DNA of 64,000 nucleotides from Candidatus Tayloriibacteriota bacterium (GCA_039934295.1 JBDTMN010000003.1:10625-74624), one strand, 5' to 3'. Numbered from the stretch's first letter, positions 1 through 64,000 are shown. Notes: generated by a model not told the origin, from the letters alone. Numbers and translations: made by a program.

Positions 1-818
1 CAATATCTGACAGCCGTCTCTCGGTCTGTTGAATGGTCATTACCAATAATTATTGCCGTTGTGTCTGGATGATATTTAAGAGCCGTAGCCAGTACTGCGG
101 TACTATCTATTCCGCCACTCAAATAAACGGCAACGGGTAAATCGGTTTGCGTTCTGATTTTTATCGAATGGTCAAAAAGTTCTCGAATTTTATCAACGGC
201 GATTTTCTCTGTAATATTTTCATCAATTTTTGCGTCAATCGAGAAATATTTTTTCAATTTTCCATTGTCCATCAAATGTCCGGCCGGAAAAAGATTGGCA
301 GTTTTTAGTTCCTCAAAGTCCACCAGCGATTTTATTTCAGAGGCAAAATAATAATTTTCGTTTCCATCTATTGCCCAATATAAAGGTTTCACTCCGAACG
401 AGTCTCGGGCGGCAAAGAATGTTCCATCTTTGCTGTCATAAATAAAAAACGCAAACATCCCGCTTATTTTCTCTAAAAGTTTTTCTTTCCATTCCGCGTA
501 GCCGTTCACTAGCACCTCAGTATCTGAATCAGTAGAGAACGAATAGCCTATTTCTTTTAGCTCTTTTTGTAAATCCTTAAAGTTATAAATCTCTCCATTA
601 AAAACAATGTGGTATCTACCGTCCGACGAAGAAATCGGTTGTTTCCCTTTTTCCCGATCAACAATAGCGAGGCGATTCATTCCGAGAACGCAGACTCCAA
701 AATCCGCACTTTCGTTGAAGTATTTTTGTTCTCCGCGATGAGCAATTGGCGCCAGCATTGCTTTAAGCCGACCACTCTCCTGCTTTTTTTTTCCGATGAT
801 TGCTGCTATTCCGCACAT
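1..818 (-). CDS. asnB: Asparagine synthase (glutamine-hydrolysing), N-terminal part; gene continues beyond the window start
   Basis: Minus-strand translation from ATG at 818 begins MCGIAAIIGKK (N-terminal Cys glutaminase) and contains the SGGIDSTAV PP-loop motif. Not in the ORF track because it runs off the edge. Confidence 0.8.
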   Translation of the reverse strand, partial: MCGIAAIIGKKKQESGRLKAMLAPIAHRGEQKYFNESADFGVCVLGMNRLAIVDREKGKQPISSSDGRYHIVFNGEIYNFKDLQKELKEIGYSFSTDSDTEVLVNGYAEWKEKLLEKISGMFAFFIYDSKDGTFFAARDSFGVKPLYWAIDGNENYYFASEIKSLVDFEELKTANLFPAGHLMDNGKLKKYFSIDAKIDENITEKIAVDKIRELFDHSIKIRTQTDLPVAVYLSGGIDSTAVLATALKYHPDTTAIIIGNDHSTDRETAVRY

Positions 819-846
819 AAATGATTTCAGTTGGTTTTTATTGCTG

Positions 847-881
847 TGGGCGTGGAGAGACTCGAACTCTCAAGAAAAGTG
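847..881 (-). pseudogene. tRNA 3' fragment (T-arm GAGAG-TTCGAGT-CTCTC plus acceptor strand CACGCCC-A) with no cognate 5' half adjacent
   Basis: Revcomp of 847-871 folds as a canonical T-arm plus a 7-nt acceptor 3' strand. That strand is exactly complementary to GGGCGTG at 1675-1681. Confidence 0.5.
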
Positions 882-882
882 T

Positions 883-965
883 GTCGGAGGGGGGACTTGA
901 ACCCCCATGAGCGTGAGCTCACAGCGCCCTGAACGCTGCGTGTCTGCCAATTTCACCACTCCGAC
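883..965 (-). tRNA. tRNA-Leu(CAG), type II with long variable arm
   Basis: Revcomp GTCGGAG..CTCCGACA has a perfect 7-bp acceptor and a D-arm with GG. Anticodon stem CAGCG/CGCTG, loop TTCAGGG (anticodon CAG), variable stem-loop GAGC-TCAC-GCTC, T-arm GGGGG-TTCAAGT-CCCCC. Confidence 0.85.
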
Positions 966-1617
966 GAAACTTTATCTCCTCCAAAGACCTCATTATTTTA
1001 AGTCTTTTTCGTTCTAAACATACTACTGCTTTACGATAATACATCTTTTTTGCGATAATTTCTGCCTCTCGTTTGGAAAACTTAAGTTGAACATTTGTAG
1101 AATCTCGTTTTCTACTTATGAAGCCGTGCAAACTTGCATATGTATTCAATCGCCCTCTTAACCAGCAAAAATATTTTTCGCTGCCAGAGGCAAATGAAAT
1201 ATAGAAGCGAAAGCTATCTTTCCATACTGGATCATAATATGAGTAACTACATCCGTCCCCATCAAAATAGCCACGGAGGAAATCAAAAAAATATTTCTTA
1301 GGAACCAGTATAGCAGATAAAATCTTCGACTTTGCGGGCATCAGACCAATTTTCAAAAGAAATCTATAGAATAAGACGTCACTAAATTGTATATAATAGG
1401 ACAAGTTTCCTTCCCCAGACAATTTTTTGCAAATCTTCATTTTAATTCCAAGACAGGCATTGAAAGCTGAGAGCAGTTCCTTGTCTTTAGAAGTTAGTAC
1501 AATATGCCTGCCATCTTTTGAAAGACATCCATCAGAAACTATTAACCCTATCGCGTAGGCAAAATTAGAGGACCATTTGATAAAAACACTACCTTTAGGT
1601 TTTGGTCCACTTTTCAT
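919..1617 (-). CDS. LAGLIDADG-family homing endonuclease (two-motif type); C-terminal ~15 codons overlap the tRNA-Leu and are probably not real
   Basis: Two LAGLIDADG-type motifs: AIGLIVSDGCL and LRGYFDGDGC, with the right spacing for a single-chain LAGLIDADG enzyme. Confidence 0.75.
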   Translation of the reverse strand: MKSGPKPKGSVFIKWSSNFAYAIGLIVSDGCLSKDGRHIVLTSKDKELLSAFNACLGIKMKICKKLSGEGNLSYYIQFSDVLFYRFLLKIGLMPAKSKILSAILVPKKYFFDFLRGYFDGDGCSYSYYDPVWKDSFRFYISFASGSEKYFCWLRGRLNTYASLHGFISRKRDSTNVQLKFSKREAEIIAKKMYYRKAVVCLERKRLKIMRSLEEIKFRRSGEIGRHAAFRAL

Positions 1618-1643
1618 TCATTCAATTATAGCAACTAAATAAC

Positions 1644-1681
1644 ACTGAAACAATAGCGTATACCAATTCCGCCACACGCCC
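1644..1681 (-). pseudogene. tRNA-Leu-like 5' half (acceptor GGGCGTG, D-arm GGCGGAATTGGTATACGC, loop TTCAG..) with a degenerate anticodon stem, truncated by the downstream HEG insertion
   Basis: Revcomp GGGCGTGTGGCGGAATTGGTATACGC.. closely resembles the bacterial tRNA-Leu 5' half. Its acceptor pairs with the fragment at 848-854. Confidence 0.45.
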
Positions 1682-1690
1682 AAAATATTT

Positions 1691-2251
1691 TCACTTCAAC
1701 CCCTTACAATTCGCCGCGGGGGTATAGCCGGCTTTCCGAGCCTCTTCGACGGACGCAAACCAGATTTTATTTTCTTCTTTGATTCTCTGCGCTCCCGAGC
1801 ACCAAGGGAAATGGTATTTGTCCCCGCTCTTCGCTCCCACGAGCATGCCCGCTTGGGGCACTGCTTTGGGTATTGCCGAGACAACCGCCGCACTCAAATT
1901 TGCATTCACCACTCCCTGGGGAGATGCGACAGGAGAAGACGCGGGTGCCTCCGGAGAGGGTTGCGGTGAAGGAGTTGCGACGGCTGTTTCGGAATTGAGA
2001 ATACGAACCGGCGCTCTCCCGCTTTCAATTTTAGAAAGCTGGCCTAAGCCATACGAGCCCGTGCCCACCAAAAAAATAATCCCGATAGTTAAAATATCTT
2101 TCCTGTTCTCGCTCCAAAATTTCCCTCCCGCATTCACGCCTCGGGAAGCCCCGTCTTTAGGGTAATACTTCTCGACTTCATCATACGAAATCTCCTCAAA
2201 TTCAGTATCTGACTCGGACTTGTTTTTTTCTCGCTCTTTTGATATGCTCAT
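1691..2251 (-). CDS. Membrane-anchored protein with Pro/Ala-rich linker and C-terminal Ada-like Zn-binding-type domain
   Basis: N-terminal TM segment, then APxxP linker. C-terminus YHFPWCSGAQRIKEENKIWFASVEEARKAGYTPAANCKG resembles the Ada_Zn_binding pattern (C..F.S..EA..AGY.P...C). Confidence 0.4.
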   Translation of the reverse strand: MSISKEREKNKSESDTEFEEISYDEVEKYYPKDGASRGVNAGGKFWSENRKDILTIGIIFLVGTGSYGLGQLSKIESGRAPVRILNSETAVATPSPQPSPEAPASSPVASPQGVVNANLSAAVVSAIPKAVPQAGMLVGAKSGDKYHFPWCSGAQRIKEENKIWFASVEEARKAGYTPAANCKGLK

Positions 2252-2352
2252 TGTTCACAGTATAGATGGAATGTCTCAAGATTTCAATCGATTTCATATC
2301 TTGTCTTTCCTAGCACCTGACACCTTAAACCTAACACCTTACACCTACCCAT

Positions 2353-2625
2353 ATGGCCACCAAAAAAGCCGGCGGATCAGCCAAAAACCTAACAGATTCA
2401 AATGCTCAATATCTGGGCATCAAGCTCTATGGAGGCGAAGTCGCCCAAATAGGCTCTATCATCGTGCGCCAGCGCGGGACTCGAATCATGCCAGGTAAAA
2501 ACGTCGGCATAGGAAAAGACCATACTCTTTTTGCCCTTAAAGAAGGAAAAGTTGAATTCGGCTCAAAAAGAAAAGTGGGATTCAATAACAAGACTCAAGT
2601 CAAGAAAGTCGTTCATGTAAAATAA
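2353..2625 (+). CDS. rpmA: 50S ribosomal protein L27
   Basis: GGSAKN.. / [23 protein letters not shown] are L27 signature motifs. Confidence 0.9.
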
Positions 2626-2732
2626 CGCCCTCCTAAATCATCCGCTCAAAGCGGATGATCGGACGAACAAAATCCCGTTTCTACGGGATTTTGTTTTAGA
2701 CAAGGCTTTTTCCCGAGAGATACTCACTCTAA

Positions 2733-2775
2733 CGTCAAAAGAATCGTCCGCCTAGGCGGACGATTCTTTTTTTTG
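2733..2775. terminator. Bidirectional rho-independent terminator between convergent rpmA and rplI
   Basis: agaatcgtccgcc-tag-gcggacgattct hairpin followed by a T-run (and an A-run on the other strand). Confidence 0.6.
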
Positions 2776-2776
2776 A

Positions 2777-3220
2777 TTACTCTGCGACAACCTTTAGATT
2801 TATCTTAATATTTTTCTCTCCCGCCTTCACTTCAATCGTATGATCCCCCAGCTCTTTGATGGGCTTGTCATAGATGAGGCGCTCGGGGACAATCTCTACT
2901 CCCGCGCGCTCTTTGAGAAGCAAGACGATTTCGTCTTTGTGAATCGATGCGAACAGATGTCCTTTTTCACTCGCCTTTCGTTTCATTTCTAACGTCATTC
3001 CTTGAATCGCTTCCAAACTTCCCGCAATTTTCTCTTCCGTTTTCTTTTTTCTCTCCGTGTCTTCCGCTTTTTCTTTCTCAATTTTTTTAATTGCGGAAGG
3101 GGTCGCCACTTGAACAAACCCTTTCGGAATCAGAAAATTCAAAGCGTGCCCCGAAGACACCTCTTTTATATCAAATTTTTTACCGAGCTTCGGAACATCC
3201 GATAGTAGAATTACTTTCAT
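2777..3220 (-). CDS. rplI: 50S ribosomal protein L9
   Basis: MKVILLSDVPKLGKKFDIKEVSSGHALNFLIPKGFV is the L9 N-domain. Likely start at the internal Met (ORF track begins 3235). Confidence 0.85.
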   Translation of the reverse strand: MKVILLSDVPKLGKKFDIKEVSSGHALNFLIPKGFVQVATPSAIKKIEKEKAEDTERKKKTEEKIAGSLEAIQGMTLEMKRKASEKGHLFASIHKDEIVLLLKERAGVEIVPERLIYDKPIKELGDHTIEVKAGEKNIKINLKVVAE

Positions 3221-3314
3221 TTTTGTGCGATGCAAATCAACGAATACATGCGAATCTGCGAATGAGAAATTTCATTCGTATCATTCGCACAATTCGTATA
3301 TTCGCATCGTGTTG

Positions 3315-4529
3315 TTATTTCAATAGTTCCACCGCCTTATCCATCTGCAGATCTTTGTCCGCCTTGATATCGTCTTCAGACATTTTCACTTCATAGTCCG
3401 GCGTGAGTCCTCCCTCTGAAATCGATTTTCCGTTAGGGGTAAGCCACTTGGCAATCGTAATCTTCAAATTTGTGTCGGGAGTAATTTTGACCAGCTCCTG
3501 CACAGAGCCTTTGCCGAACGTTTTCGTGCCTACAAGCTTGGCAATGCCATGTTCCTGTAGCGCTCCTGCGAGAATCTCCGAGGCCGAAGCCGAACCCTCA
3601 TCGACAAGCACAATCATCTTGAATGTGTTCCCGAACGTGTACCTGCCGTCGCTTCGGTATATATTTTCTTCCTGCTTTCCGCCAAAATCTTCTCTCACTA
3701 TCACCTTGCCTTTCGGCACAAACCAGCTTGCCATATCCACCGAAGCATCCAAATATCCGCCGGGATTTCCCCGAAGATCAAGAATGAGCTTGTTACTTTT
3801 CGTTTTAACAAAATCAGAAATTGCCTTATTGAACAAATTCGGCGAGACTGCGGAGAAATTGTAGAGCTGTATCACATAGATGCCGTCCTTGCGCAATTCC
3901 TTATCAATCGTTGGAATGGTAATCACATCCCGCATTACTTTCACCTCAAATGAGCCACTCTTGCCTTCGCGGATAAGGGTGAGCGTCACAGCTGTTCCCT
4001 TCGGCCCCCGAATCAATAGCACTGCTTTGTCCACGCTCAAGTCCGAAGCGACGGTATCATCGATTTTGATAATTTTGTCTCCAGCTTTTATTCCAGCTTT
4101 TTCAGCAGGGTTGCCTTTCAGAGGAGCGATGACGGTGAGCATTTCGTCTCGGATTCCGACTTCCATTCCCACTCCTTCAAAATTTCCGCTAATTTCGGTC
4201 TCGAAAGATTTTGCCTCTTCGGGTGGCATGAAAACAGTGTACGGGTCTCCCAAAGATTTCGCCAAGCCGGAAATCGCTCCCCAGACTTTTTCCTGGTCGG
4301 TGACTTTGTTCGGGGTCACATATTTCTCATTGATTACGTCCCACACTTTCCAAAAAGGCGCAAAATCAGCGGAAGTGGTGGAGGCAAGAGCTTGTTTTCC
4401 TGATAGTGAAAATAGGGAGTCTATTGGGGAATAATTGGCATGTCCAGCATACACCCCGCCCATAAAAGCGGCGCCGGTCAAAACCGCTACCGAAATAATG
4501 AGATACCGTGTCTGCTTAAATAGGTTCAT
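3315..4529 (-). CDS. ctpA: Carboxyl-terminal processing protease (S41 peptidase with PDZ domain)
   Basis: N-terminal TM, PDZ-like region, and S41 catalytic motif LDLRGNPGGYLDASV. Confidence 0.8.
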   Translation of the reverse strand: MNLFKQTRYLIISVAVLTGAAFMGGVYAGHANYSPIDSLFSLSGKQALASTTSADFAPFWKVWDVINEKYVTPNKVTDQEKVWGAISGLAKSLGDPYTVFMPPEEAKSFETEISGNFEGVGMEVGIRDEMLTVIAPLKGNPAEKAGIKAGDKIIKIDDTVASDLSVDKAVLLIRGPKGTAVTLTLIREGKSGSFEVKVMRDVITIPTIDKELRKDGIYVIQLYNFSAVSPNLFNKAISDFVKTKSNKLILDLRGNPGGYLDASVDMASWFVPKGKVIVREDFGGKQEENIYRSDGRYTFGNTFKMIVLVDEGSASASEILAGALQEHGIAKLVGTKTFGKGSVQELVKITPDTNLKITIAKWLTPNGKSISEGGLTPDYEVKMSEDDIKADKDLQMDKAVELLK

Positions 4530-4838
4530 GTCGTCATTATTGCAAAAATAAGTCTGGCGGTCAAATATCGTTCGAATTTTCTTTTTAAAAGCACGTATAA
4601 AATTCTGCTGAATTTTTACTCCGCTCGGCTCGTGCCGATGGGATAGGCATCGGCACCTGTAGACGGCACCCTGCGCAAGGCTTTAAAAAAGAAAATTCTC
4701 ACTCTTACGGTTGGGTCAAACTTGCAAGAAAGGAGTGAGCGCTTGGCAGGTAACGCGTATAGTAAGAGGGAGGAATATTTTCAGACGTTACACGTTACAC
4801 GTTTTGCGTTATACTTTGACATACTTTACACTTTCCCT

Positions 4839-6323
4839 ATGTCCCTCTATCTCCACAACACTTTATCGGGAAAAAAAGAGCTATTCTCGCCAATAAAAAA
4901 AGGAGCGGTTTCTTTGTACTCCTGTGGGCCGACCGTCTACAACTTCGCGCACATTGGCAATCTGCGTTCGTATGTTTTTGCAGACACCTTGAGAAGAGTT
5001 TTGGAATATAACGGAAACAAGGTAAAACACGTGATGAACATAACCGACGTCGGACATCTCACGGGAGACGGAGACGACGGTGATGACAAAATGGTGAAAG
5101 CCCTGAAGCGCGAAGGCAAACCCTTCACGTTAGTGGCGATGCGAGAGATTGCCGATTTTTATGCTGAAGCGTTCAAGCAAGATCTTACGAAACTAAACAT
5201 TCAAATTCCGAAAACCTTGGAGTTTGCGAGCGACCACATCAAAGAAGATATTGAGCTCGTGAAAAAACTTGAAGAAAAAGGGTTCGCCTACAAAACAAAG
5301 GATGGAATATATTTTGACACCGGCAAATTTCCTTCCTACGGCAAGCTCGGCAACATCAATCTCGAGGGACAGAAAGCCGGCGCGCGAGTTGCCGTCAATC
5401 CGGAAAAGAAAAATCCTGCCGATTTTTCTCTTTGGAAATTCGGCACGCACGGAATTGGGACTATTCCAAACAATAAGAACGTCTTAGGCTGGGAGAGCCC
5501 TTGGGGCGTGGGTTTTCCCGGTTGGCATATCGAGTGCTCCGCCATGTCTAGTCACTATTTTGGTCAACCTTTTGATATCCATACTGGAGGTATCGACCAT
5601 ATTCCAGTTCACCACAACAACGAGATTGCCCAATCAGAAGCCGCGTATGGTGTGCCCCTCGCTCATTATTGGCTTCACAATGCTTTCTTGAATGTCACAT
5701 CGGGCCCGGCCGTCGCCAAAAGCTCTGGCGAGGTAAAAAAAATGGCGAAATCTGGGGAAAATTTTTTGACCCTGAAAAAAATGCAAGATGAGCACGATAT
5801 TAGTCCGCTCGCCTATCGCTTCTGGTTGCTTACCGCTCATTACCGAAAAGGAATAGAGTGGAGCGCGGAAGCGGTCAAGGCCTCGCAGGTTTTTTATGAA
5901 AAAATTCTTAATTTTTATCTTTCATTACAAGCCATCAAAAAAGGAAAAGCTGACGCTGATTTGCAAAAGAAATTTGAGACAGCGATAAATGACGACATGA
6001 ATACCGCAGAAGCAATCGCGCTTATCCCAAAATTGATTTCTTCGACCTCAATCGCGCCAGAAGACAAAAAAGCCACACTCGAAGATTTCGACAGGGTGCT
6101 CGGACTCAATTTAAAAAATGAGATGCGTAAGGAAGTGGTTCTTCCGTCAGATGTCGAGAAGCTGAAAGAGGAAAGAGAGCTCGCCAGAAAAAACAAAGAT
6201 TGGAAAAACGCCGATATGTTGAGGGGAAAAATTGAGGCGTTAGGATTTTCCGTAATCGATGTCGAAGAAGGTTCGATAATGAAAAAGAAAGCTACTTCCT
6301 CGAAACCAAAATTGATTCGGTAA
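4839..6323 (+). CDS. cysS: Cysteine--tRNA ligase
   Basis: HIGN (HIGH) and KMAKSGENF (KMSKS) motifs. The N-terminus MSLYLHNTLSGKKELF matches the CysRS start. The ORF-track start at 4722 lies in a probable leader. Confidence 0.9.
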   Translation: MSLYLHNTLSGKKELFSPIKKGAVSLYSCGPTVYNFAHIGNLRSYVFADTLRRVLEYNGNKVKHVMNITDVGHLTGDGDDGDDKMVKALKREGKPFTLVAMREIADFYAEAFKQDLTKLNIQIPKTLEFASDHIKEDIELVKKLEEKGFAYKTKDGIYFDTGKFPSYGKLGNINLEGQKAGARVAVNPEKKNPADFSLWKFGTHGIGTIPNNKNVLGWESPWGVGFPGWHIECSAMSSHYFGQPFDIHTGGIDHIPVHHNNEIAQSEAAYGVPLAHYWLHNAFLNVTSGPAVAKSSGEVKKMAKSGENFLTLKKMQDEHDISPLAYRFWLLTAHYRKGIEWSAEAVKASQVFYEKILNFYLSLQAIKKGKADADLQKKFETAINDDMNTAEAIALIPKLISSTSIAPEDKKATLEDFDRVLGLNLKNEMRKEVVLPSDVEKLKEERELARKNKDWKNADMLRGKIEALGFSVIDVEEGSIMKKKATSSKPKLIR

Positions 6324-6996
6324 TAATAAGATCTGCGGGCGAAGTTACAGGAATCCAAAAATCAGTTTCGACAATTTGGACAGGAAACTTCTTCGCAAGA
6401 AGTGCGACAGTTTGTGGCAGTCCCCATTCCGACCGCCCGGGCAACTTCACGAGCTTATATTCAAAAAAGGGCCGAGAAAGCACGTAGACGCCGGCATTAA
6501 TGAGATTCAACTTCCTGTCTTCGGTCGTTTGATTGCTGTCCTCGATGATATTTTTTAGCTTCCCTTCGGCATTTAAAACAATTCTTGCTCCCTGCTCGTT
6601 TTTCGATTTTCTCCTTTTTGCCAGCAATGCCCAGTCGTATAAAAGACATTTTTCCAAATCTTCCTTCGCGTATATATCATCTCCGTTCATCACCATAAAT
6701 TTTTTCTGGAGCAGATTTTTTGCTTCCCATAAAGCCCTCCCCGTTCCTTCCAATTTTTCCTGCACAACATATTGAATTTTTCTACCTAGAAACGAGTCGC
6801 CAAAATGCGCTCGAATCTGGTCTCCTTTGTAGCCGATGACAAAAATAATCTCCGTTACAGAATCGGGCAGTCTTTCAATTTTGTACTCGAGCAAATTTTT
6901 ATCACCGATTTTGAGCATCGGTTTCGGCGTTCCTTCCGTCAAATGATTCATCCTTGTGCCTCTGCCCGCAGCTAGTATTACAACTTGCATAATCAC
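6292..6996 (-). CDS. Sugar-phosphate nucleotidyltransferase (NTP_transferase family)
   Basis: N-terminal VVILAAGRGTRM G-x-G-T-R motif typical of glucose/mannose-1-phosphate nucleotidyltransferases. Confidence 0.6.
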   Translation of the reverse strand: MIMQVVILAAGRGTRMNHLTEGTPKPMLKIGDKNLLEYKIERLPDSVTEIIFVIGYKGDQIRAHFGDSFLGRKIQYVVQEKLEGTGRALWEAKNLLQKKFMVMNGDDIYAKEDLEKCLLYDWALLAKRRKSKNEQGARIVLNAEGKLKNIIEDSNQTTEDRKLNLINAGVYVLSRPFFEYKLVKLPGRSEWGLPQTVALLAKKFPVQIVETDFWIPVTSPADLIITESILVSRK

Positions 6997-7027
6997 AAAT
7001 AGTAGCAGAAAAAAAAGCTGTTAGCTA

Positions 7028-7103
7028 TTAGCTTTTAGCTTTGCTTGAATCGGCAGGAAGCTGACACCTAACACCTAACAGCTAACAGCTTCCCCTATCC
7101 CCA
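7028..7103. repeat. Family-3 AGCT-rich hairpin repeat (units agctgttagct / agctaacagct), copy between nucleotidyltransferase and dnaB
   Basis: Other copies at 46813-46890, 47070-47149 and 48299-48390. Confidence 0.6.
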
Positions 7104-7169
7104 CCTTACACACAGCTTATAAAGGTTTCCAAATTGTGGCACCTCGCGTGGCTGTGTTAAAATGCGTGA

Positions 7170-8552
7170 ATGGCGAACAGAAATGTAAAATCTCCTCTTC
7201 GAATTCCGCCTCAAAATATTGATTCCGAAAAAGCTCTTTTGGGTTCGATTATGTTGCGCCCTGAATCGATCAATGAAATTATTGACTTCATTCAGGACAG
7301 TTGTTTTTACGCCGAAAAGCATCGCATCATATTTCAAACAATGTTCGATCTCTTCCAGAAAAGCATACCGATTGACCTTCTCTCCATGTCTGCGCGATTG
7401 GGAGAAAACGGGAGACTCGAGAGCATCGGCGGAGCGAGCTACCTCGGAGAGCTCGTGAACTTCGTCCCCTCTTCGGCAAACATAAAGCATTACGCCGACA
7501 TCGTCCGCACCAAGTACATGATGCGCAATCTTATAGAGGCTTCCGACTACATTTCTTATTTGGGCTACGATGAAGCAACAGACCTCGAAGAGCTTCTTGA
7601 AAAAGCCGAGAAAAAGATTTATGAAGTCACCAATTATAGCGGAGCAAACAAATTCATCGCCTTGAAAGACGCCCTCGGAGAAGCGTGGGAGAGGCTTGAC
7701 CGTCTGCACAAATCGAAAGACGAGATGCGGGGAATCCCTACCGGATTCAAAGAGCTCGACAACAAGCTCGCGGGCTTTCAAAAATCCGATTTGATTATTC
7801 TTGCGGCACGGCCTAGTATGGGAAAGACTTCGCTCGCCCTAGACATTGCGAGACAAACAGCGATTTTACACAATACTCCAGTGTGTATCTTCTCTCTCGA
7901 GATGAGCTCGCAACAGCTCGTGGACCGAATGCTTGCCGCGGAGAGCCGGGTGGACGCGTGGAAGCTTCGCACGGGGAAACTCAACATCGAGTCTGAATTC
8001 GATAAAATCCGCGACTCGCTCGAGAAACTTTCCAAAGCGCCGATTTACATTGACGACCTTCCCGGCAATAACATTTTGAAGATGCGCTCGGTGGCAAGAC
8101 GCCTGAAAGCAGAGAAAGGTCTCGGGCTCGTGGTAGTCGATTATCTTCAACTCATGATGCCTACGAATTCGAGAAACAGTGACAACCTCGTCCAGCAGGT
8201 TACAGAAATTTCGAGGTCTTTGAAAAACATGGCGCGAGAACTTGATGTTCCCGTCCTTGCTCTCTCCCAGCTCTCCCGCGCGGTGGAACAAAGGGGCGGG
8301 TCGGGTCGGCCGAAACTTTCCGACCTTCGTGATTCGGGATCCATCGAACAAGATGCCGACGTCGTCATGTTCATTCACCGCGAAGATAAATACAACGAAA
8401 ATTCCGGAAAGCCCAATATCGCGCAGATACACATCGAAAAGCACCGAAATGGCCCGACGGGCTCGGTCGAGCTGTATTTCGACGATAAAAAAGCGACATT
8501 CTTGAGCATCGAGAAAGCGGAATTTGGAGAATTGTCGAATGATACGTTTTAA
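7170..8552 (+). CDS. dnaB: Replicative DNA helicase DnaB
   Basis: N-terminal DnaB domain (EKALLGSIM), Walker A ARPSMGKTSLAL, and RecA-like C-domain. No intein. Confidence 0.95.
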   Translation: MANRNVKSPLRIPPQNIDSEKALLGSIMLRPESINEIIDFIQDSCFYAEKHRIIFQTMFDLFQKSIPIDLLSMSARLGENGRLESIGGASYLGELVNFVPSSANIKHYADIVRTKYMMRNLIEASDYISYLGYDEATDLEELLEKAEKKIYEVTNYSGANKFIALKDALGEAWERLDRLHKSKDEMRGIPTGFKELDNKLAGFQKSDLIILAARPSMGKTSLALDIARQTAILHNTPVCIFSLEMSSQQLVDRMLAAESRVDAWKLRTGKLNIESEFDKIRDSLEKLSKAPIYIDDLPGNNILKMRSVARRLKAEKGLGLVVVDYLQLMMPTNSRNSDNLVQQVTEISRSLKNMARELDVPVLALSQLSRAVEQRGGSGRPKLSDLRDSGSIEQDADVVMFIHREDKYNENSGKPNIAQIHIEKHRNGPTGSVELYFDDKKATFLSIEKAEFGELSNDTF

Positions 8553-8688
8553 GTAAGCACGAAATTCGAATAGCGAAATTCGAAAAAATCCAAAAAATGA
8601 AAATGAAGAAATAATGAAATCCTCCTTGTTTTTTTAAATTTAGCTATTTTTCGGATTTCGGATTTCGTGCTTCGAATTTATTTAATCT

Positions 8689-9312
8689 ATGGACAGTCTA
8701 AACAAACTCATCGAACTTTTTAGACAATTTCCCGGCATTGGGCCTCGGCAGGCGCGCCGTTTTGTGTATTTTCTCCTTTCGCAGACCAATGCTTACCGAG
8801 ATCTCTTGGTCAAAAATATCCAAGAACTAAAAGATACGATTGAGATTTGCAAATCATGCTATCGGTACTTTCCTGTCGGTAAAATCCAATCCAATGAGTG
8901 CTCTATCTGCCGTGACAAGAATCGGGAAAATGGAATGCTCCTTGTTGTAAGCCGTGACGTGGACTATGAAAATATTGAAAAAAGTCGAAGTTTCGTAGGA
9001 AAATATTTTGTGTTGGGCGGTAATATTCCCATCCTTGAAAAAGAGCCAGAATCAAAAATCCGTTCTCGTGAGCTTGTCGCGCTTGTTGAAGCTCGGGCAA
9101 AAAACAAGACGCTGAAAGAGGTCATTCTTGCCCTGAATGTCACGCCGGAAGGAGAAAATACCGAAATGTTCCTGAAAAAAAGTCTCACACCTCTTTCGGA
9201 AAAATACGCTTTCAAAATATCCGAGCTCGGCCGTGGACTCTCCACAGGCCTCGAACTTGAATACTCCGACGCGGAAACCATAAAAAACGCGCTCTTAAAC
9301 AGACACTCATGA
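8689..9312 (+). CDS. recR: Recombination protein RecR
   Basis: LIELFRQFPGIGPRQARR helix-hairpin-helix, C4 zinc finger CKSC..CSICRD, and Toprim region. Confidence 0.9.
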   Translation: MDSLNKLIELFRQFPGIGPRQARRFVYFLLSQTNAYRDLLVKNIQELKDTIEICKSCYRYFPVGKIQSNECSICRDKNRENGMLLVVSRDVDYENIEKSRSFVGKYFVLGGNIPILEKEPESKIRSRELVALVEARAKNKTLKEVILALNVTPEGENTEMFLKKSLTPLSEKYAFKISELGRGLSTGLELEYSDAETIKNALLNRHS

Positions 9313-9860
9313 AGCTTCTCATACTATTCGGCCCTCCCGCAGTCGGTAAAACCACTGTTGGAAAAATTATCGAGGAAAAGTCTGATTTCAAACTGTTCCA
9401 CAACCACATGATTATGGACGGTGTCATGCAACTGTTCGGTGTTGGAACTCCTATCGAAGACAAGCTAAGCCGTGAATTTCGCACGAGAATTATTGAAGAA
9501 GCAGCAGAAAATGGATTCAATCTCATTTTTACCTATGTTTGGAATTTTGATAAGGAAAAAGGTAAAATCAATATTGACCGATATAAAAGCATCTACGAAT
9601 CGCGAGGAGGGTCAGTTATCTTTGCCGAATTGTCTGCTCCACTCATCACTCGAATTGAGAGAGCAAAGAGTCTTCAAAGAAAAGAAATTAAAGCTCACGC
9701 ACCCGACTCCGAGCGCGTAGGAAGACTCGAAAAGACTCACAATTTCACTCCTCCATCAGCTTTTTACTATCCCAATTTGCATAAAAAATTCGAGACAGAC
9801 AACAAGACTCCGGAGCAAATCGCTACGGAAGTTATAACATTCATCGGAACGTTTTCCTAG
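9309..9860 (+). CDS. P-loop NTPase/kinase-family protein
   Basis: Walker A FGPPAVGKTT at the N-terminus, small kinase-like size. Start overlaps the recR stop (ATGA). Confidence 0.5.
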   Translation: MKLLILFGPPAVGKTTVGKIIEEKSDFKLFHNHMIMDGVMQLFGVGTPIEDKLSREFRTRIIEEAAENGFNLIFTYVWNFDKEKGKINIDRYKSIYESRGGSVIFAELSAPLITRIERAKSLQRKEIKAHAPDSERVGRLEKTHNFTPPSAFYYPNLHKKFETDNKTPEQIATEVITFIGTFS

Positions 9861-9908
9861 GTCATTTCTTGATATACTAAAATCACTAATAACTAATTAC
9901 TAGCAACT

Positions 9909-10301
9909 ATGAGCATCTTATTTCTCATCGGGCGGATACTTTTCGGAGGTTTTTTCTTGAAAATGGGCATTAGTCACTTTAAAAATCGGACTGCGATGGC
10001 GGGATATTCAGCTTCAAAAGGAGTGCCCTCGCCTATGTTGGCTGTTGTCGGCTCGGGCGCGCTTATTTTCCTCGGGGGCTTGGGAGTCATTTTGGGAGTG
10101 TATGTCAGACTCTCACTCATTTTCATTATCCTCTTTCTCATTCCGGTCACATTCACCATGCACCGCTACTGGAGCGTCGCCGACCCTGACAGAAAAATGA
10201 TTGAGGCAATCAATTTCAACAAAAACATTGCTCTTTTGGGAGCCACTTGTATGCTTCTCATGCTTCCACTTACTCTTTGGACTTTTAGTCTCTGGCCATA
10301 G
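9909..10301 (+). CDS. DoxX-family membrane protein
   Basis: Four predicted TM helices with DoxX-like spacing. Confidence 0.55.
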   Translation: MSILFLIGRILFGGFFLKMGISHFKNRTAMAGYSASKGVPSPMLAVVGSGALIFLGGLGVILGVYVRLSLIFIILFLIPVTFTMHRYWSVADPDRKMIEAINFNKNIALLGATCMLLMLPLTLWTFSLWP

Positions 10302-10329
10302 GGCATAGGACATAATCTGCCAAAATTTT

Positions 10330-10371
10330 TTCTTTCGTCTCACTTAGCAAAATGACGCGATAGCGTCATTT
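10330..10371. terminator. Perfect 18-bp hairpin between convergent genes, followed by an ataagcg/ataagta tandem repeat tract
   Basis: cacttagcaaaatgacgc-gata-gcgtcattttgctaagtg. Confidence 0.5.
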
Positions 10372-10441
10372 TGCTAAGTGGTAGTAGATAAGCGATAAGC
10401 GAAAAGTAATAAGCGATAAGTAATAAGTGATACGGAAATTA

Positions 10442-10996
10442 TTATCTATTGAGAAGAGATTCGGCAAATTCAAAAAGATGCGTGCCAACAAGAACCGCTT
10501 GGGCGCCCTTCTTCACGTCTCGTATTGTTTTTATGTTGCTTGCCTGACAGAGCCAGCCGGGGAAAACGGCCCGCGCTTCTTCAAATGTTTCCTTTTTTAA
10601 ACCCCCAGTTTTGAGATCCCTGCTGTTCCACACGGCGCGGAGAGTATCGGGCAGTCGCTCGAGCTCCGACAAAGTGTCGGGCTCGATTAGACACTTGTTC
10701 AAATGAATTTTTGGAATTCTTCCCACGACCAACACGAAATCTGCGCCTGCGGAAATCGCTTCCTGAATTTCCCTATCCGTCGCATGAATTCCCTTCGCCA
10801 AGATGGGCTTCAGGGTCATGGACTTCGCTTTCTTCACAAGCTCGAATGACCCATGCCACCTCGGGTCGGTATGAACTGAAATAATATCCCCTATCTCATT
10901 TGCAACCTGAAACAATTCATCCCAGCTACTCTCTGACACAAACCCAAACGGCGAGTGCGTTTTCACCTCTGCAATAATTTGAATTTTGTTTTTCAT
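10442..10996 (-). CDS. Indole-3-glycerol-phosphate synthase-like (TrpC-fold) protein
   Basis: IIAEVKTHSPFG and AGADFVLV motifs resemble IGPS. Confidence 0.45.
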   Translation of the reverse strand: MKNKIQIIAEVKTHSPFGFVSESSWDELFQVANEIGDIISVHTDPRWHGSFELVKKAKSMTLKPILAKGIHATDREIQEAISAGADFVLVVGRIPKIHLNKCLIEPDTLSELERLPDTLRAVWNSRDLKTGGLKKETFEEARAVFPGWLCQASNIKTIRDVKKGAQAVLVGTHLFEFAESLLNR

Positions 10997-11119
10997 TCGA
11001 AAGTGCGTTTTATTTTGGGGAAAAAACGAGGTTAGTCACAATTTTTTTAAATAATGTTTCAATAAATGGTGGCGGACCCAGGTATCCAGACTCGTCCGCA
11101 GACTGCATAGTTTACTAGG

Positions 11120-11158
11120 GTTTAAAAAATCCCCTCAAGATTTTATTTGGGGATTTTT
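11120..11158 (-). terminator. Rho-independent terminator downstream of the 11187-11798 gene
   Basis: Minus sense: aaaatcccc-loop-ggggatttttt. Confidence 0.55.
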
Positions 11159-11186
11159 CATTTACAAAAATAGAAAAGCGTAATGA

Positions 11187-11798
11187 TTATTTTGCTTTTT
11201 CAAGTCGGAGAGCTTTTCTTGTCTCATCAGTTTCAGCACCGCTACCACAACACAAATTCACCAGCCCCTCTACTCCACGCAAAGTCGCTTGTGCTTGTGT
11301 GGCTGAATGGCCATATGATTCCCAATCATCTTGCGTCAATGATTCCTTGCATGCTTCGAGCAAGTATTTTACATAGTTGAGGGTTTTTGATTGGTGAACA
11401 TTTTCGAATATGGTAATTGTCTCTAAATACTTATCCATAGTTTTTGTTGATTCGATTTTTATCTCCTTGAGCTTTTGCTGAAGTGCGGTATTCAATTCTT
11501 CAGGAAGAATTTCCTTCTGGGAAGAAGAATCAAAGCCTAAACTACTATATGCATACATTTTCGGATCCCTTATGAGATCAACTGGCCAGTCAGCAGTGTT
11601 CGATGTACGCAGTGGCCCATCTTCTGAGTGTAAATCGCGAATAATTATTTTTAATTTAAGCAATTCTTGAAACCCTTGCTCTGCACTAAACGCCCTCTCT
11701 CTTTTTTTTATTTCAATATTCACCGGCGTCTCGAGTTCATCTTCTGGTCGGTCAAATTGACCCATATCTTTAAAATGTGTATATCCTTCTAGTGGCAT
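11187..11798 (-). CDS. Hypothetical protein
   Basis: 203-aa ORF with no recognisable motif; last gene of the RHS-downstream cluster. Confidence 0.4.
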   Translation of the reverse strand: MPLEGYTHFKDMGQFDRPEDELETPVNIEIKKRERAFSAEQGFQELLKLKIIIRDLHSEDGPLRTSNTADWPVDLIRDPKMYAYSSLGFDSSSQKEILPEELNTALQQKLKEIKIESTKTMDKYLETITIFENVHQSKTLNYVKYLLEACKESLTQDDWESYGHSATQAQATLRGVEGLVNLCCGSGAETDETRKALRLEKAK

Positions 11799-11808
11799 AA
11801 TAGAATGA

Positions 11809-12311
11809 CTAATTGGTAATTGTTACAGTATATCTCTTATACACTGACTTGCAACATGTCCCGCCAAAGTGAAATTCCAAAGTTTTTTTGCCAGTCAGTA
11901 AATGGAACCAGTCACCATTCTCCTTTTTAATATTTGAGATAAATGTTTGATTATCGCAAATTCTGGCGGACCACGCTATTTCGACGTTCAGTCCGCCATA
12001 CAATTTTTTTTGACCAAAGCATTATCTATGAGTTCGAAACTTATTCCTAATTCAGTTTTGATACCTCCAGTAAAATAAAGTAACTTAGTTTCGCCATTCT
12101 CAGTAAAGTTGCGGTCAGGTTTTCCCATAATATTTGCTATTTCATCAAAAGATGCCCCAATTTTAACGTCATTGCAATTCGCAATATATTCTTTAGATTG
12201 ATCAGCAAACCAATCCCTCCCATTGTGAATAAAAGATAAACGAAATAAAATAATTATCACCAAGGAAATTGTGAGCAAAATTGCGAGAAAAATAATTATT
12301 CGTTTTCTCAT
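11809..12311 (-). CDS. Hypothetical secreted/membrane-anchored protein, possibly split by a frameshift (ORFs 11988-12311 and 11809-12003 overlap)
   Basis: 107-aa ORF with N-terminal TM, followed by an overlapping 64-aa ORF in another frame. Confidence 0.3.
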
Positions 12312-12350
12312 ACATTTATAGTTATGAATTTCTCAAAAAAAGCAATTTTG

Positions 12351-12998
12351 TTATTTATGATACTCAGAAATGGTTTTACCTGGTGCAATGGACATTATAT
12401 ATATTTTTGAGTCTTTTTCAGTCAAAACCATAAGGAAAGTTTTTTTATTGCCGTTTTGTGTCTCAAAAGTTTCTTGAAAGAACACCCCTTCATCAGCGTA
12501 TTTATCCGGAAAATATAAAGAAACGCCTCCGTCGTCCTCATTCATAGATTTGAAATCTGTGAAAAATGGAATGTAGCGATCCTGATAGGCTTTTCGAATG
12601 ACGCTATCGCCATTCTCTTGAATTGCAAGCGGATTAGTCATAGCTATTAACGCATCAATATTTGCACTGCGTAGCAAACCAATCGCGATGCGCATGCTTG
12701 GTCCATATTTGTTTGCTAGATTTTTTGTTTTTTCCACTAATACTTGTTGCTCATCAGTCAATTTCTCCGGATTGACTGAGCTATTTCCGCTTCTATAATC
12801 TATTGTGGAATCATCATTGTTCGTGTCGGGTGCAGTATAATCAAAAGGAAGAATGGGCTCTGATTTTTCCATTTTAGAATTGTTAGCTAATTTTCCTCCT
12901 AGCCAGACAACAACAATACCTATTACTAGTACGGCAATTATACCTAATAAGATTTTTCCGTATCGCCTAGACAGTTGATTAAAATAAAATATCTTCAA
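12351..12998 (-). CDS. Membrane-anchored hypothetical protein
   Basis: N-terminal TM helix, 215 aa. Confidence 0.4.
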   Translation of the reverse strand: MKIFYFNQLSRRYGKILLGIIAVLVIGIVVVWLGGKLANNSKMEKSEPILPFDYTAPDTNNDDSTIDYRSGNSSVNPEKLTDEQQVLVEKTKNLANKYGPSMRIAIGLLRSANIDALIAMTNPLAIQENGDSVIRKAYQDRYIPFFTDFKSMNEDDGGVSLYFPDKYADEGVFFQETFETQNGNKKTFLMVLTEKDSKIYIMSIAPGKTISEYHK

Positions 12999-13010
12999 AG
13001 ATTTAAAAGA

Positions 13011-13289
13011 TTATCGTATAATATCCCTGGCAAAAATTAAAACATTCACTATAAGAATAATCGCGCTCATGTATATTCCAATTGTACCAAATATTTTTTG
13101 CCAACCAATACTATTCATCATAAATGATAAAGAAAAATAAAATAGGAGCAGGAGAAAGGGTAAAAGTAGAAAAATAAACGGAATCAGAAATTCATATGAA
13201 TTTCTTACCGTTAAAAGACTGACTGTCCCAAATAAACACCAAATAATAAGAATTAAACTCGCGCAAGTTTTGAATATAACCCTGTTCAT
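13011..13289 (-). CDS. Small integral membrane protein (3 TM); candidate immunity protein for the upstream RHS toxin
   Basis: 92 aa, hydrophobic, immediately 3' of the RHS toxin gene. Confidence 0.45.
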   Translation of the reverse strand: MNRVIFKTCASLILIIWCLFGTVSLLTVRNSYEFLIPFIFLLLPFLLLLFYFSLSFMMNSIGWQKIFGTIGIYMSAIILIVNVLIFARDIIR

Positions 13290-13302
13290 GTCAATTGAAT
13301 AA

Positions 13303-16300
13303 TTATTTATTTATTTTTTTATCAACTTTCGACCACACTGATTTTGTCATATATTTGCCGTGAGCATTAAAAGGATTAAGCGCTTGAAAAGTTACATTGA
13401 TATTAGTCGCGCCATTTACTTTTCTTCCTCCATAACCAAACTGACCCCAACCTAAAAGACTTCCTGCTACTCCTCCAATACCTGCACCGATTGGTCCTCC
13501 TATTGCTCCTCCTCCAGCAAAACCGGCAACACCAGTCGCTGATAGTTGATTTCCGCCCAGTTTTTGTATTGGATCGAGCACTGAATACGCATTCACTTGA
13601 TTCTTCACATTATCTCTGTCCGCACTATAGCCATTAATTACAGGAGTACCGAGCGTCACTAAATTATCTACACTGTGATTAATTTCCCCAGTAATCAGAT
13701 TTGCTACATTACCACCATGACTATGACCTACGATATTTAATTTCTCGCCGTCGGCGAAATGGTACTCATTGATTTGTTTAGCGATGGCATCCGCAGCACT
13801 TTGTCTGGCTGCATCATTATCTCCACCAGACCAAACGCTTTTGTTATTTTCAACAATCATTGTATCATTGAACGTATTTTGCACTTCAGAAAGGAACCCA
13901 GCCAGACTGCCGTTAGTGCTCCACTCATTTGTATTATATCGAGTCCCGGGGATAACTATCGTGAGTAATCCAGATGGATCACTTCCAAGTATTGGATTGT
14001 TTCTTCCGTAAGAGTAACTATTCAGACTCTGCGGGTCATTCAGGATTTTTTCGAAACCTACCCAGAACACCGGGTCCTCGCTCAAGAACCTTCCAATCTT
14101 AGAATAGTAATATCTCGCGTTCAGATAATCAAGGTCTGTGTCTTTATCATACATCTGCCCTATGTATTGCCTTTGCTCGGTATGACTGCCGGAGGAAATT
14201 CTTTGCGCTCCGAATGGATAGTAGTCGAGGGTTTCGACTGGAGCGCCTAAGCTGTCGGAAACAACAGTAGTTGAATTCAAGTGGTCGGTGTGAACATAGA
14301 ACGGCGTTACCACGCTACCGACTGTTTCTACTGTCGCTACCAGTTGGTCTCCTGCATAGATTTGCTTGGTTTTTTTAGTGCCTTCAACATTGTAGAAATT
14401 GTTTGGATAGAACGTTGCCGTCGAGCCCTTGGCGTATTTTACTCGGTTGCCTTCGTGGTCATAGAGATAGTACAAATAGTTCGTCGCTGTGCCACCTTCC
14501 ACTGCTTTTAGCGACATTTTATTTGTATCAATGCCCGAGCTGGTTACAGTTCCTTTCGTTACCGCGTTGCCGTTCTTGTCATATGAATCGGACGGGTTTT
14601 TTACCGAATTAGCTCCGACTACAGTTTGCGTAATTTGATTTTTATAATTCCACGTGTTCGTCAATGTGCCATTCCCAATCAGGTTGCCGTTACTATCATA
14701 CGTGTAGATGACATTGTTTATTGAAGTTACAGCGTGCGGATTCGCCTTGAGCGCGCCGGAATTGCCCTGATAGAGATAGACGCCCCCCGGACCAGTCAAA
14801 ATATTGCCCAACGCGTCATAGGAGTAAGAATACGTGTATGAACTCTGGCCCGCCGGAGTTCCCGAAATAGTGGCTGAAGTTAAACGATAGAGGTCATCGT
14901 AGGTATAATTTGCCGTCTTCGCTCCTTGAGTATTCGACGCGTCTACAATTTTGGTAATGTTGCCGACGGGGTCGTAAGTGTAAGTAAAGTTCTGCAAGTC
15001 AATAATGCCGGGAGACCCATTCCCACCGCTTGACTTCCCGACATCGGGAGCACTGTCGGACTTGAGACCAGCTGTGGCGACTCCTGACAAAACCGTAAAC
15101 GTTTTGTCTTTCGTAAGCGAAGTAAATGTGTGAATCGTGTTTCCGCCCGAAGTTGTAATCATTCCCCCTATCGCGTCTACGGAGCCAGTTGGGTAACTTA
15201 TTATCACAATACCGGAGCCACCGGAGCCGCCATTGTCATTATTAAGATGCCAACCTCCGCCACCGCCTCCGCCACCTGTATTTGGAGCCCCATCACCTGC
15301 CCCAGAAAAATTTGAAGCATTTCCTCCTCCTCCATCGCCTCCCGCCCCTGGAGAGCTTGCCGCGCCTCCCCCTCCGCCTCCTCTCATGACAGGTGAACCA
15401 CTGATGCTCGATTCTCTGCCTACTCCTCCTACTCCCCCTTTTCTACTCGTTCCATTTCCCCCGCTAGCTCCCATACCTCCGCCTCCGCCACCTTGTCTAT
15501 TGTCATATGTGGAGTTTCCTTCTCCCGCTCCTCCACTATTTCCTTGTCCCACGACACCGGTTCCTCCTGCTCCACTAACTCCTGCTCTACCTGAAAAACC
15601 ACCTCCACCCGAACCTCCATTGTTCCCGATTCCACCGTCGTAAGAATTATTCCTCGCCCCTGCTCCTCCACCTCCGCCGATAGCTGTTATATCGAAAGCA
15701 GAGCTGTCGTTTCCATTTTCTCCTTTTGCTCCAACATTATAGCTTCCCACCGCCCCAACACCACCTGCTCCAACCATAATAGAATATGTTCCGAGCAAAA
15801 CTCCCACAGCATTATTTTCTATATACCCTCCCGCACCTCCTCCACCACCCTGAAGTTCTGGGCCTTTACCGCCTCCGCCTCCGCCACCTATAATCAAGAC
15901 CTTTACAAACTTAGGAGCGGGAGCGGTGCCCACCGTTACTGTTCTTATCTTTTCAGTTGCGGGCATTCCTCCCGAATCGGAAACATTGTAATTAAGTTTA
16001 TACGTTCCAGCCACTGAAGTTTTCACGCTTCCCGTCACTTTGACAGATGACGTAAGGTTTCCGTCTTCAACATCTGTTGCAGAATATCCCGGTTCGGTGA
16101 AGGTATCGCCAATAAGCAAATTAATTGCACTTGAGCCTGTAAGAGTAATGGAGGGAACATTGTTGGCAGTTGGAACATAGCCGACCGAAGTTTTCTTGTT
16201 GATTAAGCGATATAGATTTGCGACATCATAGGTGTTTTTCGTTGTCGCCCCATTTGCGTCTACTTGCGTCGCAATTTGCCCTAACGGATTGTAGTCAAAA

Positions 16301-19300
16301 TTATAAACTACATTTGTAAACCCCCCGCCGTTTTCTTTTCTCATAATTTTATCAAGTTGACCTGCGGAGTTATAGGTATATTTGGTCTGCGCGTTGTCGG
16401 GATAGGTAATGGTAAGAAGATTACCCAGTCGGTTATAGGTATACGAAGTGGTATACGTCGTGCCGGCAATGTTCTTTGCTTCACTTGCTATATTACCGTT
16501 TGAGTCGTAGGTATAGTCAGTATTTGCTCCTGCCGTCATAATTGCGGAACAGAGCCTTCCCTTGCCGTTTGCGCAACCGCCGAAGAAATATGTAATTTCA
16601 GTTCCTGGACCCCCCGTGTAATCTTCGGTCAAGGGATGACTCATGCTGTCGTAGGTATAATTTGTTGTCTGAGAATTTGGGCTCACTGATTGCAGGACAT
16701 TTCCAGCGTCGTCGTAGCTATTCGTCCATGTTCCGAACGTGCTGTCCCCAGATACGTGCAAGTCCTGCGCAGTTAAGAGCCGTCCGAGACCGTCGTAAGT
16801 GAAGTTGCGGATATTGCTTAATGCGTCGGTAATCTTCAATAGTTTGCCGGAAAGATTCCATTCGTAATACGTCGCGTATGTTGACCCGCCGTTTATTTCT
16901 TCAACTTTTATTAAGTTGCCGTACGCGTCTTTGTAATAATTCTTTACCTTGCCATTTTTGTCGGTAACTTTTGTTTTCCAATCGTCGTAGCTATATTTTG
17001 TCGCGCCTGTGGCGTCCACTATGGAGAGTGGCCGACCGAGAGCATCGTAGGTATTTGTCGAGTAGAGGGAAGCAATTCCTGTTGGAGAGGATTTAGAACC
17101 ACCGCCTACATAAGGAAGCGACTGCTTCACTACTAACCCTACATTGTTATAGACAGTATCTTTTACATTGTAACTGCCAGAAGCTTCGGCTTCTTTACTC
17201 TCTTGAACCAGGCGTCCAAGACCGTCGAAGAATTGAAATGTTAAGACTTCAGTAATACTGTCGGGATAATCCTTTTGCACTATTCTTAACTCTCCCGGGA
17301 TATCGCTATATGCATAAGTTGTTTTTGTGACCGGGAAATATGGAATTGAGAAATTTGGAATTTTTTGTTCAATGACGCGATCTAACCCGTCGTAGACGGT
17401 CTCGTAAGTATTACCGTTCTCGTCATTTATTTGCCGAGGTTTTCCAAGCGAGTAATCGTAATTGTATTGAACCGTCAGATTCAGTGGGGTGGTAACGGAT
17501 GCAGGATAAAGGCTATAGGTATCGTAAGTATACGAGGTTACCTTTCCGCGCGGGTCAATCGAGGTCGTGACTAAACCTAAATTGTTATAGGTTTTTTGGC
17601 TGTTCACGAAGCTGTCGCCCGATTTCCACTGTTCTACTTTGGTTTGATTGCCCTTATCTACTGAACCCAAGGGAAGAGTATCGTAATAATATTTTGATTC
17701 GCCTACTCTTGCCGAAGAGGCATCCGTAACCTTTTCGCTTGAAAGGACATTCACCTTGGTTGCGCCATTTATCGAATAGGTGTAGGTAGTAACGCGCTTA
17801 TCCGAACCAGTGTCAGTAAATGTTCCGTCCGCGCTTGCCGTCACCTGTCCCCATTCAGTTTTCGTAAGAAGGTTGCCGTTTGCATTGTCATACGTATATT
17901 CGACAGCAGTATCTTTGTGACTGCTGTTTCCGTCGTAGGTGAGTACCGTTTGACGGGAGAGTTTTACAAAATCATGATTTTCGCCGAAGTTATTTCTATC
18001 CCACTTGTTGACTGTTAATCGAAACAAATGTCTCGCATTGTCATATTCTTCAATCCTGTATATTTTTCCCGCCTTTGAAATATGGTCATCGTATTCTCCG
18101 AGCGAAGCATTGGTCGTATTGCCCTGATGATAGTACGTCTTTGTCACATTGCCCGCAGCGTCGGAGGATGTTACTAATTCGAAACCTGCAAATTTTCTGT
18201 CAAAAGCATTATTGTAGTAATAATATCCGTTCGCGTAGGTGTTCGTAAGCGATTGCTCATTGGATTGCCCGGGGTCGGTTTTGATAGACGAAACGGTGTA
18301 GACAATTTGAGAAAGTTTCGGGTTCAGCAAATTATCATAGTCGTCTCGATAACCGGTTGATGGTTTGTAAGTGATGTTCGATTGAGAACCGGTGGAAGCA
18401 ATAATTGTTTTAAGAAGTTGTGATTTGATTCCTTGGTTTATGGAAACTTCGCTACTTTCAGTACCGTCGTCCGCTCTAAATCCTAAAACTATATCGCTCA
18501 ATCCATCACCATTCATGTCCATGAGGTAAGCAATATTAATACGCGCACCTGATTTATTATCCCTAGTCACAAAAGATGGGAGACCCAAAGAAGAGGCATC
18601 TTTGGAAGTAAAGCCATAGCCATTATTAATATATAACAATTGATTCATCCTTAAGCTCTGCGTTTGACTTAAATTTTCGCACTCTTTGTCACTGCTATTA
18701 CCGCCAGTGTTACTACATACAATATCGGTAAGACCGTCTCCGTTCACATCTCCAAATTGAAATACGTTAGGATAAAAGGAAGCGAGAAGAGGAGCAGTAG
18801 AATAGGTAGGATCATTAATCCAGTCCTTACCGTTATTCATATAAAACAGATTTGAGTTTGTCTGTGTTGAAGGACCACTAATTACATCAGCAAGTTGATC
18901 GCCATTTAAATCTGCCAATCTCACTCCAGTTTCATGCTGTTCTCCGCTAGATGTCTTATAGTCAAAACTAAAAGGAAAATTATTAGTAATTGTCCACCCC
19001 GAGCCATTATTTCGATATTGCGTGCCCGAGCAGGTTCCCACAGATGTTGCGCAAACTACATCCAATAATCCATCACCATTTATATCGTCAAACTGGTGGT
19101 TGCCAAAATCATATCTGCTACCGCCATTAAACATAGGCGTATTGCCGTCATAAGAAGTATTCTGCGTCCAAGCAGTGCCATCAACGTTAAGGAACGTCTG
19201 TGAATAAGTTGTTTTAGGAGCGGCACCTCTGTAATGACCAAAAAGAATATCCGCAAGCCCGTCTCCGTTCACGTCCTGCAAGCGAACACCATAATCTTTT

Positions 19301-20817
19301 TGCGTCTCGTCGGTATAAGGATTTACAAATGGAACGGGAATGAGTGGTCCTGAAGTGTTCGTGTTCCATGATTTGCCGGTATTGAGAAAAAATGTGGTAG
19401 GTGTAACAGCGTCTGGGAAACCATCCCCGTTGACATCTCCAAATTTGGTATTGATGCTGGCATAGGACCGACCAGAAGAATATTCAGAAAAAATTGGTCC
19501 ATTATGCCATGCTGGATCCGAGGCCCAGCTTGATGACCCGTTGTTCGTCGTATAGGAAAATGATGTAGCGGGCAGTGTGATAATTGCTCCACCGTCCGCT
19601 TTTCCGCTTTCTATAACTGTCGCGAGAAGAGAGCGATTGTTTTCCGCAGTGGTCGTATATGTCAATGCGTATTTTTTTACCCAATCGGAATTTATCTTCG
19701 CGGTAATCGTTTTGATGCGATACTTGGTTTCGACAACGAATGCAGGCGAGGCAATTTTTGTCGGAAAGGGTTGGGCTTCGCGCTCGAATTCAACCTTAAA
19801 AACGCCGGCAGTTCCGCCGTTTGAAGTGTAGTCGATAGTTCCAGGATAAATCTGCCCGATATCTTTAAAGTAATTATAGGTGACCGTGTTTCCGTTCGTG
19901 TCGGTAACGCTTTCGAGCATCCACTTGAATACATGAGACGCGTCCGACGGGTCGTCTTGACGCGACTGCGCCGTCTGGCCAAAGACATAGGTCGTGCCGT
20001 TTTTGTCTTTTACCGTCCACACATTTCCGCTGTAATCGTAATTGAGAAAATCGGAATCCTCTGACCGAGGCGCCCATGTCGAGCCAGTGACCAAGCTTAG
20101 CTCGCCAGAAAGTGAAGAGGCATAATTATTCGTCGTGTATAAATTTTCTGTTCCGGTTTTATTGAGGCGTTCGATAAAGGGAATTCCTACGTTCCATCCG
20201 AATCCGACGATTGAGTCGTTCTCCTGGCGGGCACTATTGTATGAAAGTGAAATCTCCGGAGTAACATTGTTTCTGCCCGGAGGCAACGAGATGGGGTAGG
20301 TGTAATTGAGACTTCCGTTTGTTTTATCAATTTCAGGAGAGAGTGTTTGTTTATTTTGGTTCGCGGGGTAGGTTATCGGGTTGACATCAGTGGTTTCCAC
20401 GCTCAACTCGGCCTGCGGGTCAGGAGGAGCATCTTTTGCAGGACCCCCATCTTTTTTGGGGTTCTCGTTATCTTGATTTTTCTTGTCGCCTGGTGAAGTT
20501 CCGGGAGGTGGAGTAGGTTGATTTCCCGGCACCCCGTCGGGAGTGCCTGGGAGAACGGGTCCAGGTGTTTCTTCTGGATTACTTGAAGGAGAGGGAGCGG
20601 GGCTAGAATCAGGTGTGGGAAGAGGTGTGGGTGCGACTTCAGGTGCTGGGGTGAAAGTTGGAGAATTGTCGATATATTGAGCAAAAGCCAGTTCTACCTG
20701 CACTAAGGGGCCAAAAACCATTGAAAACACTAAGAACAGTGGAAAACCCTTAAACAACAGGCGTCTAGGGAAACTGGAAACCCTTGGGTATCCATATATT
20801 TTTTTCACAATACTCAC
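13303..20817 (-). CDS. RHS/YD-repeat polymorphic toxin (2504 aa) with C-terminal alpha/beta-hydrolase (GHSHG) toxin domain
   Basis: Order: signal peptide, Pro-rich linker, FG-GAP-like DVNGDGLADI repeats, many YD repeats (YTYDANGN, YDGLGRL), DUF5011-like Ig domain, glycine-rich insert, more YD repeats. RHS core end motif ...DPSGL, then NIVGHSHGG (GxSxG) and a Gly-zipper tail. Confidence 0.85.
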   Translation of the reverse strand: MSIVKKIYGYPRVSSFPRRLLFKGFPLFLVFSMVFGPLVQVELAFAQYIDNSPTFTPAPEVAPTPLPTPDSSPAPSPSSNPEETPGPVLPGTPDGVPGNQPTPPPGTSPGDKKNQDNENPKKDGGPAKDAPPDPQAELSVETTDVNPITYPANQNKQTLSPEIDKTNGSLNYTYPISLPPGRNNVTPEISLSYNSARQENDSIVGFGWNVGIPFIERLNKTGTENLYTTNNYASSLSGELSLVTGSTWAPRSEDSDFLNYDYSGNVWTVKDKNGTTYVFGQTAQSRQDDPSDASHVFKWMLESVTDTNGNTVTYNYFKDIGQIYPGTIDYTSNGGTAGVFKVEFEREAQPFPTKIASPAFVVETKYRIKTITAKINSDWVKKYALTYTTTAENNRSLLATVIESGKADGGAIITLPATSFSYTTNNGSSSWASDPAWHNGPIFSEYSSGRSYASINTKFGDVNGDGFPDAVTPTTFFLNTGKSWNTNTSGPLIPVPFVNPYTDETQKDYGVRLQDVNGDGLADILFGHYRGAAPKTTYSQTFLNVDGTAWTQNTSYDGNTPMFNGGSRYDFGNHQFDDINGDGLLDVVCATSVGTCSGTQYRNNGSGWTITNNFPFSFDYKTSSGEQHETGVRLADLNGDQLADVISGPSTQTNSNLFYMNNGKDWINDPTYSTAPLLASFYPNVFQFGDVNGDGLTDIVCSNTGGNSSDKECENLSQTQSLRMNQLLYINNGYGFTSKDASSLGLPSFVTRDNKSGARINIAYLMDMNGDGLSDIVLGFRADDGTESSEVSINQGIKSQLLKTIIASTGSQSNITYKPSTGYRDDYDNLLNPKLSQIVYTVSSIKTDPGQSNEQSLTNTYANGYYYYNNAFDRKFAGFELVTSSDAAGNVTKTYYHQGNTTNASLGEYDDHISKAGKIYRIEEYDNARHLFRLTVNKWDRNNFGENHDFVKLSRQTVLTYDGNSSHKDTAVEYTYDNANGNLLTKTEWGQVTASADGTFTDTGSDKRVTTYTYSINGATKVNVLSSEKVTDASSARVGESKYYYDTLPLGSVDKGNQTKVEQWKSGDSFVNSQKTYNNLGLVTTSIDPRGKVTSYTYDTYSLYPASVTTPLNLTVQYNYDYSLGKPRQINDENGNTYETVYDGLDRVIEQKIPNFSIPYFPVTKTTYAYSDIPGELRIVQKDYPDSITEVLTFQFFDGLGRLVQESKEAEASGSYNVKDTVYNNVGLVVKQSLPYVGGGSKSSPTGIASLYSTNTYDALGRPLSIVDATGATKYSYDDWKTKVTDKNGKVKNYYKDAYGNLIKVEEINGGSTYATYYEWNLSGKLLKITDALSNIRNFTYDGLGRLLTAQDLHVSGDSTFGTWTNSYDDAGNVLQSVSPNSQTTNYTYDSMSHPLTEDYTGGPGTEITYFFGGCANGKGRLCSAIMTAGANTDYTYDSNGNIASEAKNIAGTTYTTSYTYNRLGNLLTITYPDNAQTKYTYNSAGQLDKIMRKENGGGFTNVVYNFDYNPLGQIATQVDANGATTKNTYDVANLYRLINKKTSVGYVPTANNVPSITLTGSSAINLLIGDTFTEPGYSATDVEDGNLTSSVKVTGSVKTSVAGTYKLNYNVSDSGGMPATEKIRTVTVGTAPAPKFVKVLIIGGGGGGGKGPELQGGGGGAGGYIENNAVGVLLGTYSIMVGAGGVGAVGSYNVGAKGENGNDSSAFDITAIGGGGGAGARNNSYDGGIGNNGGSGGGGFSGRAGVSGAGGTGVVGQGNSGGAGEGNSTYDNRQGGGGGGMGASGGNGTSRKGGVGGVGRESSISGSPVMRGGGGGGAASSPGAGGDGGGGNASNFSGAGDGAPNTGGGGGGGGWHLNNDNGGSGGSGIVIISYPTGSVDAIGGMITTSGGNTIHTFTSLTKDKTFTVLSGVATAGLKSDSAPDVGKSSGGNGSPGIIDLQNFTYTYDPVGNITKIVDASNTQGAKTANYTYDDLYRLTSATISGTPAGQSSYTYSYSYDALGNILTGPGGVYLYQGNSGALKANPHAVTSINNVIYTYDSNGNLIGNGTLTNTWNYKNQITQTVVGANSVKNPSDSYDKNGNAVTKGTVTSSGIDTNKMSLKAVEGGTATNYLYYLYDHEGNRVKYAKGSTATFYPNNFYNVEGTKKTKQIYAGDQLVATVETVGSVVTPFYVHTDHLNSTTVVSDSLGAPVETLDYYPFGAQRISSGSHTEQRQYIGQMYDKDTDLDYLNARYYYSKIGRFLSEDPVFWVGFEKILNDPQSLNSYSYGRNNPILGSDPSGLLTIVIPGTRYNTNEWSTNGSLAGFLSEVQNTFNDTMIVENNKSVWSGGDNDAARQSAADAIAKQINEYHFADGEKLNIVGHSHGGNVANLITGEINHSVDNLVTLGTPVINGYSADRDNVKNQVNAYSVLDPIQKLGGNQLSATGVAGFAGGGAIGGPIGAGIGGVAGSLLGWGQFGYGGRKVNGATNINVTFQALNPFNAHGKYMTKSVWSKVDKKINK

Positions 20818-20912
20818 ACCCTAACAGAGATTCCAAGCAAAATATCATTCGGAGACATATCTCAAGTATTGTCAATTTTTTGAGTAGTCTGCGCGTCGAG
20901 GCACACCTTGCC

Positions 20913-21671
20913 TTACGAAGGAGTGCCTTGATTCGGAACAAAAATGCGTTCAACTGGAGAATACGATTCAGATTTCTTTAGCTTGCGTAATATAAAATAA
21001 ACAACAAGAAGAGAGACGATGAATTCCAATGCTAATCCATATAAATTAAAATAAACAAGCATCAAATTGGAGAACCCATGAAGAAGAGAGGCTAATACTA
21101 GTCCCACGATGATATACTTTTTTGCTCCACCGGATAATTTTGCCCTTGCCAGATACCATCCGCAAATTGAGGCGGCCGAAACGTGAATAAGGGTGCTCGC
21201 GATCGCTCTTACTACTCCCTGAATGAGATAATATATTTCCGGACTGGTCGCAACTGCCTGAAAAAAATAGGAGGTGTTTTCCAAAAATGAAAATCCGAGC
21301 GCGCACATGATTGCATAGATGACACCATCTTTTATCCGGTCAAATTCTTTCCGATGATAAATAACCTCATACACAAGAAAAAGCTTGAGCGATTCTTCAA
21401 TCGGACCGGCCAAAAAGAAGGTGGCGGGCGAACGATTATCCGAGATATTAAAAAAGATTGAAAGTGTACTATCTGCCTTTGGGTCAAACAAAAAAGAGGC
21501 GACCCCATTGACCCACATTGCCAAAAACGCGGCGCCAATTCCCAACCCAAATGTAAGCAAAAGAAGCTTTACCGGTTCGGTGTTATCGCTGTCCACCCTC
21601 TTCACAATCAGACTCCAAAATAAAAGAGGAAAAACGACGCATGCAATATAAACAATAATAATGAGGAACAT
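20913..21671 (-). CDS. PrsW-family intramembrane metalloprotease
   Basis: Multi-TM protein with EESLK, FSFLEN and LLHGFSN motifs (PrsW EExxK / FxxxE / HxxxN). Confidence 0.6.
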   Translation of the reverse strand: MFLIIIVYIACVVFPLLFWSLIVKRVDSDNTEPVKLLLLTFGLGIGAAFLAMWVNGVASFLFDPKADSTLSIFFNISDNRSPATFFLAGPIEESLKLFLVYEVIYHRKEFDRIKDGVIYAIMCALGFSFLENTSYFFQAVATSPEIYYLIQGVVRAIASTLIHVSAASICGWYLARAKLSGGAKKYIIVGLVLASLLHGFSNLMLVYFNLYGLALEFIVSLLVVYFILRKLKKSESYSPVERIFVPNQGTPS

Positions 21672-21701
21672 GCTTATTTTGGTCGCACTATTTTAGTCGC
21701 A

Positions 21702-22022
21702 CTATTTTAAAAGAGTATGCAAAGCATTCACGGCGCTTGCGCTTCCAAGATTCTTTAGCTGTTGTTCATTAAGCCCGTAACTTATATACAAGCCGAATCC
21801 CATGATAACTATAAAAAAGATAATAGACAGTATGATTGCAGTTAAACCGAGCGCTTTCTCCCCTTTCACGTAAGCCAAAATAGCAAACACTAAAGCAGGA
21901 AAAGCTATCAAACCCTGAAAGAGGCTGACAAGAATAAGAACAAGAGAAATAATTCCGAACAGCAGTCCTTTCTTGCTAAAATATGTTGTCGCAGGAGCGC
22001 TATTTGCTAATACCTGTTCCAT
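21702..22022 (-). CDS. Small membrane protein
   Basis: 106 aa, two TM helices. Confidence 0.4.
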   Translation of the reverse strand: MEQVLANSAPATTYFSKKGLLFGIISLVLILVSLFQGLIAFPALVFAILAYVKGEKALGLTAIILSIIFFIVIMGFGLYISYGLNEQQLKNLGSASAVNALHTLLK

Positions 22023-22028
22023 AGTAGT

Positions 22029-22811
22029 TTAATTACTCCAATAATTTTCAGCCAAGCTCATCCTGACCATAGTATCACGAATTTCGTTTTTGTCACTATT
22101 ATTGATAAACTCCAGTGCCTTTCTTCCCGCTTCTTCCATAGTTTCCCCATCAATATTAATCGAATACGTGTCGGAGAGCACTTGTTTTCCTCTTATGTAG
22201 AACTTCTGAAAATCTACTTCGACAGACTTCTTCTCCGGATTTTTTAGTGTATATACGAGAAAATTTTGCGCCAGATTGCTCACATCATCTGCTTTTGTAA
22301 AAGCGTCAATAATCAATCCTCCACTCGATTCTACGCTTCCCTTTACGGCTTCGGCATACCTATCGAGCTCCGGGAGAACCCCTGAAGCATTGATGTATCT
22401 CATAATGGTTATGAGTTCCGTCCATGAATCGGAACTTTCCCCTTTTTGGAGAAATTCGTAAAGCTCTATATTGTCATCTTTAGCGTGATATGATTGGCTG
22501 AAAATTTTACCTTGGAATGTGATGTCCGGTTTTTTAGGAGAAGCGGAGAATGTTCCTGAATTTCCGTCCGTGCCAGATTCAGCTCCTTTTGTGGCGTCTG
22601 GAATAGTATCTTTTTTAAGATTTATACCGATTATCGCAAGAGAGCAGAAGATAATGAGTACGAAGAGATACACAACTCCGATAATTACGGCGGACGAAAT
22701 TCTTACCGGTCCTCTCGGTTTCTTCTGCATGGGAGAAATAGGAGGTTGCGGAGTCGCTAAAGGTGCTGAAGAAGGAGGGGTGCTAACAGGATTTTGAGAA
22801 AGATTATCCAT
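22029..22811 (-). CDS. Membrane-anchored hypothetical protein with Pro-rich N-terminus
   Basis: 260 aa, a single TM after a Pro/Ser-rich N-terminal region. Confidence 0.4.
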   Translation of the reverse strand: MDNLSQNPVSTPPSSAPLATPQPPISPMQKKPRGPVRISSAVIIGVVYLFVLIIFCSLAIIGINLKKDTIPDATKGAESGTDGNSGTFSASPKKPDITFQGKIFSQSYHAKDDNIELYEFLQKGESSDSWTELITIMRYINASGVLPELDRYAEAVKGSVESSGGLIIDAFTKADDVSNLAQNFLVYTLKNPEKKSVEVDFQKFYIRGKQVLSDTYSINIDGETMEEAGRKALEFINNSDKNEIRDTMVRMSLAENYWSN

Positions 22812-22906
22812 TTGTGTTAATCATACTAGAAATCTGTGAATGGCGCTCGCACACCTGTGGATAAAAAGGGCCTTCCAGCTACTCTCCGACACAAAACCAA
22901 CAGGCT

Positions 22907-23281
22907 CTACGCCTTCTTTGCAAACACCGCTTTAATCGAGTCAACAATAGTCTCAAATGTTTCGCCTGATTTTATAATATACCCTCGAATGCCGAGCTCT
23001 AAGCCTTCGCTGATTTTCTTCATAGTGGACATATTTGACGTGATAAGAACAGGGACTTTTCCTTTACCATACTTTAGATTAAACTGTTTTAGAAATTCCA
23101 TTCCATTCATTTTAGGCATCATAATATCGAGAAGTATCAAATCAGGAAGCGCTTCTTCCGCTTTTTTTAAACCCTCTTCGCCATTTTCAGCGGATAGTAC
23201 TGTATATGCATCGGCAGGAAGAGCCTCACCAATATGAGTTGCAAAAAATGGATCATCATCTATCACGAGTATTTTTTTCAT
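22907..23281 (-). CDS. Response regulator receiver-domain protein (CheY-like, stand-alone)
   Basis: ILVIDDD, phospho-acceptor context LILLDIMMP, conserved Lys. Confidence 0.8.
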   Translation of the reverse strand: MKKILVIDDDPFFATHIGEALPADAYTVLSAENGEEGLKKAEEALPDLILLDIMMPKMNGMEFLKQFNLKYGKGKVPVLITSNMSTMKKISEGLELGIRGYIIKSGETFETIVDSIKAVFAKKA

Positions 23282-23299
23282 ATAATTTCTTTCTATTTG

Positions 23300-25060
23300 C
23301 TATTTACCTTGTGGAGACAATGGTAGCACAAAATAAAACGCGCTTCCAGCTCCTACGGATGATATCACACCGATTTTTCCCTTATGTTCCTCGACAATCC
23401 CCTTTGCAATCGCGAGTCCCAGGCCCGTGCCCTTCACAGTAGAAACAAATTCTTTGTTGTTGAGTTGCTTGAATTTATTGAAAAGTTCTCCGATTTGCTC
23501 TTGCGGAATTCCTCCTCCGGTATCTCGAACAATTACTACAAGAGATGGGGATAACGATTTAAAAATTTCATCGGGAAGCGCGGTGGGGAGATGAACTTTT
23601 AGCTTGCTTATCTCGCTTTCAATAGAAAGCGTGGGGTTATGGGTAAACGCTATGATTGATATTTCACCGTCTTCCTTCGTAAATTTCAGGGCGTTCGAAA
23701 TTAGATTGTTCAATACTTCCTTGATCCGCTGGACATCAAATAATACAATTTTCGGAATCCCCTCTCCTGTCATTTTTTCAAGATGAATTTTTTTATCCTG
23801 CGCGGAAAGTTGAAAAAACTTAATCCGATTATCTATCACATCTGCGATATCGGCCGGCTCTGGACTGATTTCAAATTTGCCCGCCTGAAGCTTCGCGATG
23901 TCCAAAATGTCATTCACCAAATCAAGCATTGCCGAAGAATTCTGATATATCATTTTTATATACTCTTTATAGGATTCGGCATTCTTTTTCTTGCCCGGAG
24001 TTTTGAGTATCTCGCTAAATTTTTTGATAACATCGAGGGGAGTTCGAAGTTCATGCACAATCATTGACGTAAAATCTTCTCTCACTCTTTCCAATTCCAT
24101 TTCCCGAGTAACGTCATGGAAAATGACCACCCCGCCCAGAATATCATCACCGCTCAACGTTGAGTTCGTTTTCACTGGGAAAACGAATGCTTGATAAAAT
24201 TTGTCTCGTATCAAGAATTTTTCTGACACATACGATTTTTTTAACTTAACGCTTTCTTCCAGTCTGCCGCGTATATCTACCTTGCCCCCAAGATTGTCTA
24301 TAAAATCAAAAATAGTTATTTCTTTTTTCTCGGGAAGGCCAATAACCCTTTTGGCGGCAGGATTGATGACTAGAATGCGGTAATCAGCGTCGGTCATGAC
24401 CACGCCATCCTCCATGCTTTCTACCATGGCATTCACCTTGGCTTGTTCAGTCTTTACCACTCCCTGAAGTCGCGTTACTGCTTTTGAAGCCTGCTGAATA
24501 ATCTTATACAGAATGGTCATCTCCTCTTCTTTGTAGAGACCGGCTTTGGTATCTGCCACGGTCAAAATTCCCACCACTTTTTCATCAATCACGAGCGGAA
24601 TGTTGAAGAAAGAGCGCACAGGCTCGTCCAATTCTTCAATAATGATTGCGCCGGAAAGAATCTCCTTAACAACATTCTTGTCAAATTCCCTGTCAAGAAG
24701 AGCCGAGAGAGAGCCGAGCATCCTATCTCGGATGTCGGTTACAAAGCGTCGGTGCACGGACTTTTCAAGATGGATTTTGAAGATTACTTTCTCCGGCTCA
24801 AGAAGCATGTAGGAAACAGCGCAATATTCGATAAACTGATGGAGAGAACTCGTAATGATATCGATAATCTGTTGGACATCAAGAGAGTAACCGATCCTGT
24901 CTCCCAATTCTTTCAAGATTGCAAGCTCATACATCCTGCGGTTTATATCCCGCTCACGCTTTTCGAGAACTTCTTTAGCTTTGCTATCTTTAATTAAAAA
25001 ATAGACGGTAGAAGCAATGCCACCGAGAGCCAGAATGATTGATATTACAGTGAGTATCAT
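23300..25060 (-). CDS. Sensor histidine kinase (TM, GAF/PAS-like, HisKA, HATPase_c)
   Basis: H-box HELRTPL, N/G boxes NLISNALKFT and GTGLGLAIAKGIVEEHKG. Confidence 0.85.
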   Translation of the reverse strand: MILTVISIILALGGIASTVYFLIKDSKAKEVLEKRERDINRRMYELAILKELGDRIGYSLDVQQIIDIITSSLHQFIEYCAVSYMLLEPEKVIFKIHLEKSVHRRFVTDIRDRMLGSLSALLDREFDKNVVKEILSGAIIIEELDEPVRSFFNIPLVIDEKVVGILTVADTKAGLYKEEEMTILYKIIQQASKAVTRLQGVVKTEQAKVNAMVESMEDGVVMTDADYRILVINPAAKRVIGLPEKKEITIFDFIDNLGGKVDIRGRLEESVKLKKSYVSEKFLIRDKFYQAFVFPVKTNSTLSGDDILGGVVIFHDVTREMELERVREDFTSMIVHELRTPLDVIKKFSEILKTPGKKKNAESYKEYIKMIYQNSSAMLDLVNDILDIAKLQAGKFEISPEPADIADVIDNRIKFFQLSAQDKKIHLEKMTGEGIPKIVLFDVQRIKEVLNNLISNALKFTKEDGEISIIAFTHNPTLSIESEISKLKVHLPTALPDEIFKSLSPSLVVIVRDTGGGIPQEQIGELFNKFKQLNNKEFVSTVKGTGLGLAIAKGIVEEHKGKIGVISSVGAGSAFYFVLPLSPQGK

Positions 25061-25261
25061 TGGTTAAAAAATACCAAACTAGGACTTGCGCAGTCGGCGC
25101 ATTTCTTCGTTGCCTCCTCCTTGCTCCTGCGGTGTAGCATCTAACTACACCTTAGTCACAAGCCTCTCTTGCGCCTCGAACTGCACTCAACTGCGCAAGT
25201 CCTACAGACGCTATTCGATAGAGAGAGCTGTCCACTGTTCTTATGCCTAGGAAAGACCTGC

Positions 25262-25531
25262 CTACTTATTGATATTGAGATCAGGATACTTGGCAAAAAT
25301 CGAGCCAAGCGCGTTTTTCACAATCTGACCAGAAAGTTCGACATATTGATCCACCAAATTTTGTAATGTCTCTTTTGGATTATCTCCAACTCCCGTAACC
25401 TTGCCATCATTGTCAACCATAAGACCGGAAACACTGCGGGCCTTGAGTATCGCTATTTCAGGACCGAGAATGACAATTTGTTTTTTAATTATCTCGCTAA
25501 TGAGAGCGCTATATTGTTCTTTTTCGTTCAT
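25262..25531 (-). CDS. Hypothetical small protein
   Basis: 89-aa ORF, no recognisable motif. Confidence 0.3.
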   Translation of the reverse strand: MNEKEQYSALISEIIKKQIVILGPEIAILKARSVSGLMVDNDGKVTGVGDNPKETLQNLVDQYVELSGQIVKNALGSIFAKYPDLNINK

Positions 25532-25566
25532 AGGTTTATTTGAGTTAACGTTAAATAAAAATTATC

Positions 25567-26397
25567 TTACATTGCTTTTTTTGAGAAAGATATCAAGCAC
25601 CATGCCGCGTAGCTTAAACCAATTGCGGAAATAACTAGGAAGATTTTCTCAATTCCCTCGCCTGTTGCGCTTGTAACATCTACTACTTTCCAGCTTTCAA
25701 AGAGTAACTCCCAAACATGTTGAAGGCCGAATGCCCAAATAGCAACAATCATCGGATTTGCGATTGCGCGCCCTATCATACCGAGCTTCTTTTTTGCGCT
25801 CAACAGGTATGACCCCACAGCGAACGCGAAGACAAATGCAATAAAATGATGCAGTCCAAAAACCCCAAAAACAGAAGAGTCGTAGGCAACAACGATGGAA
25901 TCAGCCGATTTTGGAATGATGAAGAGAACCGCAAAGACCAGCACCGCGACTACTGCCCATGTTTTCTCAGCGCCTATCTTCACACCCTGATTCGGCGACG
26001 TTTCAACATTTCCAAGACCGACAAGCAACTTGAGACCGTGAAAGTAGAAGATAAAGGCCATATAAAACATCAGGTGCCACCAGATATCCATTGACGCGCT
26101 TCCGATGCCAAAAAATTCTCCTCCTAATTTTTGAAAAATCGTAATAACAAAGAATATTCCCGTTCCAATAAATATGTAAGAAAAAATGGATCCAAGTGTG
26201 GATTTTCCAAATCTTTTGACCGCAAAAAACATAGTGATTGAAGCGACGAGAAAACCGATTGATGAAATATAATATCCGAGAGTGATGAGAGATTCGAGAG
26301 TGCTCGACCCCTCTCCGTCAGCCGCGAACGCAACTATAGGGAAAGTTGCGAGCGCCGAAACTGCCCCGACGATAATTTTATTCAATGATATTTTCAT
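25567..26397 (-). CDS. Integral membrane protein with N-terminal signal peptide
   Basis: 276 aa, about 7 TM segments. Confidence 0.45.
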   Translation of the reverse strand: MKISLNKIIVGAVSALATFPIVAFAADGEGSSTLESLITLGYYISSIGFLVASITMFFAVKRFGKSTLGSIFSYIFIGTGIFFVITIFQKLGGEFFGIGSASMDIWWHLMFYMAFIFYFHGLKLLVGLGNVETSPNQGVKIGAEKTWAVVAVLVFAVLFIIPKSADSIVVAYDSSVFGVFGLHHFIAFVFAFAVGSYLLSAKKKLGMIGRAIANPMIVAIWAFGLQHVWELLFESWKVVDVTSATGEGIEKIFLVISAIGLSYAAWCLISFSKKAM

Positions 26398-26517
26398 ATG
26401 TAAAGTTCAAAAAAACTTAGATTTATCTTCTAGTAATTCCATTTATATTATACCACACCCCTTACTAGCGAAAATCAGCAGATACTAAGGGTTATCCACA
26501 CCCCAAACGAAATGAGT

Positions 26518-27117
26518 TTACAATCTCTTTCCTATGCGTTTTCGGTATACGGAAAAAATAAGAAGTACGTTAACAATCAGAAGACAAATTTGAAAAGCCG
26601 AGTTTTCGATATTCCAAACAGGTATTGAGGGAAGAACTAGGAGAACTGCTACTAGACTTGCGATGTAGGTGAGCCCCGTTTCGGTTTCGGGATTTACCCA
26701 TGCTTTTCGGATTGTTGGGAGCGCCGCCAATCCATCGCCCAGTGCCGCAAGTAAAATTGCTATGCGAGGAGAATCAATTCCTAGCCAGAGGGCAAATGCG
26801 AGAAGCGAGCACACCCCGCACAAAATATCGAAAATTGCTAATTTCCAATAACTTTTCGGATTGAAAAAAGAAGAAACAAAAACTATGAGCGGGATAAAAC
26901 CTGCAAGAAAAATTCGGCTCGTTGCCCAAGGATCCGCATGGGCGGAGAGCGCTGCCACAGTGCCGACAAGCGGGGCAAGCGCCCACATGAACCATGTCAC
27001 CCGATTCGGTTTAGTCTTCCCCCGAATGGTGTCGCGGATGTACGCAGTCGCACCTGCAAGACTCACAAGGACGCTTAGCACTACGAGCCAGTGGACAAAT
27101 GAGATTTCAATTATCAT
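26518..27117 (-). CDS. Integral membrane protein (6 TM)
   Basis: Hydrophobic 199-aa ORF, preceded by conserved leader element L1. Confidence 0.45.
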   Translation of the reverse strand: MIIEISFVHWLVVLSVLVSLAGATAYIRDTIRGKTKPNRVTWFMWALAPLVGTVAALSAHADPWATSRIFLAGFIPLIVFVSSFFNPKSYWKLAIFDILCGVCSLLAFALWLGIDSPRIAILLAALGDGLAALPTIRKAWVNPETETGLTYIASLVAVLLVLPSIPVWNIENSAFQICLLIVNVLLIFSVYRKRIGKRL

Positions 27118-27224
27118 GGTAAAGTAGTGTGAAAGTTTTTAAGCTACTCCCTATTTTCATATGCGCGAACTAGTGGACGAAGCGGGAACTGCTATCCAAA
27201 CCCACAATGATTATATTTATCTAC
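27118..27224 (-). promoter_or_regulatory. Conserved promoter/leader element, copy 1 (TTAGGTAGATAAATATAAT .. GATAGCAGTTCCCGCTTCGTCCACTAGTTCGCGC .. AAATAGG)
   Basis: Shares a ~60-nt core with the regions 28476-28640 and 29774-29943, all directly 5' of minus-strand genes. Confidence 0.45.
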
Positions 27225-34731: not shown

Positions 34732-35193
34732 TTATTTTAATTCAAACAAAGAAACTCTTTTTTCGAGTCCAACAAATTCCTTGCGGTCAACTTTAGTTTT
34801 CAGAGATTCTTTGATTGTTTTTACATCACTCTTCACGATGGTCATGTCTATTGCTAAATTGCCGATCATTTCCGTATGAGATTTATGAGTTTTAGAATCG
34901 TTGCCGAGAATTTCAGAATGTTTAGCGAGAGTTTCAGAATGCTTGTCAAGAGTTTTAGTATGGTTATCGAGAATTTCAGAATGTTTATCAAGAATTTTTG
35001 TATGCTTACCAAGAGTTTGCATAATATCAGTATACTGCTCCGCAACGACTTTCACTTTGTCCTGAAAATCTTCCGTAAGCGATCCCACATACCGTCTCAT
35101 ATCTTCATCTGACCTCTTATTTAGAGTATCAATATGTTGCTTTATCTCATCATTATATGGTTTTAAGATTTTTTCAATTTCAGAATTTTTCAT
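34732..35193 (-). CDS. Coiled-coil protein with tandem heptad-like DKHSEIL repeats
   Basis: KHTKILDKHSEILDNHTKTLDKHSETLAKHSEILGN. Confidence 0.4.
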   Translation of the reverse strand: MKNSEIEKILKPYNDEIKQHIDTLNKRSDEDMRRYVGSLTEDFQDKVKVVAEQYTDIMQTLGKHTKILDKHSEILDNHTKTLDKHSETLAKHSEILGNDSKTHKSHTEMIGNLAIDMTIVKSDVKTIKESLKTKVDRKEFVGLEKRVSLFELK

Positions 35194-35294
35194 GCGTTTT
35201 ATTATATCCTCACGTATCTTTAATGCAAGATAGCTACCACAGGCAGATTTTTTTGCATTTCCTTTTTTTCTTTTTTTCTCTTTTTCTCTTTTTT

Positions 35295-35335
35295 TTGATT
35301 CTCATTATTTGCATATGACTTATACGGCCGCATAA
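35295..35335. promoter_or_regulatory. Near-perfect 32-bp palindrome catatgacttatacggccgcataagtcatatg downstream of the giant gene and upstream of the 34732-35193 gene
   Basis: Inverted repeat seen directly; preceded by a long T/C-rich tract. Confidence 0.4.
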
Positions 35336-35435
35336 GTCATATGTATGTAACATTTCTAGAGATAATCTGGCGATAACTACAAGCAGAGCCCGGCTTAGAA
35401 AGGAGAGCCCTGCCTAGATTCTCGAAATCTTTTAA

Positions 35436-38400
35436 TTACTGACCGGGCACCGCATCCGAGGACATTTCCGATTCTGGAGGCACATCTACACTTGGAAGAA
35501 GAGGTGTTTCTCCTTCCAAATCTTCCGGAGAAGTAGAGGGAATATCCGTTTCTGGTTCCGGCTCTGGCACCCCTAATGTTGACGGAGTAGATGACGAAAT
35601 GACCGATGTATCATCGGGTGCTTCCGAATCGGAAGAAGGAGTGCTTGAAGCTGTAGAAGTGCTCGTTGGAGACAGGGCTGGAACATGTATCTCCAAAGAA
35701 GTGGTGCTTGATGCTGTAGGCGTGGTAGGTAAAGATGGGACGGATATGTCCGAAGGAGACGTTTCTACCGGTATTTCTGGAGCAGTCGTTACCATGCTCT
35801 CACACTGTCCTTCGGAAGTTTTCGTTTCTCCGTGCACAATTTTCAAACAGTAAGGGTCACCAGTCGCTTCATCGAAAAGAGTAATGCCCGAAGGTTTCTC
35901 CTTGCTTCCAACCTGTATCTCATCCGTCTCCAGTCTTCCGAAGATGCCCAAAGCGGATGTCACTTTTGCCACCACCCACTCCCCCGCCGACTGCACAAGC
36001 TCTTGCACAGCGGAAGCAACTCGAGTGATGAATGATGGAGATGATGAAGCAAGGGTATCGGCAGTTGAGGAAGCAATAAGGAGAGCGGTTGAGGAAGCGA
36101 TGGATGTTATGAATTTTTTATCAGAGGTGAGCTTGGATGCAAGAGTGGAGTCGAGAGTGAGGAGTGAAGACTGGAGGTCGCTCGTAGAACTTGCGATATC
36201 GGCAATCTTAGAGTCAAGAGAGCTGAAGTTTTCGTTCACTTTCTTGTCAGTTGCGTCAAGAGCTAGAGCTAGACTAGAAACTGTCTGGAGAGAGGAAGAA
36301 AGAGAAGAATTCAAAAGTCCAACGTTCGTCGAAAGTGACTCTGCGGTTGTGGAAGCGAGAGAAGCGAGGGAGGCATTGTGTTCTCCGAGCTCGGCTGTCG
36401 AACTTGCGAGCGAGCCGATTTGACCTTGCTGTTCCTGTATAGCTTTGGTAAGGATAGAGGTGAGGTCTTCGTAGCGAACTCCGCGAGGGGTAACTCCATC
36501 TGTGTCGGTGAAGACGAGTCGGGGGTCAACTTTGACAACGTCTTCGGCAATGAGACCGACATGTTGGTCGTTGCTTCCAATGTAGCTGAAGGAGACGGGA
36601 CGGAGAGCATTCACCATGTCGAGAGCGCTTAGGGAGAGCGTGCTGATGTCGTGCTTGAACCGCTCCGATGATGTGGTGCAGGTTTGGGCTCCCGTGTTGA
36701 CTTGGACTTCATTTTGAGCACTCAAACAGAGAGCTGAACCTGATGTGGTTTCCGCGGTCAGGCCGTCAAAGGCGACGGTGCCGGTGACGGAGAGTTTACG
36801 CCAAGGGGAGGTAGTGGCGATGCCAACGTTGCCAGTTGGAAATAGTACATTTCCAGCTGATGTTTGATTTATATCAATGTAAGAAACTGTTCCTGCAGCG
36901 TTTCTGACTAGGAATCCACCACTATCAAATGCAAAGGCACCAGAGGTAACCAATTTTCCATTTGCCCCACCTGTGCTCATAAGTTGTGGCCCACCATCAA
37001 TAAGAAACCCTTGATTGTTAACTGCGGGCATATTGATACTTCCATTCACAGTTAACTTTTGGGTTGGAGTTGTCGTGCCGATGCCGACACTGCCTGTATT
37101 TCTTATTACAAAATCAGATGAGGCGGCAAAACCTGTATTATCCATGGTGCCAGTAGTTTGAATTTTGAAACCAACGAAATTTCTTTGGTATCCCAACTGA
37201 ACTGACCCTTGATCTACCGTAAACTTTGCTAACGCTGCAGTAACTGAACTCCCTCCTGTCCCTTGGATTAAAGCCTGAGGAGTTGATCCTATATTATTTA
37301 AATGCAAAAGAGCTGAGGGAGTTGTCGTTCCAATCCCGACGTTACCAGAGGTATCTATTCGCATTCTTTCTCCATTCACTCCTGAAAATATATACCCATT
37401 CGCTCCACTTTGATTACCAAAAAATTCCAAATAACCTGTATTTGCTATTCTACTAATATCGTAGGTAAATGTGGGGCCACCACCTCCGTTTCCGACTCTT
37501 AATTGCTTTCTGTCAAAGCTGGCATTCGAAAGTGGTCCGATCTCAAGCATGGTCTGTGGATTTGTCGTCCCCACCCCCACATTCCCACTATCCAAAATCG
37601 TGAACAAAGGACTGTTGCTGGAATTCGTCGTCTGGAAATTTATGCCTGTGGTCAAACCCGCACCTTTCACGGAAAGTTTCGCGAATGGTGAAGTGGTCCC
37701 GATTCCTACATTGCCTCCATTCAATACAACTAATTTAGAATCTGCATACAAATAATCATCACTTGAATTTAAGGCGGCCATCACTAAATTAGCATTGCCT
37801 GCAGCATTGAGAGATTGGTACTGTTGCGTGTTTGGTACTCGAATACTTCCTCCGAATAGGACTCTGCCGTCGACTGACGTGGTAATAGTGTTTTGTGGAG
37901 TTCCATCTTGAAGAACGAACATCGAAGTGTTGGCTCCAACACCCATAGCTAACCCAGAAGTTCCCGCAAACATAGTAAACGACTTCCCACCCACTCCCGT
38001 ATTGGTAATCTTAAGGGCTGGAGAGACAGTGCCAGAAATTTCTAAAAGTTGGGTAGGATTGCTTGTTCCAATGCCGACTCTGCCTAAATTATTTATTTTC
38101 ATCATGGGGCCTGTTGCATTCGCAATGCTCAAAAGATCGCCCCCGTTTCCATTCGACCAGGCACTAAGCATACTTAATGAAGTGAACCCGACAGCGGGAG
38201 AGTTGTTAATGCTGATTGCTCCCTTATTTACACTGCCCGGACCAGTATCGATGTTAAGTACGTTTACCCCCGCAGGACCTCCAATCCCCACATTCCCCGA
38301 TGTCGCCAAAAAGATTGACGATGTCGCGGTCAAGGTTGTTCCGTTCGCCGAGTAGTAAGGAATTTGTCCTGTCGTTCCGCTTCCAACTGCACCACCCAAA

Positions 38401-41400
38401 CAACTCGTGCCGTCGATTGAGAAGCAAGGTGACGTTATTCCTCCCGCAAAAGTTGAAGTGGCATTTGAAGAAGTGGCGGTAAACGAACCCGCAAGAGCAT
38501 TTGTGCCCAAGTCTGACGAGCCGTTGACGGACAATTTTCTCCACGGTGAAGTGGTGCCAATCCCGACGTTGCCTGTGAAATTAACACGCATGACTTCGGA
38601 AGATGAAGTTGCATTATTTGCCGTGTTGAAAGTTAGAGCTCCTGAAATACCACTTGCGCCTCCTACAATTTTGGTGGCAATTATTGAAGCAAGTTCAGTT
38701 TGCACGCCGCCAGTATCAAGAAGGCCCCCAAAAGAAATCCTTACACCGCTTCCGAGCGAGGTGGAGTTGTTCGCCAAAATAAGAGGCGTTGTCGGCACTA
38801 ATGCGACAGAGTTAAATATCGAAACAGTGTCACTGACAACTCCATTTGACGACCCAAAGTTAACAGCTTTGTTTGAATTTGCAGTGTTTGGTGAAGAAAT
38901 CGAGAAGGTATCCGAGGAATCTCCCACTTGCCGTATCCCAAATGCTCCTAAACCATTAAATCCAAATTGATAGGAAGCATTCGCTGCGTTCGCTCTCTGG
39001 AACGCCATATATCCAGTAGCCCCACCGCTTGAGCCAATCCTAAGCCTCATAAGTTCTCCTTGTGCAGCGGTATCAATAGTTTTCCCGATACCCAAACTGC
39101 CATTGATATCCGTGAGGAAACTCGGGTTAGTCAAGCCAATCCCTACATTCCCTCCTCCTGTGGCAAATGTTGCGCCCCCCGCAAAAGTCGAGGTCGCCGT
39201 TGTTGAAGTGGCATTGAAATATTCTGCAACTACAGGACCGACGACGGAAAGTTTTGCGAAAGGCGAAGTGGTGCCAATGCCGACGTTGCCATTCGATAAT
39301 ATTCTCATCCTTTCTGTGTTGTTGGTTGCAAAAAGCATTGGGTTCGCCCCGTTTGTTTTAAGAATCAGATTATTGGTTGCGGCCACTTGGGCAGTATCAA
39401 AGTTACTAAGGCCAAAAATCGTGCCGGAATTTGTCGCTGACCCCTGTAAAATAGACACGCTCGCATTACCACCTCCACTAGAATTATAAAGCGATAGTGC
39501 TGAATATCCACCAGCTCCCGCGTTATACACCTCAATGCCTCCGAAACTCGTGTTGTTGGCTTTTATAACAACTGCCGTTCCTGAAAACACAGGACCTCCA
39601 TAACCGCCTACATCAAGAAGAGCTTGAGGACTCACCGTTCCAATCCCAACTCTCCCATTCTGCGCCAAAAAGATTGACGATGTCGCTGTCAACGTCGTTC
39701 CGTTCGCCGCGTAGTAAGGAAACTGTCCCGTCGTTCCGCTTCCAACCGCGCCACCCAAGCAACTCGTGCCGTCGATTGAGAAACATGATGCTCTTATGCC
39801 TCCGGCAAAAGTCGAGGTCGCCGTTGTCGAAGTGGCATTGAAATATTCTGCAACTACAGGACCGACGACAGAAAGTTTCGCGAAAGGCGAAGTGGTGCCG
39901 ATCCCGACGTTGCCATTATTAAGAATAGTGAGGAGTGCTGTTCCATCAATATTTACACGTCCAGTTGAAGATCCTTTAGCAATCTGGAATATACCAGTTC
40001 CATCATTGTCACTGTCTATTGCAATTTGCAGGTTGCTCACCGCTGAGATGTTTTGTCCTCCCGTAAATGTTTGGCCCACGCGCATTTTCGATACTCCAGT
40101 TTCTAATGATTCAAAATATGCGGACTGCCCAGACATCGAATCAACGACTATGCGTGGACCTCCCAACGAGTCGAACTGTGCTCGTATCTGACCTAGACCT
40201 GTATCCAGGGAACGGAAAACAGCAGCGGCACCGCCAGAGAGATTTGTATTGGTAAAGCGAGCAACCCCCCCCGCACCTCCGTCTGCCTCAACGTCCAACT
40301 TAAAAGTAGGAGACGTCGTTCCAATCCCCACACTCCCACTATCCAAAATAGTAAACAGCGGACTGTCGCTGGAATTCGTCGTCTGGAAATTTACTCCTGT
40401 CGTCAAACCCGCACCTTTCACGGAAAGTTTTGCCAGTGGAGAAGTAGAGCCGATACCAACATTCCCATTCTGCGCCAGAAAGATTGACGAAGTCGCGGTC
40501 AACGTCGTTCCGTTCGCCGCGTAGTAAGGAAACTGTCCCGTCGTTCCGCTTCCAACTGCGCCACCCAAACAACTCGTGCCGTCGATTGAGAAACATGAGG
40601 CTCTTATGCCTCCAGCAAAAGTTGAAGTGGCATTTGAAGAAGTTGCGGTAAATGAACCCGCAAGAGCGTTCGTGCCCAAGTCTGATGAGCCTTTTACGGA
40701 GAGCGTGCGCCATGGAGAAGTGGTCCCGATACCGACGTTGCCATCATTCCTCACTGTAAACAGATTGGTGTTTGCGCTGTTGTCCACGCGAAAGGCGTTG
40801 GTTGCCGATGTCGCTCCCGTTCCTCGAATGTGAAGTCGCGCAGAAGGAGCTATGGTGCCAAAACCATGTAATGTCGCGCCACCATTTGCGCCATCAGTAT
40901 CAAATCCATATACGTATGAGTCACTTGCTGAAATCGCAGTGTTCGATCCAAATACTGCAGATCGAGCGCCGGATACATTAAGAGCCGCTCCAAATCCTAT
41001 CGAGTCTGCGTTAGAGATAATCGAATTTCTCCCTACGACTACCGCACTTGAGCTACTTGCAGTTGCTTGTGCGCCCGACCCTATGACAACTGATCGAAAT
41101 CCTCGTGATTGAGCGGCATATCCAACAAGCACTGTATCGGATTCAGCACTAACTGCTGTCGCACCGATAACAATATTTTTAGGCTGGTCAGCTAGAGATT
41201 TTACACCATAGCCTATCAATACATTGAAATATGAGTTGCCCGTCGCCACAGTTTCAATATTATTCCCTAACAGTACTGATACTCCTAAACCTGTTCCCGT
41301 AATTATATTATTACCGATGACGAGATTATCGTCACCAGGGTGGGAGGGATAAGGTTGATTAGATATTACTATTGAATTATCAACGCTCGAAGCTTGAAGA

Positions 41401-43880
41401 CTCTGTTGACCGACAATACTTAGTTGTTGGGTCGGCGTCGTCGTCCCAATCCCCACATTCCCCGATGTCGCCAAAAAGATTGACGATGTCGCTGTCAACG
41501 TCGTGCCGTTCCCCGCGTAGTAAGGAAACTGTCCCGTCGTTCCGCTTCCAACTGCGCCACCCAAACAACTCGTGCCGTCGATTGAGAAACAAGGTGACGT
41601 TATTCCTCCCGCAAACGTCGAGGTCGCCGTTGTCGAAGTGGCATTAAAATATTCTGCAACAACTGCACCGACTACAGAAAGTTTGGCGAAAGGTGAGGTG
41701 GTGCCAATGCCAACATTGCCCGCATTGTAAAATATGTTTGAGCCGGAAGTCGTCCACTGGCTTCCAATAAAGGGCGAACCGTTCTGGAGAAATGTTCCAT
41801 TGAAGTTGAGATTTCCTCCGACGGACAGATTGCCTGCGAATGTTGAAGTGGCAGCTGTAGAGGTCGCCGTCAAGTATGCAACGGTCGGAGAAGACGAAGC
41901 TAAGAGCGCTCCTGTGCCTCCGCTTGAAAACAGCCAACCCTGTCCGAATGAAGTCGCGCCGGTGCCACCGTTAGCAATACCGAGAGTTCCGGAGACGCTA
42001 GCGAGATTCGAGGTAATGTTCAGCGATGAAGTCGCTACAAGGTCATATCCTCCGGATGCATTTCCAAGAAGAAGCTGTCCGAGTGAGGGAGGAGTAGAAG
42101 TTCCAGTGCCTCCATAGAGCACTCCGATTGATGTGGTGGCAGAGACTGTGCCGTTATTGGCTTGAAGAGGTCCGTTCAATGCATCAATGGAGAGTCCTCC
42201 GTTCATTGTTTGCAGAGCAGTGAAGGTGTTGGCCGTGTACGTCTTGGGAATAGTAGTTGAGCCGTTCACGAAAGAATTGACGAGAGTATTGGAAAAGAAA
42301 AGATTGGTGGAACCTTGGACGAGATTGTCAGAATTAATGTTGAGAGAAGAAGTTGCAACAGCTCCCACGAGACCGTTCGTGCCAAAGAGAAGTCCGTTCA
42401 ATGTGTCCAAGGTAGTATTCCCTGTTACGGCAAAGTCTCCACCGATGGTCTGGCCACCTGTCACAAGAGAGCCGAAGCGAGCAGTGCCATCTACATCAAG
42501 GTCAAATTGGGGAGTAGTGGTGCCAATGCCTACGCGGTGGTTCACTGAATCAATGAAGAGCGTATCGGTGTCGAAGGTGGAATTTCCTGCAAAGGTGGAT
42601 GTTCCGTTGATAGTGAGCTCGCTTCCGGAAAAAGTGGAGTTGGTGATGGTGGCTCCGGTGATTGTGGGATTGGTGAAGGTGCCATTGTTTGAATTTGAAT
42701 TTGAGTCAGAGCTTGAGTTTGATCGTCTGATACTGTCAAAAATTCGGTCGGTCTGGAGGGATTCGTGGAGAGCAAGACCGTAGAGTTGGTTCTGGAGATT
42801 CGTGAAAAGAGCGTCGACGTAGGATTGTGGGACACCTTGCGTAGTGTAGGTGGTGTAGTAGGTAGGGTTTTGGGTGATGTTTGTGGTAGACGGGTTGTTC
42901 TGAAAAAGAGAAAAGAGAGGAGAAGGCGTGGGGGAAGAGATGGGCGCAGGCGTGATTTGCACGGTTGGTTTCGGACAATATGCAGGTGTGGCTCCGGGCA
43001 TGAAGGGGTCGACGAAACATCGAAGTTTCTGCCACCAGTTCAACAGGGTGAGCGAGAGAGAGTCGGTAACTGTAGCGACAGAGTTTGTGACTGAAGCTAC
43101 GGAGTTCGTGATTGTAGTAATGGAGACATTGGGCTCGCTCTTTTTGGGACAATAGGAGGGAGTGGCCCAGGGAACAAAGGGGTCAATGACGCATCGAAAC
43201 TTCTGCCACCAGGATAAGCGTGCGGGTTGTGAAGCGGTGTCGGAAAGTGAGATGTCTGCGAGAGCAAGAGGGACAGATGCGAGTGAAGCGTCTGCAAGGG
43301 GAAGAGATGCGAGTGAAGAATCGGCAGGAATGTCTTCGGAGAGGACGGTGGAGTTAATTTTTTCTCTCGGATTGTCGAAAGTGCTCACGAAGCTTGCGAC
43401 AGGAGCTGTTTCGATGATTGCGAGGTGGGAGAGAGTAGTGAATTGATTTTGAAGAGAGACGTAGAGCGCGTTGAGATAGGTTGCGTAAGACTCGGTGACT
43501 TCTTCAAGATTGAATTGGGGAACGTAGATTGGGTTTTGGGTGATGGGAGGAGAGGAGAGCGAGAGAGATTGCGGGGAGAGGGCCGCGTCCGCAACGGACG
43601 CGGCATAATTACCTTCCCCATTCGCTACATGAATGCCAAGAGGAGAAGGAAGAGCGGTGAGAACACTTGTTAGGTATCCTTCTTGGAGAGAGTAAGAGAA
43701 GAGAGAAATACAACAGGTGGCTCCGAATACTAAAAAAGAAAAAATAGTTGAAAAACCCCCGGCCGTATTTTGTAATCGCCTTCGCATAAGCCATATTTTA
43801 TCATAGAAGCATTGGCAATACTTAAAAAAAAGTGGGGATAAACTAGGGTCGTCGATTCTTGCAAAAAAAATCCCGTCCAC
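35436..43880 (-). CDS. Giant (about 2800 aa) tail-fibre-like repeat surface protein with C-terminal phage S74 intramolecular-chaperone (autoproteolytic) domain; likely true start at the internal Met near 43787
   Basis: N-terminal TM/signal, then many ~70-aa repeats (NVGIGTTSPFAKLSV .. ATSTFAGGI .. CFSIDGTSCLGGAVGSGTTGQFPYYAANGTTLTATSSIFLA). The SSERFKHDISTL..LRPVSFSY segment matches the tail-spike S74 chaperone motif SDxRxK..I. A coiled coil and an S/T/P-rich tail follow. Confidence 0.8.
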   Translation of the reverse strand: MDGIFFARIDDPSLSPLFFKYCQCFYDKIWLMRRRLQNTAGGFSTIFSFLVFGATCCISLFSYSLQEGYLTSVLTALPSPLGIHVANGEGNYAASVADAALSPQSLSLSSPPITQNPIYVPQFNLEEVTESYATYLNALYVSLQNQFTTLSHLAIIETAPVASFVSTFDNPREKINSTVLSEDIPADSSLASLPLADASLASVPLALADISLSDTASQPARLSWWQKFRCVIDPFVPWATPSYCPKKSEPNVSITTITNSVASVTNSVATVTDSLSLTLLNWWQKLRCFVDPFMPGATPAYCPKPTVQITPAPISSPTPSPLFSLFQNNPSTTNITQNPTYYTTYTTQGVPQSYVDALFTNLQNQLYGLALHESLQTDRIFDSIRRSNSSSDSNSNSNNGTFTNPTITGATITNSTFSGSELTINGTSTFAGNSTFDTDTLFIDSVNHRVGIGTTTPQFDLDVDGTARFGSLVTGGQTIGGDFAVTGNTTLDTLNGLLFGTNGLVGAVATSSLNINSDNLVQGSTNLFFSNTLVNSFVNGSTTIPKTYTANTFTALQTMNGGLSIDALNGPLQANNGTVSATTSIGVLYGGTGTSTPPSLGQLLLGNASGGYDLVATSSLNITSNLASVSGTLGIANGGTGATSFGQGWLFSSGGTGALLASSSPTVAYLTATSTAATSTFAGNLSVGGNLNFNGTFLQNGSPFIGSQWTTSGSNIFYNAGNVGIGTTSPFAKLSVVGAVVAEYFNATSTTATSTFAGGITSPCFSIDGTSCLGGAVGSGTTGQFPYYAGNGTTLTATSSIFLATSGNVGIGTTTPTQQLSIVGQQSLQASSVDNSIVISNQPYPSHPGDDNLVIGNNIITGTGLGVSVLLGNNIETVATGNSYFNVLIGYGVKSLADQPKNIVIGATAVSAESDTVLVGYAAQSRGFRSVVIGSGAQATASSSSAVVVGRNSIISNADSIGFGAALNVSGARSAVFGSNTAISASDSYVYGFDTDGANGGATLHGFGTIAPSARLHIRGTGATSATNAFRVDNSANTNLFTVRNDGNVGIGTTSPWRTLSVKGSSDLGTNALAGSFTATSSNATSTFAGGIRASCFSIDGTSCLGGAVGSGTTGQFPYYAANGTTLTATSSIFLAQNGNVGIGSTSPLAKLSVKGAGLTTGVNFQTTNSSDSPLFTILDSGSVGIGTTSPTFKLDVEADGGAGGVARFTNTNLSGGAAAVFRSLDTGLGQIRAQFDSLGGPRIVVDSMSGQSAYFESLETGVSKMRVGQTFTGGQNISAVSNLQIAIDSDNDGTGIFQIAKGSSTGRVNIDGTALLTILNNGNVGIGTTSPFAKLSVVGPVVAEYFNATSTTATSTFAGGIRASCFSIDGTSCLGGAVGSGTTGQFPYYAANGTTLTATSSIFLAQNGRVGIGTVSPQALLDVGGYGGPVFSGTAVVIKANNTSFGGIEVYNAGAGGYSALSLYNSSGGGNASVSILQGSATNSGTIFGLSNFDTAQVAATNNLILKTNGANPMLFATNNTERMRILSNGNVGIGTTSPFAKLSVVGPVVAEYFNATSTTATSTFAGGATFATGGGNVGIGLTNPSFLTDINGSLGIGKTIDTAAQGELMRLRIGSSGGATGYMAFQRANAANASYQFGFNGLGAFGIRQVGDSSDTFSISSPNTANSNKAVNFGSSNGVVSDTVSIFNSVALVPTTPLILANNSTSLGSGVRISFGGLLDTGGVQTELASIIATKIVGGASGISGALTFNTANNATSSSEVMRVNFTGNVGIGTTSPWRKLSVNGSSDLGTNALAGSFTATSSNATSTFAGGITSPCFSIDGTSCLGGAVGSGTTGQIPYYSANGTTLTATSSIFLATSGNVGIGGPAGVNVLNIDTGPGSVNKGAISINNSPAVGFTSLSMLSAWSNGNGGDLLSIANATGPMMKINNLGRVGIGTSNPTQLLEISGTVSPALKITNTGVGGKSFTMFAGTSGLAMGVGANTSMFVLQDGTPQNTITTSVDGRVLFGGSIRVPNTQQYQSLNAAGNANLVMAALNSSDDYLYADSKLVVLNGGNVGIGTTSPFAKLSVKGAGLTTGINFQTTNSSNSPLFTILDSGNVGVGTTNPQTMLEIGPLSNASFDRKQLRVGNGGGGPTFTYDISRIANTGYLEFFGNQSGANGYIFSGVNGERMRIDTSGNVGIGTTTPSALLHLNNIGSTPQALIQGTGGSSVTAALAKFTVDQGSVQLGYQRNFVGFKIQTTGTMDNTGFAASSDFVIRNTGSVGIGTTTPTQKLTVNGSINMPAVNNQGFLIDGGPQLMSTGGANGKLVTSGAFAFDSGGFLVRNAAGTVSYIDINQTSAGNVLFPTGNVGIATTSPWRKLSVTGTVAFDGLTAETTSGSALCLSAQNEVQVNTGAQTCTTSSERFKHDISTLSLSALDMVNALRPVSFSYIGSNDQHVGLIAEDVVKVDPRLVFTDTDGVTPRGVRYEDLTSILTKAIQEQQGQIGSLASSTAELGEHNASLASLASTTAESLSTNVGLLNSSLSSSLQTVSSLALALDATDKKVNENFSSLDSKIADIASSTSDLQSSLLTLDSTLASKLTSDKKFITSIASSTALLIASSTADTLASSSPSFITRVASAVQELVQSAGEWVVAKVTSALGIFGRLETDEIQVGSKEKPSGITLFDEATGDPYCLKIVHGETKTSEGQCESMVTTAPEIPVETSPSDISVPSLPTTPTASSTTSLEIHVPALSPTSTSTASSTPSSDSEAPDDTSVISSSTPSTLGVPEPEPETDIPSTSPEDLEGETPLLPSVDVPPESEMSSDAVPGQ

Positions 43881-43907
43881 AACAAAGTCGTGGACGGAGA
43901 TGGGGAA

Positions 43908-44450
43908 TCACCAGTTCCAAAATATTGGATGCCGATGCCCAAAAGATTTGAGCTCCGGTGGCTTCACAGCATAGTCCAGCTTGCAGACTAAGCAGGTGTA
44001 ATGAAAATGGCACTGGTGCACTATTTTCCCCGGATCCTCACTTTCTCTTTTGGGAAAATCATCCCACCAGCCGGGACGACTAGCCGAGTGTCTTTTAAAT
44101 TTCCAGGGAGGAACTTCTCGCCAATAGTTCCTCCGAACAAACCATCCCCCAAAAAGATTTCTTTTCTTTTTGACCGAACCATCCTTTTGTGTAACTTCCC
44201 TGATTGAACAGCGGGGACAACGGCGATGAGCTCGGCGCACTATCCGAAATCCCACAACGCACGCCACGACGAGAACCGGAAAAACAGTCCAGAAAGCGCG
44301 GTACTTCCACGCAAAAATGAGCGAGATAAGCGTCACGAGAACAGCAGTCGTCTCCCATGCGATAAAAAGCCACCTTTTCAGGGACTCGATTTCTGATTTT
44401 GTGCGGTGAACATCTCGTACATGAGCCAATCCGTTTCCAAAAATTTTCAT
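43908..44450 (-). CDS. Membrane protein with Cys/His-rich C-terminal region
   Basis: Two TM helices; CPRC..C.FHYTCLVC cluster. Confidence 0.4.
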   Translation of the reverse strand: MKIFGNGLAHVRDVHRTKSEIESLKRWLFIAWETTAVLVTLISLIFAWKYRAFWTVFPVLVVACVVGFRIVRRAHRRCPRCSIREVTQKDGSVKKKRNLFGGWFVRRNYWREVPPWKFKRHSASRPGWWDDFPKRESEDPGKIVHQCHFHYTCLVCKLDYAVKPPELKSFGHRHPIFWNW

Positions 44451-44668
44451 ACGTTCCTTGTCTTTTCATTCGGTCAGAAGTTGCGGTTAAGAGTAAAAGT
44501 CTGGAAAAACAATTTCCAATTCAGATTCTAACATATTTACTCGATTCTCAATAACGAAATGCCGAGACTTGTCCTAAAGTAGCCATATTTCTCCAGTGTA
44601 TGCTATGATTTAAAAAAGTTTGCATTTTTTTACTATATAGCTTTTAGAAAGTCCGCATTTTCATAAAC

Positions 44669-46087
44669 TTGAGACACGTGACCGCCCATACCGCGACAAA
44701 ATATCATCCTCACGTAAAACTGATTTTCATCGGCAGTTTTCTTTTTCTTGTTTTCGCTTCCGCGGCTGCGATGGGCTTCAATACGAAGTTAAAATATGGC
44801 CAAGGCAGAAATGCATCCACTCTCCTTTACGCTCTCGATAGATATACAGAAAACTCGGAACTCTTGCAGGGAAAAATCCAGGCGGAAAAATATTTAAAAA
44901 CAAGAACAATCGCCGATGATACGATTGAAGCCCATATACCATCGGTGGGAAAATTTATTTCGGCTGACCTCGACCACATGGAGCTCGCGCTCTACGAAAA
45001 TCATCTGCTCTTGAAAAAGTACCCCATTATCGCCAAAGGAAAGCCGGGCTCATTTTGGGAAACTCCGAGCGGAGACTATCAGATTCTTGCCAAAGTGGGA
45101 ACACACTTCTCATCGGTGGGAGAGGTGTACATGCCGTGGAGCATGCAGTTCAACGGCAATTTTTTCATCCATGGCTGGCCCTACTATCCCGACGGAAGAG
45201 ATGTTGCGCTTGGATATTCAGGAGGATGCATTCGCATGAAAACAGATGACGCCAAAGAAATTTACGAATTTTCAAAAACAAGCACTCCCATTTTCGTCTA
45301 CGAAAAAAGCGACGAGATGGCAGAAACTCGCGCACTGTTTTCTTTGAAGAATATTCCTCCCCCGGAGATTTCAGCCCAAGCCTACATCGTCGCCGATGTG
45401 AACACGGGAGAGGTTTTTCTTGACAAGAACATCGACACTCCCATGCCCATCGCCTCTTTGACCAAACTCATGACGGCAATCGTAGCCAATGAAGTAATCA
45501 TGTTCGACCGAAAAATCACTATCACTCCGGAAGTTGTCGAAACACTGGGTGAAAGCGGAAACCTGAAGGCGGGAGAAGTGATGACCGCAAACGACGTCCT
45601 CTATCCCCTTTTGATGGAATCATCGAACGACGCCGCACGGGCGTTTTCAGCATACTATGGCGAAAGCAGTTTTATTTCGCACATGAACAAAAAAGCCAAG
45701 GCGATTGGAATGAAAAACACCACCTACGCGGACTCGTCTGGAATCTTGAGTGGCAATACTTCCACCGTGTATGACCTCTACATCCTCTCCAAATATCTGA
45801 AAAATAATAAATCATTCATACTCAACATCACCCGCCTCCCGACGAAAAAAATCACATCGTCTTTCCAAGTGCACAACTTCGGCAATTTCAATGTATTTTC
45901 AGCAGAGAAAAATTTCCTCGGAGGGAAAACCGGTTACACCAGAGCGGCCAACGGAACGATGATTTCGCTTTTCGAAATTCCCATCGGCAACGAAAAAAGG
46001 AATATTGCTTTCATCGTTCTCTCATCCCAAAATCAGGAAAAGGACGTGCGCGCACTTCTTACGTGGTTTGAAGAAGCGGCAAGCTGA
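44669..46087 (+). CDS. Fusion protein: L,D-transpeptidase (YkuD) domain plus D-alanyl-D-alanine carboxypeptidase (S11) domain
   Basis: YkuD catalytic HGW..YSGGCIRM; S11 motifs ASLTKLMTA (SxxK), ESSND (SxN), GGKTGYT (KTG). Confidence 0.75.
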   Translation: MRHVTAHTATKYHPHVKLIFIGSFLFLVFASAAAMGFNTKLKYGQGRNASTLLYALDRYTENSELLQGKIQAEKYLKTRTIADDTIEAHIPSVGKFISADLDHMELALYENHLLLKKYPIIAKGKPGSFWETPSGDYQILAKVGTHFSSVGEVYMPWSMQFNGNFFIHGWPYYPDGRDVALGYSGGCIRMKTDDAKEIYEFSKTSTPIFVYEKSDEMAETRALFSLKNIPPPEISAQAYIVADVNTGEVFLDKNIDTPMPIASLTKLMTAIVANEVIMFDRKITITPEVVETLGESGNLKAGEVMTANDVLYPLLMESSNDAARAFSAYYGESSFISHMNKKAKAIGMKNTTYADSSGILSGNTSTVYDLYILSKYLKNNKSFILNITRLPTKKITSSFQVHNFGNFNVFSAEKNFLGGKTGYTRAANGTMISLFEIPIGNEKRNIAFIVLSSQNQEKDVRALLTWFEEAAS

Positions 46088-46299
46088 CAAAATTCTGATT
46101 TTGTCTCCCGCGGAGGCGGGGATCCAGATTAATCTACTACCCCGCCTCAATCGGACGAGGTAAGTTAAGAATCTACAAATAAATGGAGAAAAGTCCTATT
46201 CGTTGCATTCGCTGACTTATTCGTATATTCGCATCGTGTAGTGCTTGAACAATCAAGAAAATCATGCTAGTGTGTATTTTCCACTAACTACACGCCATA

Positions 46300-46809
46300 T
46301 TGAACACACGAACCAGAATCAATCATCAAATCAGGGCCGCGGAGCTCCGCGTCATCGGGAGCGAGGGCGAAAACCTTGGAGTTATTTCGCTTCAAGAGGC
46401 CCTCAAGAAAGCGGACGAAGTCGGGCTCGATCTTATTGAAATATCGCCGAATGCCACTCCGCCAGTTGCAAAAATCATGGATTATGGTAAATTCCAGTAT
46501 ACCGAGAACAAGAAATTAAAAGTGGCCCGTGCCAAGTCCCCCTCCGTAGAAACCAAGACAATTCAGGTAAAAATTGGCACAGGAGAGCACGATTTAGAGC
46601 TCAAAGCCAAGAAAGCCGGAGAATGGCTCAAGGAGGGCCATAGGGTAAAAATCGATCTTTTTTTAATTGGTAGAAGCAAATACATGGATTTCCAATTCTT
46701 GAAAGAGAGAATGGGGAGAGTGCTGAAATTGATTACCGAAGAATATAAAATTGCCGACTCGCCGAAGAAAAGCCCGAAAGGATTGTCGGTAGTTATTGAG
46801 AAAGCATAA
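46300..46809 (+). CDS. infC: Translation initiation factor IF-3 (true start may be an upstream non-ATG codon)
   Basis: RINHQIRAAELRVIGSEGENLGVIS..ALKKA.E.GLDLIEISP..PVAKIMDYGKF. Confidence 0.9.
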   Translation: MNTRTRINHQIRAAELRVIGSEGENLGVISLQEALKKADEVGLDLIEISPNATPPVAKIMDYGKFQYTENKKLKVARAKSPSVETKTIQVKIGTGEHDLELKAKKAGEWLKEGHRVKIDLFLIGRSKYMDFQFLKERMGRVLKLITEEYKIADSPKKSPKGLSVVIEKA

Positions 46810-46812
46810 AAT

Positions 46813-46890
46813 CAGCTGTTAGCTATTAGGTGTTAGCTTTTAGGAAAGAATCTTAAAGCTGACAGCTAATAGCTTACAGCTAATAGCTAT
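46813..46890. repeat. Family-3 AGCT-rich hairpin repeat between infC and rpmI
   Basis: cagctgttagctattaggtgttagcttttagg .. agctgacagctaatagcttacagctaatagct. Confidence 0.6.
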
Positions 46891-46892
46891 TT

Positions 46893-47078
46893 ATGAAGAC
46901 AAACAAATCCTATTCAAAGCGCCTCAAGGTAAGCAAGAACGGAAAAATCCGCGCTCGAAAGCCAGGCCAAAACCATTTTAATGCAAAGGAAAGCGGACGA
47001 AGTCAGCTTCGCAAAAGCCGCACAATACCTTTTGTAATGACCGGCAAGTCGAGATCCCGATTCATAAGTCAGCTATAA
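46893..47078 (+). CDS. rpmI: 50S ribosomal protein L35
   Basis: Basic 61-aa protein MKTNKSYSKRLKVSKNGKI.. in the canonical infC-rpmI-rplT position. Confidence 0.8.
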   Translation: MKTNKSYSKRLKVSKNGKIRARKPGQNHFNAKESGRSQLRKSRTIPFVMTGKSRSRFISQL

Positions 47079-47149
47079 GCTTTTAGCTATTAGCTTTTAG
47101 CTTTTTTAATTAAAGCTGAAAACTAATAGCTAGTAGCTAACAGCTAATC
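47070..47149. repeat. Family-3 AGCT-rich hairpin repeat between rpmI and rplT
   Basis: agctataagcttttagctattagcttttagc .. gctgaaaactaatagctagtagctaacagctaatcc. Confidence 0.6.
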
Positions 47150-47153
47150 CACC

Positions 47154-47498
47154 ATGACCCGCGTAAAAAAAGGCACGAATGCCTTAAAAACCAGAAAAAA
47201 TGTCCTTAGAAAAACCAAAGGCTACCGCTTTGGAAGAAGCACTAAGGAGAGACAGGCTCAGGAAGCTATTTTTCATGCCGGCTCCTATGCCTTTGCCCAC
47301 CGAAAAGATAAAAAAGGAGATGCTCGAAGACTCTGGACAGTAAGAATCAACGCCGCCTTAGCAAAAGAAGGTCTCTCATACAGCAAGTTTATGGGAGCGC
47401 TCAAAAAGAAAAATATCGCAATTGATAGAAAAATTCTCTCGGGACTCGCGGAGAAAAACCCGGAGACATTCACGAGACTCGTGAAGCAGGTCGTCTAA
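47154..47498 (+). CDS. rplT: 50S ribosomal protein L20
   Basis: MTRVKKGTNALKTRKNVLRKTKGYRFGRS..RLWTVRINAA. Confidence 0.9.
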   Translation: MTRVKKGTNALKTRKNVLRKTKGYRFGRSTKERQAQEAIFHAGSYAFAHRKDKKGDARRLWTVRINAALAKEGLSYSKFMGALKKKNIAIDRKILSGLAEKNPETFTRLVKQVV

Positions 47499-47544
47499 GA
47501 AGAATTTCGAATTTGGATTACAGATTATGGAATAAGAAAGATGC

Positions 47545-47582
47545 AAAAAATCGCTCGTAATCTCGAGCGGTTTTTTGTATTC
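47545..47582 (+). terminator. Rho-independent terminator after rplT
   Basis: aaaatcgctcg-taatct-cgagcggtttttt. Confidence 0.55.
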
Positions 47583-47659
47583 GGACAATACACTAATAAT
47601 GACAATATACTAATAATCCAAATCTATTCTCTTATTCTCACGATAGGAGAACAGACCGG

Positions 47660-48214
47660 TTACATATTTCTTGCAAGCCGAAGTGTTTTCCGCAGTTTTT
47701 TATAATCGGGACAGGCAAGGACGACTAAGTCCCAGAATTTTTGCGAGTGGTTAAGCTCGAGAAGATGGCAGAGTTCATGGACGACGAGATAGTCGGCGAG
47801 ATTCGGCGGCAAAAAAACAATTTTATAATTAAAATGTAAATTCCCGTTCTTTGAACAGCTTCCCCATCTGGACTTTTGATTTCTCACTCGCACATTTTTC
47901 CAGGCAAATCTGCCATCGTAAAAAGCCCTGTTAAAAAATTCAAGTCTTTCTTGGACAAGTGTCCCGGCAGTGCCCTTGTGCCAGTTATAGTCGCTCAAAC
48001 TGCTTTTCGGAAATTTCAACGCTCCTTCATATTTCTTTTCCCTCTTCCGAAATTTTTCGAGGGTTTCATCTATCCAATCTTTTTTTTCCTCCGCAAATAT
48101 CCTTGCTCTTTCCTCTAGAAACCCTAGTGGCATCTTGACCACAACCTCCTCGCTCGAGCCGATGCAAATAGAAACTCTCCGCACCCTCGCGCTTTTTTTA
48201 AAAATTAAATTCAT
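47660..48214 (-). CDS. YgjP-like (DUF45) zinc metallopeptidase
   Basis: HExxH motif in YLVVHELCHLLELNHSQKFW, and SRWGSC motif. Confidence 0.7.
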   Translation of the reverse strand: MNLIFKKSARVRRVSICIGSSEEVVVKMPLGFLEERARIFAEEKKDWIDETLEKFRKREKKYEGALKFPKSSLSDYNWHKGTAGTLVQERLEFFNRAFYDGRFAWKNVRVRNQKSRWGSCSKNGNLHFNYKIVFLPPNLADYLVVHELCHLLELNHSQKFWDLVVLACPDYKKLRKTLRLARNM

Positions 48215-48298
48215 CTTCAGTTAGTTCTTGCCTATATTCAGAAATATATGCATCCTCAATTTTATTATCACAAATATGTATTTGCGAATAAAATTGGG

Positions 48299-48390
48299 AG
48301 CTGTTCGCTATTTGGTGTTGGCTGTTAGGGATTCATTTCTGAATTTTGAGTCCCGAAGCTAAAAGCTAACAACTAGCAGCTAAAAGCTAT
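48299..48390. repeat. Family-3-related hairpin repeat between the YgjP-like and MBL-fold genes
   Basis: gctgttcgctatttggtgttggctgttagg .. agctaaaagctaacaactagcagctaaaagct. Confidence 0.5.
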
Positions 48391-49775
48391 TCCAGTTCAT
48401 ACTTTATTCCTTTTTCAGGAAAGATCGCGTTGACTCCGACATAATCCCGCAGACGTTGAACGAGAAAAAGAGACGACTTCGGCTCTCCCATCACAACGAA
48501 AACCTCTTTGAGGTTGTCTCGAGTTTTCTCCACAAATTCGATGAGGTGGTCAGAATCCTTGTGCGCAGAATATCCGCTTACCCGCTCAATGGTCGCACGT
48601 ACGGGGATTCTCTCGCCTCCAATCACTATTTCTTTCGCGCCATCCTGGATTGCTCGACCCAAACTTCCCGCGACCTGATACCCGATTAAAAGAAGGGTGC
48701 TTTTTGGATCGCTCAAATAATGTCTTTCATGACTCACTACTCTCCCTCCCACTGACATCCCCGACCCGGCAATAATGATTTTTGGATTCGCGACTTTAGC
48801 AATCTCGTCATGGTCGCGGGCAGAGACGCTGAATTTCAATTTTGGAAAATTAAAAATATTGTCTCCGCCTTTTATTTCTTCCTGCACAGTTTGATTAAAA
48901 TGCTCCGTCCCCTTTCTGTAAATATCCGTGACAGCAATTGCGAGTGGCGAATCGAGAAAAACCGGCACCGAAGAAATCTTGCCTTCCTCCACCAAATTAT
49001 TGATTTCATACAGAATTACTTGGGAACGTTCCAGAGAAAAAGCAGGAATTACCAAAGTTCCCCCTCGCGCTATTGCATCGGAAATAATCTCCCTCAACCG
49101 GCTTCGCCTCTCGTCCAAGGGCTCATGATTGCGGTCGCCATAAACTGAATCCATCACCAAATAGTTTGCATCAGTCAGTTCTTCGGTATCCTTCAACAAT
49201 GGCGAGGGAGAATTGCCCAAGTCGCCGGTGAAGACAAGTTTTCTCCATTCATTGCTCTCGTTGGAAGTTTTAAACGAAAATTCAACCATGGAAGAACCCA
49301 AAACATGCCCAGCGTCTTTCAAATAAAATGAGAGACCGGGAATTATTTCCGTCTTTGTGTGATACGGAATTACATTCCAGAGGGAGAGCGCGTGGGTAAT
49401 ATCTTCTTCAGTATAAAGAACCTCTGTATTTCTTTGTTCCGCCTCTTTTTGAAGAAGGCGCAAAGCGTCGGGAAACATCACTTCGGAAAGACTCTTCGTC
49501 TCGGGAGTAGAATAAATTACACCTGTAAATCCATCACGGACGAGCTTCGGAATTTTCCCTATGTGATCCATGTGAGCATGAGTGACAAAAAGATACTGAA
49601 TGGAAGACGGGTCGTAGGGAAACGGTTTTGCGTTTTGGTCCTCGGAAAATTTATCCCCTTGAAGAAGCCCGCAATCAACGAGTATCCGCAGATTTTCAAA
49701 CTCAAACAGAAAATTCGAGCCCGTCACTGTGCCAACGCCGGAGTAAAATGTGATGGAAGGATTATTCATTTGCAT
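48387..49775 (-). CDS. Metallo-beta-lactamase-fold hydrolase, probably beta-CASP RNA-processing nuclease (RNase J/CPSF-like)
   Basis: THAHMDHIG MBL motif, about 460 aa with a beta-CASP-sized C-terminal region. Confidence 0.55.
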   Translation of the reverse strand: MQMNNPSITFYSGVGTVTGSNFLFEFENLRILVDCGLLQGDKFSEDQNAKPFPYDPSSIQYLFVTHAHMDHIGKIPKLVRDGFTGVIYSTPETKSLSEVMFPDALRLLQKEAEQRNTEVLYTEEDITHALSLWNVIPYHTKTEIIPGLSFYLKDAGHVLGSSMVEFSFKTSNESNEWRKLVFTGDLGNSPSPLLKDTEELTDANYLVMDSVYGDRNHEPLDERRSRLREIISDAIARGGTLVIPAFSLERSQVILYEINNLVEEGKISSVPVFLDSPLAIAVTDIYRKGTEHFNQTVQEEIKGGDNIFNFPKLKFSVSARDHDEIAKVANPKIIIAGSGMSVGGRVVSHERHYLSDPKSTLLLIGYQVAGSLGRAIQDGAKEIVIGGERIPVRATIERVSGYSAHKDSDHLIEFVEKTRDNLKEVFVVMGEPKSSLFLVQRLRDYVGVNAIFPEKGIKYELE

Positions 49776-49841
49776 TTAACATGTGACCGTTGACATGTGA
49801 CTTGAAAAATTGGATCCTGGTCAAATGTCACATGTTAATTG

Positions 49842-50258
49842 TCAATTGTTTTCAATTAAAATTTTCTCGTATTTCCTAAACACAAAATACAGATACCCTG
49901 AAAGTCCGCCAGCTATATCCATGAGGAGGTCAGATAGAGTATCAATTTCGTAATTTGAAACAATGAAGCTCTCCCCGAAAAGAAACTCGAAGAGTTCCCA
50001 GAGCACCCCAATTGTGAGAGCAAAAATCACAACCATGGCGAGGATTTGCGCAGACCGATTCGCCTTGAGATGAACATAGCCGGAAAAAAAGAAGAGCCAG
50101 AGAGAAGCAAGTGCTATCCAAACCCCGCCGAGATAGTGTACTACCTCATCATACCACCAAATTGACCAGTAAAGATAAAAAACTAAAGCCGAAAAATGCA
50201 ATACCACGATGCAAACAATCAGAACAAAAATCTGCTTCAATAACGTTTCTCGAATCAT
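49842..50258 (-). CDS. Small integral membrane protein
   Basis: 138 aa, four TM helices. Confidence 0.4.
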   Translation of the reverse strand: MIRETLLKQIFVLIVCIVVLHFSALVFYLYWSIWWYDEVVHYLGGVWIALASLWLFFFSGYVHLKANRSAQILAMVVIFALTIGVLWELFEFLFGESFIVSNYEIDTLSDLLMDIAGGLSGYLYFVFRKYEKILIENN

Positions 50259-50682
50259 TGATATATAGTAGCAGAAAATAGTATAGCGTGTAACCTGCCT
50301 ACCCCGTTGAGCCTCTCCACTACTGGGTAACTCGTACCATCAGAAAAGATGTATAGAAGCTAAAAAATCCTCCATGAGGATTTTTTAGTAGGGTCATTTG
50401 AAAGTATTGCCCTAGTCAAAAACTAGGTGGATGCCCTCAATTGCACTAATCAGATGGCGTTTTACGGTCTTCATCATGGCGCAACAATTTGAGCTTCCTA
50501 AATATGCTTTAATCTAGATAATACTCCAAATAACCCTGCTCTCATTATAGACTCGTAAGAATGGAATGCAAGCTAAAATAGGTGTAAGGTTTTAGGTTTA
50601 AGGTGTAAGTAAATAAAATGAAAAAAATTAAAAATCCCAAGGGTAACCCTTGGGATTTTTAACCTAAAACCTAATTAATTCA

Positions 50683-50860
50683 TGCCGACATTAAGAAATG
50701 TCGGCATCTCCCAATCTTGCCCACGAGTTCTCGAGTGGGTGCAAGATTGAGGATCCCGAGCGTGGCGAGGGACAGAAATTGTGCGCCGACATTAAGAAAT
50801 GTCGGCATCCTCAATTTTTCATCCACGAATTAAAAATTCGTGGGAAAAATTGGGACCTAC
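50683..50860. repeat. Structured intergenic region: two identical hairpins gccgacatt-aagaa-atgtcggc flanking an imperfect 16-bp hairpin, then catccacgaatt-aaaa-attcgtggg
   Basis: Inverted repeats at 50683-50706 and 50786-50808; central caatcttgcccacgag/ctcgagtgggtgcaagattg. Confidence 0.5.
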
Positions 50861-51459
50861 TTAAATATCCCCTTCAAATCCGTATCGTAGAGAATACTTT
50901 CTGGAGAGAGATGGTAATCAATGACTTCATCTTTGGAAAACCAGTGTTTGATTTCGTCCTCCGCTTCTTTGACCGAACCAGATGCGTGAATGAGGTTTCT
51001 TATTGCCCGGCCGTCTCTGTCCGCCATTTCGTACGAGTCCAAAACAAAGTCCCCACGGATTGTCCCGACATCAGACGAAAGAGGTTCAGTTCCTCCGGTG
51101 ATTTTTCGGACAATTTTTACAGCGTGTGCTCCCTGCCAGACCATTGCGATGACAGGTCCAGAACTCATGTACTTTTTGAGTACGCTAATTACCTGCTCCG
51201 CAATCACTAAAGGATCTTCCGAAGGCGGTTTCAGGCCCTTATCCTTGTATCCTTTGATGGATTTCACTCCGACATTCATTTTCCATTGCGGGTCGAGATT
51301 GTAGTGCTTGTCTATATGCTCTCCCGATGGGGCAAGCATTTTAACAGCCACGAGCTTGAGTCCAATCTGCTCGTAGCGCTTAATTATTTCTCCGACCAAA
51401 GTTCTTTGGATTCCGTCGGGCTTGATGATTACTAGGGTTTTTTCGTTTTTGGGATGCAT
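50857..51459 (-). CDS. ndk: Nucleoside diphosphate kinase (long form)
   Basis: TLVIIKPDGIQRTLVGEIIKRYEQIGLKLVAVK and NIIHGSD-like active-site region. The ORF-track N-terminus (to 51495) overlaps the upstream repeat, so an internal Met start is likelier. Confidence 0.8.
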   Translation of the reverse strand: MHPKNEKTLVIIKPDGIQRTLVGEIIKRYEQIGLKLVAVKMLAPSGEHIDKHYNLDPQWKMNVGVKSIKGYKDKGLKPPSEDPLVIAEQVISVLKKYMSSGPVIAMVWQGAHAVKIVRKITGGTEPLSSDVGTIRGDFVLDSYEMADRDGRAIRNLIHASGSVKEAEDEIKHWFSKDEVIDYHLSPESILYDTDLKGIFK

Positions 51460-51550
51460 TTTTTTTATCGCTGAACTGACTCGGAACTCTAACACGGAAC
51501 TAAACTGAACTTCTGTGACTTTCCGTGTTCTTCGTCCGTGTTGTTCTGTG

Positions 51551-51841
51551 TTAAGCCCGTAGGGCGTTGAATTCCCCGATAACTTCGTCTGCGCAATCGT
51601 CGATAATTTTTTGAAATTGCGGAAGAGCGATTTGGAGGAATGACCGTAGCTTATCCTTGTATTCTCCTTCTGTCATCTTCTCAAGTTCCGCCTTCTCCTC
51701 GTGCGAAAGCTCGTCCAACACTTTAATAAATATCTTATCCTGAACAATGTTTAGCACGGTGGCAATAAGTTCTTCTCTCTCCTCGGGGGTAAAGCCGGAC
51801 AGATTGAGTCGGGGCTCGATTTTTTGTTTGAGCGGATTCAT
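51551..51841 (-). CDS. Hypothetical protein
   Basis: 96-aa acidic ORF. Confidence 0.35.
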   Translation of the reverse strand: MNPLKQKIEPRLNLSGFTPEEREELIATVLNIVQDKIFIKVLDELSHEEKAELEKMTEGEYKDKLRSFLQIALPQFQKIIDDCADEVIGEFNALRA

Positions 51842-51866
51842 AACGTTAATGATTCGGCAATCAGTT

Positions 51867-52046
51867 TTAAGCCTCTCGCGTCTCTAGTATTTTTTGCAAT
51901 CCTCCTTTCAAATCAGCAAATCGATCATAGCCTTTTTCCAATATCTCCGCATTAACTCCTCCTTGCATTTCCTTGACCCGCTCTAAAAGTGCTTTCGAAG
52001 ATTCACCGCGCATCGCCCACTCTGGTTTAATTTGTCTCTCAAACAT
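51867..52046 (-). CDS. Hypothetical small protein (59 aa, below the ORF-track cutoff)
   Basis: Translation MFERQIKPEWAMRGESSKALLERVKEMQGG.. read from the sequence. Confidence 0.25.
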   Translation of the reverse strand: MFERQIKPEWAMRGESSKALLERVKEMQGGVNAEILEKGYDRFADLKGGLQKILETREA

Positions 52047-52118
52047 TATATAAATAATTACTTTCTACTTTGGTACAGTATACTATTCATCCTCAAGTTG
52101 TCCATTTGCCTTAAGCGA

Positions 52119-52316
52119 TCATTTATCTTTTCCCCATATTGGAATGCCGAGATCTTTGCATATTTTCTTAGCTAAGAAAGTATTTATTTCGCTATGGCGA
52201 GGCAACGTTGAGGTCTTTTGATTTTTCGGATTCCAATATTATGAGTGGCGTTTTCCTTCGCGGAGTAAACGACAGCCACAGAACACAGCATAAGAAATCA
52301 AATCGCGACGTTTCAT
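52119..52316 (-). pseudogene. hicA: hicA-like mRNA-interferase toxin with an in-frame TAA stop after codon 25
   Basis: MKRRDLISYAVFCGCRLLREGKRHS* then, in frame, YWNPKNQKTSTLPRHSEINTFLAKKICKDLGIP, matching HicA (G.xH..........PRH..EI.....ILKQLGI). Confidence 0.45.
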
Positions 52317-52321
52317 TGTGA

Positions 52322-52549
52322 CTATGCCGGAACTTTCACATTCAAAAGTTCGCGGGAAATACCGCGCTTATTTCCGTTGTTTCCAATCTCTCTATTGGCT
52401 ACCAACGTCAAAATCAGAGCCTCTTTCAAGTTATCATGCGCTTCCTTTCGTGTTTTGCCTTGAGTGTTAACACCCGGAATCTCCTCAATCCAAGCGCTAA
52501 CCCACTTGCCCGTTTTTTTATACGCCGCTGTAAATTTTAAATCCACCAT
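52322..52549 (-). CDS. hicB: HicB-family antitoxin
   Basis: WVSAWIEEIPGVNTQGKTRKEAHDNLKEALIL matches the HicB/UPF0150 pattern (..PG..t.G.T.EEA..n..EAl). Confidence 0.65.
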   Translation of the reverse strand: MVDLKFTAAYKKTGKWVSAWIEEIPGVNTQGKTRKEAHDNLKEALILTLVANREIGNNGNKRGISRELLNVKVPA

Positions 52550-52631
52550 AATAGGGTCATTATATCAAATCAGACCAGAAAATCAACAAATACCAGAATT
52601 CTTTGTACAATAAACAGAGTGGGGTAAGAGA

Positions 52632-55412
52632 CTACAAACTGCTCTCCGGCGGCTTTTTCTCGTACTTTCTCATAATTTCTTCCTCTACATCTGCCCTCTC
52701 TTTGCCGAACTTCAAGTATGAGAGTTCCTTCAATTTATCGACATTTTCTTTCTTGCCCGTGTCTGGCGACACGGTTTCAATATTAAAGGGCTTCACCGGC
52801 CGACCGTTGCTCAAAAGCTTGAGATAGGCGTTTCGGTTATCTATATTCATAAGGTCCTTCATTGAAAATACCGGAGAAAACTGCTTCTCCAAATATTCCG
52901 CGTCTTCCGCGCCGACACGAAATGCGGCAATGGAGCCCACGTTTCCAAAAACGGAATCTCGAATGCTCTCCTCAAGCTGGGCGATAAACTGATGCGCGAT
53001 AATGAGCCCAAGCTTGTATTTCCTCGCCTCGGAGAGAATCGTCGAAATCGAATTTGTCGTAACATTCTGAAATTCATCAATGTAGAGATAAAAAGGAGGC
53101 AGATTTTTGTGGAACGAATCAACCCGAGAGAGCGCCGCCATCAAAATTTTGCCGACCAAAATGAGCCCCAAAAGATTGGCGTTGATTTCCCCTAAACGAC
53201 CCTTTGCAAGGTTGACCAACAGAATTTTTTTCTCGTCCATTATCTGCCTGAAGTTAAAACTGGACTTTTCTTGAGCGATAATCGGCCGCATGATGTCATT
53301 CGAGAGAAACACGTCGAATTTCGAAGTGATGTACGGCACGATATTGGCGAGCGAGGCTTCCCCACCGGCTTTCTCCGCCACCTCTCTCCAAAATTGAACG
53401 ACAATCGGATTCTTGCACCGCGAGAGCTTCAATTCCCTGAAACTTTTTTGCGCCAATACTCTCGAGACATCGAGAAGGGTGTTCCCGCTCTCCGGGTCTT
53501 CCATCGAAAGCAGAACTGCGTTTCTGAAATATTGTTCGAACATAGGACCTCCCGCCGTTTTCATATCGAAGAGCTTGTTGAAGATGGAGAGCATCTCGTT
53601 CACCACAAATGTTTTTTGCTCCGGAAATCTAATGTCGTACTCGAGCATGTTTAAAGCCATCGGGCGGGCGGTGTAGCTTGGGTCAAAATAGATGATGTCC
53701 TCGTATCTCTCTTTTGGCACCATGGCTAAGACATCCTGAATGTCGGAGCCGTGTGGGTCGATGAGGCAGACCCCCTCGCCATTCGCGATATCCTGGGCAA
53801 TCATGTTTTTCAAGAGCGTCGTTTTTCCCGTACCAGTCTGGCCGATAGTATAGAAGTGCCGGAGACGGTCATCGGGTCCAATATAAATCGGAGTTTCTGT
53901 GTTCCTGTTTTTGTTTATCCCAAGAAGAATTCCGGTAGATGCGAGACCGATTGGAGCGGGAGCGCTCGCCGCTTTCGAGATTTTCAACTGTGGAGCCGAT
54001 TTGATTTCAGTCGATGGCAAATGCATCATGGTGGTAAGCTCCTTCAGACTCAACGGAATTTTTTCATCCTCGTTATAGAGTCTGAAAGAAAAATCTTTAA
54101 GCAGTTTATTCAGTTTCCCCTTTTTGAGTTCTGTAAATGCAAGCCTGTTGCCGTGGCTGTTTTCAAACTGGTTGAACGCGGACTGCACGTCGCGCAAAAT
54201 AGACAGCGCCCTCGATTCCTCTTTTGCGGAAGCGACGATACGAATGTTCGTAGCGACGATTGGACTTGCAATCTTGAGTTTGATATCTTCCACCACTAGT
54301 TCGTCTACATTTCTGAGTTCTTTCTGCTTTTCTTTCTCCTCCTTTTCCTTCTTATTGGTGAGATCTCTCGCAACCTCCTTGCCAAATTTAAAGACGTGCC
54401 CAAAGACTGTTTCAGGAAAATCTATGGCTTCTTTCACCTTAACGCCTTTCCCGATTCGCTCAAGCGCGTACTTGTATTTGGAAGTATACTCGTCCCCGAC
54501 AGGCTTAAAGACAATCTGAATTGCCGCTCCCTCGCCGTCCCGCTCGATTTTAGAAAAGCTATTCAGAACCACGTTCAGAGGATCGTGGTCAAACTGGTCA
54601 TATGTTTTGAGAGAAAAAATAGGATTCTTCGCTGACTCGGCGGACGAGCCGAGAGAGACCCCTCGACTGTCGAAAATGTTGTAGTCATCCTTTCGCTCGG
54701 AAATCCTAGCATTATGGAAAATAGAGAGAACCTGTTTTTCAAAAAGATCGCGCTTGGAGTCCGGCACCGCCGCGAAGAAAATAAATTCGTTACTGTGGTT
54801 TTCAACCGCGAGCTCAATGGTAAAGTAGTTTGGCCCCCTGTCACTTCTGTCGGACACGGAGAGCATACCTGCGTAAAATTGCTCCATTGAGGACACGAGC
54901 TCCTTGAGCGTCTTTGGATTTTCTTCCTTTGCCTTCTCCGGCAGAGTGATTTCGTAAAGAGTCATTTCGAGAGCGCGAAACAGCGGGTCTTTTTCTTTTA
55001 TTCCTTTCACTTCAAATCCGGCCTTAATATATTGAACCAAAAAACGCTCGAAATCATCTTCAAGATGGGGACTCCCGAGCTCTTCGATGATTGAAAGAGT
55101 ATTTTTAATGCCCTTTTCCTCGAGTATTCCGAGAAATTCACTCATCTTCTGGTCGTGCTCTTCGGGCGTGAGGTCAAGTACAATTTTCCCGCGCTCCTCC
55201 TTTGACATTTCAAATTGAGGGTGGAGAACCTCGCCTCCCGGAACTTGTTTATACTTTTGGACCTCTTCAGAAATGACCTGCTCCTTTGGTTTCTCGATGC
55301 CTTTTTCTTTGAGCTCTGATTCTCTTTTCGCTACTTCCCCGCGCAAAAAAGAAAGCTCCTCCTCGGGAGTGCTGAATTTCTTCTCAACGGCAGGGAAAGT
55401 AGATTCACTCAT
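52632..55412 (-). CDS. VirB4/VirD4(TraG/TraD)-like type IV secretion / conjugative-type ATPase (AAA_10-like C-terminal domain)
   Basis: Walker A TIGQTGTGKTTLL, Walker B LYIDEFQNV; about 480-aa N-terminal domain without a TM helix. Confidence 0.55.
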   Translation of the reverse strand: MSESTFPAVEKKFSTPEEELSFLRGEVAKRESELKEKGIEKPKEQVISEEVQKYKQVPGGEVLHPQFEMSKEERGKIVLDLTPEEHDQKMSEFLGILEEKGIKNTLSIIEELGSPHLEDDFERFLVQYIKAGFEVKGIKEKDPLFRALEMTLYEITLPEKAKEENPKTLKELVSSMEQFYAGMLSVSDRSDRGPNYFTIELAVENHSNEFIFFAAVPDSKRDLFEKQVLSIFHNARISERKDDYNIFDSRGVSLGSSAESAKNPIFSLKTYDQFDHDPLNVVLNSFSKIERDGEGAAIQIVFKPVGDEYTSKYKYALERIGKGVKVKEAIDFPETVFGHVFKFGKEVARDLTNKKEKEEKEKQKELRNVDELVVEDIKLKIASPIVATNIRIVASAKEESRALSILRDVQSAFNQFENSHGNRLAFTELKKGKLNKLLKDFSFRLYNEDEKIPLSLKELTTMMHLPSTEIKSAPQLKISKAASAPAPIGLASTGILLGINKNRNTETPIYIGPDDRLRHFYTIGQTGTGKTTLLKNMIAQDIANGEGVCLIDPHGSDIQDVLAMVPKERYEDIIYFDPSYTARPMALNMLEYDIRFPEQKTFVVNEMLSIFNKLFDMKTAGGPMFEQYFRNAVLLSMEDPESGNTLLDVSRVLAQKSFRELKLSRCKNPIVVQFWREVAEKAGGEASLANIVPYITSKFDVFLSNDIMRPIIAQEKSSFNFRQIMDEKKILLVNLAKGRLGEINANLLGLILVGKILMAALSRVDSFHKNLPPFYLYIDEFQNVTTNSISTILSEARKYKLGLIIAHQFIAQLEESIRDSVFGNVGSIAAFRVGAEDAEYLEKQFSPVFSMKDLMNIDNRNAYLKLLSNGRPVKPFNIETVSPDTGKKENVDKLKELSYLKFGKERADVEEEIMRKYEKKPPESSL

Positions 55413-55548
55413 GTTGACTCCATTATATAGAGTTTAGCAAAAACCTACAATTCATCGGCAAATAAAAAGTGTAGCGTTTAACTTGTAACGTAAGAGGAGC
55501 AAATTCTTTTTTCTGACGCTACACGTTACACGTTTTACGTTACACATC

Positions 55549-55833
55549 TTAAAGCGACGTCCTCACTTCTTCGAGATTGAGTTTGTCTTTTTCCCTCTTC
55601 TCAAAAGCTGTTACTTCCTCAAGATTTTTCCTAATCTGCTTCAAGGCTTCGTTGTATCTCCCGCTAATTCCCGCCATAACTTCAAGATACAACCCCGCGT
55701 ATGCAAGGTAAAAAGAAGCTTTCTCTTTTTTTGTCATTTCTCTGCCGAAAAATTCCGCCATCAAAGAAGCTGCCTCATCGTATTTTTCCTCCTCCAAGAG
55801 AGATTCAATTTTTTTTGTATCAAGCTCGTTCAT
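55549..55833 (-). CDS. Hypothetical small protein
   Basis: 94-aa ORF between the ATPase and the giant acidic protein. Confidence 0.35.
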   Translation of the reverse strand: MNELDTKKIESLLEEEKYDEAASLMAEFFGREMTKKEKASFYLAYAGLYLEVMAGISGRYNEALKQIRKNLEEVTAFEKREKDKLNLEEVRTSL

Positions 55834-55837
55834 AGAT

Positions 55838-58800
55838 TTATTCTGGCAGGCCTTTTAATATAGTAATAATAAATCCTCTTTTTGCTTTACCTTCAAGAGT
55901 GCCGGGCAAATCTTTACCCACTTTCACGAGCAAATCCCTCACAGCTTTTCTTGCTTGGTCTCCTTTTCTTGATCCGGCCTTATTTCTTTCCAAATGACTC
56001 TTAAGAGCTTTTTGCAACTCTTCGACACTATTCGCCCCAAACGAGAAGTTTTTTAAAGCTTTGGTTATTTCGCCAGAAACTTTTCCGTCGACCGCATCGT
56101 CATTTCTCTTCTGCATCTCATCTTCATTTAATCCCTCAAGGAAATCGACACCCTCTTCGTCTTCCATTCTCTTCAACTCATCAAATTTCTCTTGAGCTTT
56201 GTCAGGGTCCATACCCGGACTCATGAGTTCCGCCAATTGGCTTTGGGCTTTCTCTATCGATATTTCCGAAATCCGCTTCCAAGAATCCAGACTCTCCAAT
56301 AACGATATCCTAATCTGTTTTGTTTGGTTTTCAAATTCTGTCCTTATCTTTGCAAAATTTTCACCTTTCGCGAGAGCCGCGAGACTCGCGGTAATGTTGT
56401 CGCTCACCGTCTTCAATTTTGCAACAGTTTCATCATGCGAGGAAACCTCGTTTTGAAATTTGCCCCCGAAGCCGGGAATCCACTCGCGAAGAAACTTTTT
56501 GAATCCGACATATTTAAATTCTCCTTTTTTCTTTGTAAGCGACTCCTTTTCTCCCTGCAATAGTCCTATTTTGGCTGCAAGGTCGTCAACACTCTTATTG
56601 CCGACAAGCTGTATTATTGCGGCCTCGTTGGCTTTAATTTCGGCTTGATTCTTCTTAATAGTGTCGAGAATATCCGCAAGTCGAATAATCTCTTCTGGAC
56701 TGTTTATGGACTTCGCATCAATTTCACCCTGAATCGCCTCGAGTTCTTCCGGAGTAAACTTACCTGAAACATTTTCAAAAAAGCCCTGAAATTCGCTCTT
56801 AAGCCCGCTTATAACTTTTTCTTTCTTGGTATACACCTCGAAAACTGACCGAATCTTGTCCGCGTCATCGTTTTCAATCCACTCCTCGCTTTCCGGATAT
56901 TGAGCGAGGAAAAGTGGAAATTTGGCGTCATAATTTTGCATCTGCCGAATGCTCATCGCCAGTATTTCCGCGTTCGTAACGCGTGATAGTGTTGCTCCCC
57001 TCATCACTGCCTCGGGCTCTCGCGTTGGTTCAGTTTTCGGCGGCTCAGCTTTAGGCACAGGTTCAGTTTTCAGTGGCTCTTCGGCTTTTGACACAACTGG
57101 TTCTACCGGCTTTTCGACAGGTTTTGGTTCTTCAGGAGGTTCGGTCATCAATAGAGCCTCTCCCGCTGATGGAATTTCCTCATCGGCAGGTTTCAAAGCT
57201 TCAGCATCATTTTTTGGCTCTCCCTTTCCTTCAAGAATTCTCCATGCCTCCTCTGGTTTGAGAGAGTCAATCTCACTTTGTGTTTTACCCATTCCTATTA
57301 GTCGTTCCTGCATATCTCGAGTAATCATAAAGGGTATACCTGCGTCCGCAGAGGATACCTCTCTCTTTGCTGTGGAATTAGAAGACTCTGACGTCAACGC
57401 TTCAGGTTGAGCGGGTAGCTTTTCTTCAGAAGGTGACGCTGGCGGCTTTGGAGCTAGGCCCAGCTCTAGAATTAATTGCTCTTCTTGAGCCAATTCTTCG
57501 GGCGACTTCTGAGGCAACTTTTCTTCAGGCGGTTTTTGTTCCGCAACACCTTCCTCGCCTGGTGGCTTTAAAATGACTGGAGGGGTCACTTCGGGGACAA
57601 CAGGAGCTGTGTCTTCAGGATTTGAAAGTGGAGCAATAGGTTCTGGTTTTTTAACACTTAGTTCGAGAGGTGTCAGATATTTGGCTTTCATGTATGCCTC
57701 TTCAAGCATGGAATATAAAGTTGGATTTTCTTCAATAATCCTTGCCGCTCTTTCCATAGTTTTATGAACATAGTCGTCAATATTTTCTTTTTTTTCTTTT
57801 GAGTCAGCTACTCCTGGTATGCTTTTTATTTCTTGAAAATTTTTATTTACTTCTGCCAAATTTCCTACCTCCTGGTCAGACTCCACAAATAACCTGCGAA
57901 GATAGCCTTTAACATTCCGATCAGAAAATAGCTTTATAAATGCGTCGAACGCGGAATATCTATACACTGGAGAAGTAGTTGATTTAACCTCTTCGAGTTT
58001 ATCTTTGATACGTTCTACCGCAACACTGCCCGCAAGCTCAACATTGTTAAAGACAATAGACGGTTCTTTCTCAAGTCGTTCGTATAAGTCCTCAAAATTT
58101 CTAACAGGTTTAGAAGATTCTGTTCGAGCGGGCTCGACATTTGCGGGTTTAGATTCAGAAGCGCCTATGGGATTTGGAGGGATTTCCTCTTTTTTTGGAG
58201 GAGGCTCAGCTTTTGCCGTTGTCTCTGGCGGTAGTCCTCCGGCTATTTTTCCTCTCTTTTTTCCTCCTTTTTTCTTTTCTCCTTCCCCTTCTTCCCCTTC
58301 TTCCCCCTTGAATCTAGTTTGATTCTTCCCTTTTCTCTCTTTTTTCTCTTTTTTCTCATCTCCAGATTCTGCATCATTTTTCAACAAAGGGGCATCGGGC
58401 TTTTTCGGCGCCCCAAAAGATTCATCGGCAAGATGAGTAACAAGAGGAGCTTCGCCTCCCTTTTTTTCTTCTGTCCCTATTTTAGGTGTTGCCTTCGATA
58501 CTTTTTCTCCCAAAAGTCTAAGCGAGTCAGATAAAGTGGTTTCTTTTTTTCCTTCGACAGGAATAGCTGAATCTTCAATCACACTCTTCTTAAATATCTC
58601 GTGCAATTCATTAGATGCCTTAATCAAACCTTCGTCCCCAGATTCAACTGCGATTTTAGCTCGCTTTTCAAAGAGGGCATCTGTATTTTCAATAACTGTT
58701 TTCCTTGGGTCTCCTACTTTTTTAGAAATTTCTGCCAACCGTTTAAGTATTTTCTCGTCCACTTTTCCAATATCTTTTTTTTGCGCTAGAGAGGCTTCCT

Positions 58801-58897
58801 TCTTTTCTTCAGGAGGTTTTTTGTCTTTGAATTTCGCCTCAAGCGCGTCTAGACCTTGAATTTTTTCAAACCCCGCATTTTCTTTGTCTTCTGCCAT
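55838..58897 (-). CDS. Giant (1019 aa) acidic, Glu/Lys/Pro-rich low-complexity coiled-coil protein
   Basis: Long EK- and P-rich tracts and a KKERKGK basic stretch; no recognisable catalytic motif. Confidence 0.5.
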   Translation of the reverse strand: MAEDKENAGFEKIQGLDALEAKFKDKKPPEEKKEASLAQKKDIGKVDEKILKRLAEISKKVGDPRKTVIENTDALFEKRAKIAVESGDEGLIKASNELHEIFKKSVIEDSAIPVEGKKETTLSDSLRLLGEKVSKATPKIGTEEKKGGEAPLVTHLADESFGAPKKPDAPLLKNDAESGDEKKEKKERKGKNQTRFKGEEGEEGEGEKKKGGKKRGKIAGGLPPETTAKAEPPPKKEEIPPNPIGASESKPANVEPARTESSKPVRNFEDLYERLEKEPSIVFNNVELAGSVAVERIKDKLEEVKSTTSPVYRYSAFDAFIKLFSDRNVKGYLRRLFVESDQEVGNLAEVNKNFQEIKSIPGVADSKEKKENIDDYVHKTMERAARIIEENPTLYSMLEEAYMKAKYLTPLELSVKKPEPIAPLSNPEDTAPVVPEVTPPVILKPPGEEGVAEQKPPEEKLPQKSPEELAQEEQLILELGLAPKPPASPSEEKLPAQPEALTSESSNSTAKREVSSADAGIPFMITRDMQERLIGMGKTQSEIDSLKPEEAWRILEGKGEPKNDAEALKPADEEIPSAGEALLMTEPPEEPKPVEKPVEPVVSKAEEPLKTEPVPKAEPPKTEPTREPEAVMRGATLSRVTNAEILAMSIRQMQNYDAKFPLFLAQYPESEEWIENDDADKIRSVFEVYTKKEKVISGLKSEFQGFFENVSGKFTPEELEAIQGEIDAKSINSPEEIIRLADILDTIKKNQAEIKANEAAIIQLVGNKSVDDLAAKIGLLQGEKESLTKKKGEFKYVGFKKFLREWIPGFGGKFQNEVSSHDETVAKLKTVSDNITASLAALAKGENFAKIRTEFENQTKQIRISLLESLDSWKRISEISIEKAQSQLAELMSPGMDPDKAQEKFDELKRMEDEEGVDFLEGLNEDEMQKRNDDAVDGKVSGEITKALKNFSFGANSVEELQKALKSHLERNKAGSRKGDQARKAVRDLLVKVGKDLPGTLEGKAKRGFIITILKGLPE

Positions 58898-59001
58898 AGT
58901 AGTATCTATTTTACCTTTATTGTAGATAGTTTGTCCACCAATCGCTTCGAGCCTGTTTATACTCTACAGGTAGATTGCAAGCAGGCTCTTAGAATTTTGC
59001 G

Positions 59002-59772
59002 TTAGGGCTTTGTCAAAATTTCCGCATCGCCTTCCGTTATCAAAACTGTGTGCTCGAAGTGCGCGCTTCGGCTCCCATCGCGAGTGCGATAGGTGAAGCC
59101 GTCGTCATCGAGCATAATTTTTTCGCTCCCCATATTCACCATGGGTTCGATAGCAATCACCATGCCGGGAACTAATTCCTCTCCCTTTCCTTTTTCTCCA
59201 AAATTCGGCACATACGGGTCTTCATGCACTTTGTGTCCAACTCCGTGGCCGGAAAGCTCACGAACAATTCCAAAACCATAGGGCAGAATCGCAGATTGCA
59301 CGGCAAAACCGATGTCGCCCACATGATTGCCCCTCTTCGCGGCTTTTATACCTGCATCGAGCGACTTTTTTGTAACAGTGAGAAGTTTTTTACTCTCCTT
59401 GCCGATTTTCCCGACGGCAATAGTTACTGCCATATCCGTAATGAGTCCATTGTGCATGAGTCCCAGGTCCAAGCTCACGATGTCACCCTCTTTTAAAATT
59501 TTAGGTTTTTCGTTTGGTATTCCGTGGACAATTTCATCATTTATTGAGACGCAGAGACTCGCGGGGTAGGGACGCTTTGCACCGTAGGGCTTAAATTGTA
59601 AAAAAGCGGGAGTATCCCCGCCTTCTGCAATCAATGTGTTTGCCAAATCATTGAGCTCGTTTGTCGCAATTCCCGAAGTAACACGGTTCGCGATTTCATT
59701 CAAAATAAGTGCGTGTCTTTTCCCGCCTTCTCGGAGTATCTCGATATCTTTTTTTGTTTTGATGGAAACCAT
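59002..59772 (-). CDS. map: Methionine aminopeptidase, type I
   Basis: Metal-ligand regions DIVSLDLG, ELSGHGVGHKVHE, GMVIAIEPMV. Confidence 0.9.
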   Translation of the reverse strand: MVSIKTKKDIEILREGGKRHALILNEIANRVTSGIATNELNDLANTLIAEGGDTPAFLQFKPYGAKRPYPASLCVSINDEIVHGIPNEKPKILKEGDIVSLDLGLMHNGLITDMAVTIAVGKIGKESKKLLTVTKKSLDAGIKAAKRGNHVGDIGFAVQSAILPYGFGIVRELSGHGVGHKVHEDPYVPNFGEKGKGEELVPGMVIAIEPMVNMGSEKIMLDDDGFTYRTRDGSRSAHFEHTVLITEGDAEILTKP

Positions 59773-59789
59773 TTTTAGAATAGATGAGG

Positions 59790-59900
59790 TATGTTAGTTA
59801 GTAAGTAAGTTAGTAAGTTAGTAAGTTAGTAAGTTAGTAAGTTAGTAAGTTAGTAAGTTAGTATACTAGCGAATCGATTTTAATTTACTAACTCACTAAT
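59790..59900. repeat. Tandem octamer repeat (gttagtaa x ~8) followed by its inverted complement (ttactaac..), forming a long intergenic hairpin
   Basis: Direct reading of the sequence between map and adk. Confidence 0.7.
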
Positions 59901-60502
59901 TTACTATTTATCTTTTGCACAACCTCCCTATGTACCTCCTCAATCGACTGCTTACCGTCAATGGAAAAGAAATTATACGCAACATTTGTCTTAAAAAAGT
60001 TCACTGACTCCATCACATTTTTATCAAACCACTGAAGTCGTGCGGTGATAGATTTTTTGTCGTCATCATTGCGTCCTCGCTCAAGAAGACGGTTTTGTGC
60101 CTCTTCATTTGGAATATCAATAAGAAATATGTAGGGCTTAGCCACTTTATAAAATTTGAGAGCAGAATCAAGCATGAAAGCTTCGTGCAACCTTCGGCAT
60201 ACTCCATCAAGAATAATATGCTCTTCCCCGGTAAAATTTTTTATCAAATAGTCACTCCACAGCCATATAGGAAAAAACTCAGGCCAAAGCCCTCCCTGCG
60301 CCATAACTTCTTTAATAATTTTACTCGTGGAAGTGGATGAAGAATCCACAAACTCACGGCCCATTCTACCCGTCTCAATATAAAGAACGTCGCGATTATC
60401 TTTTTCTTTAAAATACTTCGCGAGAAGTTGAGCTTGAGTTCCTTTTCCCGAACCTGCTCTTCCGAAAAAGAGAACTGTTTTTTGTGAAGTCATTTTATTC
60501 AC
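59888..60502 (-). CDS. adk: Adenylate kinase family protein
   Basis: P-loop FFGRAGSGKGTQA, in the secY-adk-map position. Confidence 0.75.
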   Translation of the reverse strand: MNKMTSQKTVLFFGRAGSGKGTQAQLLAKYFKEKDNRDVLYIETGRMGREFVDSSSTSTSKIIKEVMAQGGLWPEFFPIWLWSDYLIKNFTGEEHIILDGVCRRLHEAFMLDSALKFYKVAKPYIFLIDIPNEEAQNRLLERGRNDDDKKSITARLQWFDKNVMESVNFFKTNVAYNFFSIDGKQSIEEVHREVVQKINSKLVS

Positions 60503-60506
60503 GTAT

Positions 60507-60572
60507 CTTGTAACGTGTAACGTCTGAGAAAGAGATTTCTTTTTCTTACGTTACACGTTTTGCGTTACATGT
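60507..60572. repeat. Family-1 palindromic intergenic element (TGTAACGTGTAACG .. AGAAAGA|TCTTTCT .. CGTTACACGTT..CGTTACA), copy immediately 5' of adk
   Basis: Other copies at 4749-4813 (diverged), 55469-55547, 62403-62485 and 63514-63624. Confidence 0.7.
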
Positions 60573-60578
60573 CTTTAT

Positions 60579-61859
60579 CTAGTACTCGCGCATCGAGACC
60601 TGCCCTTCGATTTTCTTTACGAAATCCAAGACCACCGAAACGGCAATCAAAAGCGCGGTACCTCCGATAGCTAATGTTGGGTCTCCACTTGCGCCCTGCA
60701 TAATAAAAGGCATGACAGCGATAACTGCGAGGAAAAGAGCGCCGACCAACGTGATTCTGGTAACCACTTTTCCGATGTATTCCGATGTCGACCCTCCCGG
60801 CCTTACTCCCGGAACAAAAGCTCCGTTTTTTTGCAGGTTCGTTGAAATGGTAACTGGGTCAAAAGTGACTGCAGTGTAAAAGTAGGTAAAAATAAATACC
60901 AAAATGAAATAGATACTATTATGAAACCAAGGATTTTCCAAGAACGCTAATCCGGATTTGGCAAAAGAAATTATTTGTTCATTTTTCACACCACTCGCAA
61001 AAAAATTTAAAATCATCTGCGGGAAAAGCAAAATGGAAAGCGCGAAGATGATTGGGATCACCCCTGCCTGATTGACTCGCAAAGGCAAGTAAGTGGAAAT
61101 ACCGCCATATACTTTCATCCCTCGAACTCGTTTAGCATATGTTACAGGAATAGGACGTTCGGCTTCTGTGATAGCAACGACAGCAACAACAACTAAAATT
61201 GCAACAATTAAAAAACCGAGTAATTTAGGAATAACTGACGGATCGAGAGTAGGATAAACATACTTAAAAATCAGTTGGCTCGCAACCTGGGGCACTCGCG
61301 CAACAATTCCCGCGAAGATGATGAGCGATGTGCCGTTCCCTATGCCGTATTCCGTAATGAGCTCCCCAATCCACATCAAGAGCACCGACCCGCCGGTAAT
61401 GACGAAGATGTTGATAACGAAATCAAATGTAGCCAGAGGATCTATCACCCCTTGCTTTTGTAACAGGACGAGAAATCCGTACGCCTGAATCGCGGCTAAA
61501 ACGACGCTCATCCTTCTTGATAATTGCGCGAACTTCATCCTTCCTGCTTCCCCCTCCTCGTGGTAAAGTGCCTTCAATTTCGGTGACATCATGGTCAAAA
61601 GTTGCATGATAATCGAGGCGGTGATGTAAGGACCCACTCCGAGCATGACAATAGAGAGTGTCGCGAGACCAGAACCCGAGAAAACGTTCAAAAGGCCGAA
61701 GAATTGATTATTGGAAAAAAAACCTTCTAGTCGCAGAGGATCCACTCCGGGAATTGGTATCGCCGCGAGCAATCGGAAAATCACCAAACCAAAAAGCACG
61801 AACAGAAGTTTCTTCCGCAACATCTTGTCATGTAATAAGAGTAGGATTTTTTCTTTCAT
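60579..61859 (-). CDS. secY: Protein translocase subunit SecY
   Basis: 10-TM protein with SecY signature segments (GVDPL.., IFALSILLFPQ..). Confidence 0.9.
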   Translation of the reverse strand: MKEKILLLLHDKMLRKKLLFVLFGLVIFRLLAAIPIPGVDPLRLEGFFSNNQFFGLLNVFSGSGLATLSIVMLGVGPYITASIIMQLLTMMSPKLKALYHEEGEAGRMKFAQLSRRMSVVLAAIQAYGFLVLLQKQGVIDPLATFDFVINIFVITGGSVLLMWIGELITEYGIGNGTSLIIFAGIVARVPQVASQLIFKYVYPTLDPSVIPKLLGFLIVAILVVVAVVAITEAERPIPVTYAKRVRGMKVYGGISTYLPLRVNQAGVIPIIFALSILLFPQMILNFFASGVKNEQIISFAKSGLAFLENPWFHNSIYFILVFIFTYFYTAVTFDPVTISTNLQKNGAFVPGVRPGGSTSEYIGKVVTRITLVGALFLAVIAVMPFIMQGASGDPTLAIGGTALLIAVSVVLDFVKKIEGQVSMREY

Positions 61860-61866
61860 TTTGTTT

Positions 61867-61951
61867 CACTGAACTGACTCGGAACCTTGACACGGAACTA
61901 AACTGAACTTTCTGTGTGTTTTCCGTGTTCTTCGTCCGTGCTATTCCGTGT
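61867..61951. repeat. Family-2 intergenic element (CACTGAACTGACTCGGAAC..GACACGGAACTAAACTGAACTT..TTCCGTGTTCTTCGTCCGTG..TTCCGTGTT), copy 5' of secY
   Basis: Other copies at 51469-51552 (5' of ndk) and 63075-63159 (5' of rpsE); about 85-90% identity. Confidence 0.7.
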
Positions 61952-62391
61952 TATTTTATCGTTCCGCCGGCTTTCTCAATCTTCGCCTTCGCGCTCGCGG
62001 ACACTGCGCAACCGATTACCATAATTTTCTTTGTAAGTTCCCCATCGCCTAGAATTTTGAAAGACGAGCTCAATCCTTTTTCAGCGCTCACTATGCCCGA
62101 GGATGCAAGGCTCGCCGGAGTCACTTCGCTTCCGTCTGCAAAATACTTCTCAATCGTCTCGAGATTGACTGGGATAGATTTAGGACGGAAACTCTTGCCC
62201 CCTCCCACTCCTCGACCGCGAAGTTTGGGAAGTTTTTTAATGAGATCCCGAAGCTCTGGACGTTTTTTTCTTCCCGCCCTCGCGTTCTGACCTTTCGTCC
62301 CCCTTCCGGAAGTCTTGCCTCTCTTTCCTCCGCGTCCAACGGACATCTTTCTTTTTTGCTGGGTATTTCTTTGTAAGGTGTTTGATTGCAT
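61951..62391 (-). CDS. rplO: 50S ribosomal protein L15
   Basis: GRGTKGQNARAG..RGRGVGGGKS. Confidence 0.9.
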   Translation of the reverse strand: MQSNTLQRNTQQKRKMSVGRGGKRGKTSGRGTKGQNARAGRKKRPELRDLIKKLPKLRGRGVGGGKSFRPKSIPVNLETIEKYFADGSEVTPASLASSGIVSAEKGLSSSFKILGDGELTKKIMVIGCAVSASAKAKIEKAGGTIK

Positions 62392-62402
62392 GTTATTAAA
62401 TC

Positions 62403-62485
62403 ATGTAACGTGTAGCATGTAACGTGTAACGTAAGAAAGAAAATTCTTTTTCTTACTTTACATGTTAAACGTTTTGCGTTACACC
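62403..62485. repeat. Family-1 palindromic element, copy 5' of rplO (occupies the position where rpmD/L30 would normally lie)
   Basis: atgtaacgtgtagcatgtaacgtgtaacgtaagaaagaaaattctttttcttactttacatgttaaacgttttgcgttacacc. Confidence 0.7.
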
Positions 62486-63066
62486 TTCTTTATATTCTCT
62501 CTAAGTTTCCCGAGCGCACGTATTGCCACTTCAGCATTGTTGAGCTTGTTCTTGCTTCTCGAGAAAATCTTAGCCGTCACGTCGGTTACTCCACCAAGCT
62601 CAAGCACATTACGAACCGAGCTTCCGGCAATCAGTCCCTTTCCCGGAGCAGGTCTTATCTCAACTCTTGAACTCGTAAATTTGGCATCCACTTCATGCGC
62701 GATTGACCGAGAAGTGGTGAGGGGAATCTGTATCATATTTTTCTTTGCATTCTTCAATGCTTTGTCGATTGCAATCGAGGTGTCTCCTGCCTTGCCGGTT
62801 CCAACTCCCACTCGGCCTTTACGGTCGCCCGCAACCAAGGCCACGCTAAAGCTGAAGCGCCTTCCCCCCGAAGCCACTCTCGTGACACGGCGAATACTCA
62901 CGATTTGTTGGTCAAATTCGGGCTTAACTCTCGGAGCGCGCTCAAAACCCCTTCTCGGGTTCTTTTTTTGGTCGCGATTGCCCATCCTCGGCCGTCTCTC
63001 ATCAGTCGCATGAACTGGCACGGCTGGCGCAACAGAGTTGGTATTTTTTTGTGTAGTAGTATCCAT
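62479..63066 (-). CDS. rpsE: 30S ribosomal protein S5 (start at internal Met MDTTTQ; the ORF-track N-terminal 20 codons are translated family-2 repeat)
   Basis: dsRBD-like and S5 C-terminal motifs (VTRVASGGRRFSF, GVGTGKAGD). Confidence 0.85.
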   Translation of the reverse strand: MDTTTQKNTNSVAPAVPVHATDERRPRMGNRDQKKNPRRGFERAPRVKPEFDQQIVSIRRVTRVASGGRRFSFSVALVAGDRKGRVGVGTGKAGDTSIAIDKALKNAKKNMIQIPLTTSRSIAHEVDAKFTSSRVEIRPAPGKGLIAGSSVRNVLELGGVTDVTAKIFSRSKNKLNNAEVAIRALGKLRENIKKV

Positions 63067-63074
63067 ATTTTTAT

Positions 63075-63159
63075 CACTGAACCGATTCGGAACCTCGACA
63101 CGGAACTCCACTGAACTTCTGTGCATTTCCGTGTTCTTCGTCCGTGTGGCTTCCGTGTT
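63075..63159. repeat. Family-2 element, copy between rplR and rpsE
   Basis: cactgaaccgattcggaacctcgacacggaactccactgaacttctgtgcatttccgtgttcttcgtccgtgtggcttccgtgtt. Confidence 0.7.
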
Positions 63160-63510
63160 TTAAAATTTAAGTCCCCCTTCCCTCGCTCCTTCCGCAACCG
63201 CTTTTACTTTCCCTGTATAAATAAAACCTGCCCGATCAAACACCGCTTTTCCGATTTTCTTCTCCTTGGCCTTCTTTGCGATTGTCTTCCCTACTTCTTT
63301 TGCCTTTTCCAACGTTGTGCCCTTTCCTATTTCTCCCGAGTTCGATTGGGCTAGTGTCGCTCCTTTGTCATCATCCACAAGCTGGGCATAGATATATTTG
63401 TTGGAGCGGTACACGACAAGCCGAGGAGCTTCCCCCGTTCCTTTGACCTTTGCGCGGATTCTTCGGTGTCGTCGTATTCTTTTGTCTTGTTTGGTATTCA
63501 TATTCATCAT
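63160..63510 (-). CDS. rplR: 50S ribosomal protein L18
   Basis: KRIRRHRRIRAKVKGT..RLVVYRSNKYIYAQLVDD. Confidence 0.9.
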   Translation of the reverse strand: MMNMNTKQDKRIRRHRRIRAKVKGTGEAPRLVVYRSNKYIYAQLVDDDKGATLAQSNSGEIGKGTTLEKAKEVGKTIAKKAKEKKIGKAVFDRAGFIYTGKVKAVAEGAREGGLKF

Positions 63511-63513
63511 ATA

Positions 63514-63624
63514 ACATGTAGCCTGTAACCTGTCCTAAACCCGTCCGACGTGTCGGACTAGGGTAACGTCTGAGAAAGATCTTTCTTTTTCTTACGTTAC
63601 ACGTTACACGTTTTGCGTTACATG
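63514..63624. repeat. Family-1 palindromic element (with an internal extra hairpin insertion), copy 5' of rplR
   Basis: ..gtaacgtctgagaaagatctttctttttcttacgttacacgttacacgttttgcgttacatg. Confidence 0.7.
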
Positions 63625-63627
63625 CCC

Positions 63628-64000
63628 CTACGCCGCTTTCTTCCCCTGCTTTCTCCGAATCACTTCATCGAACCCTCGTATGCCCTTTCCCTTATAGGGC
63701 TCCGGCAATTTCTGCGCTCTGACTTTCGCAACAAACTGGCCGACCAATTCTTTATCGATACCGGAAACAGTAATTATATTCTTTTCGGCCGTAACTTTTA
63801 AGCCCTGTGGGATTTTCAATGTTACCTGATGAGAGAAACCGAGACTCATGACTAAATCGCTCCCCTTGACCTCCGATTTGAACCCGATGCCCTCCACGAT
63901 AAGTTTTTTTTGAAACTCCTTATTCACTCCCTCAATCATACTCACGATTTCGGAGGCATACGTTCCCCAAAGCTTTAATGACTCTGTATCCTGCTCTCGG
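63628..64000 (-). CDS. rplF: 50S ribosomal protein L6, C-terminal part (gene continues beyond the window end)
   Basis: GFSHQVTLKIPQGLKVT..ITVSGIDKELVGQ..AKVRA. Confidence 0.85.
   Translation of the reverse strand, partial: REQDTESLKLWGTYASEIVSMIEGVNKEFQKKLIVEGIGFKSEVKGSDLVMSLGFSHQVTLKIPQGLKVTAEKNIITVSGIDKELVGQFVAKVRAQKLPEPYKGKGIRGFDEVIRRKQGKKAA

Follow-up and report, generated by a model that had tools for sequence, protein, structure and literature searches.

Why should short palindromic repeats lie between the stop and start codons of ribosomal-protein genes, and are they mobile elements, regulatory sites or RNA signals? The locus in question is a 64,000-nt stretch of a Candidatus Tayloriibacteriota genome (hereafter the window), for which the initial annotation described five near-identical palindromes immediately upstream of start codons and offered all three readings. 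The palindromes are real: five family-1 copies of 61–106 nt, built from TGTAACG and CGTTACA, are all intergenic and all in a single orientation (+ strand), with boundaries as we delimited them (Table 1). The 21-mer CGTTACACGTTTTGCGTTACA (≤ 3 mismatches) occurs at five sites, all on the + strand, where shuffled sequences predict none, and TGTAACGTGTAACG (≤ 2 mismatches) at 10 sites against 0.21 expected. The exact heptamer TGTAACG is found 17 times where 4.4 are expected, with 16 of the sites inside the five copies. As the window is ~87.5% coding, we calculate the chance that all five copies are intergenic as ~0.125^5 = 3 × 10⁻⁵. A lack of enrichment at gene starts would have told against the earlier proposal; every copy does lie between genes, although in such a compact genome this is trivially true of anything intergenic.

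Table 1. Family-1 copies and other elements of the same build in the window.
Element	Position	Strand	Context
Family-1, cysS copy	4750–4814	+	Divergent gap upstream of cysS; cysS ATG at 4839
Family-1, ATPase copy	55470–55544	+	Between 94-aa ORF and VirD4/TraG-like ATPase gene
Family-1, adk copy	60509–60569	+	Fills secY/adk gap
Family-1, rplO copy	62404–62483	+	Fills rpsE/rplO gap
Family-1, rplR copy	63517–63622	+	Fills rplF/rplR gap
Family 2, arms CACGGAAC/TTCCGTG with CTGAAC units	61860–61950	+	Fills rplO/secY gap
Family 2, further copy	63068–63147		rplR/rpsE gap
Family 2, further copy	51462–51541		Upstream of ndk
(GTAAGTTA)×9.4 array with inverted partner arm (59881–59906)	59789–59910	+	Fills adk/map gap
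AGCTNTT/AANAGCT family	46811–46889	+	infC/rpmI gap
AGCTNTT/AANAGCT family, further member	47071–47148		rpmI/rplT gap
AGCTNTT/AANAGCT family, further member	7015–7091		Divergent gap beside dnaB
AGCTNTT/AANAGCT family, further member	~48300–48389		
CGAAATT/TTTCGGA arms	8555–8679	+	dnaB/recR gap
Same class, GCGAAT/ATTCG units	3240–3305		
Same class, TGACATG units	49768–49850		
Same class, AGGTTTA units	50574–50680		

Family-1 copies end in TGTAACG...CGTTACA, and so carry terminal inverted repeats of the kind that define MITEs, and all five have exactly the same irregular unit order, CGTTAYA-CGTTACA-CGTTTTG-CGTTAYA. To call them near-identical is an overstatement, as mean column identity is 62% (67–80% over 60 nt); this degree of likeness (62–80%) is unlike the near-identity of a recently active MITE and counts against the reading we come to prefer. 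The central AGAAAGA/TCTTTCT palindrome reported earlier is present in three copies, while the other two have AAGAGGAG and AAGAGGGAGG as their centres. Placement within a few nucleotides of a start codon likewise holds for three copies only. The rplR copy is separated from the rplF stop codon by 5 nt and from the first rplR ATG by 6 nt, and it differs from the others by an extra 31-nt insertion (~63530–63561) with a GC-rich palindrome, GTCCGACGTGTCGGAC. In the rplO copy, whose 40-nt arms show 75% complementarity, the terminal heptamer includes the rpsE stop codon (62479–62481), and the rplO ATG is 12 nt from the opposite end. The adk copy, identical in sequence in the independent Logan contig L104, leaves 9 nt to the secY stop codon and 15 nt to the adk ATG (60493–60491, − strand). 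The ATPase copy (centre AAGAGGAGCAAATTC), by contrast, is 57 nt from the ATPase start codon (55410–55412) and 4 nt from the stop codon of the 94-aa ORF (55549–55551). The cysS copy, which lies outside the interval first given (55469–63624), has a degenerate left arm GTAACGCGTATAG, centre AAGAGGGAGG and right arm CGTTACA CGTTACA CGTTTTG CGTTATA, with the irregular arm toward the gene start, 24 nt off. Pfam identifies the flanking genes as L6, L18, S5, L15, SecY, ADK, MAP, CysS and a TraG/VirD4-like ATPase. The junction once described as the place of rpmD is a plain rpsE/rplO junction; the two genes are adjacent in 68/68 relatives, and no rpmD remnant is implied.

Family-1 is no special leader. 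Some 20 gaps in the window contain hairpins of the same build with different 7–8-mer units (Table 1), and it belongs to a much larger class of such families, found in the stop–start gaps of the ultra-small CPR/Patescibacteria genomes. Period-7 arrays number 23 in the window against 0 in 50 kb of the E. coli ribosomal-protein region, and in the adk/map gap the inverted partner arm even supplies the last codons and stop codon of adk.

Tandem arrays are likewise common in 80 related Parcubacteria loci, where they occupy half of the co-directional gaps of 55–200 nt. Among 194 such gaps from 81 sources, 98 contain an array, against 8 of 194 in shuffled sequences, with a best period of 7 in 49 gaps, of 14 in 13 and of 8 in 11. 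Arrays begin 0–8 nt past stop codons and finish 0–12 nt before start codons, and their unit number varies in 7-nt steps. Stop codons occur in 44 of 55 stop-side units; start-side units are 9% G, with NTG in 2 of 59. Across 50 distinct hairpins the median stem has 24 pairs, with median distances of 5 nt from stop to stem and 12.5 nt from stem to start; the hairpin takes up a median 79% of the intergenic region. Array copy number is higher on the start side in 33 elements and on the stop side in 13 (p = 0.005), a polarity unexpected from orientation-blind insertion that counts against our preferred reading.

Orthologous junctions show that elements are gained, lost and replaced in stop–start gaps that are otherwise 0–30 nt long. 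Family-1 is present at these junctions in none of 62–76 relatives, so that the sequences are not conserved leaders shared with sister genomes. Relatives have either short gaps or unrelated heptamer palindromes, and gap lengths are bimodal (1–30 nt or 60–170 nt), the long gaps being those that contain the palindromes. More than half of the rplF/rplR and rpsE/rplO junctions have a 0–30 nt gap and no element; for rpsE/rplO the gap is ≤ 30 nt in 52 of the 68 relatives with both genes found. One filled/empty pair is especially clear: L097 carries an element of 76 nt between its TAG and the ATG where L101 reads TAA/ATG, the flanks being 91–97% identical. A second such pair is L059 and L086. In both, the insert lies exactly between stop codon and ATG and no target-site duplication of the MITE type is seen. 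Relatives L030 and L035 (secY identity 89.7%) have different elements at each junction compared. L033 and L041 differ by one 7-nt unit, and these two also have different arrays built on a common CCTAAAACCTAAACA beside the ATG.

The motif also reaches well beyond this lineage. A family-1 19-mer matches 23 loci, mostly CPR (~20) and from several phyla, against our own estimate of ~9 chance matches in the whole collection and well under one in CPR genomes. In other CPR phyla the arm motif lies at non-orthologous junctions, with arms conserved and loops different, and it also adjoins tRNA genes on both their 5' and 3' sides. In Roizmanbacteria and some Parcubacteria the array stands directly before the ATG without a partner arm. 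An independent assembly of the same organism breaks within these repeats.

These data bear on whether the elements were born in place, as simple-sequence repeats that arose by 7-mer slippage and fold-back duplication and came to resemble one another by convergence, with no dispersal. The 7-nt indels between relatives, the differing L033 and L041 arrays, the predominance of period 7 and the lack of a target-site duplication, or of a transposase among the scanned window ORFs, speak for local birth. Slippage does not, however, predict the irregular unit order shared by five copies and many CPR phyla at unrelated junctions. The number of CPR loci matching the 19-mer also counts against local birth, as does the swapping of whole elements for members of another family when genomes of 90% secY identity are compared. 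We consider local birth very unlikely.

DNA operators for one common regulator, or intrinsic terminators or attenuators, would account for palindromes that recur upstream of several genes, and the adk copy coincides in part with a single weak sigma-70-like match. Yet the build and positions are common to at least 10 families of unrelated heptamers, loops vary between genomes, and copies lie inside the spc operon, a few nucleotides from stop and start codons, and beside tRNAs. Promoter-like sites in the window are at chance level (10 against 10.0 expected), as are terminator-like sites (12 against 11.5); none of the latter coincides with an element, and after the stems comes the next start codon and no U-tract. 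The operator sites of the initial annotation are unlikely, and to this reading as a whole we give only a very slim chance.

A role in translation was the third earlier proposal, and its hairpins find support in predicted folding, which on the sense strand is significant for the adk (z = −5.0), rplO (−3.8) and rplR (−3.6) copies and weaker for the cysS (−1.4) and ATPase (−1.5) copies. Antisense values are −5.1, −6.9 and −4.3 for the first three and −3.6 for the ATPase copy. Rfam yielded no family match in the window, only far-below-threshold microRNA-precursor look-alikes over elements of the class, of which MIR1888 (60499–60572) alone overlaps a family-1 copy. The elements had been thought to cover the expected ribosome-binding site; none is to be expected, as a GGAG/GAGG/AGGA core at −20 to −3 precedes only 6 of 62 window genes (13% background). 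The lineage initiates without Shine–Dalgarno (SD) sequences. Initiation hairpins are therefore possible but unproven: their stop–start position fits, whereas there is no SD to sequester, no G:U excess is found and the family also flanks tRNAs.

In its fullest form this proposal casts the elements as cis-regulatory parts of the mRNA, dedicated to translation without an SD. The downstream gene would use the G-poor array as its leader or enhancer, perhaps with one S1-/Csp-like protein bound per 7 nt, and the complementary arm would sequester the array until a terminating ribosome opened the stem, thereby coupling translation. The nearness of G-poor, almost NTG-free arrays to start codons, the stop codon at the stem base, the SD-less lineage and the longer start-side arrays are all consistent with such a role, as are the partnerless arrays before ATG. 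So is conservation: the secY/adk element of L033 and L049 is identical at 97/97 positions with flanks at ~90%, and an element common to L026, L046 and L050 is 78–90% identical against 70–82% for coding DNA. That some orthologous elements are conserved at least as well as flanking coding DNA suggests purifying selection or concerted evolution, beyond junk, and the elements may on this account have a cis role. A published analogue exists in the TAACTGA heptamers, direct repeats found intergenically in Beggiatoaceae, cyanobacteria and Bacteroidetes, directly upstream of SD-less start codons and in ribosomal-protein operons among others (MacGregor 2015, PMC4679880). Against a dedicated role, more than half of the orthologous rplF/rplR and rpsE/rplO junctions function without an element, the many unrelated units leave no single binding specificity, the family adjoins tRNA genes, and two of the five window copies stand 24 and 57 nt from the start codon. 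Selection for sense-strand pairing was not seen either (G:U 130, not above A:C 179), and the arms show no strict co-variation, the start-side array being homogenised while stop-side units drift. A dedicated regulatory function is thus, to our minds, a tentative alternative and on balance unlikely. The conservation of some elements, the lack of strict co-variation between arms and the failure of sense G:U to exceed A:C count against our preferred reading too.

Punctuation of RNA processing or stability is a further candidate, compatible with the preferred reading. Stems of 20–30 bp would serve as RNase III substrates that split operon transcripts and tRNA precursors, the cuts leaving remnants of the stem as protection and giving the downstream cistron a short leader without structure. 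Intercistronic RNase III sites occur in phage T7, and co-transcribed Correia elements of Neisseria are cleaved by RNase III. With these precedents, the long near-perfect stems, the significant predicted folding on both strands and the occurrence beside protein and tRNA genes alike speak for processing, but the window contains no rnc gene, start-side arrays are often homogenised at the expense of pairing, and nothing connects the heptamer periodicity with RNase III. As the main explanation we find it quite improbable.

Among known repeats, the REP/BIME/REPIN elements of gamma-proteobacteria, with their RAYT tyrosine transposases, come close. They too are short (~35–100 nt), imperfectly palindromic and extragenic, and they are multi-copy, with which the five family-1 copies counted in 64 kb may agree; they often separate genes of one transcript and form hairpins in the mRNA, as we suppose here; and they lack target-site duplications and form several sequence families per genome. 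Translation of a gene is affected when a REP lies near its stop codon. Unlike REPs, the present elements have arms of tandem 7-mers, which grow or shrink by 7 nt at a time, fill stop–start gaps inside ribosomal-protein operons, and have one arm motif common to whole phyla. The conserved GTAG head of REPs is absent from the TGTAACG units of the window and appears only in variants (TGTAGC at 55470, 62411 and 63517; TGTAGCG in LCPL01). Pfam searches of ~59 window ORFs, the two largest excluded, found no transposase, RAYT/Y1_Tnp or IS200/IS605 gene and no IS.

Correia elements (CREE, Neisseria) and other MITEs (RUP, ERIC and RPE) are likewise dispersed 60–150 nt palindromes with terminal inverted repeats that are present or absent between relatives and co-transcribed as RNA hairpins (here presumed). 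MITEs, however, carry a target-site duplication (TA for Correia) and have a parent IS, neither of which is seen here in the filled/empty pairs or the window, and their arms are not tandem heptamers. TAACTGA repeats and cyanobacterial STRR heptamers share with our elements the tandem 7-mers before SD-less starts, stops in all three frames (in forward orientation), 7-nt indels between relatives and a patchy distribution across phyla; TAACTGA, though, forms single-unit direct repeats, whereas here inverted hairpin pairs predominate, with many units per genome. Analogues only in how they work are the initiation sites of phage T4 that a hairpin bridges (genes 38 and 25) and the shunting of ribosomes across a stem after a short ORF in the 35S leader of cauliflower mosaic virus: a stable stem loops out RNA so that its flanks, here supposedly stop and start codon, act as adjacent. 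Unlike those single evolved sites, the present elements are dispersed repeat families without an SD. TIGR (Tas-associated) arrays are long tandem ~36-nt dual-spacer units beside a Nop-domain Tas gene (PMC12045711); the elements do not match this description, being single dispersed hairpins between housekeeping genes, with no Nop-domain ORF found among the scanned ORFs of the window.

The reading we prefer, with a probability of roughly 0.5, is that of REP/MITE-like dispersed palindromes that are co-transcribed, loop out and are compatible with operons. Of the three original options it is the best supported, by multiple dispersed copies, presence and absence at orthologous junctions, one nested insertion, an arm motif at non-orthologous sites in many CPR phyla and assembly breaks inside the repeats. 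The lack of a target-site duplication, and of a transposase in the scanned window ORFs, counts against it. That the class as a whole represents CPR-wide short dispersed palindromic repeats, with arms of tandem 7-mers and sometimes 8-mers, is about an even call.

Transcription, folding, coupling and processing are all part of an RNA hairpin role that we infer. Elements would be transcribed with the operon and fold into a 20–30 bp hairpin that loops the insert out, so that the upstream stop and downstream start codons would remain adjacent (medians 5 and 12.5 nt from the stem). The GT-rich stop-side arm, with stops in most units, would through its period of 7 offer stops in all three frames, and the start-side arm is G-poor and nearly free of NTG; because the element is a palindrome, this design would hold in either insertion orientation. 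An insert should then be nearly harmless where initiation is SD-independent, probably by termination–reinitiation within operons, with the terminating ribosome opening the stem base and freeing the leader of the next gene. An unseen transposase might drive the spread, or else the arrays might be sites of recombination or template switching. For these compact CPR genomes the repeats would, on evenly balanced odds, persist through this compatibility with operons and probably affect, as a by-product, coupling, processing by RNase III or the stability of the mRNA.

Direct reading of the sequence at 55,000-64,000 and 4,600-5,000 bears out the five family-1 elements of the initial annotation, palindromes with arms of tandem TGTAACG and CGTTACA heptamers. 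The 21-mer CGTTACACGTTTTGCGTTACA, searched with up to 3 mismatches, occurs five times in the window, on the plus strand only, and never in 100 shuffles; TGTAACGTGTAACG (up to 2 mismatches) occurs ten times against 0.21 expected. The exact heptamer TGTAACG is found 17 times where 4.4 are expected, and 16 of these lie within the five copies. Pfam matches identify the adjoining genes as those for L6, L18, S5, L15, SecY, adenylate kinase and methionine aminopeptidase, and likewise confirm CysS and the TraG/VirD4-like ATPase. The copies had been described as near-identical; they are instead related sequences, with a mean column identity of only 62% (67-80% over 60 nt), and the rplF-rplR copy carries a 31-nt insertion holding a GC-rich palindrome unique within the window. 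All five share one absolute orientation and four of five the same orientation relative to the downstream gene, the ribosomal genes of the window being on the minus strand. As sense RNA, the predicted hairpin is significantly more stable than shuffles in three copies (z = -5.0, -3.8 and -3.6) and not significantly so in the other two (z = -1.5 and -1.4). The rpsE stop codon, TAA, is itself part of the terminal TGTAACG unit of one copy (62477-62483).

Family-1 belongs to a large hairpin class. Surveys of repeats, tandem repeats and inverted repeats, and the predicted folds of all intergenic regions, revealed about 20 gaps in the window with the same build: 7- or 8-mers in tandem form one arm, a short centre follows, and a complementary arm completes the hairpin, with units that vary between gaps. 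From rplF to map, all six junctions are filled, by family-1, family 2 or an 8-mer array. In the window, Tandem Repeats Finder (TRF) returned 23 rows with a period of 7. Of the 27 arrays with a period of 7 or 8 that do not overlap, all but 2 fall in non-coding sequence, which makes up roughly 12.5% of the window; a ribosomal-protein region of E. coli, 50 kb long, gave no period-7 and three period-8 arrays. The last codons of adk (…SKLVS) and its stop codon come from the partner arm of the (GTAAGTTA)n element (59881-59906). Two apparent regularities were discarded: the alternation of families 1 and 2 at successive junctions is not significant (p ~0.17, by count of arrangements), and a core motif common to all families dissolves, as one family common in the clade accounts for most of the enrichment of AGCT, CTA and TAG.

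Hairpin elements and other features of the window
Feature	Position	Strand	Context
Family-1 copy	4750-4814	+	upstream of cysS
Family-1 copy	55470-55544	+	beside TraG/VirD4-like ATPase gene
Family-1 copy	60509-60569	+	secY-adk
Family-1 copy	62404-62483	+	rpsE-rplO
Family-1 copy	63517-63622	+	rplF-rplR
Family 2, CACGGAAC/TTCCGTG arms with CTGAAC units	51462-51541		upstream of ndk
Family 2, same arms and units	61860-61950		rplO-secY
Family 2, same arms and units	63068-63147		rplR-rpsE
GTAAGTTA x9 units (8-mer array)			adk-map
AGCTNTT units			infC-rpmI, rpmI-rplT, beside dnaB, near 48.3 kb
CGAAATT units			dnaB-recR
TGACATG, GCGAAT, AGGTTTA units			other window gaps
Group I intron-like match, 43 bits	30821-31051	-	
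Group I intron-like match, 48.3 bits	32811-33089	+	
tRNA gene	31907-31981		between the intron-like matches
Third tRNA-like 3' end	31761-31785		between the intron-like matches
LAGLIDADG homing-endonuclease ORF	919-1617	-	overlaps tRNA gene 882-965
Intergenic block, three copies	27154-27232, 28473-28632, 29798-29957		adjoin DUF347, histidine-phosphatase and NUDIX genes
119-nt repeat, two copies	33937-34055, 34489-34607		each upstream of a small ORF
Giant ORF, 2504 aa	13303-20817		
Giant ORF, 2814 aa	35436-43880		internal 120-290 nt repeats
Low-complexity ORF, 1019 aa, no Pfam match	55838-58897		between map and the 55470 family-1 copy

The window also holds features of other kinds. Both group I intron-like matches score just below the Rfam gathering score of 50 bits. 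The intergenic blocks, 90-160 nt long and 67-88% alike, are not of the heptamer-palindrome type, and the two 119-nt repeats, 96% identical, each contain a (TTCTTGA)4 array and a small hairpin.

Relatives were gathered by a SecY-based scan of metagenome contigs, which gave 80 loci in which SecY is 61-77% identical and the genes are ordered as in the window. At orthologous junctions the gap lengths are bimodal: 36 of 62 rplF-rplR gaps and 52 of 68 rpsE-rplO gaps are 30 nt or shorter, and the remainder cluster mostly at 60-170 nt. These long gaps are heptamer- or octamer-armed hairpins with units differing from those of the window (for example GGTTGTA/CAACCTA, AGCTTATA/TATAAGCT, GCGTTTA/ACGCTAA and GGGTATA/AACCCTA), and family-1 itself occurs in none of the relatives' junctions orthologous to its three ribosomal sites in the window. 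Among the 194 co-directional gaps of 55-200 nt across the window and the 80 loci, 98 contain a tandem array, against 8 of 194 when shuffled. A period of 7 fits best in 49 gaps, one of 14 in 13 and one of 8 in 11.

In these gaps, arrays near the upstream stop codon begin 0-8 nt past it, and those near the next start codon finish 0-12 nt before it. Medians over fifty distinct hairpins are 24 pairs, 5 nt from stop codon to stem, 12.5 nt from stem to start codon, and 79% of the gap occupied. A stop codon is contained in 44 of 55 stop-side units, which with a period of 7 places stops in all three frames; G accounts for only 9% of start-side units, and ATG, GTG or TTG turns up in 2 of 59. This polarity, a GT-rich and stop-codon-rich first arm followed by a G-poor second arm nearly free of start codons, is the same on either strand. 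In 33 elements the start-side array has the larger copy number, and in 13 the stop-side array does (p = 0.005). A phasing of the start codon with the array, suggested by ends reading GCT-ATG, is not significant overall (A match 43% vs 42% expected, T match 43% vs 25%). At one relative's rplF-rplR junction (L099, 352-440), a start-side (CCCTAAA)n arm pairs with GGGTATAGGGG units; CCCTAAA is the plant-type telomere heptamer, and the likeness is presumably coincidence.

The family-1 19-mer CGTTACACGTTTTRCGTTA was scanned in one genome per species and gave 23 loci, mostly metagenome-assembled genomes of several CPR phyla (Roizman-, Morani-, Doudna-, Taylor- and Saccharibacteria, and Parcubacteria including GW2011_GWC2_48_17); by our own estimate, chance would give about 9 matches in the entire collection and well below one in CPR genomes. 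Their architecture is that of the window, their junctions are unrelated, and between genomes the arms are kept and the loops are not. GW2011_GWC2_48_17 carries at least five copies of the form TATAACG-CAAAACG-TGTAACG-TATAACG / loop / (CGCTACA)4-CGCT-ATG, and its 19-mer locus overlaps one of the SecY-based loci (L023 and L046) at 100% identity. In a Moraniibacteria genome the element abuts tRNA genes: it stands 6 nt upstream of tRNA-Ile and 3 nt upstream of tRNA-Gln, and 4 nt beyond the end of tRNA-Phe. Over the 169 kb of the 23 loci, TRF rows with a period of 7 or 8 number 145, with 0-3 in each non-CPR locus. One of the latter, from the bacteroidotan Pollutibacter soli (L019, 3264-3297), has a direct (ACGTTAY)n array including the 19-mer after a terminator-like hairpin, and resembles the Bacteroidetes heptamer repeats reported by MacGregor. 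Viral contigs gave no match to the 19-mer. An exact-protein search matched a single 2.1-kb Logan contig of the same organism, identical to the window, whose ends fall within two of the elements, as expected if these are repeated around the genome; it yielded no strain-level variant.

Closely related loci record gain and loss. In a clean filled and empty pair (L097 and L101; secY 89.6% identical, flanks 91-97%), one locus reads AAATAA followed directly by ATG, with zero gap, and the other AAATAG, a 76-nt element, then ATG, with no duplicated bases flanking the insert. L059 and L086 form a second such pair, and in L030 and L035 (secY 89.7% identical) the elements differ at all compared junctions. 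Gain or loss of an element takes place exactly between stop and start codons. Elements also change by 7-nt steps: the secY-adk elements of L033 and L041 differ by one unit, and at rplO-secY of L033 the start-side arm is homogenised to (GCTAAAAA)6, at the expense of pairing. Turnover does not account for everything, and some elements are better conserved than their surroundings (secY-adk of L033 and L049, 97/97 identical with flanks at about 90%; the orthologous element of L026, L046 and L050, 78-90% against 70-82% in flanking coding DNA), so that some are constrained or homogenised. The adk segments of L041 and L049 are 100% identical although their secY genes are 87% identical. Such mosaic identity among related groundwater populations (L041, L049, L033) indicates recent recombination, which could move or homogenise elements.

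Several identities were examined for the elements. Rfam offers no family for them at the gathering threshold in the window, or at an E-value threshold in 55.3-64 kb and the entire window; promoter-like and terminator-like sites are at chance counts in the window, and no terminator-like site coincides with an element. A TIGR array was considered and excluded, and a Pfam scan found no transposase domain in about 59 window ORFs. The diversity of unit sequences, the changing loops and the positions beside tRNA genes make an operator for one common regulator unlikely. A Shine-Dalgarno (SD) core precedes 6 of 62 window genes against a 13% background, and in the relatives' ribosomal operons it is present at 7 of 211 short and 3 of 129 long junctions (10 of 340 in total), which shows a Parcubacteria-like lineage without an SD signal; a structure masking the SD is rejected on that ground. 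The SD-like purine tract of the loop, present in the LCPL01 copies and the cysS copy and on the wrong strand in the 55470 copy, is absent from the three ribosomal-operon copies and was rejected as a real ribosome-binding site.

The elements are dispersed, belong to many families, and are common to several phyla. We favour, at a probability of about 0.5, REP/MITE-like repeats that persist because they are compatible with operons. They would be transcribed with their operons and fold so that stop and start codons stay adjacent; a terminating ribosome, its footprint larger than the 5-nt spacer, would then melt the stem base, uncovering the leader of the gene that follows. With this palindromic polarity, insertion would do no harm in either orientation. 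Three less probable readings are to be taken seriously: a dedicated part in translational coupling, which is the likeliest of them, and, both improbable, punctuation by RNase III, which is compatible with the other readings, and an origin by slippage alone. The wobble test lends no support to selection on a sense-RNA hairpin (130 G:U vs 179 A:C), counts confounded by array homogenisation.

A broader functional proposal, which we consider improbable, is that heptamer-armed hairpins are CPR-wide operon punctuation for bacteria that lack the SD. The stem would hold stop and start codons together until a terminating ribosome or RNase III opened it; a conserved protein, binding one unit per 7 nt, would read the G-poor heptad array, which would then recruit a ribosome or pass it on to the gene downstream. 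On that proposal, the family-1 28-mer would be conserved across phyla through the factor's specificity, not through horizontal spread.

The closest known systems to these repeats are REP/REPIN elements, Correia-type MITEs and TAACTGA heptamer direct repeats, the last described from Beggiatoaceae, cyanobacteria and Bacteroidetes, where they precede start codons that lack an SD (PMC4679880). Unlike REP/REPIN, the CPR elements have no GTAG head, and no RAYT gene is seen in the window; unlike Correia-type MITEs, they lack a target-site duplication; and their arrays are inverted, with many different units, whereas TAACTGA arrays are direct. No description of heptamer-armed palindromes in CPR turned up in the searchable literature.

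CPR genomes are among the smallest and most compact in bacteria, and CPR bacteria seem to do without SD sequences. Heptamer hairpins nonetheless fill roughly half of their longer gaps and nearly every spc operon junction here. In practical terms, the elements interrupt short-read assemblies of CPR genomes and can give neighbouring genes stop codons and C-terminal residues. If selfish, they show how dispersed elements can invade the essential operons of streamlined genomes, colonising them by translational neutrality in either orientation. If functional, they would represent an undescribed, SD-free way to couple or process cistrons, and would offer a way into the heptamer repeats, as yet unexplained, of Beggiatoa, cyanobacteria and Bacteroidetes.
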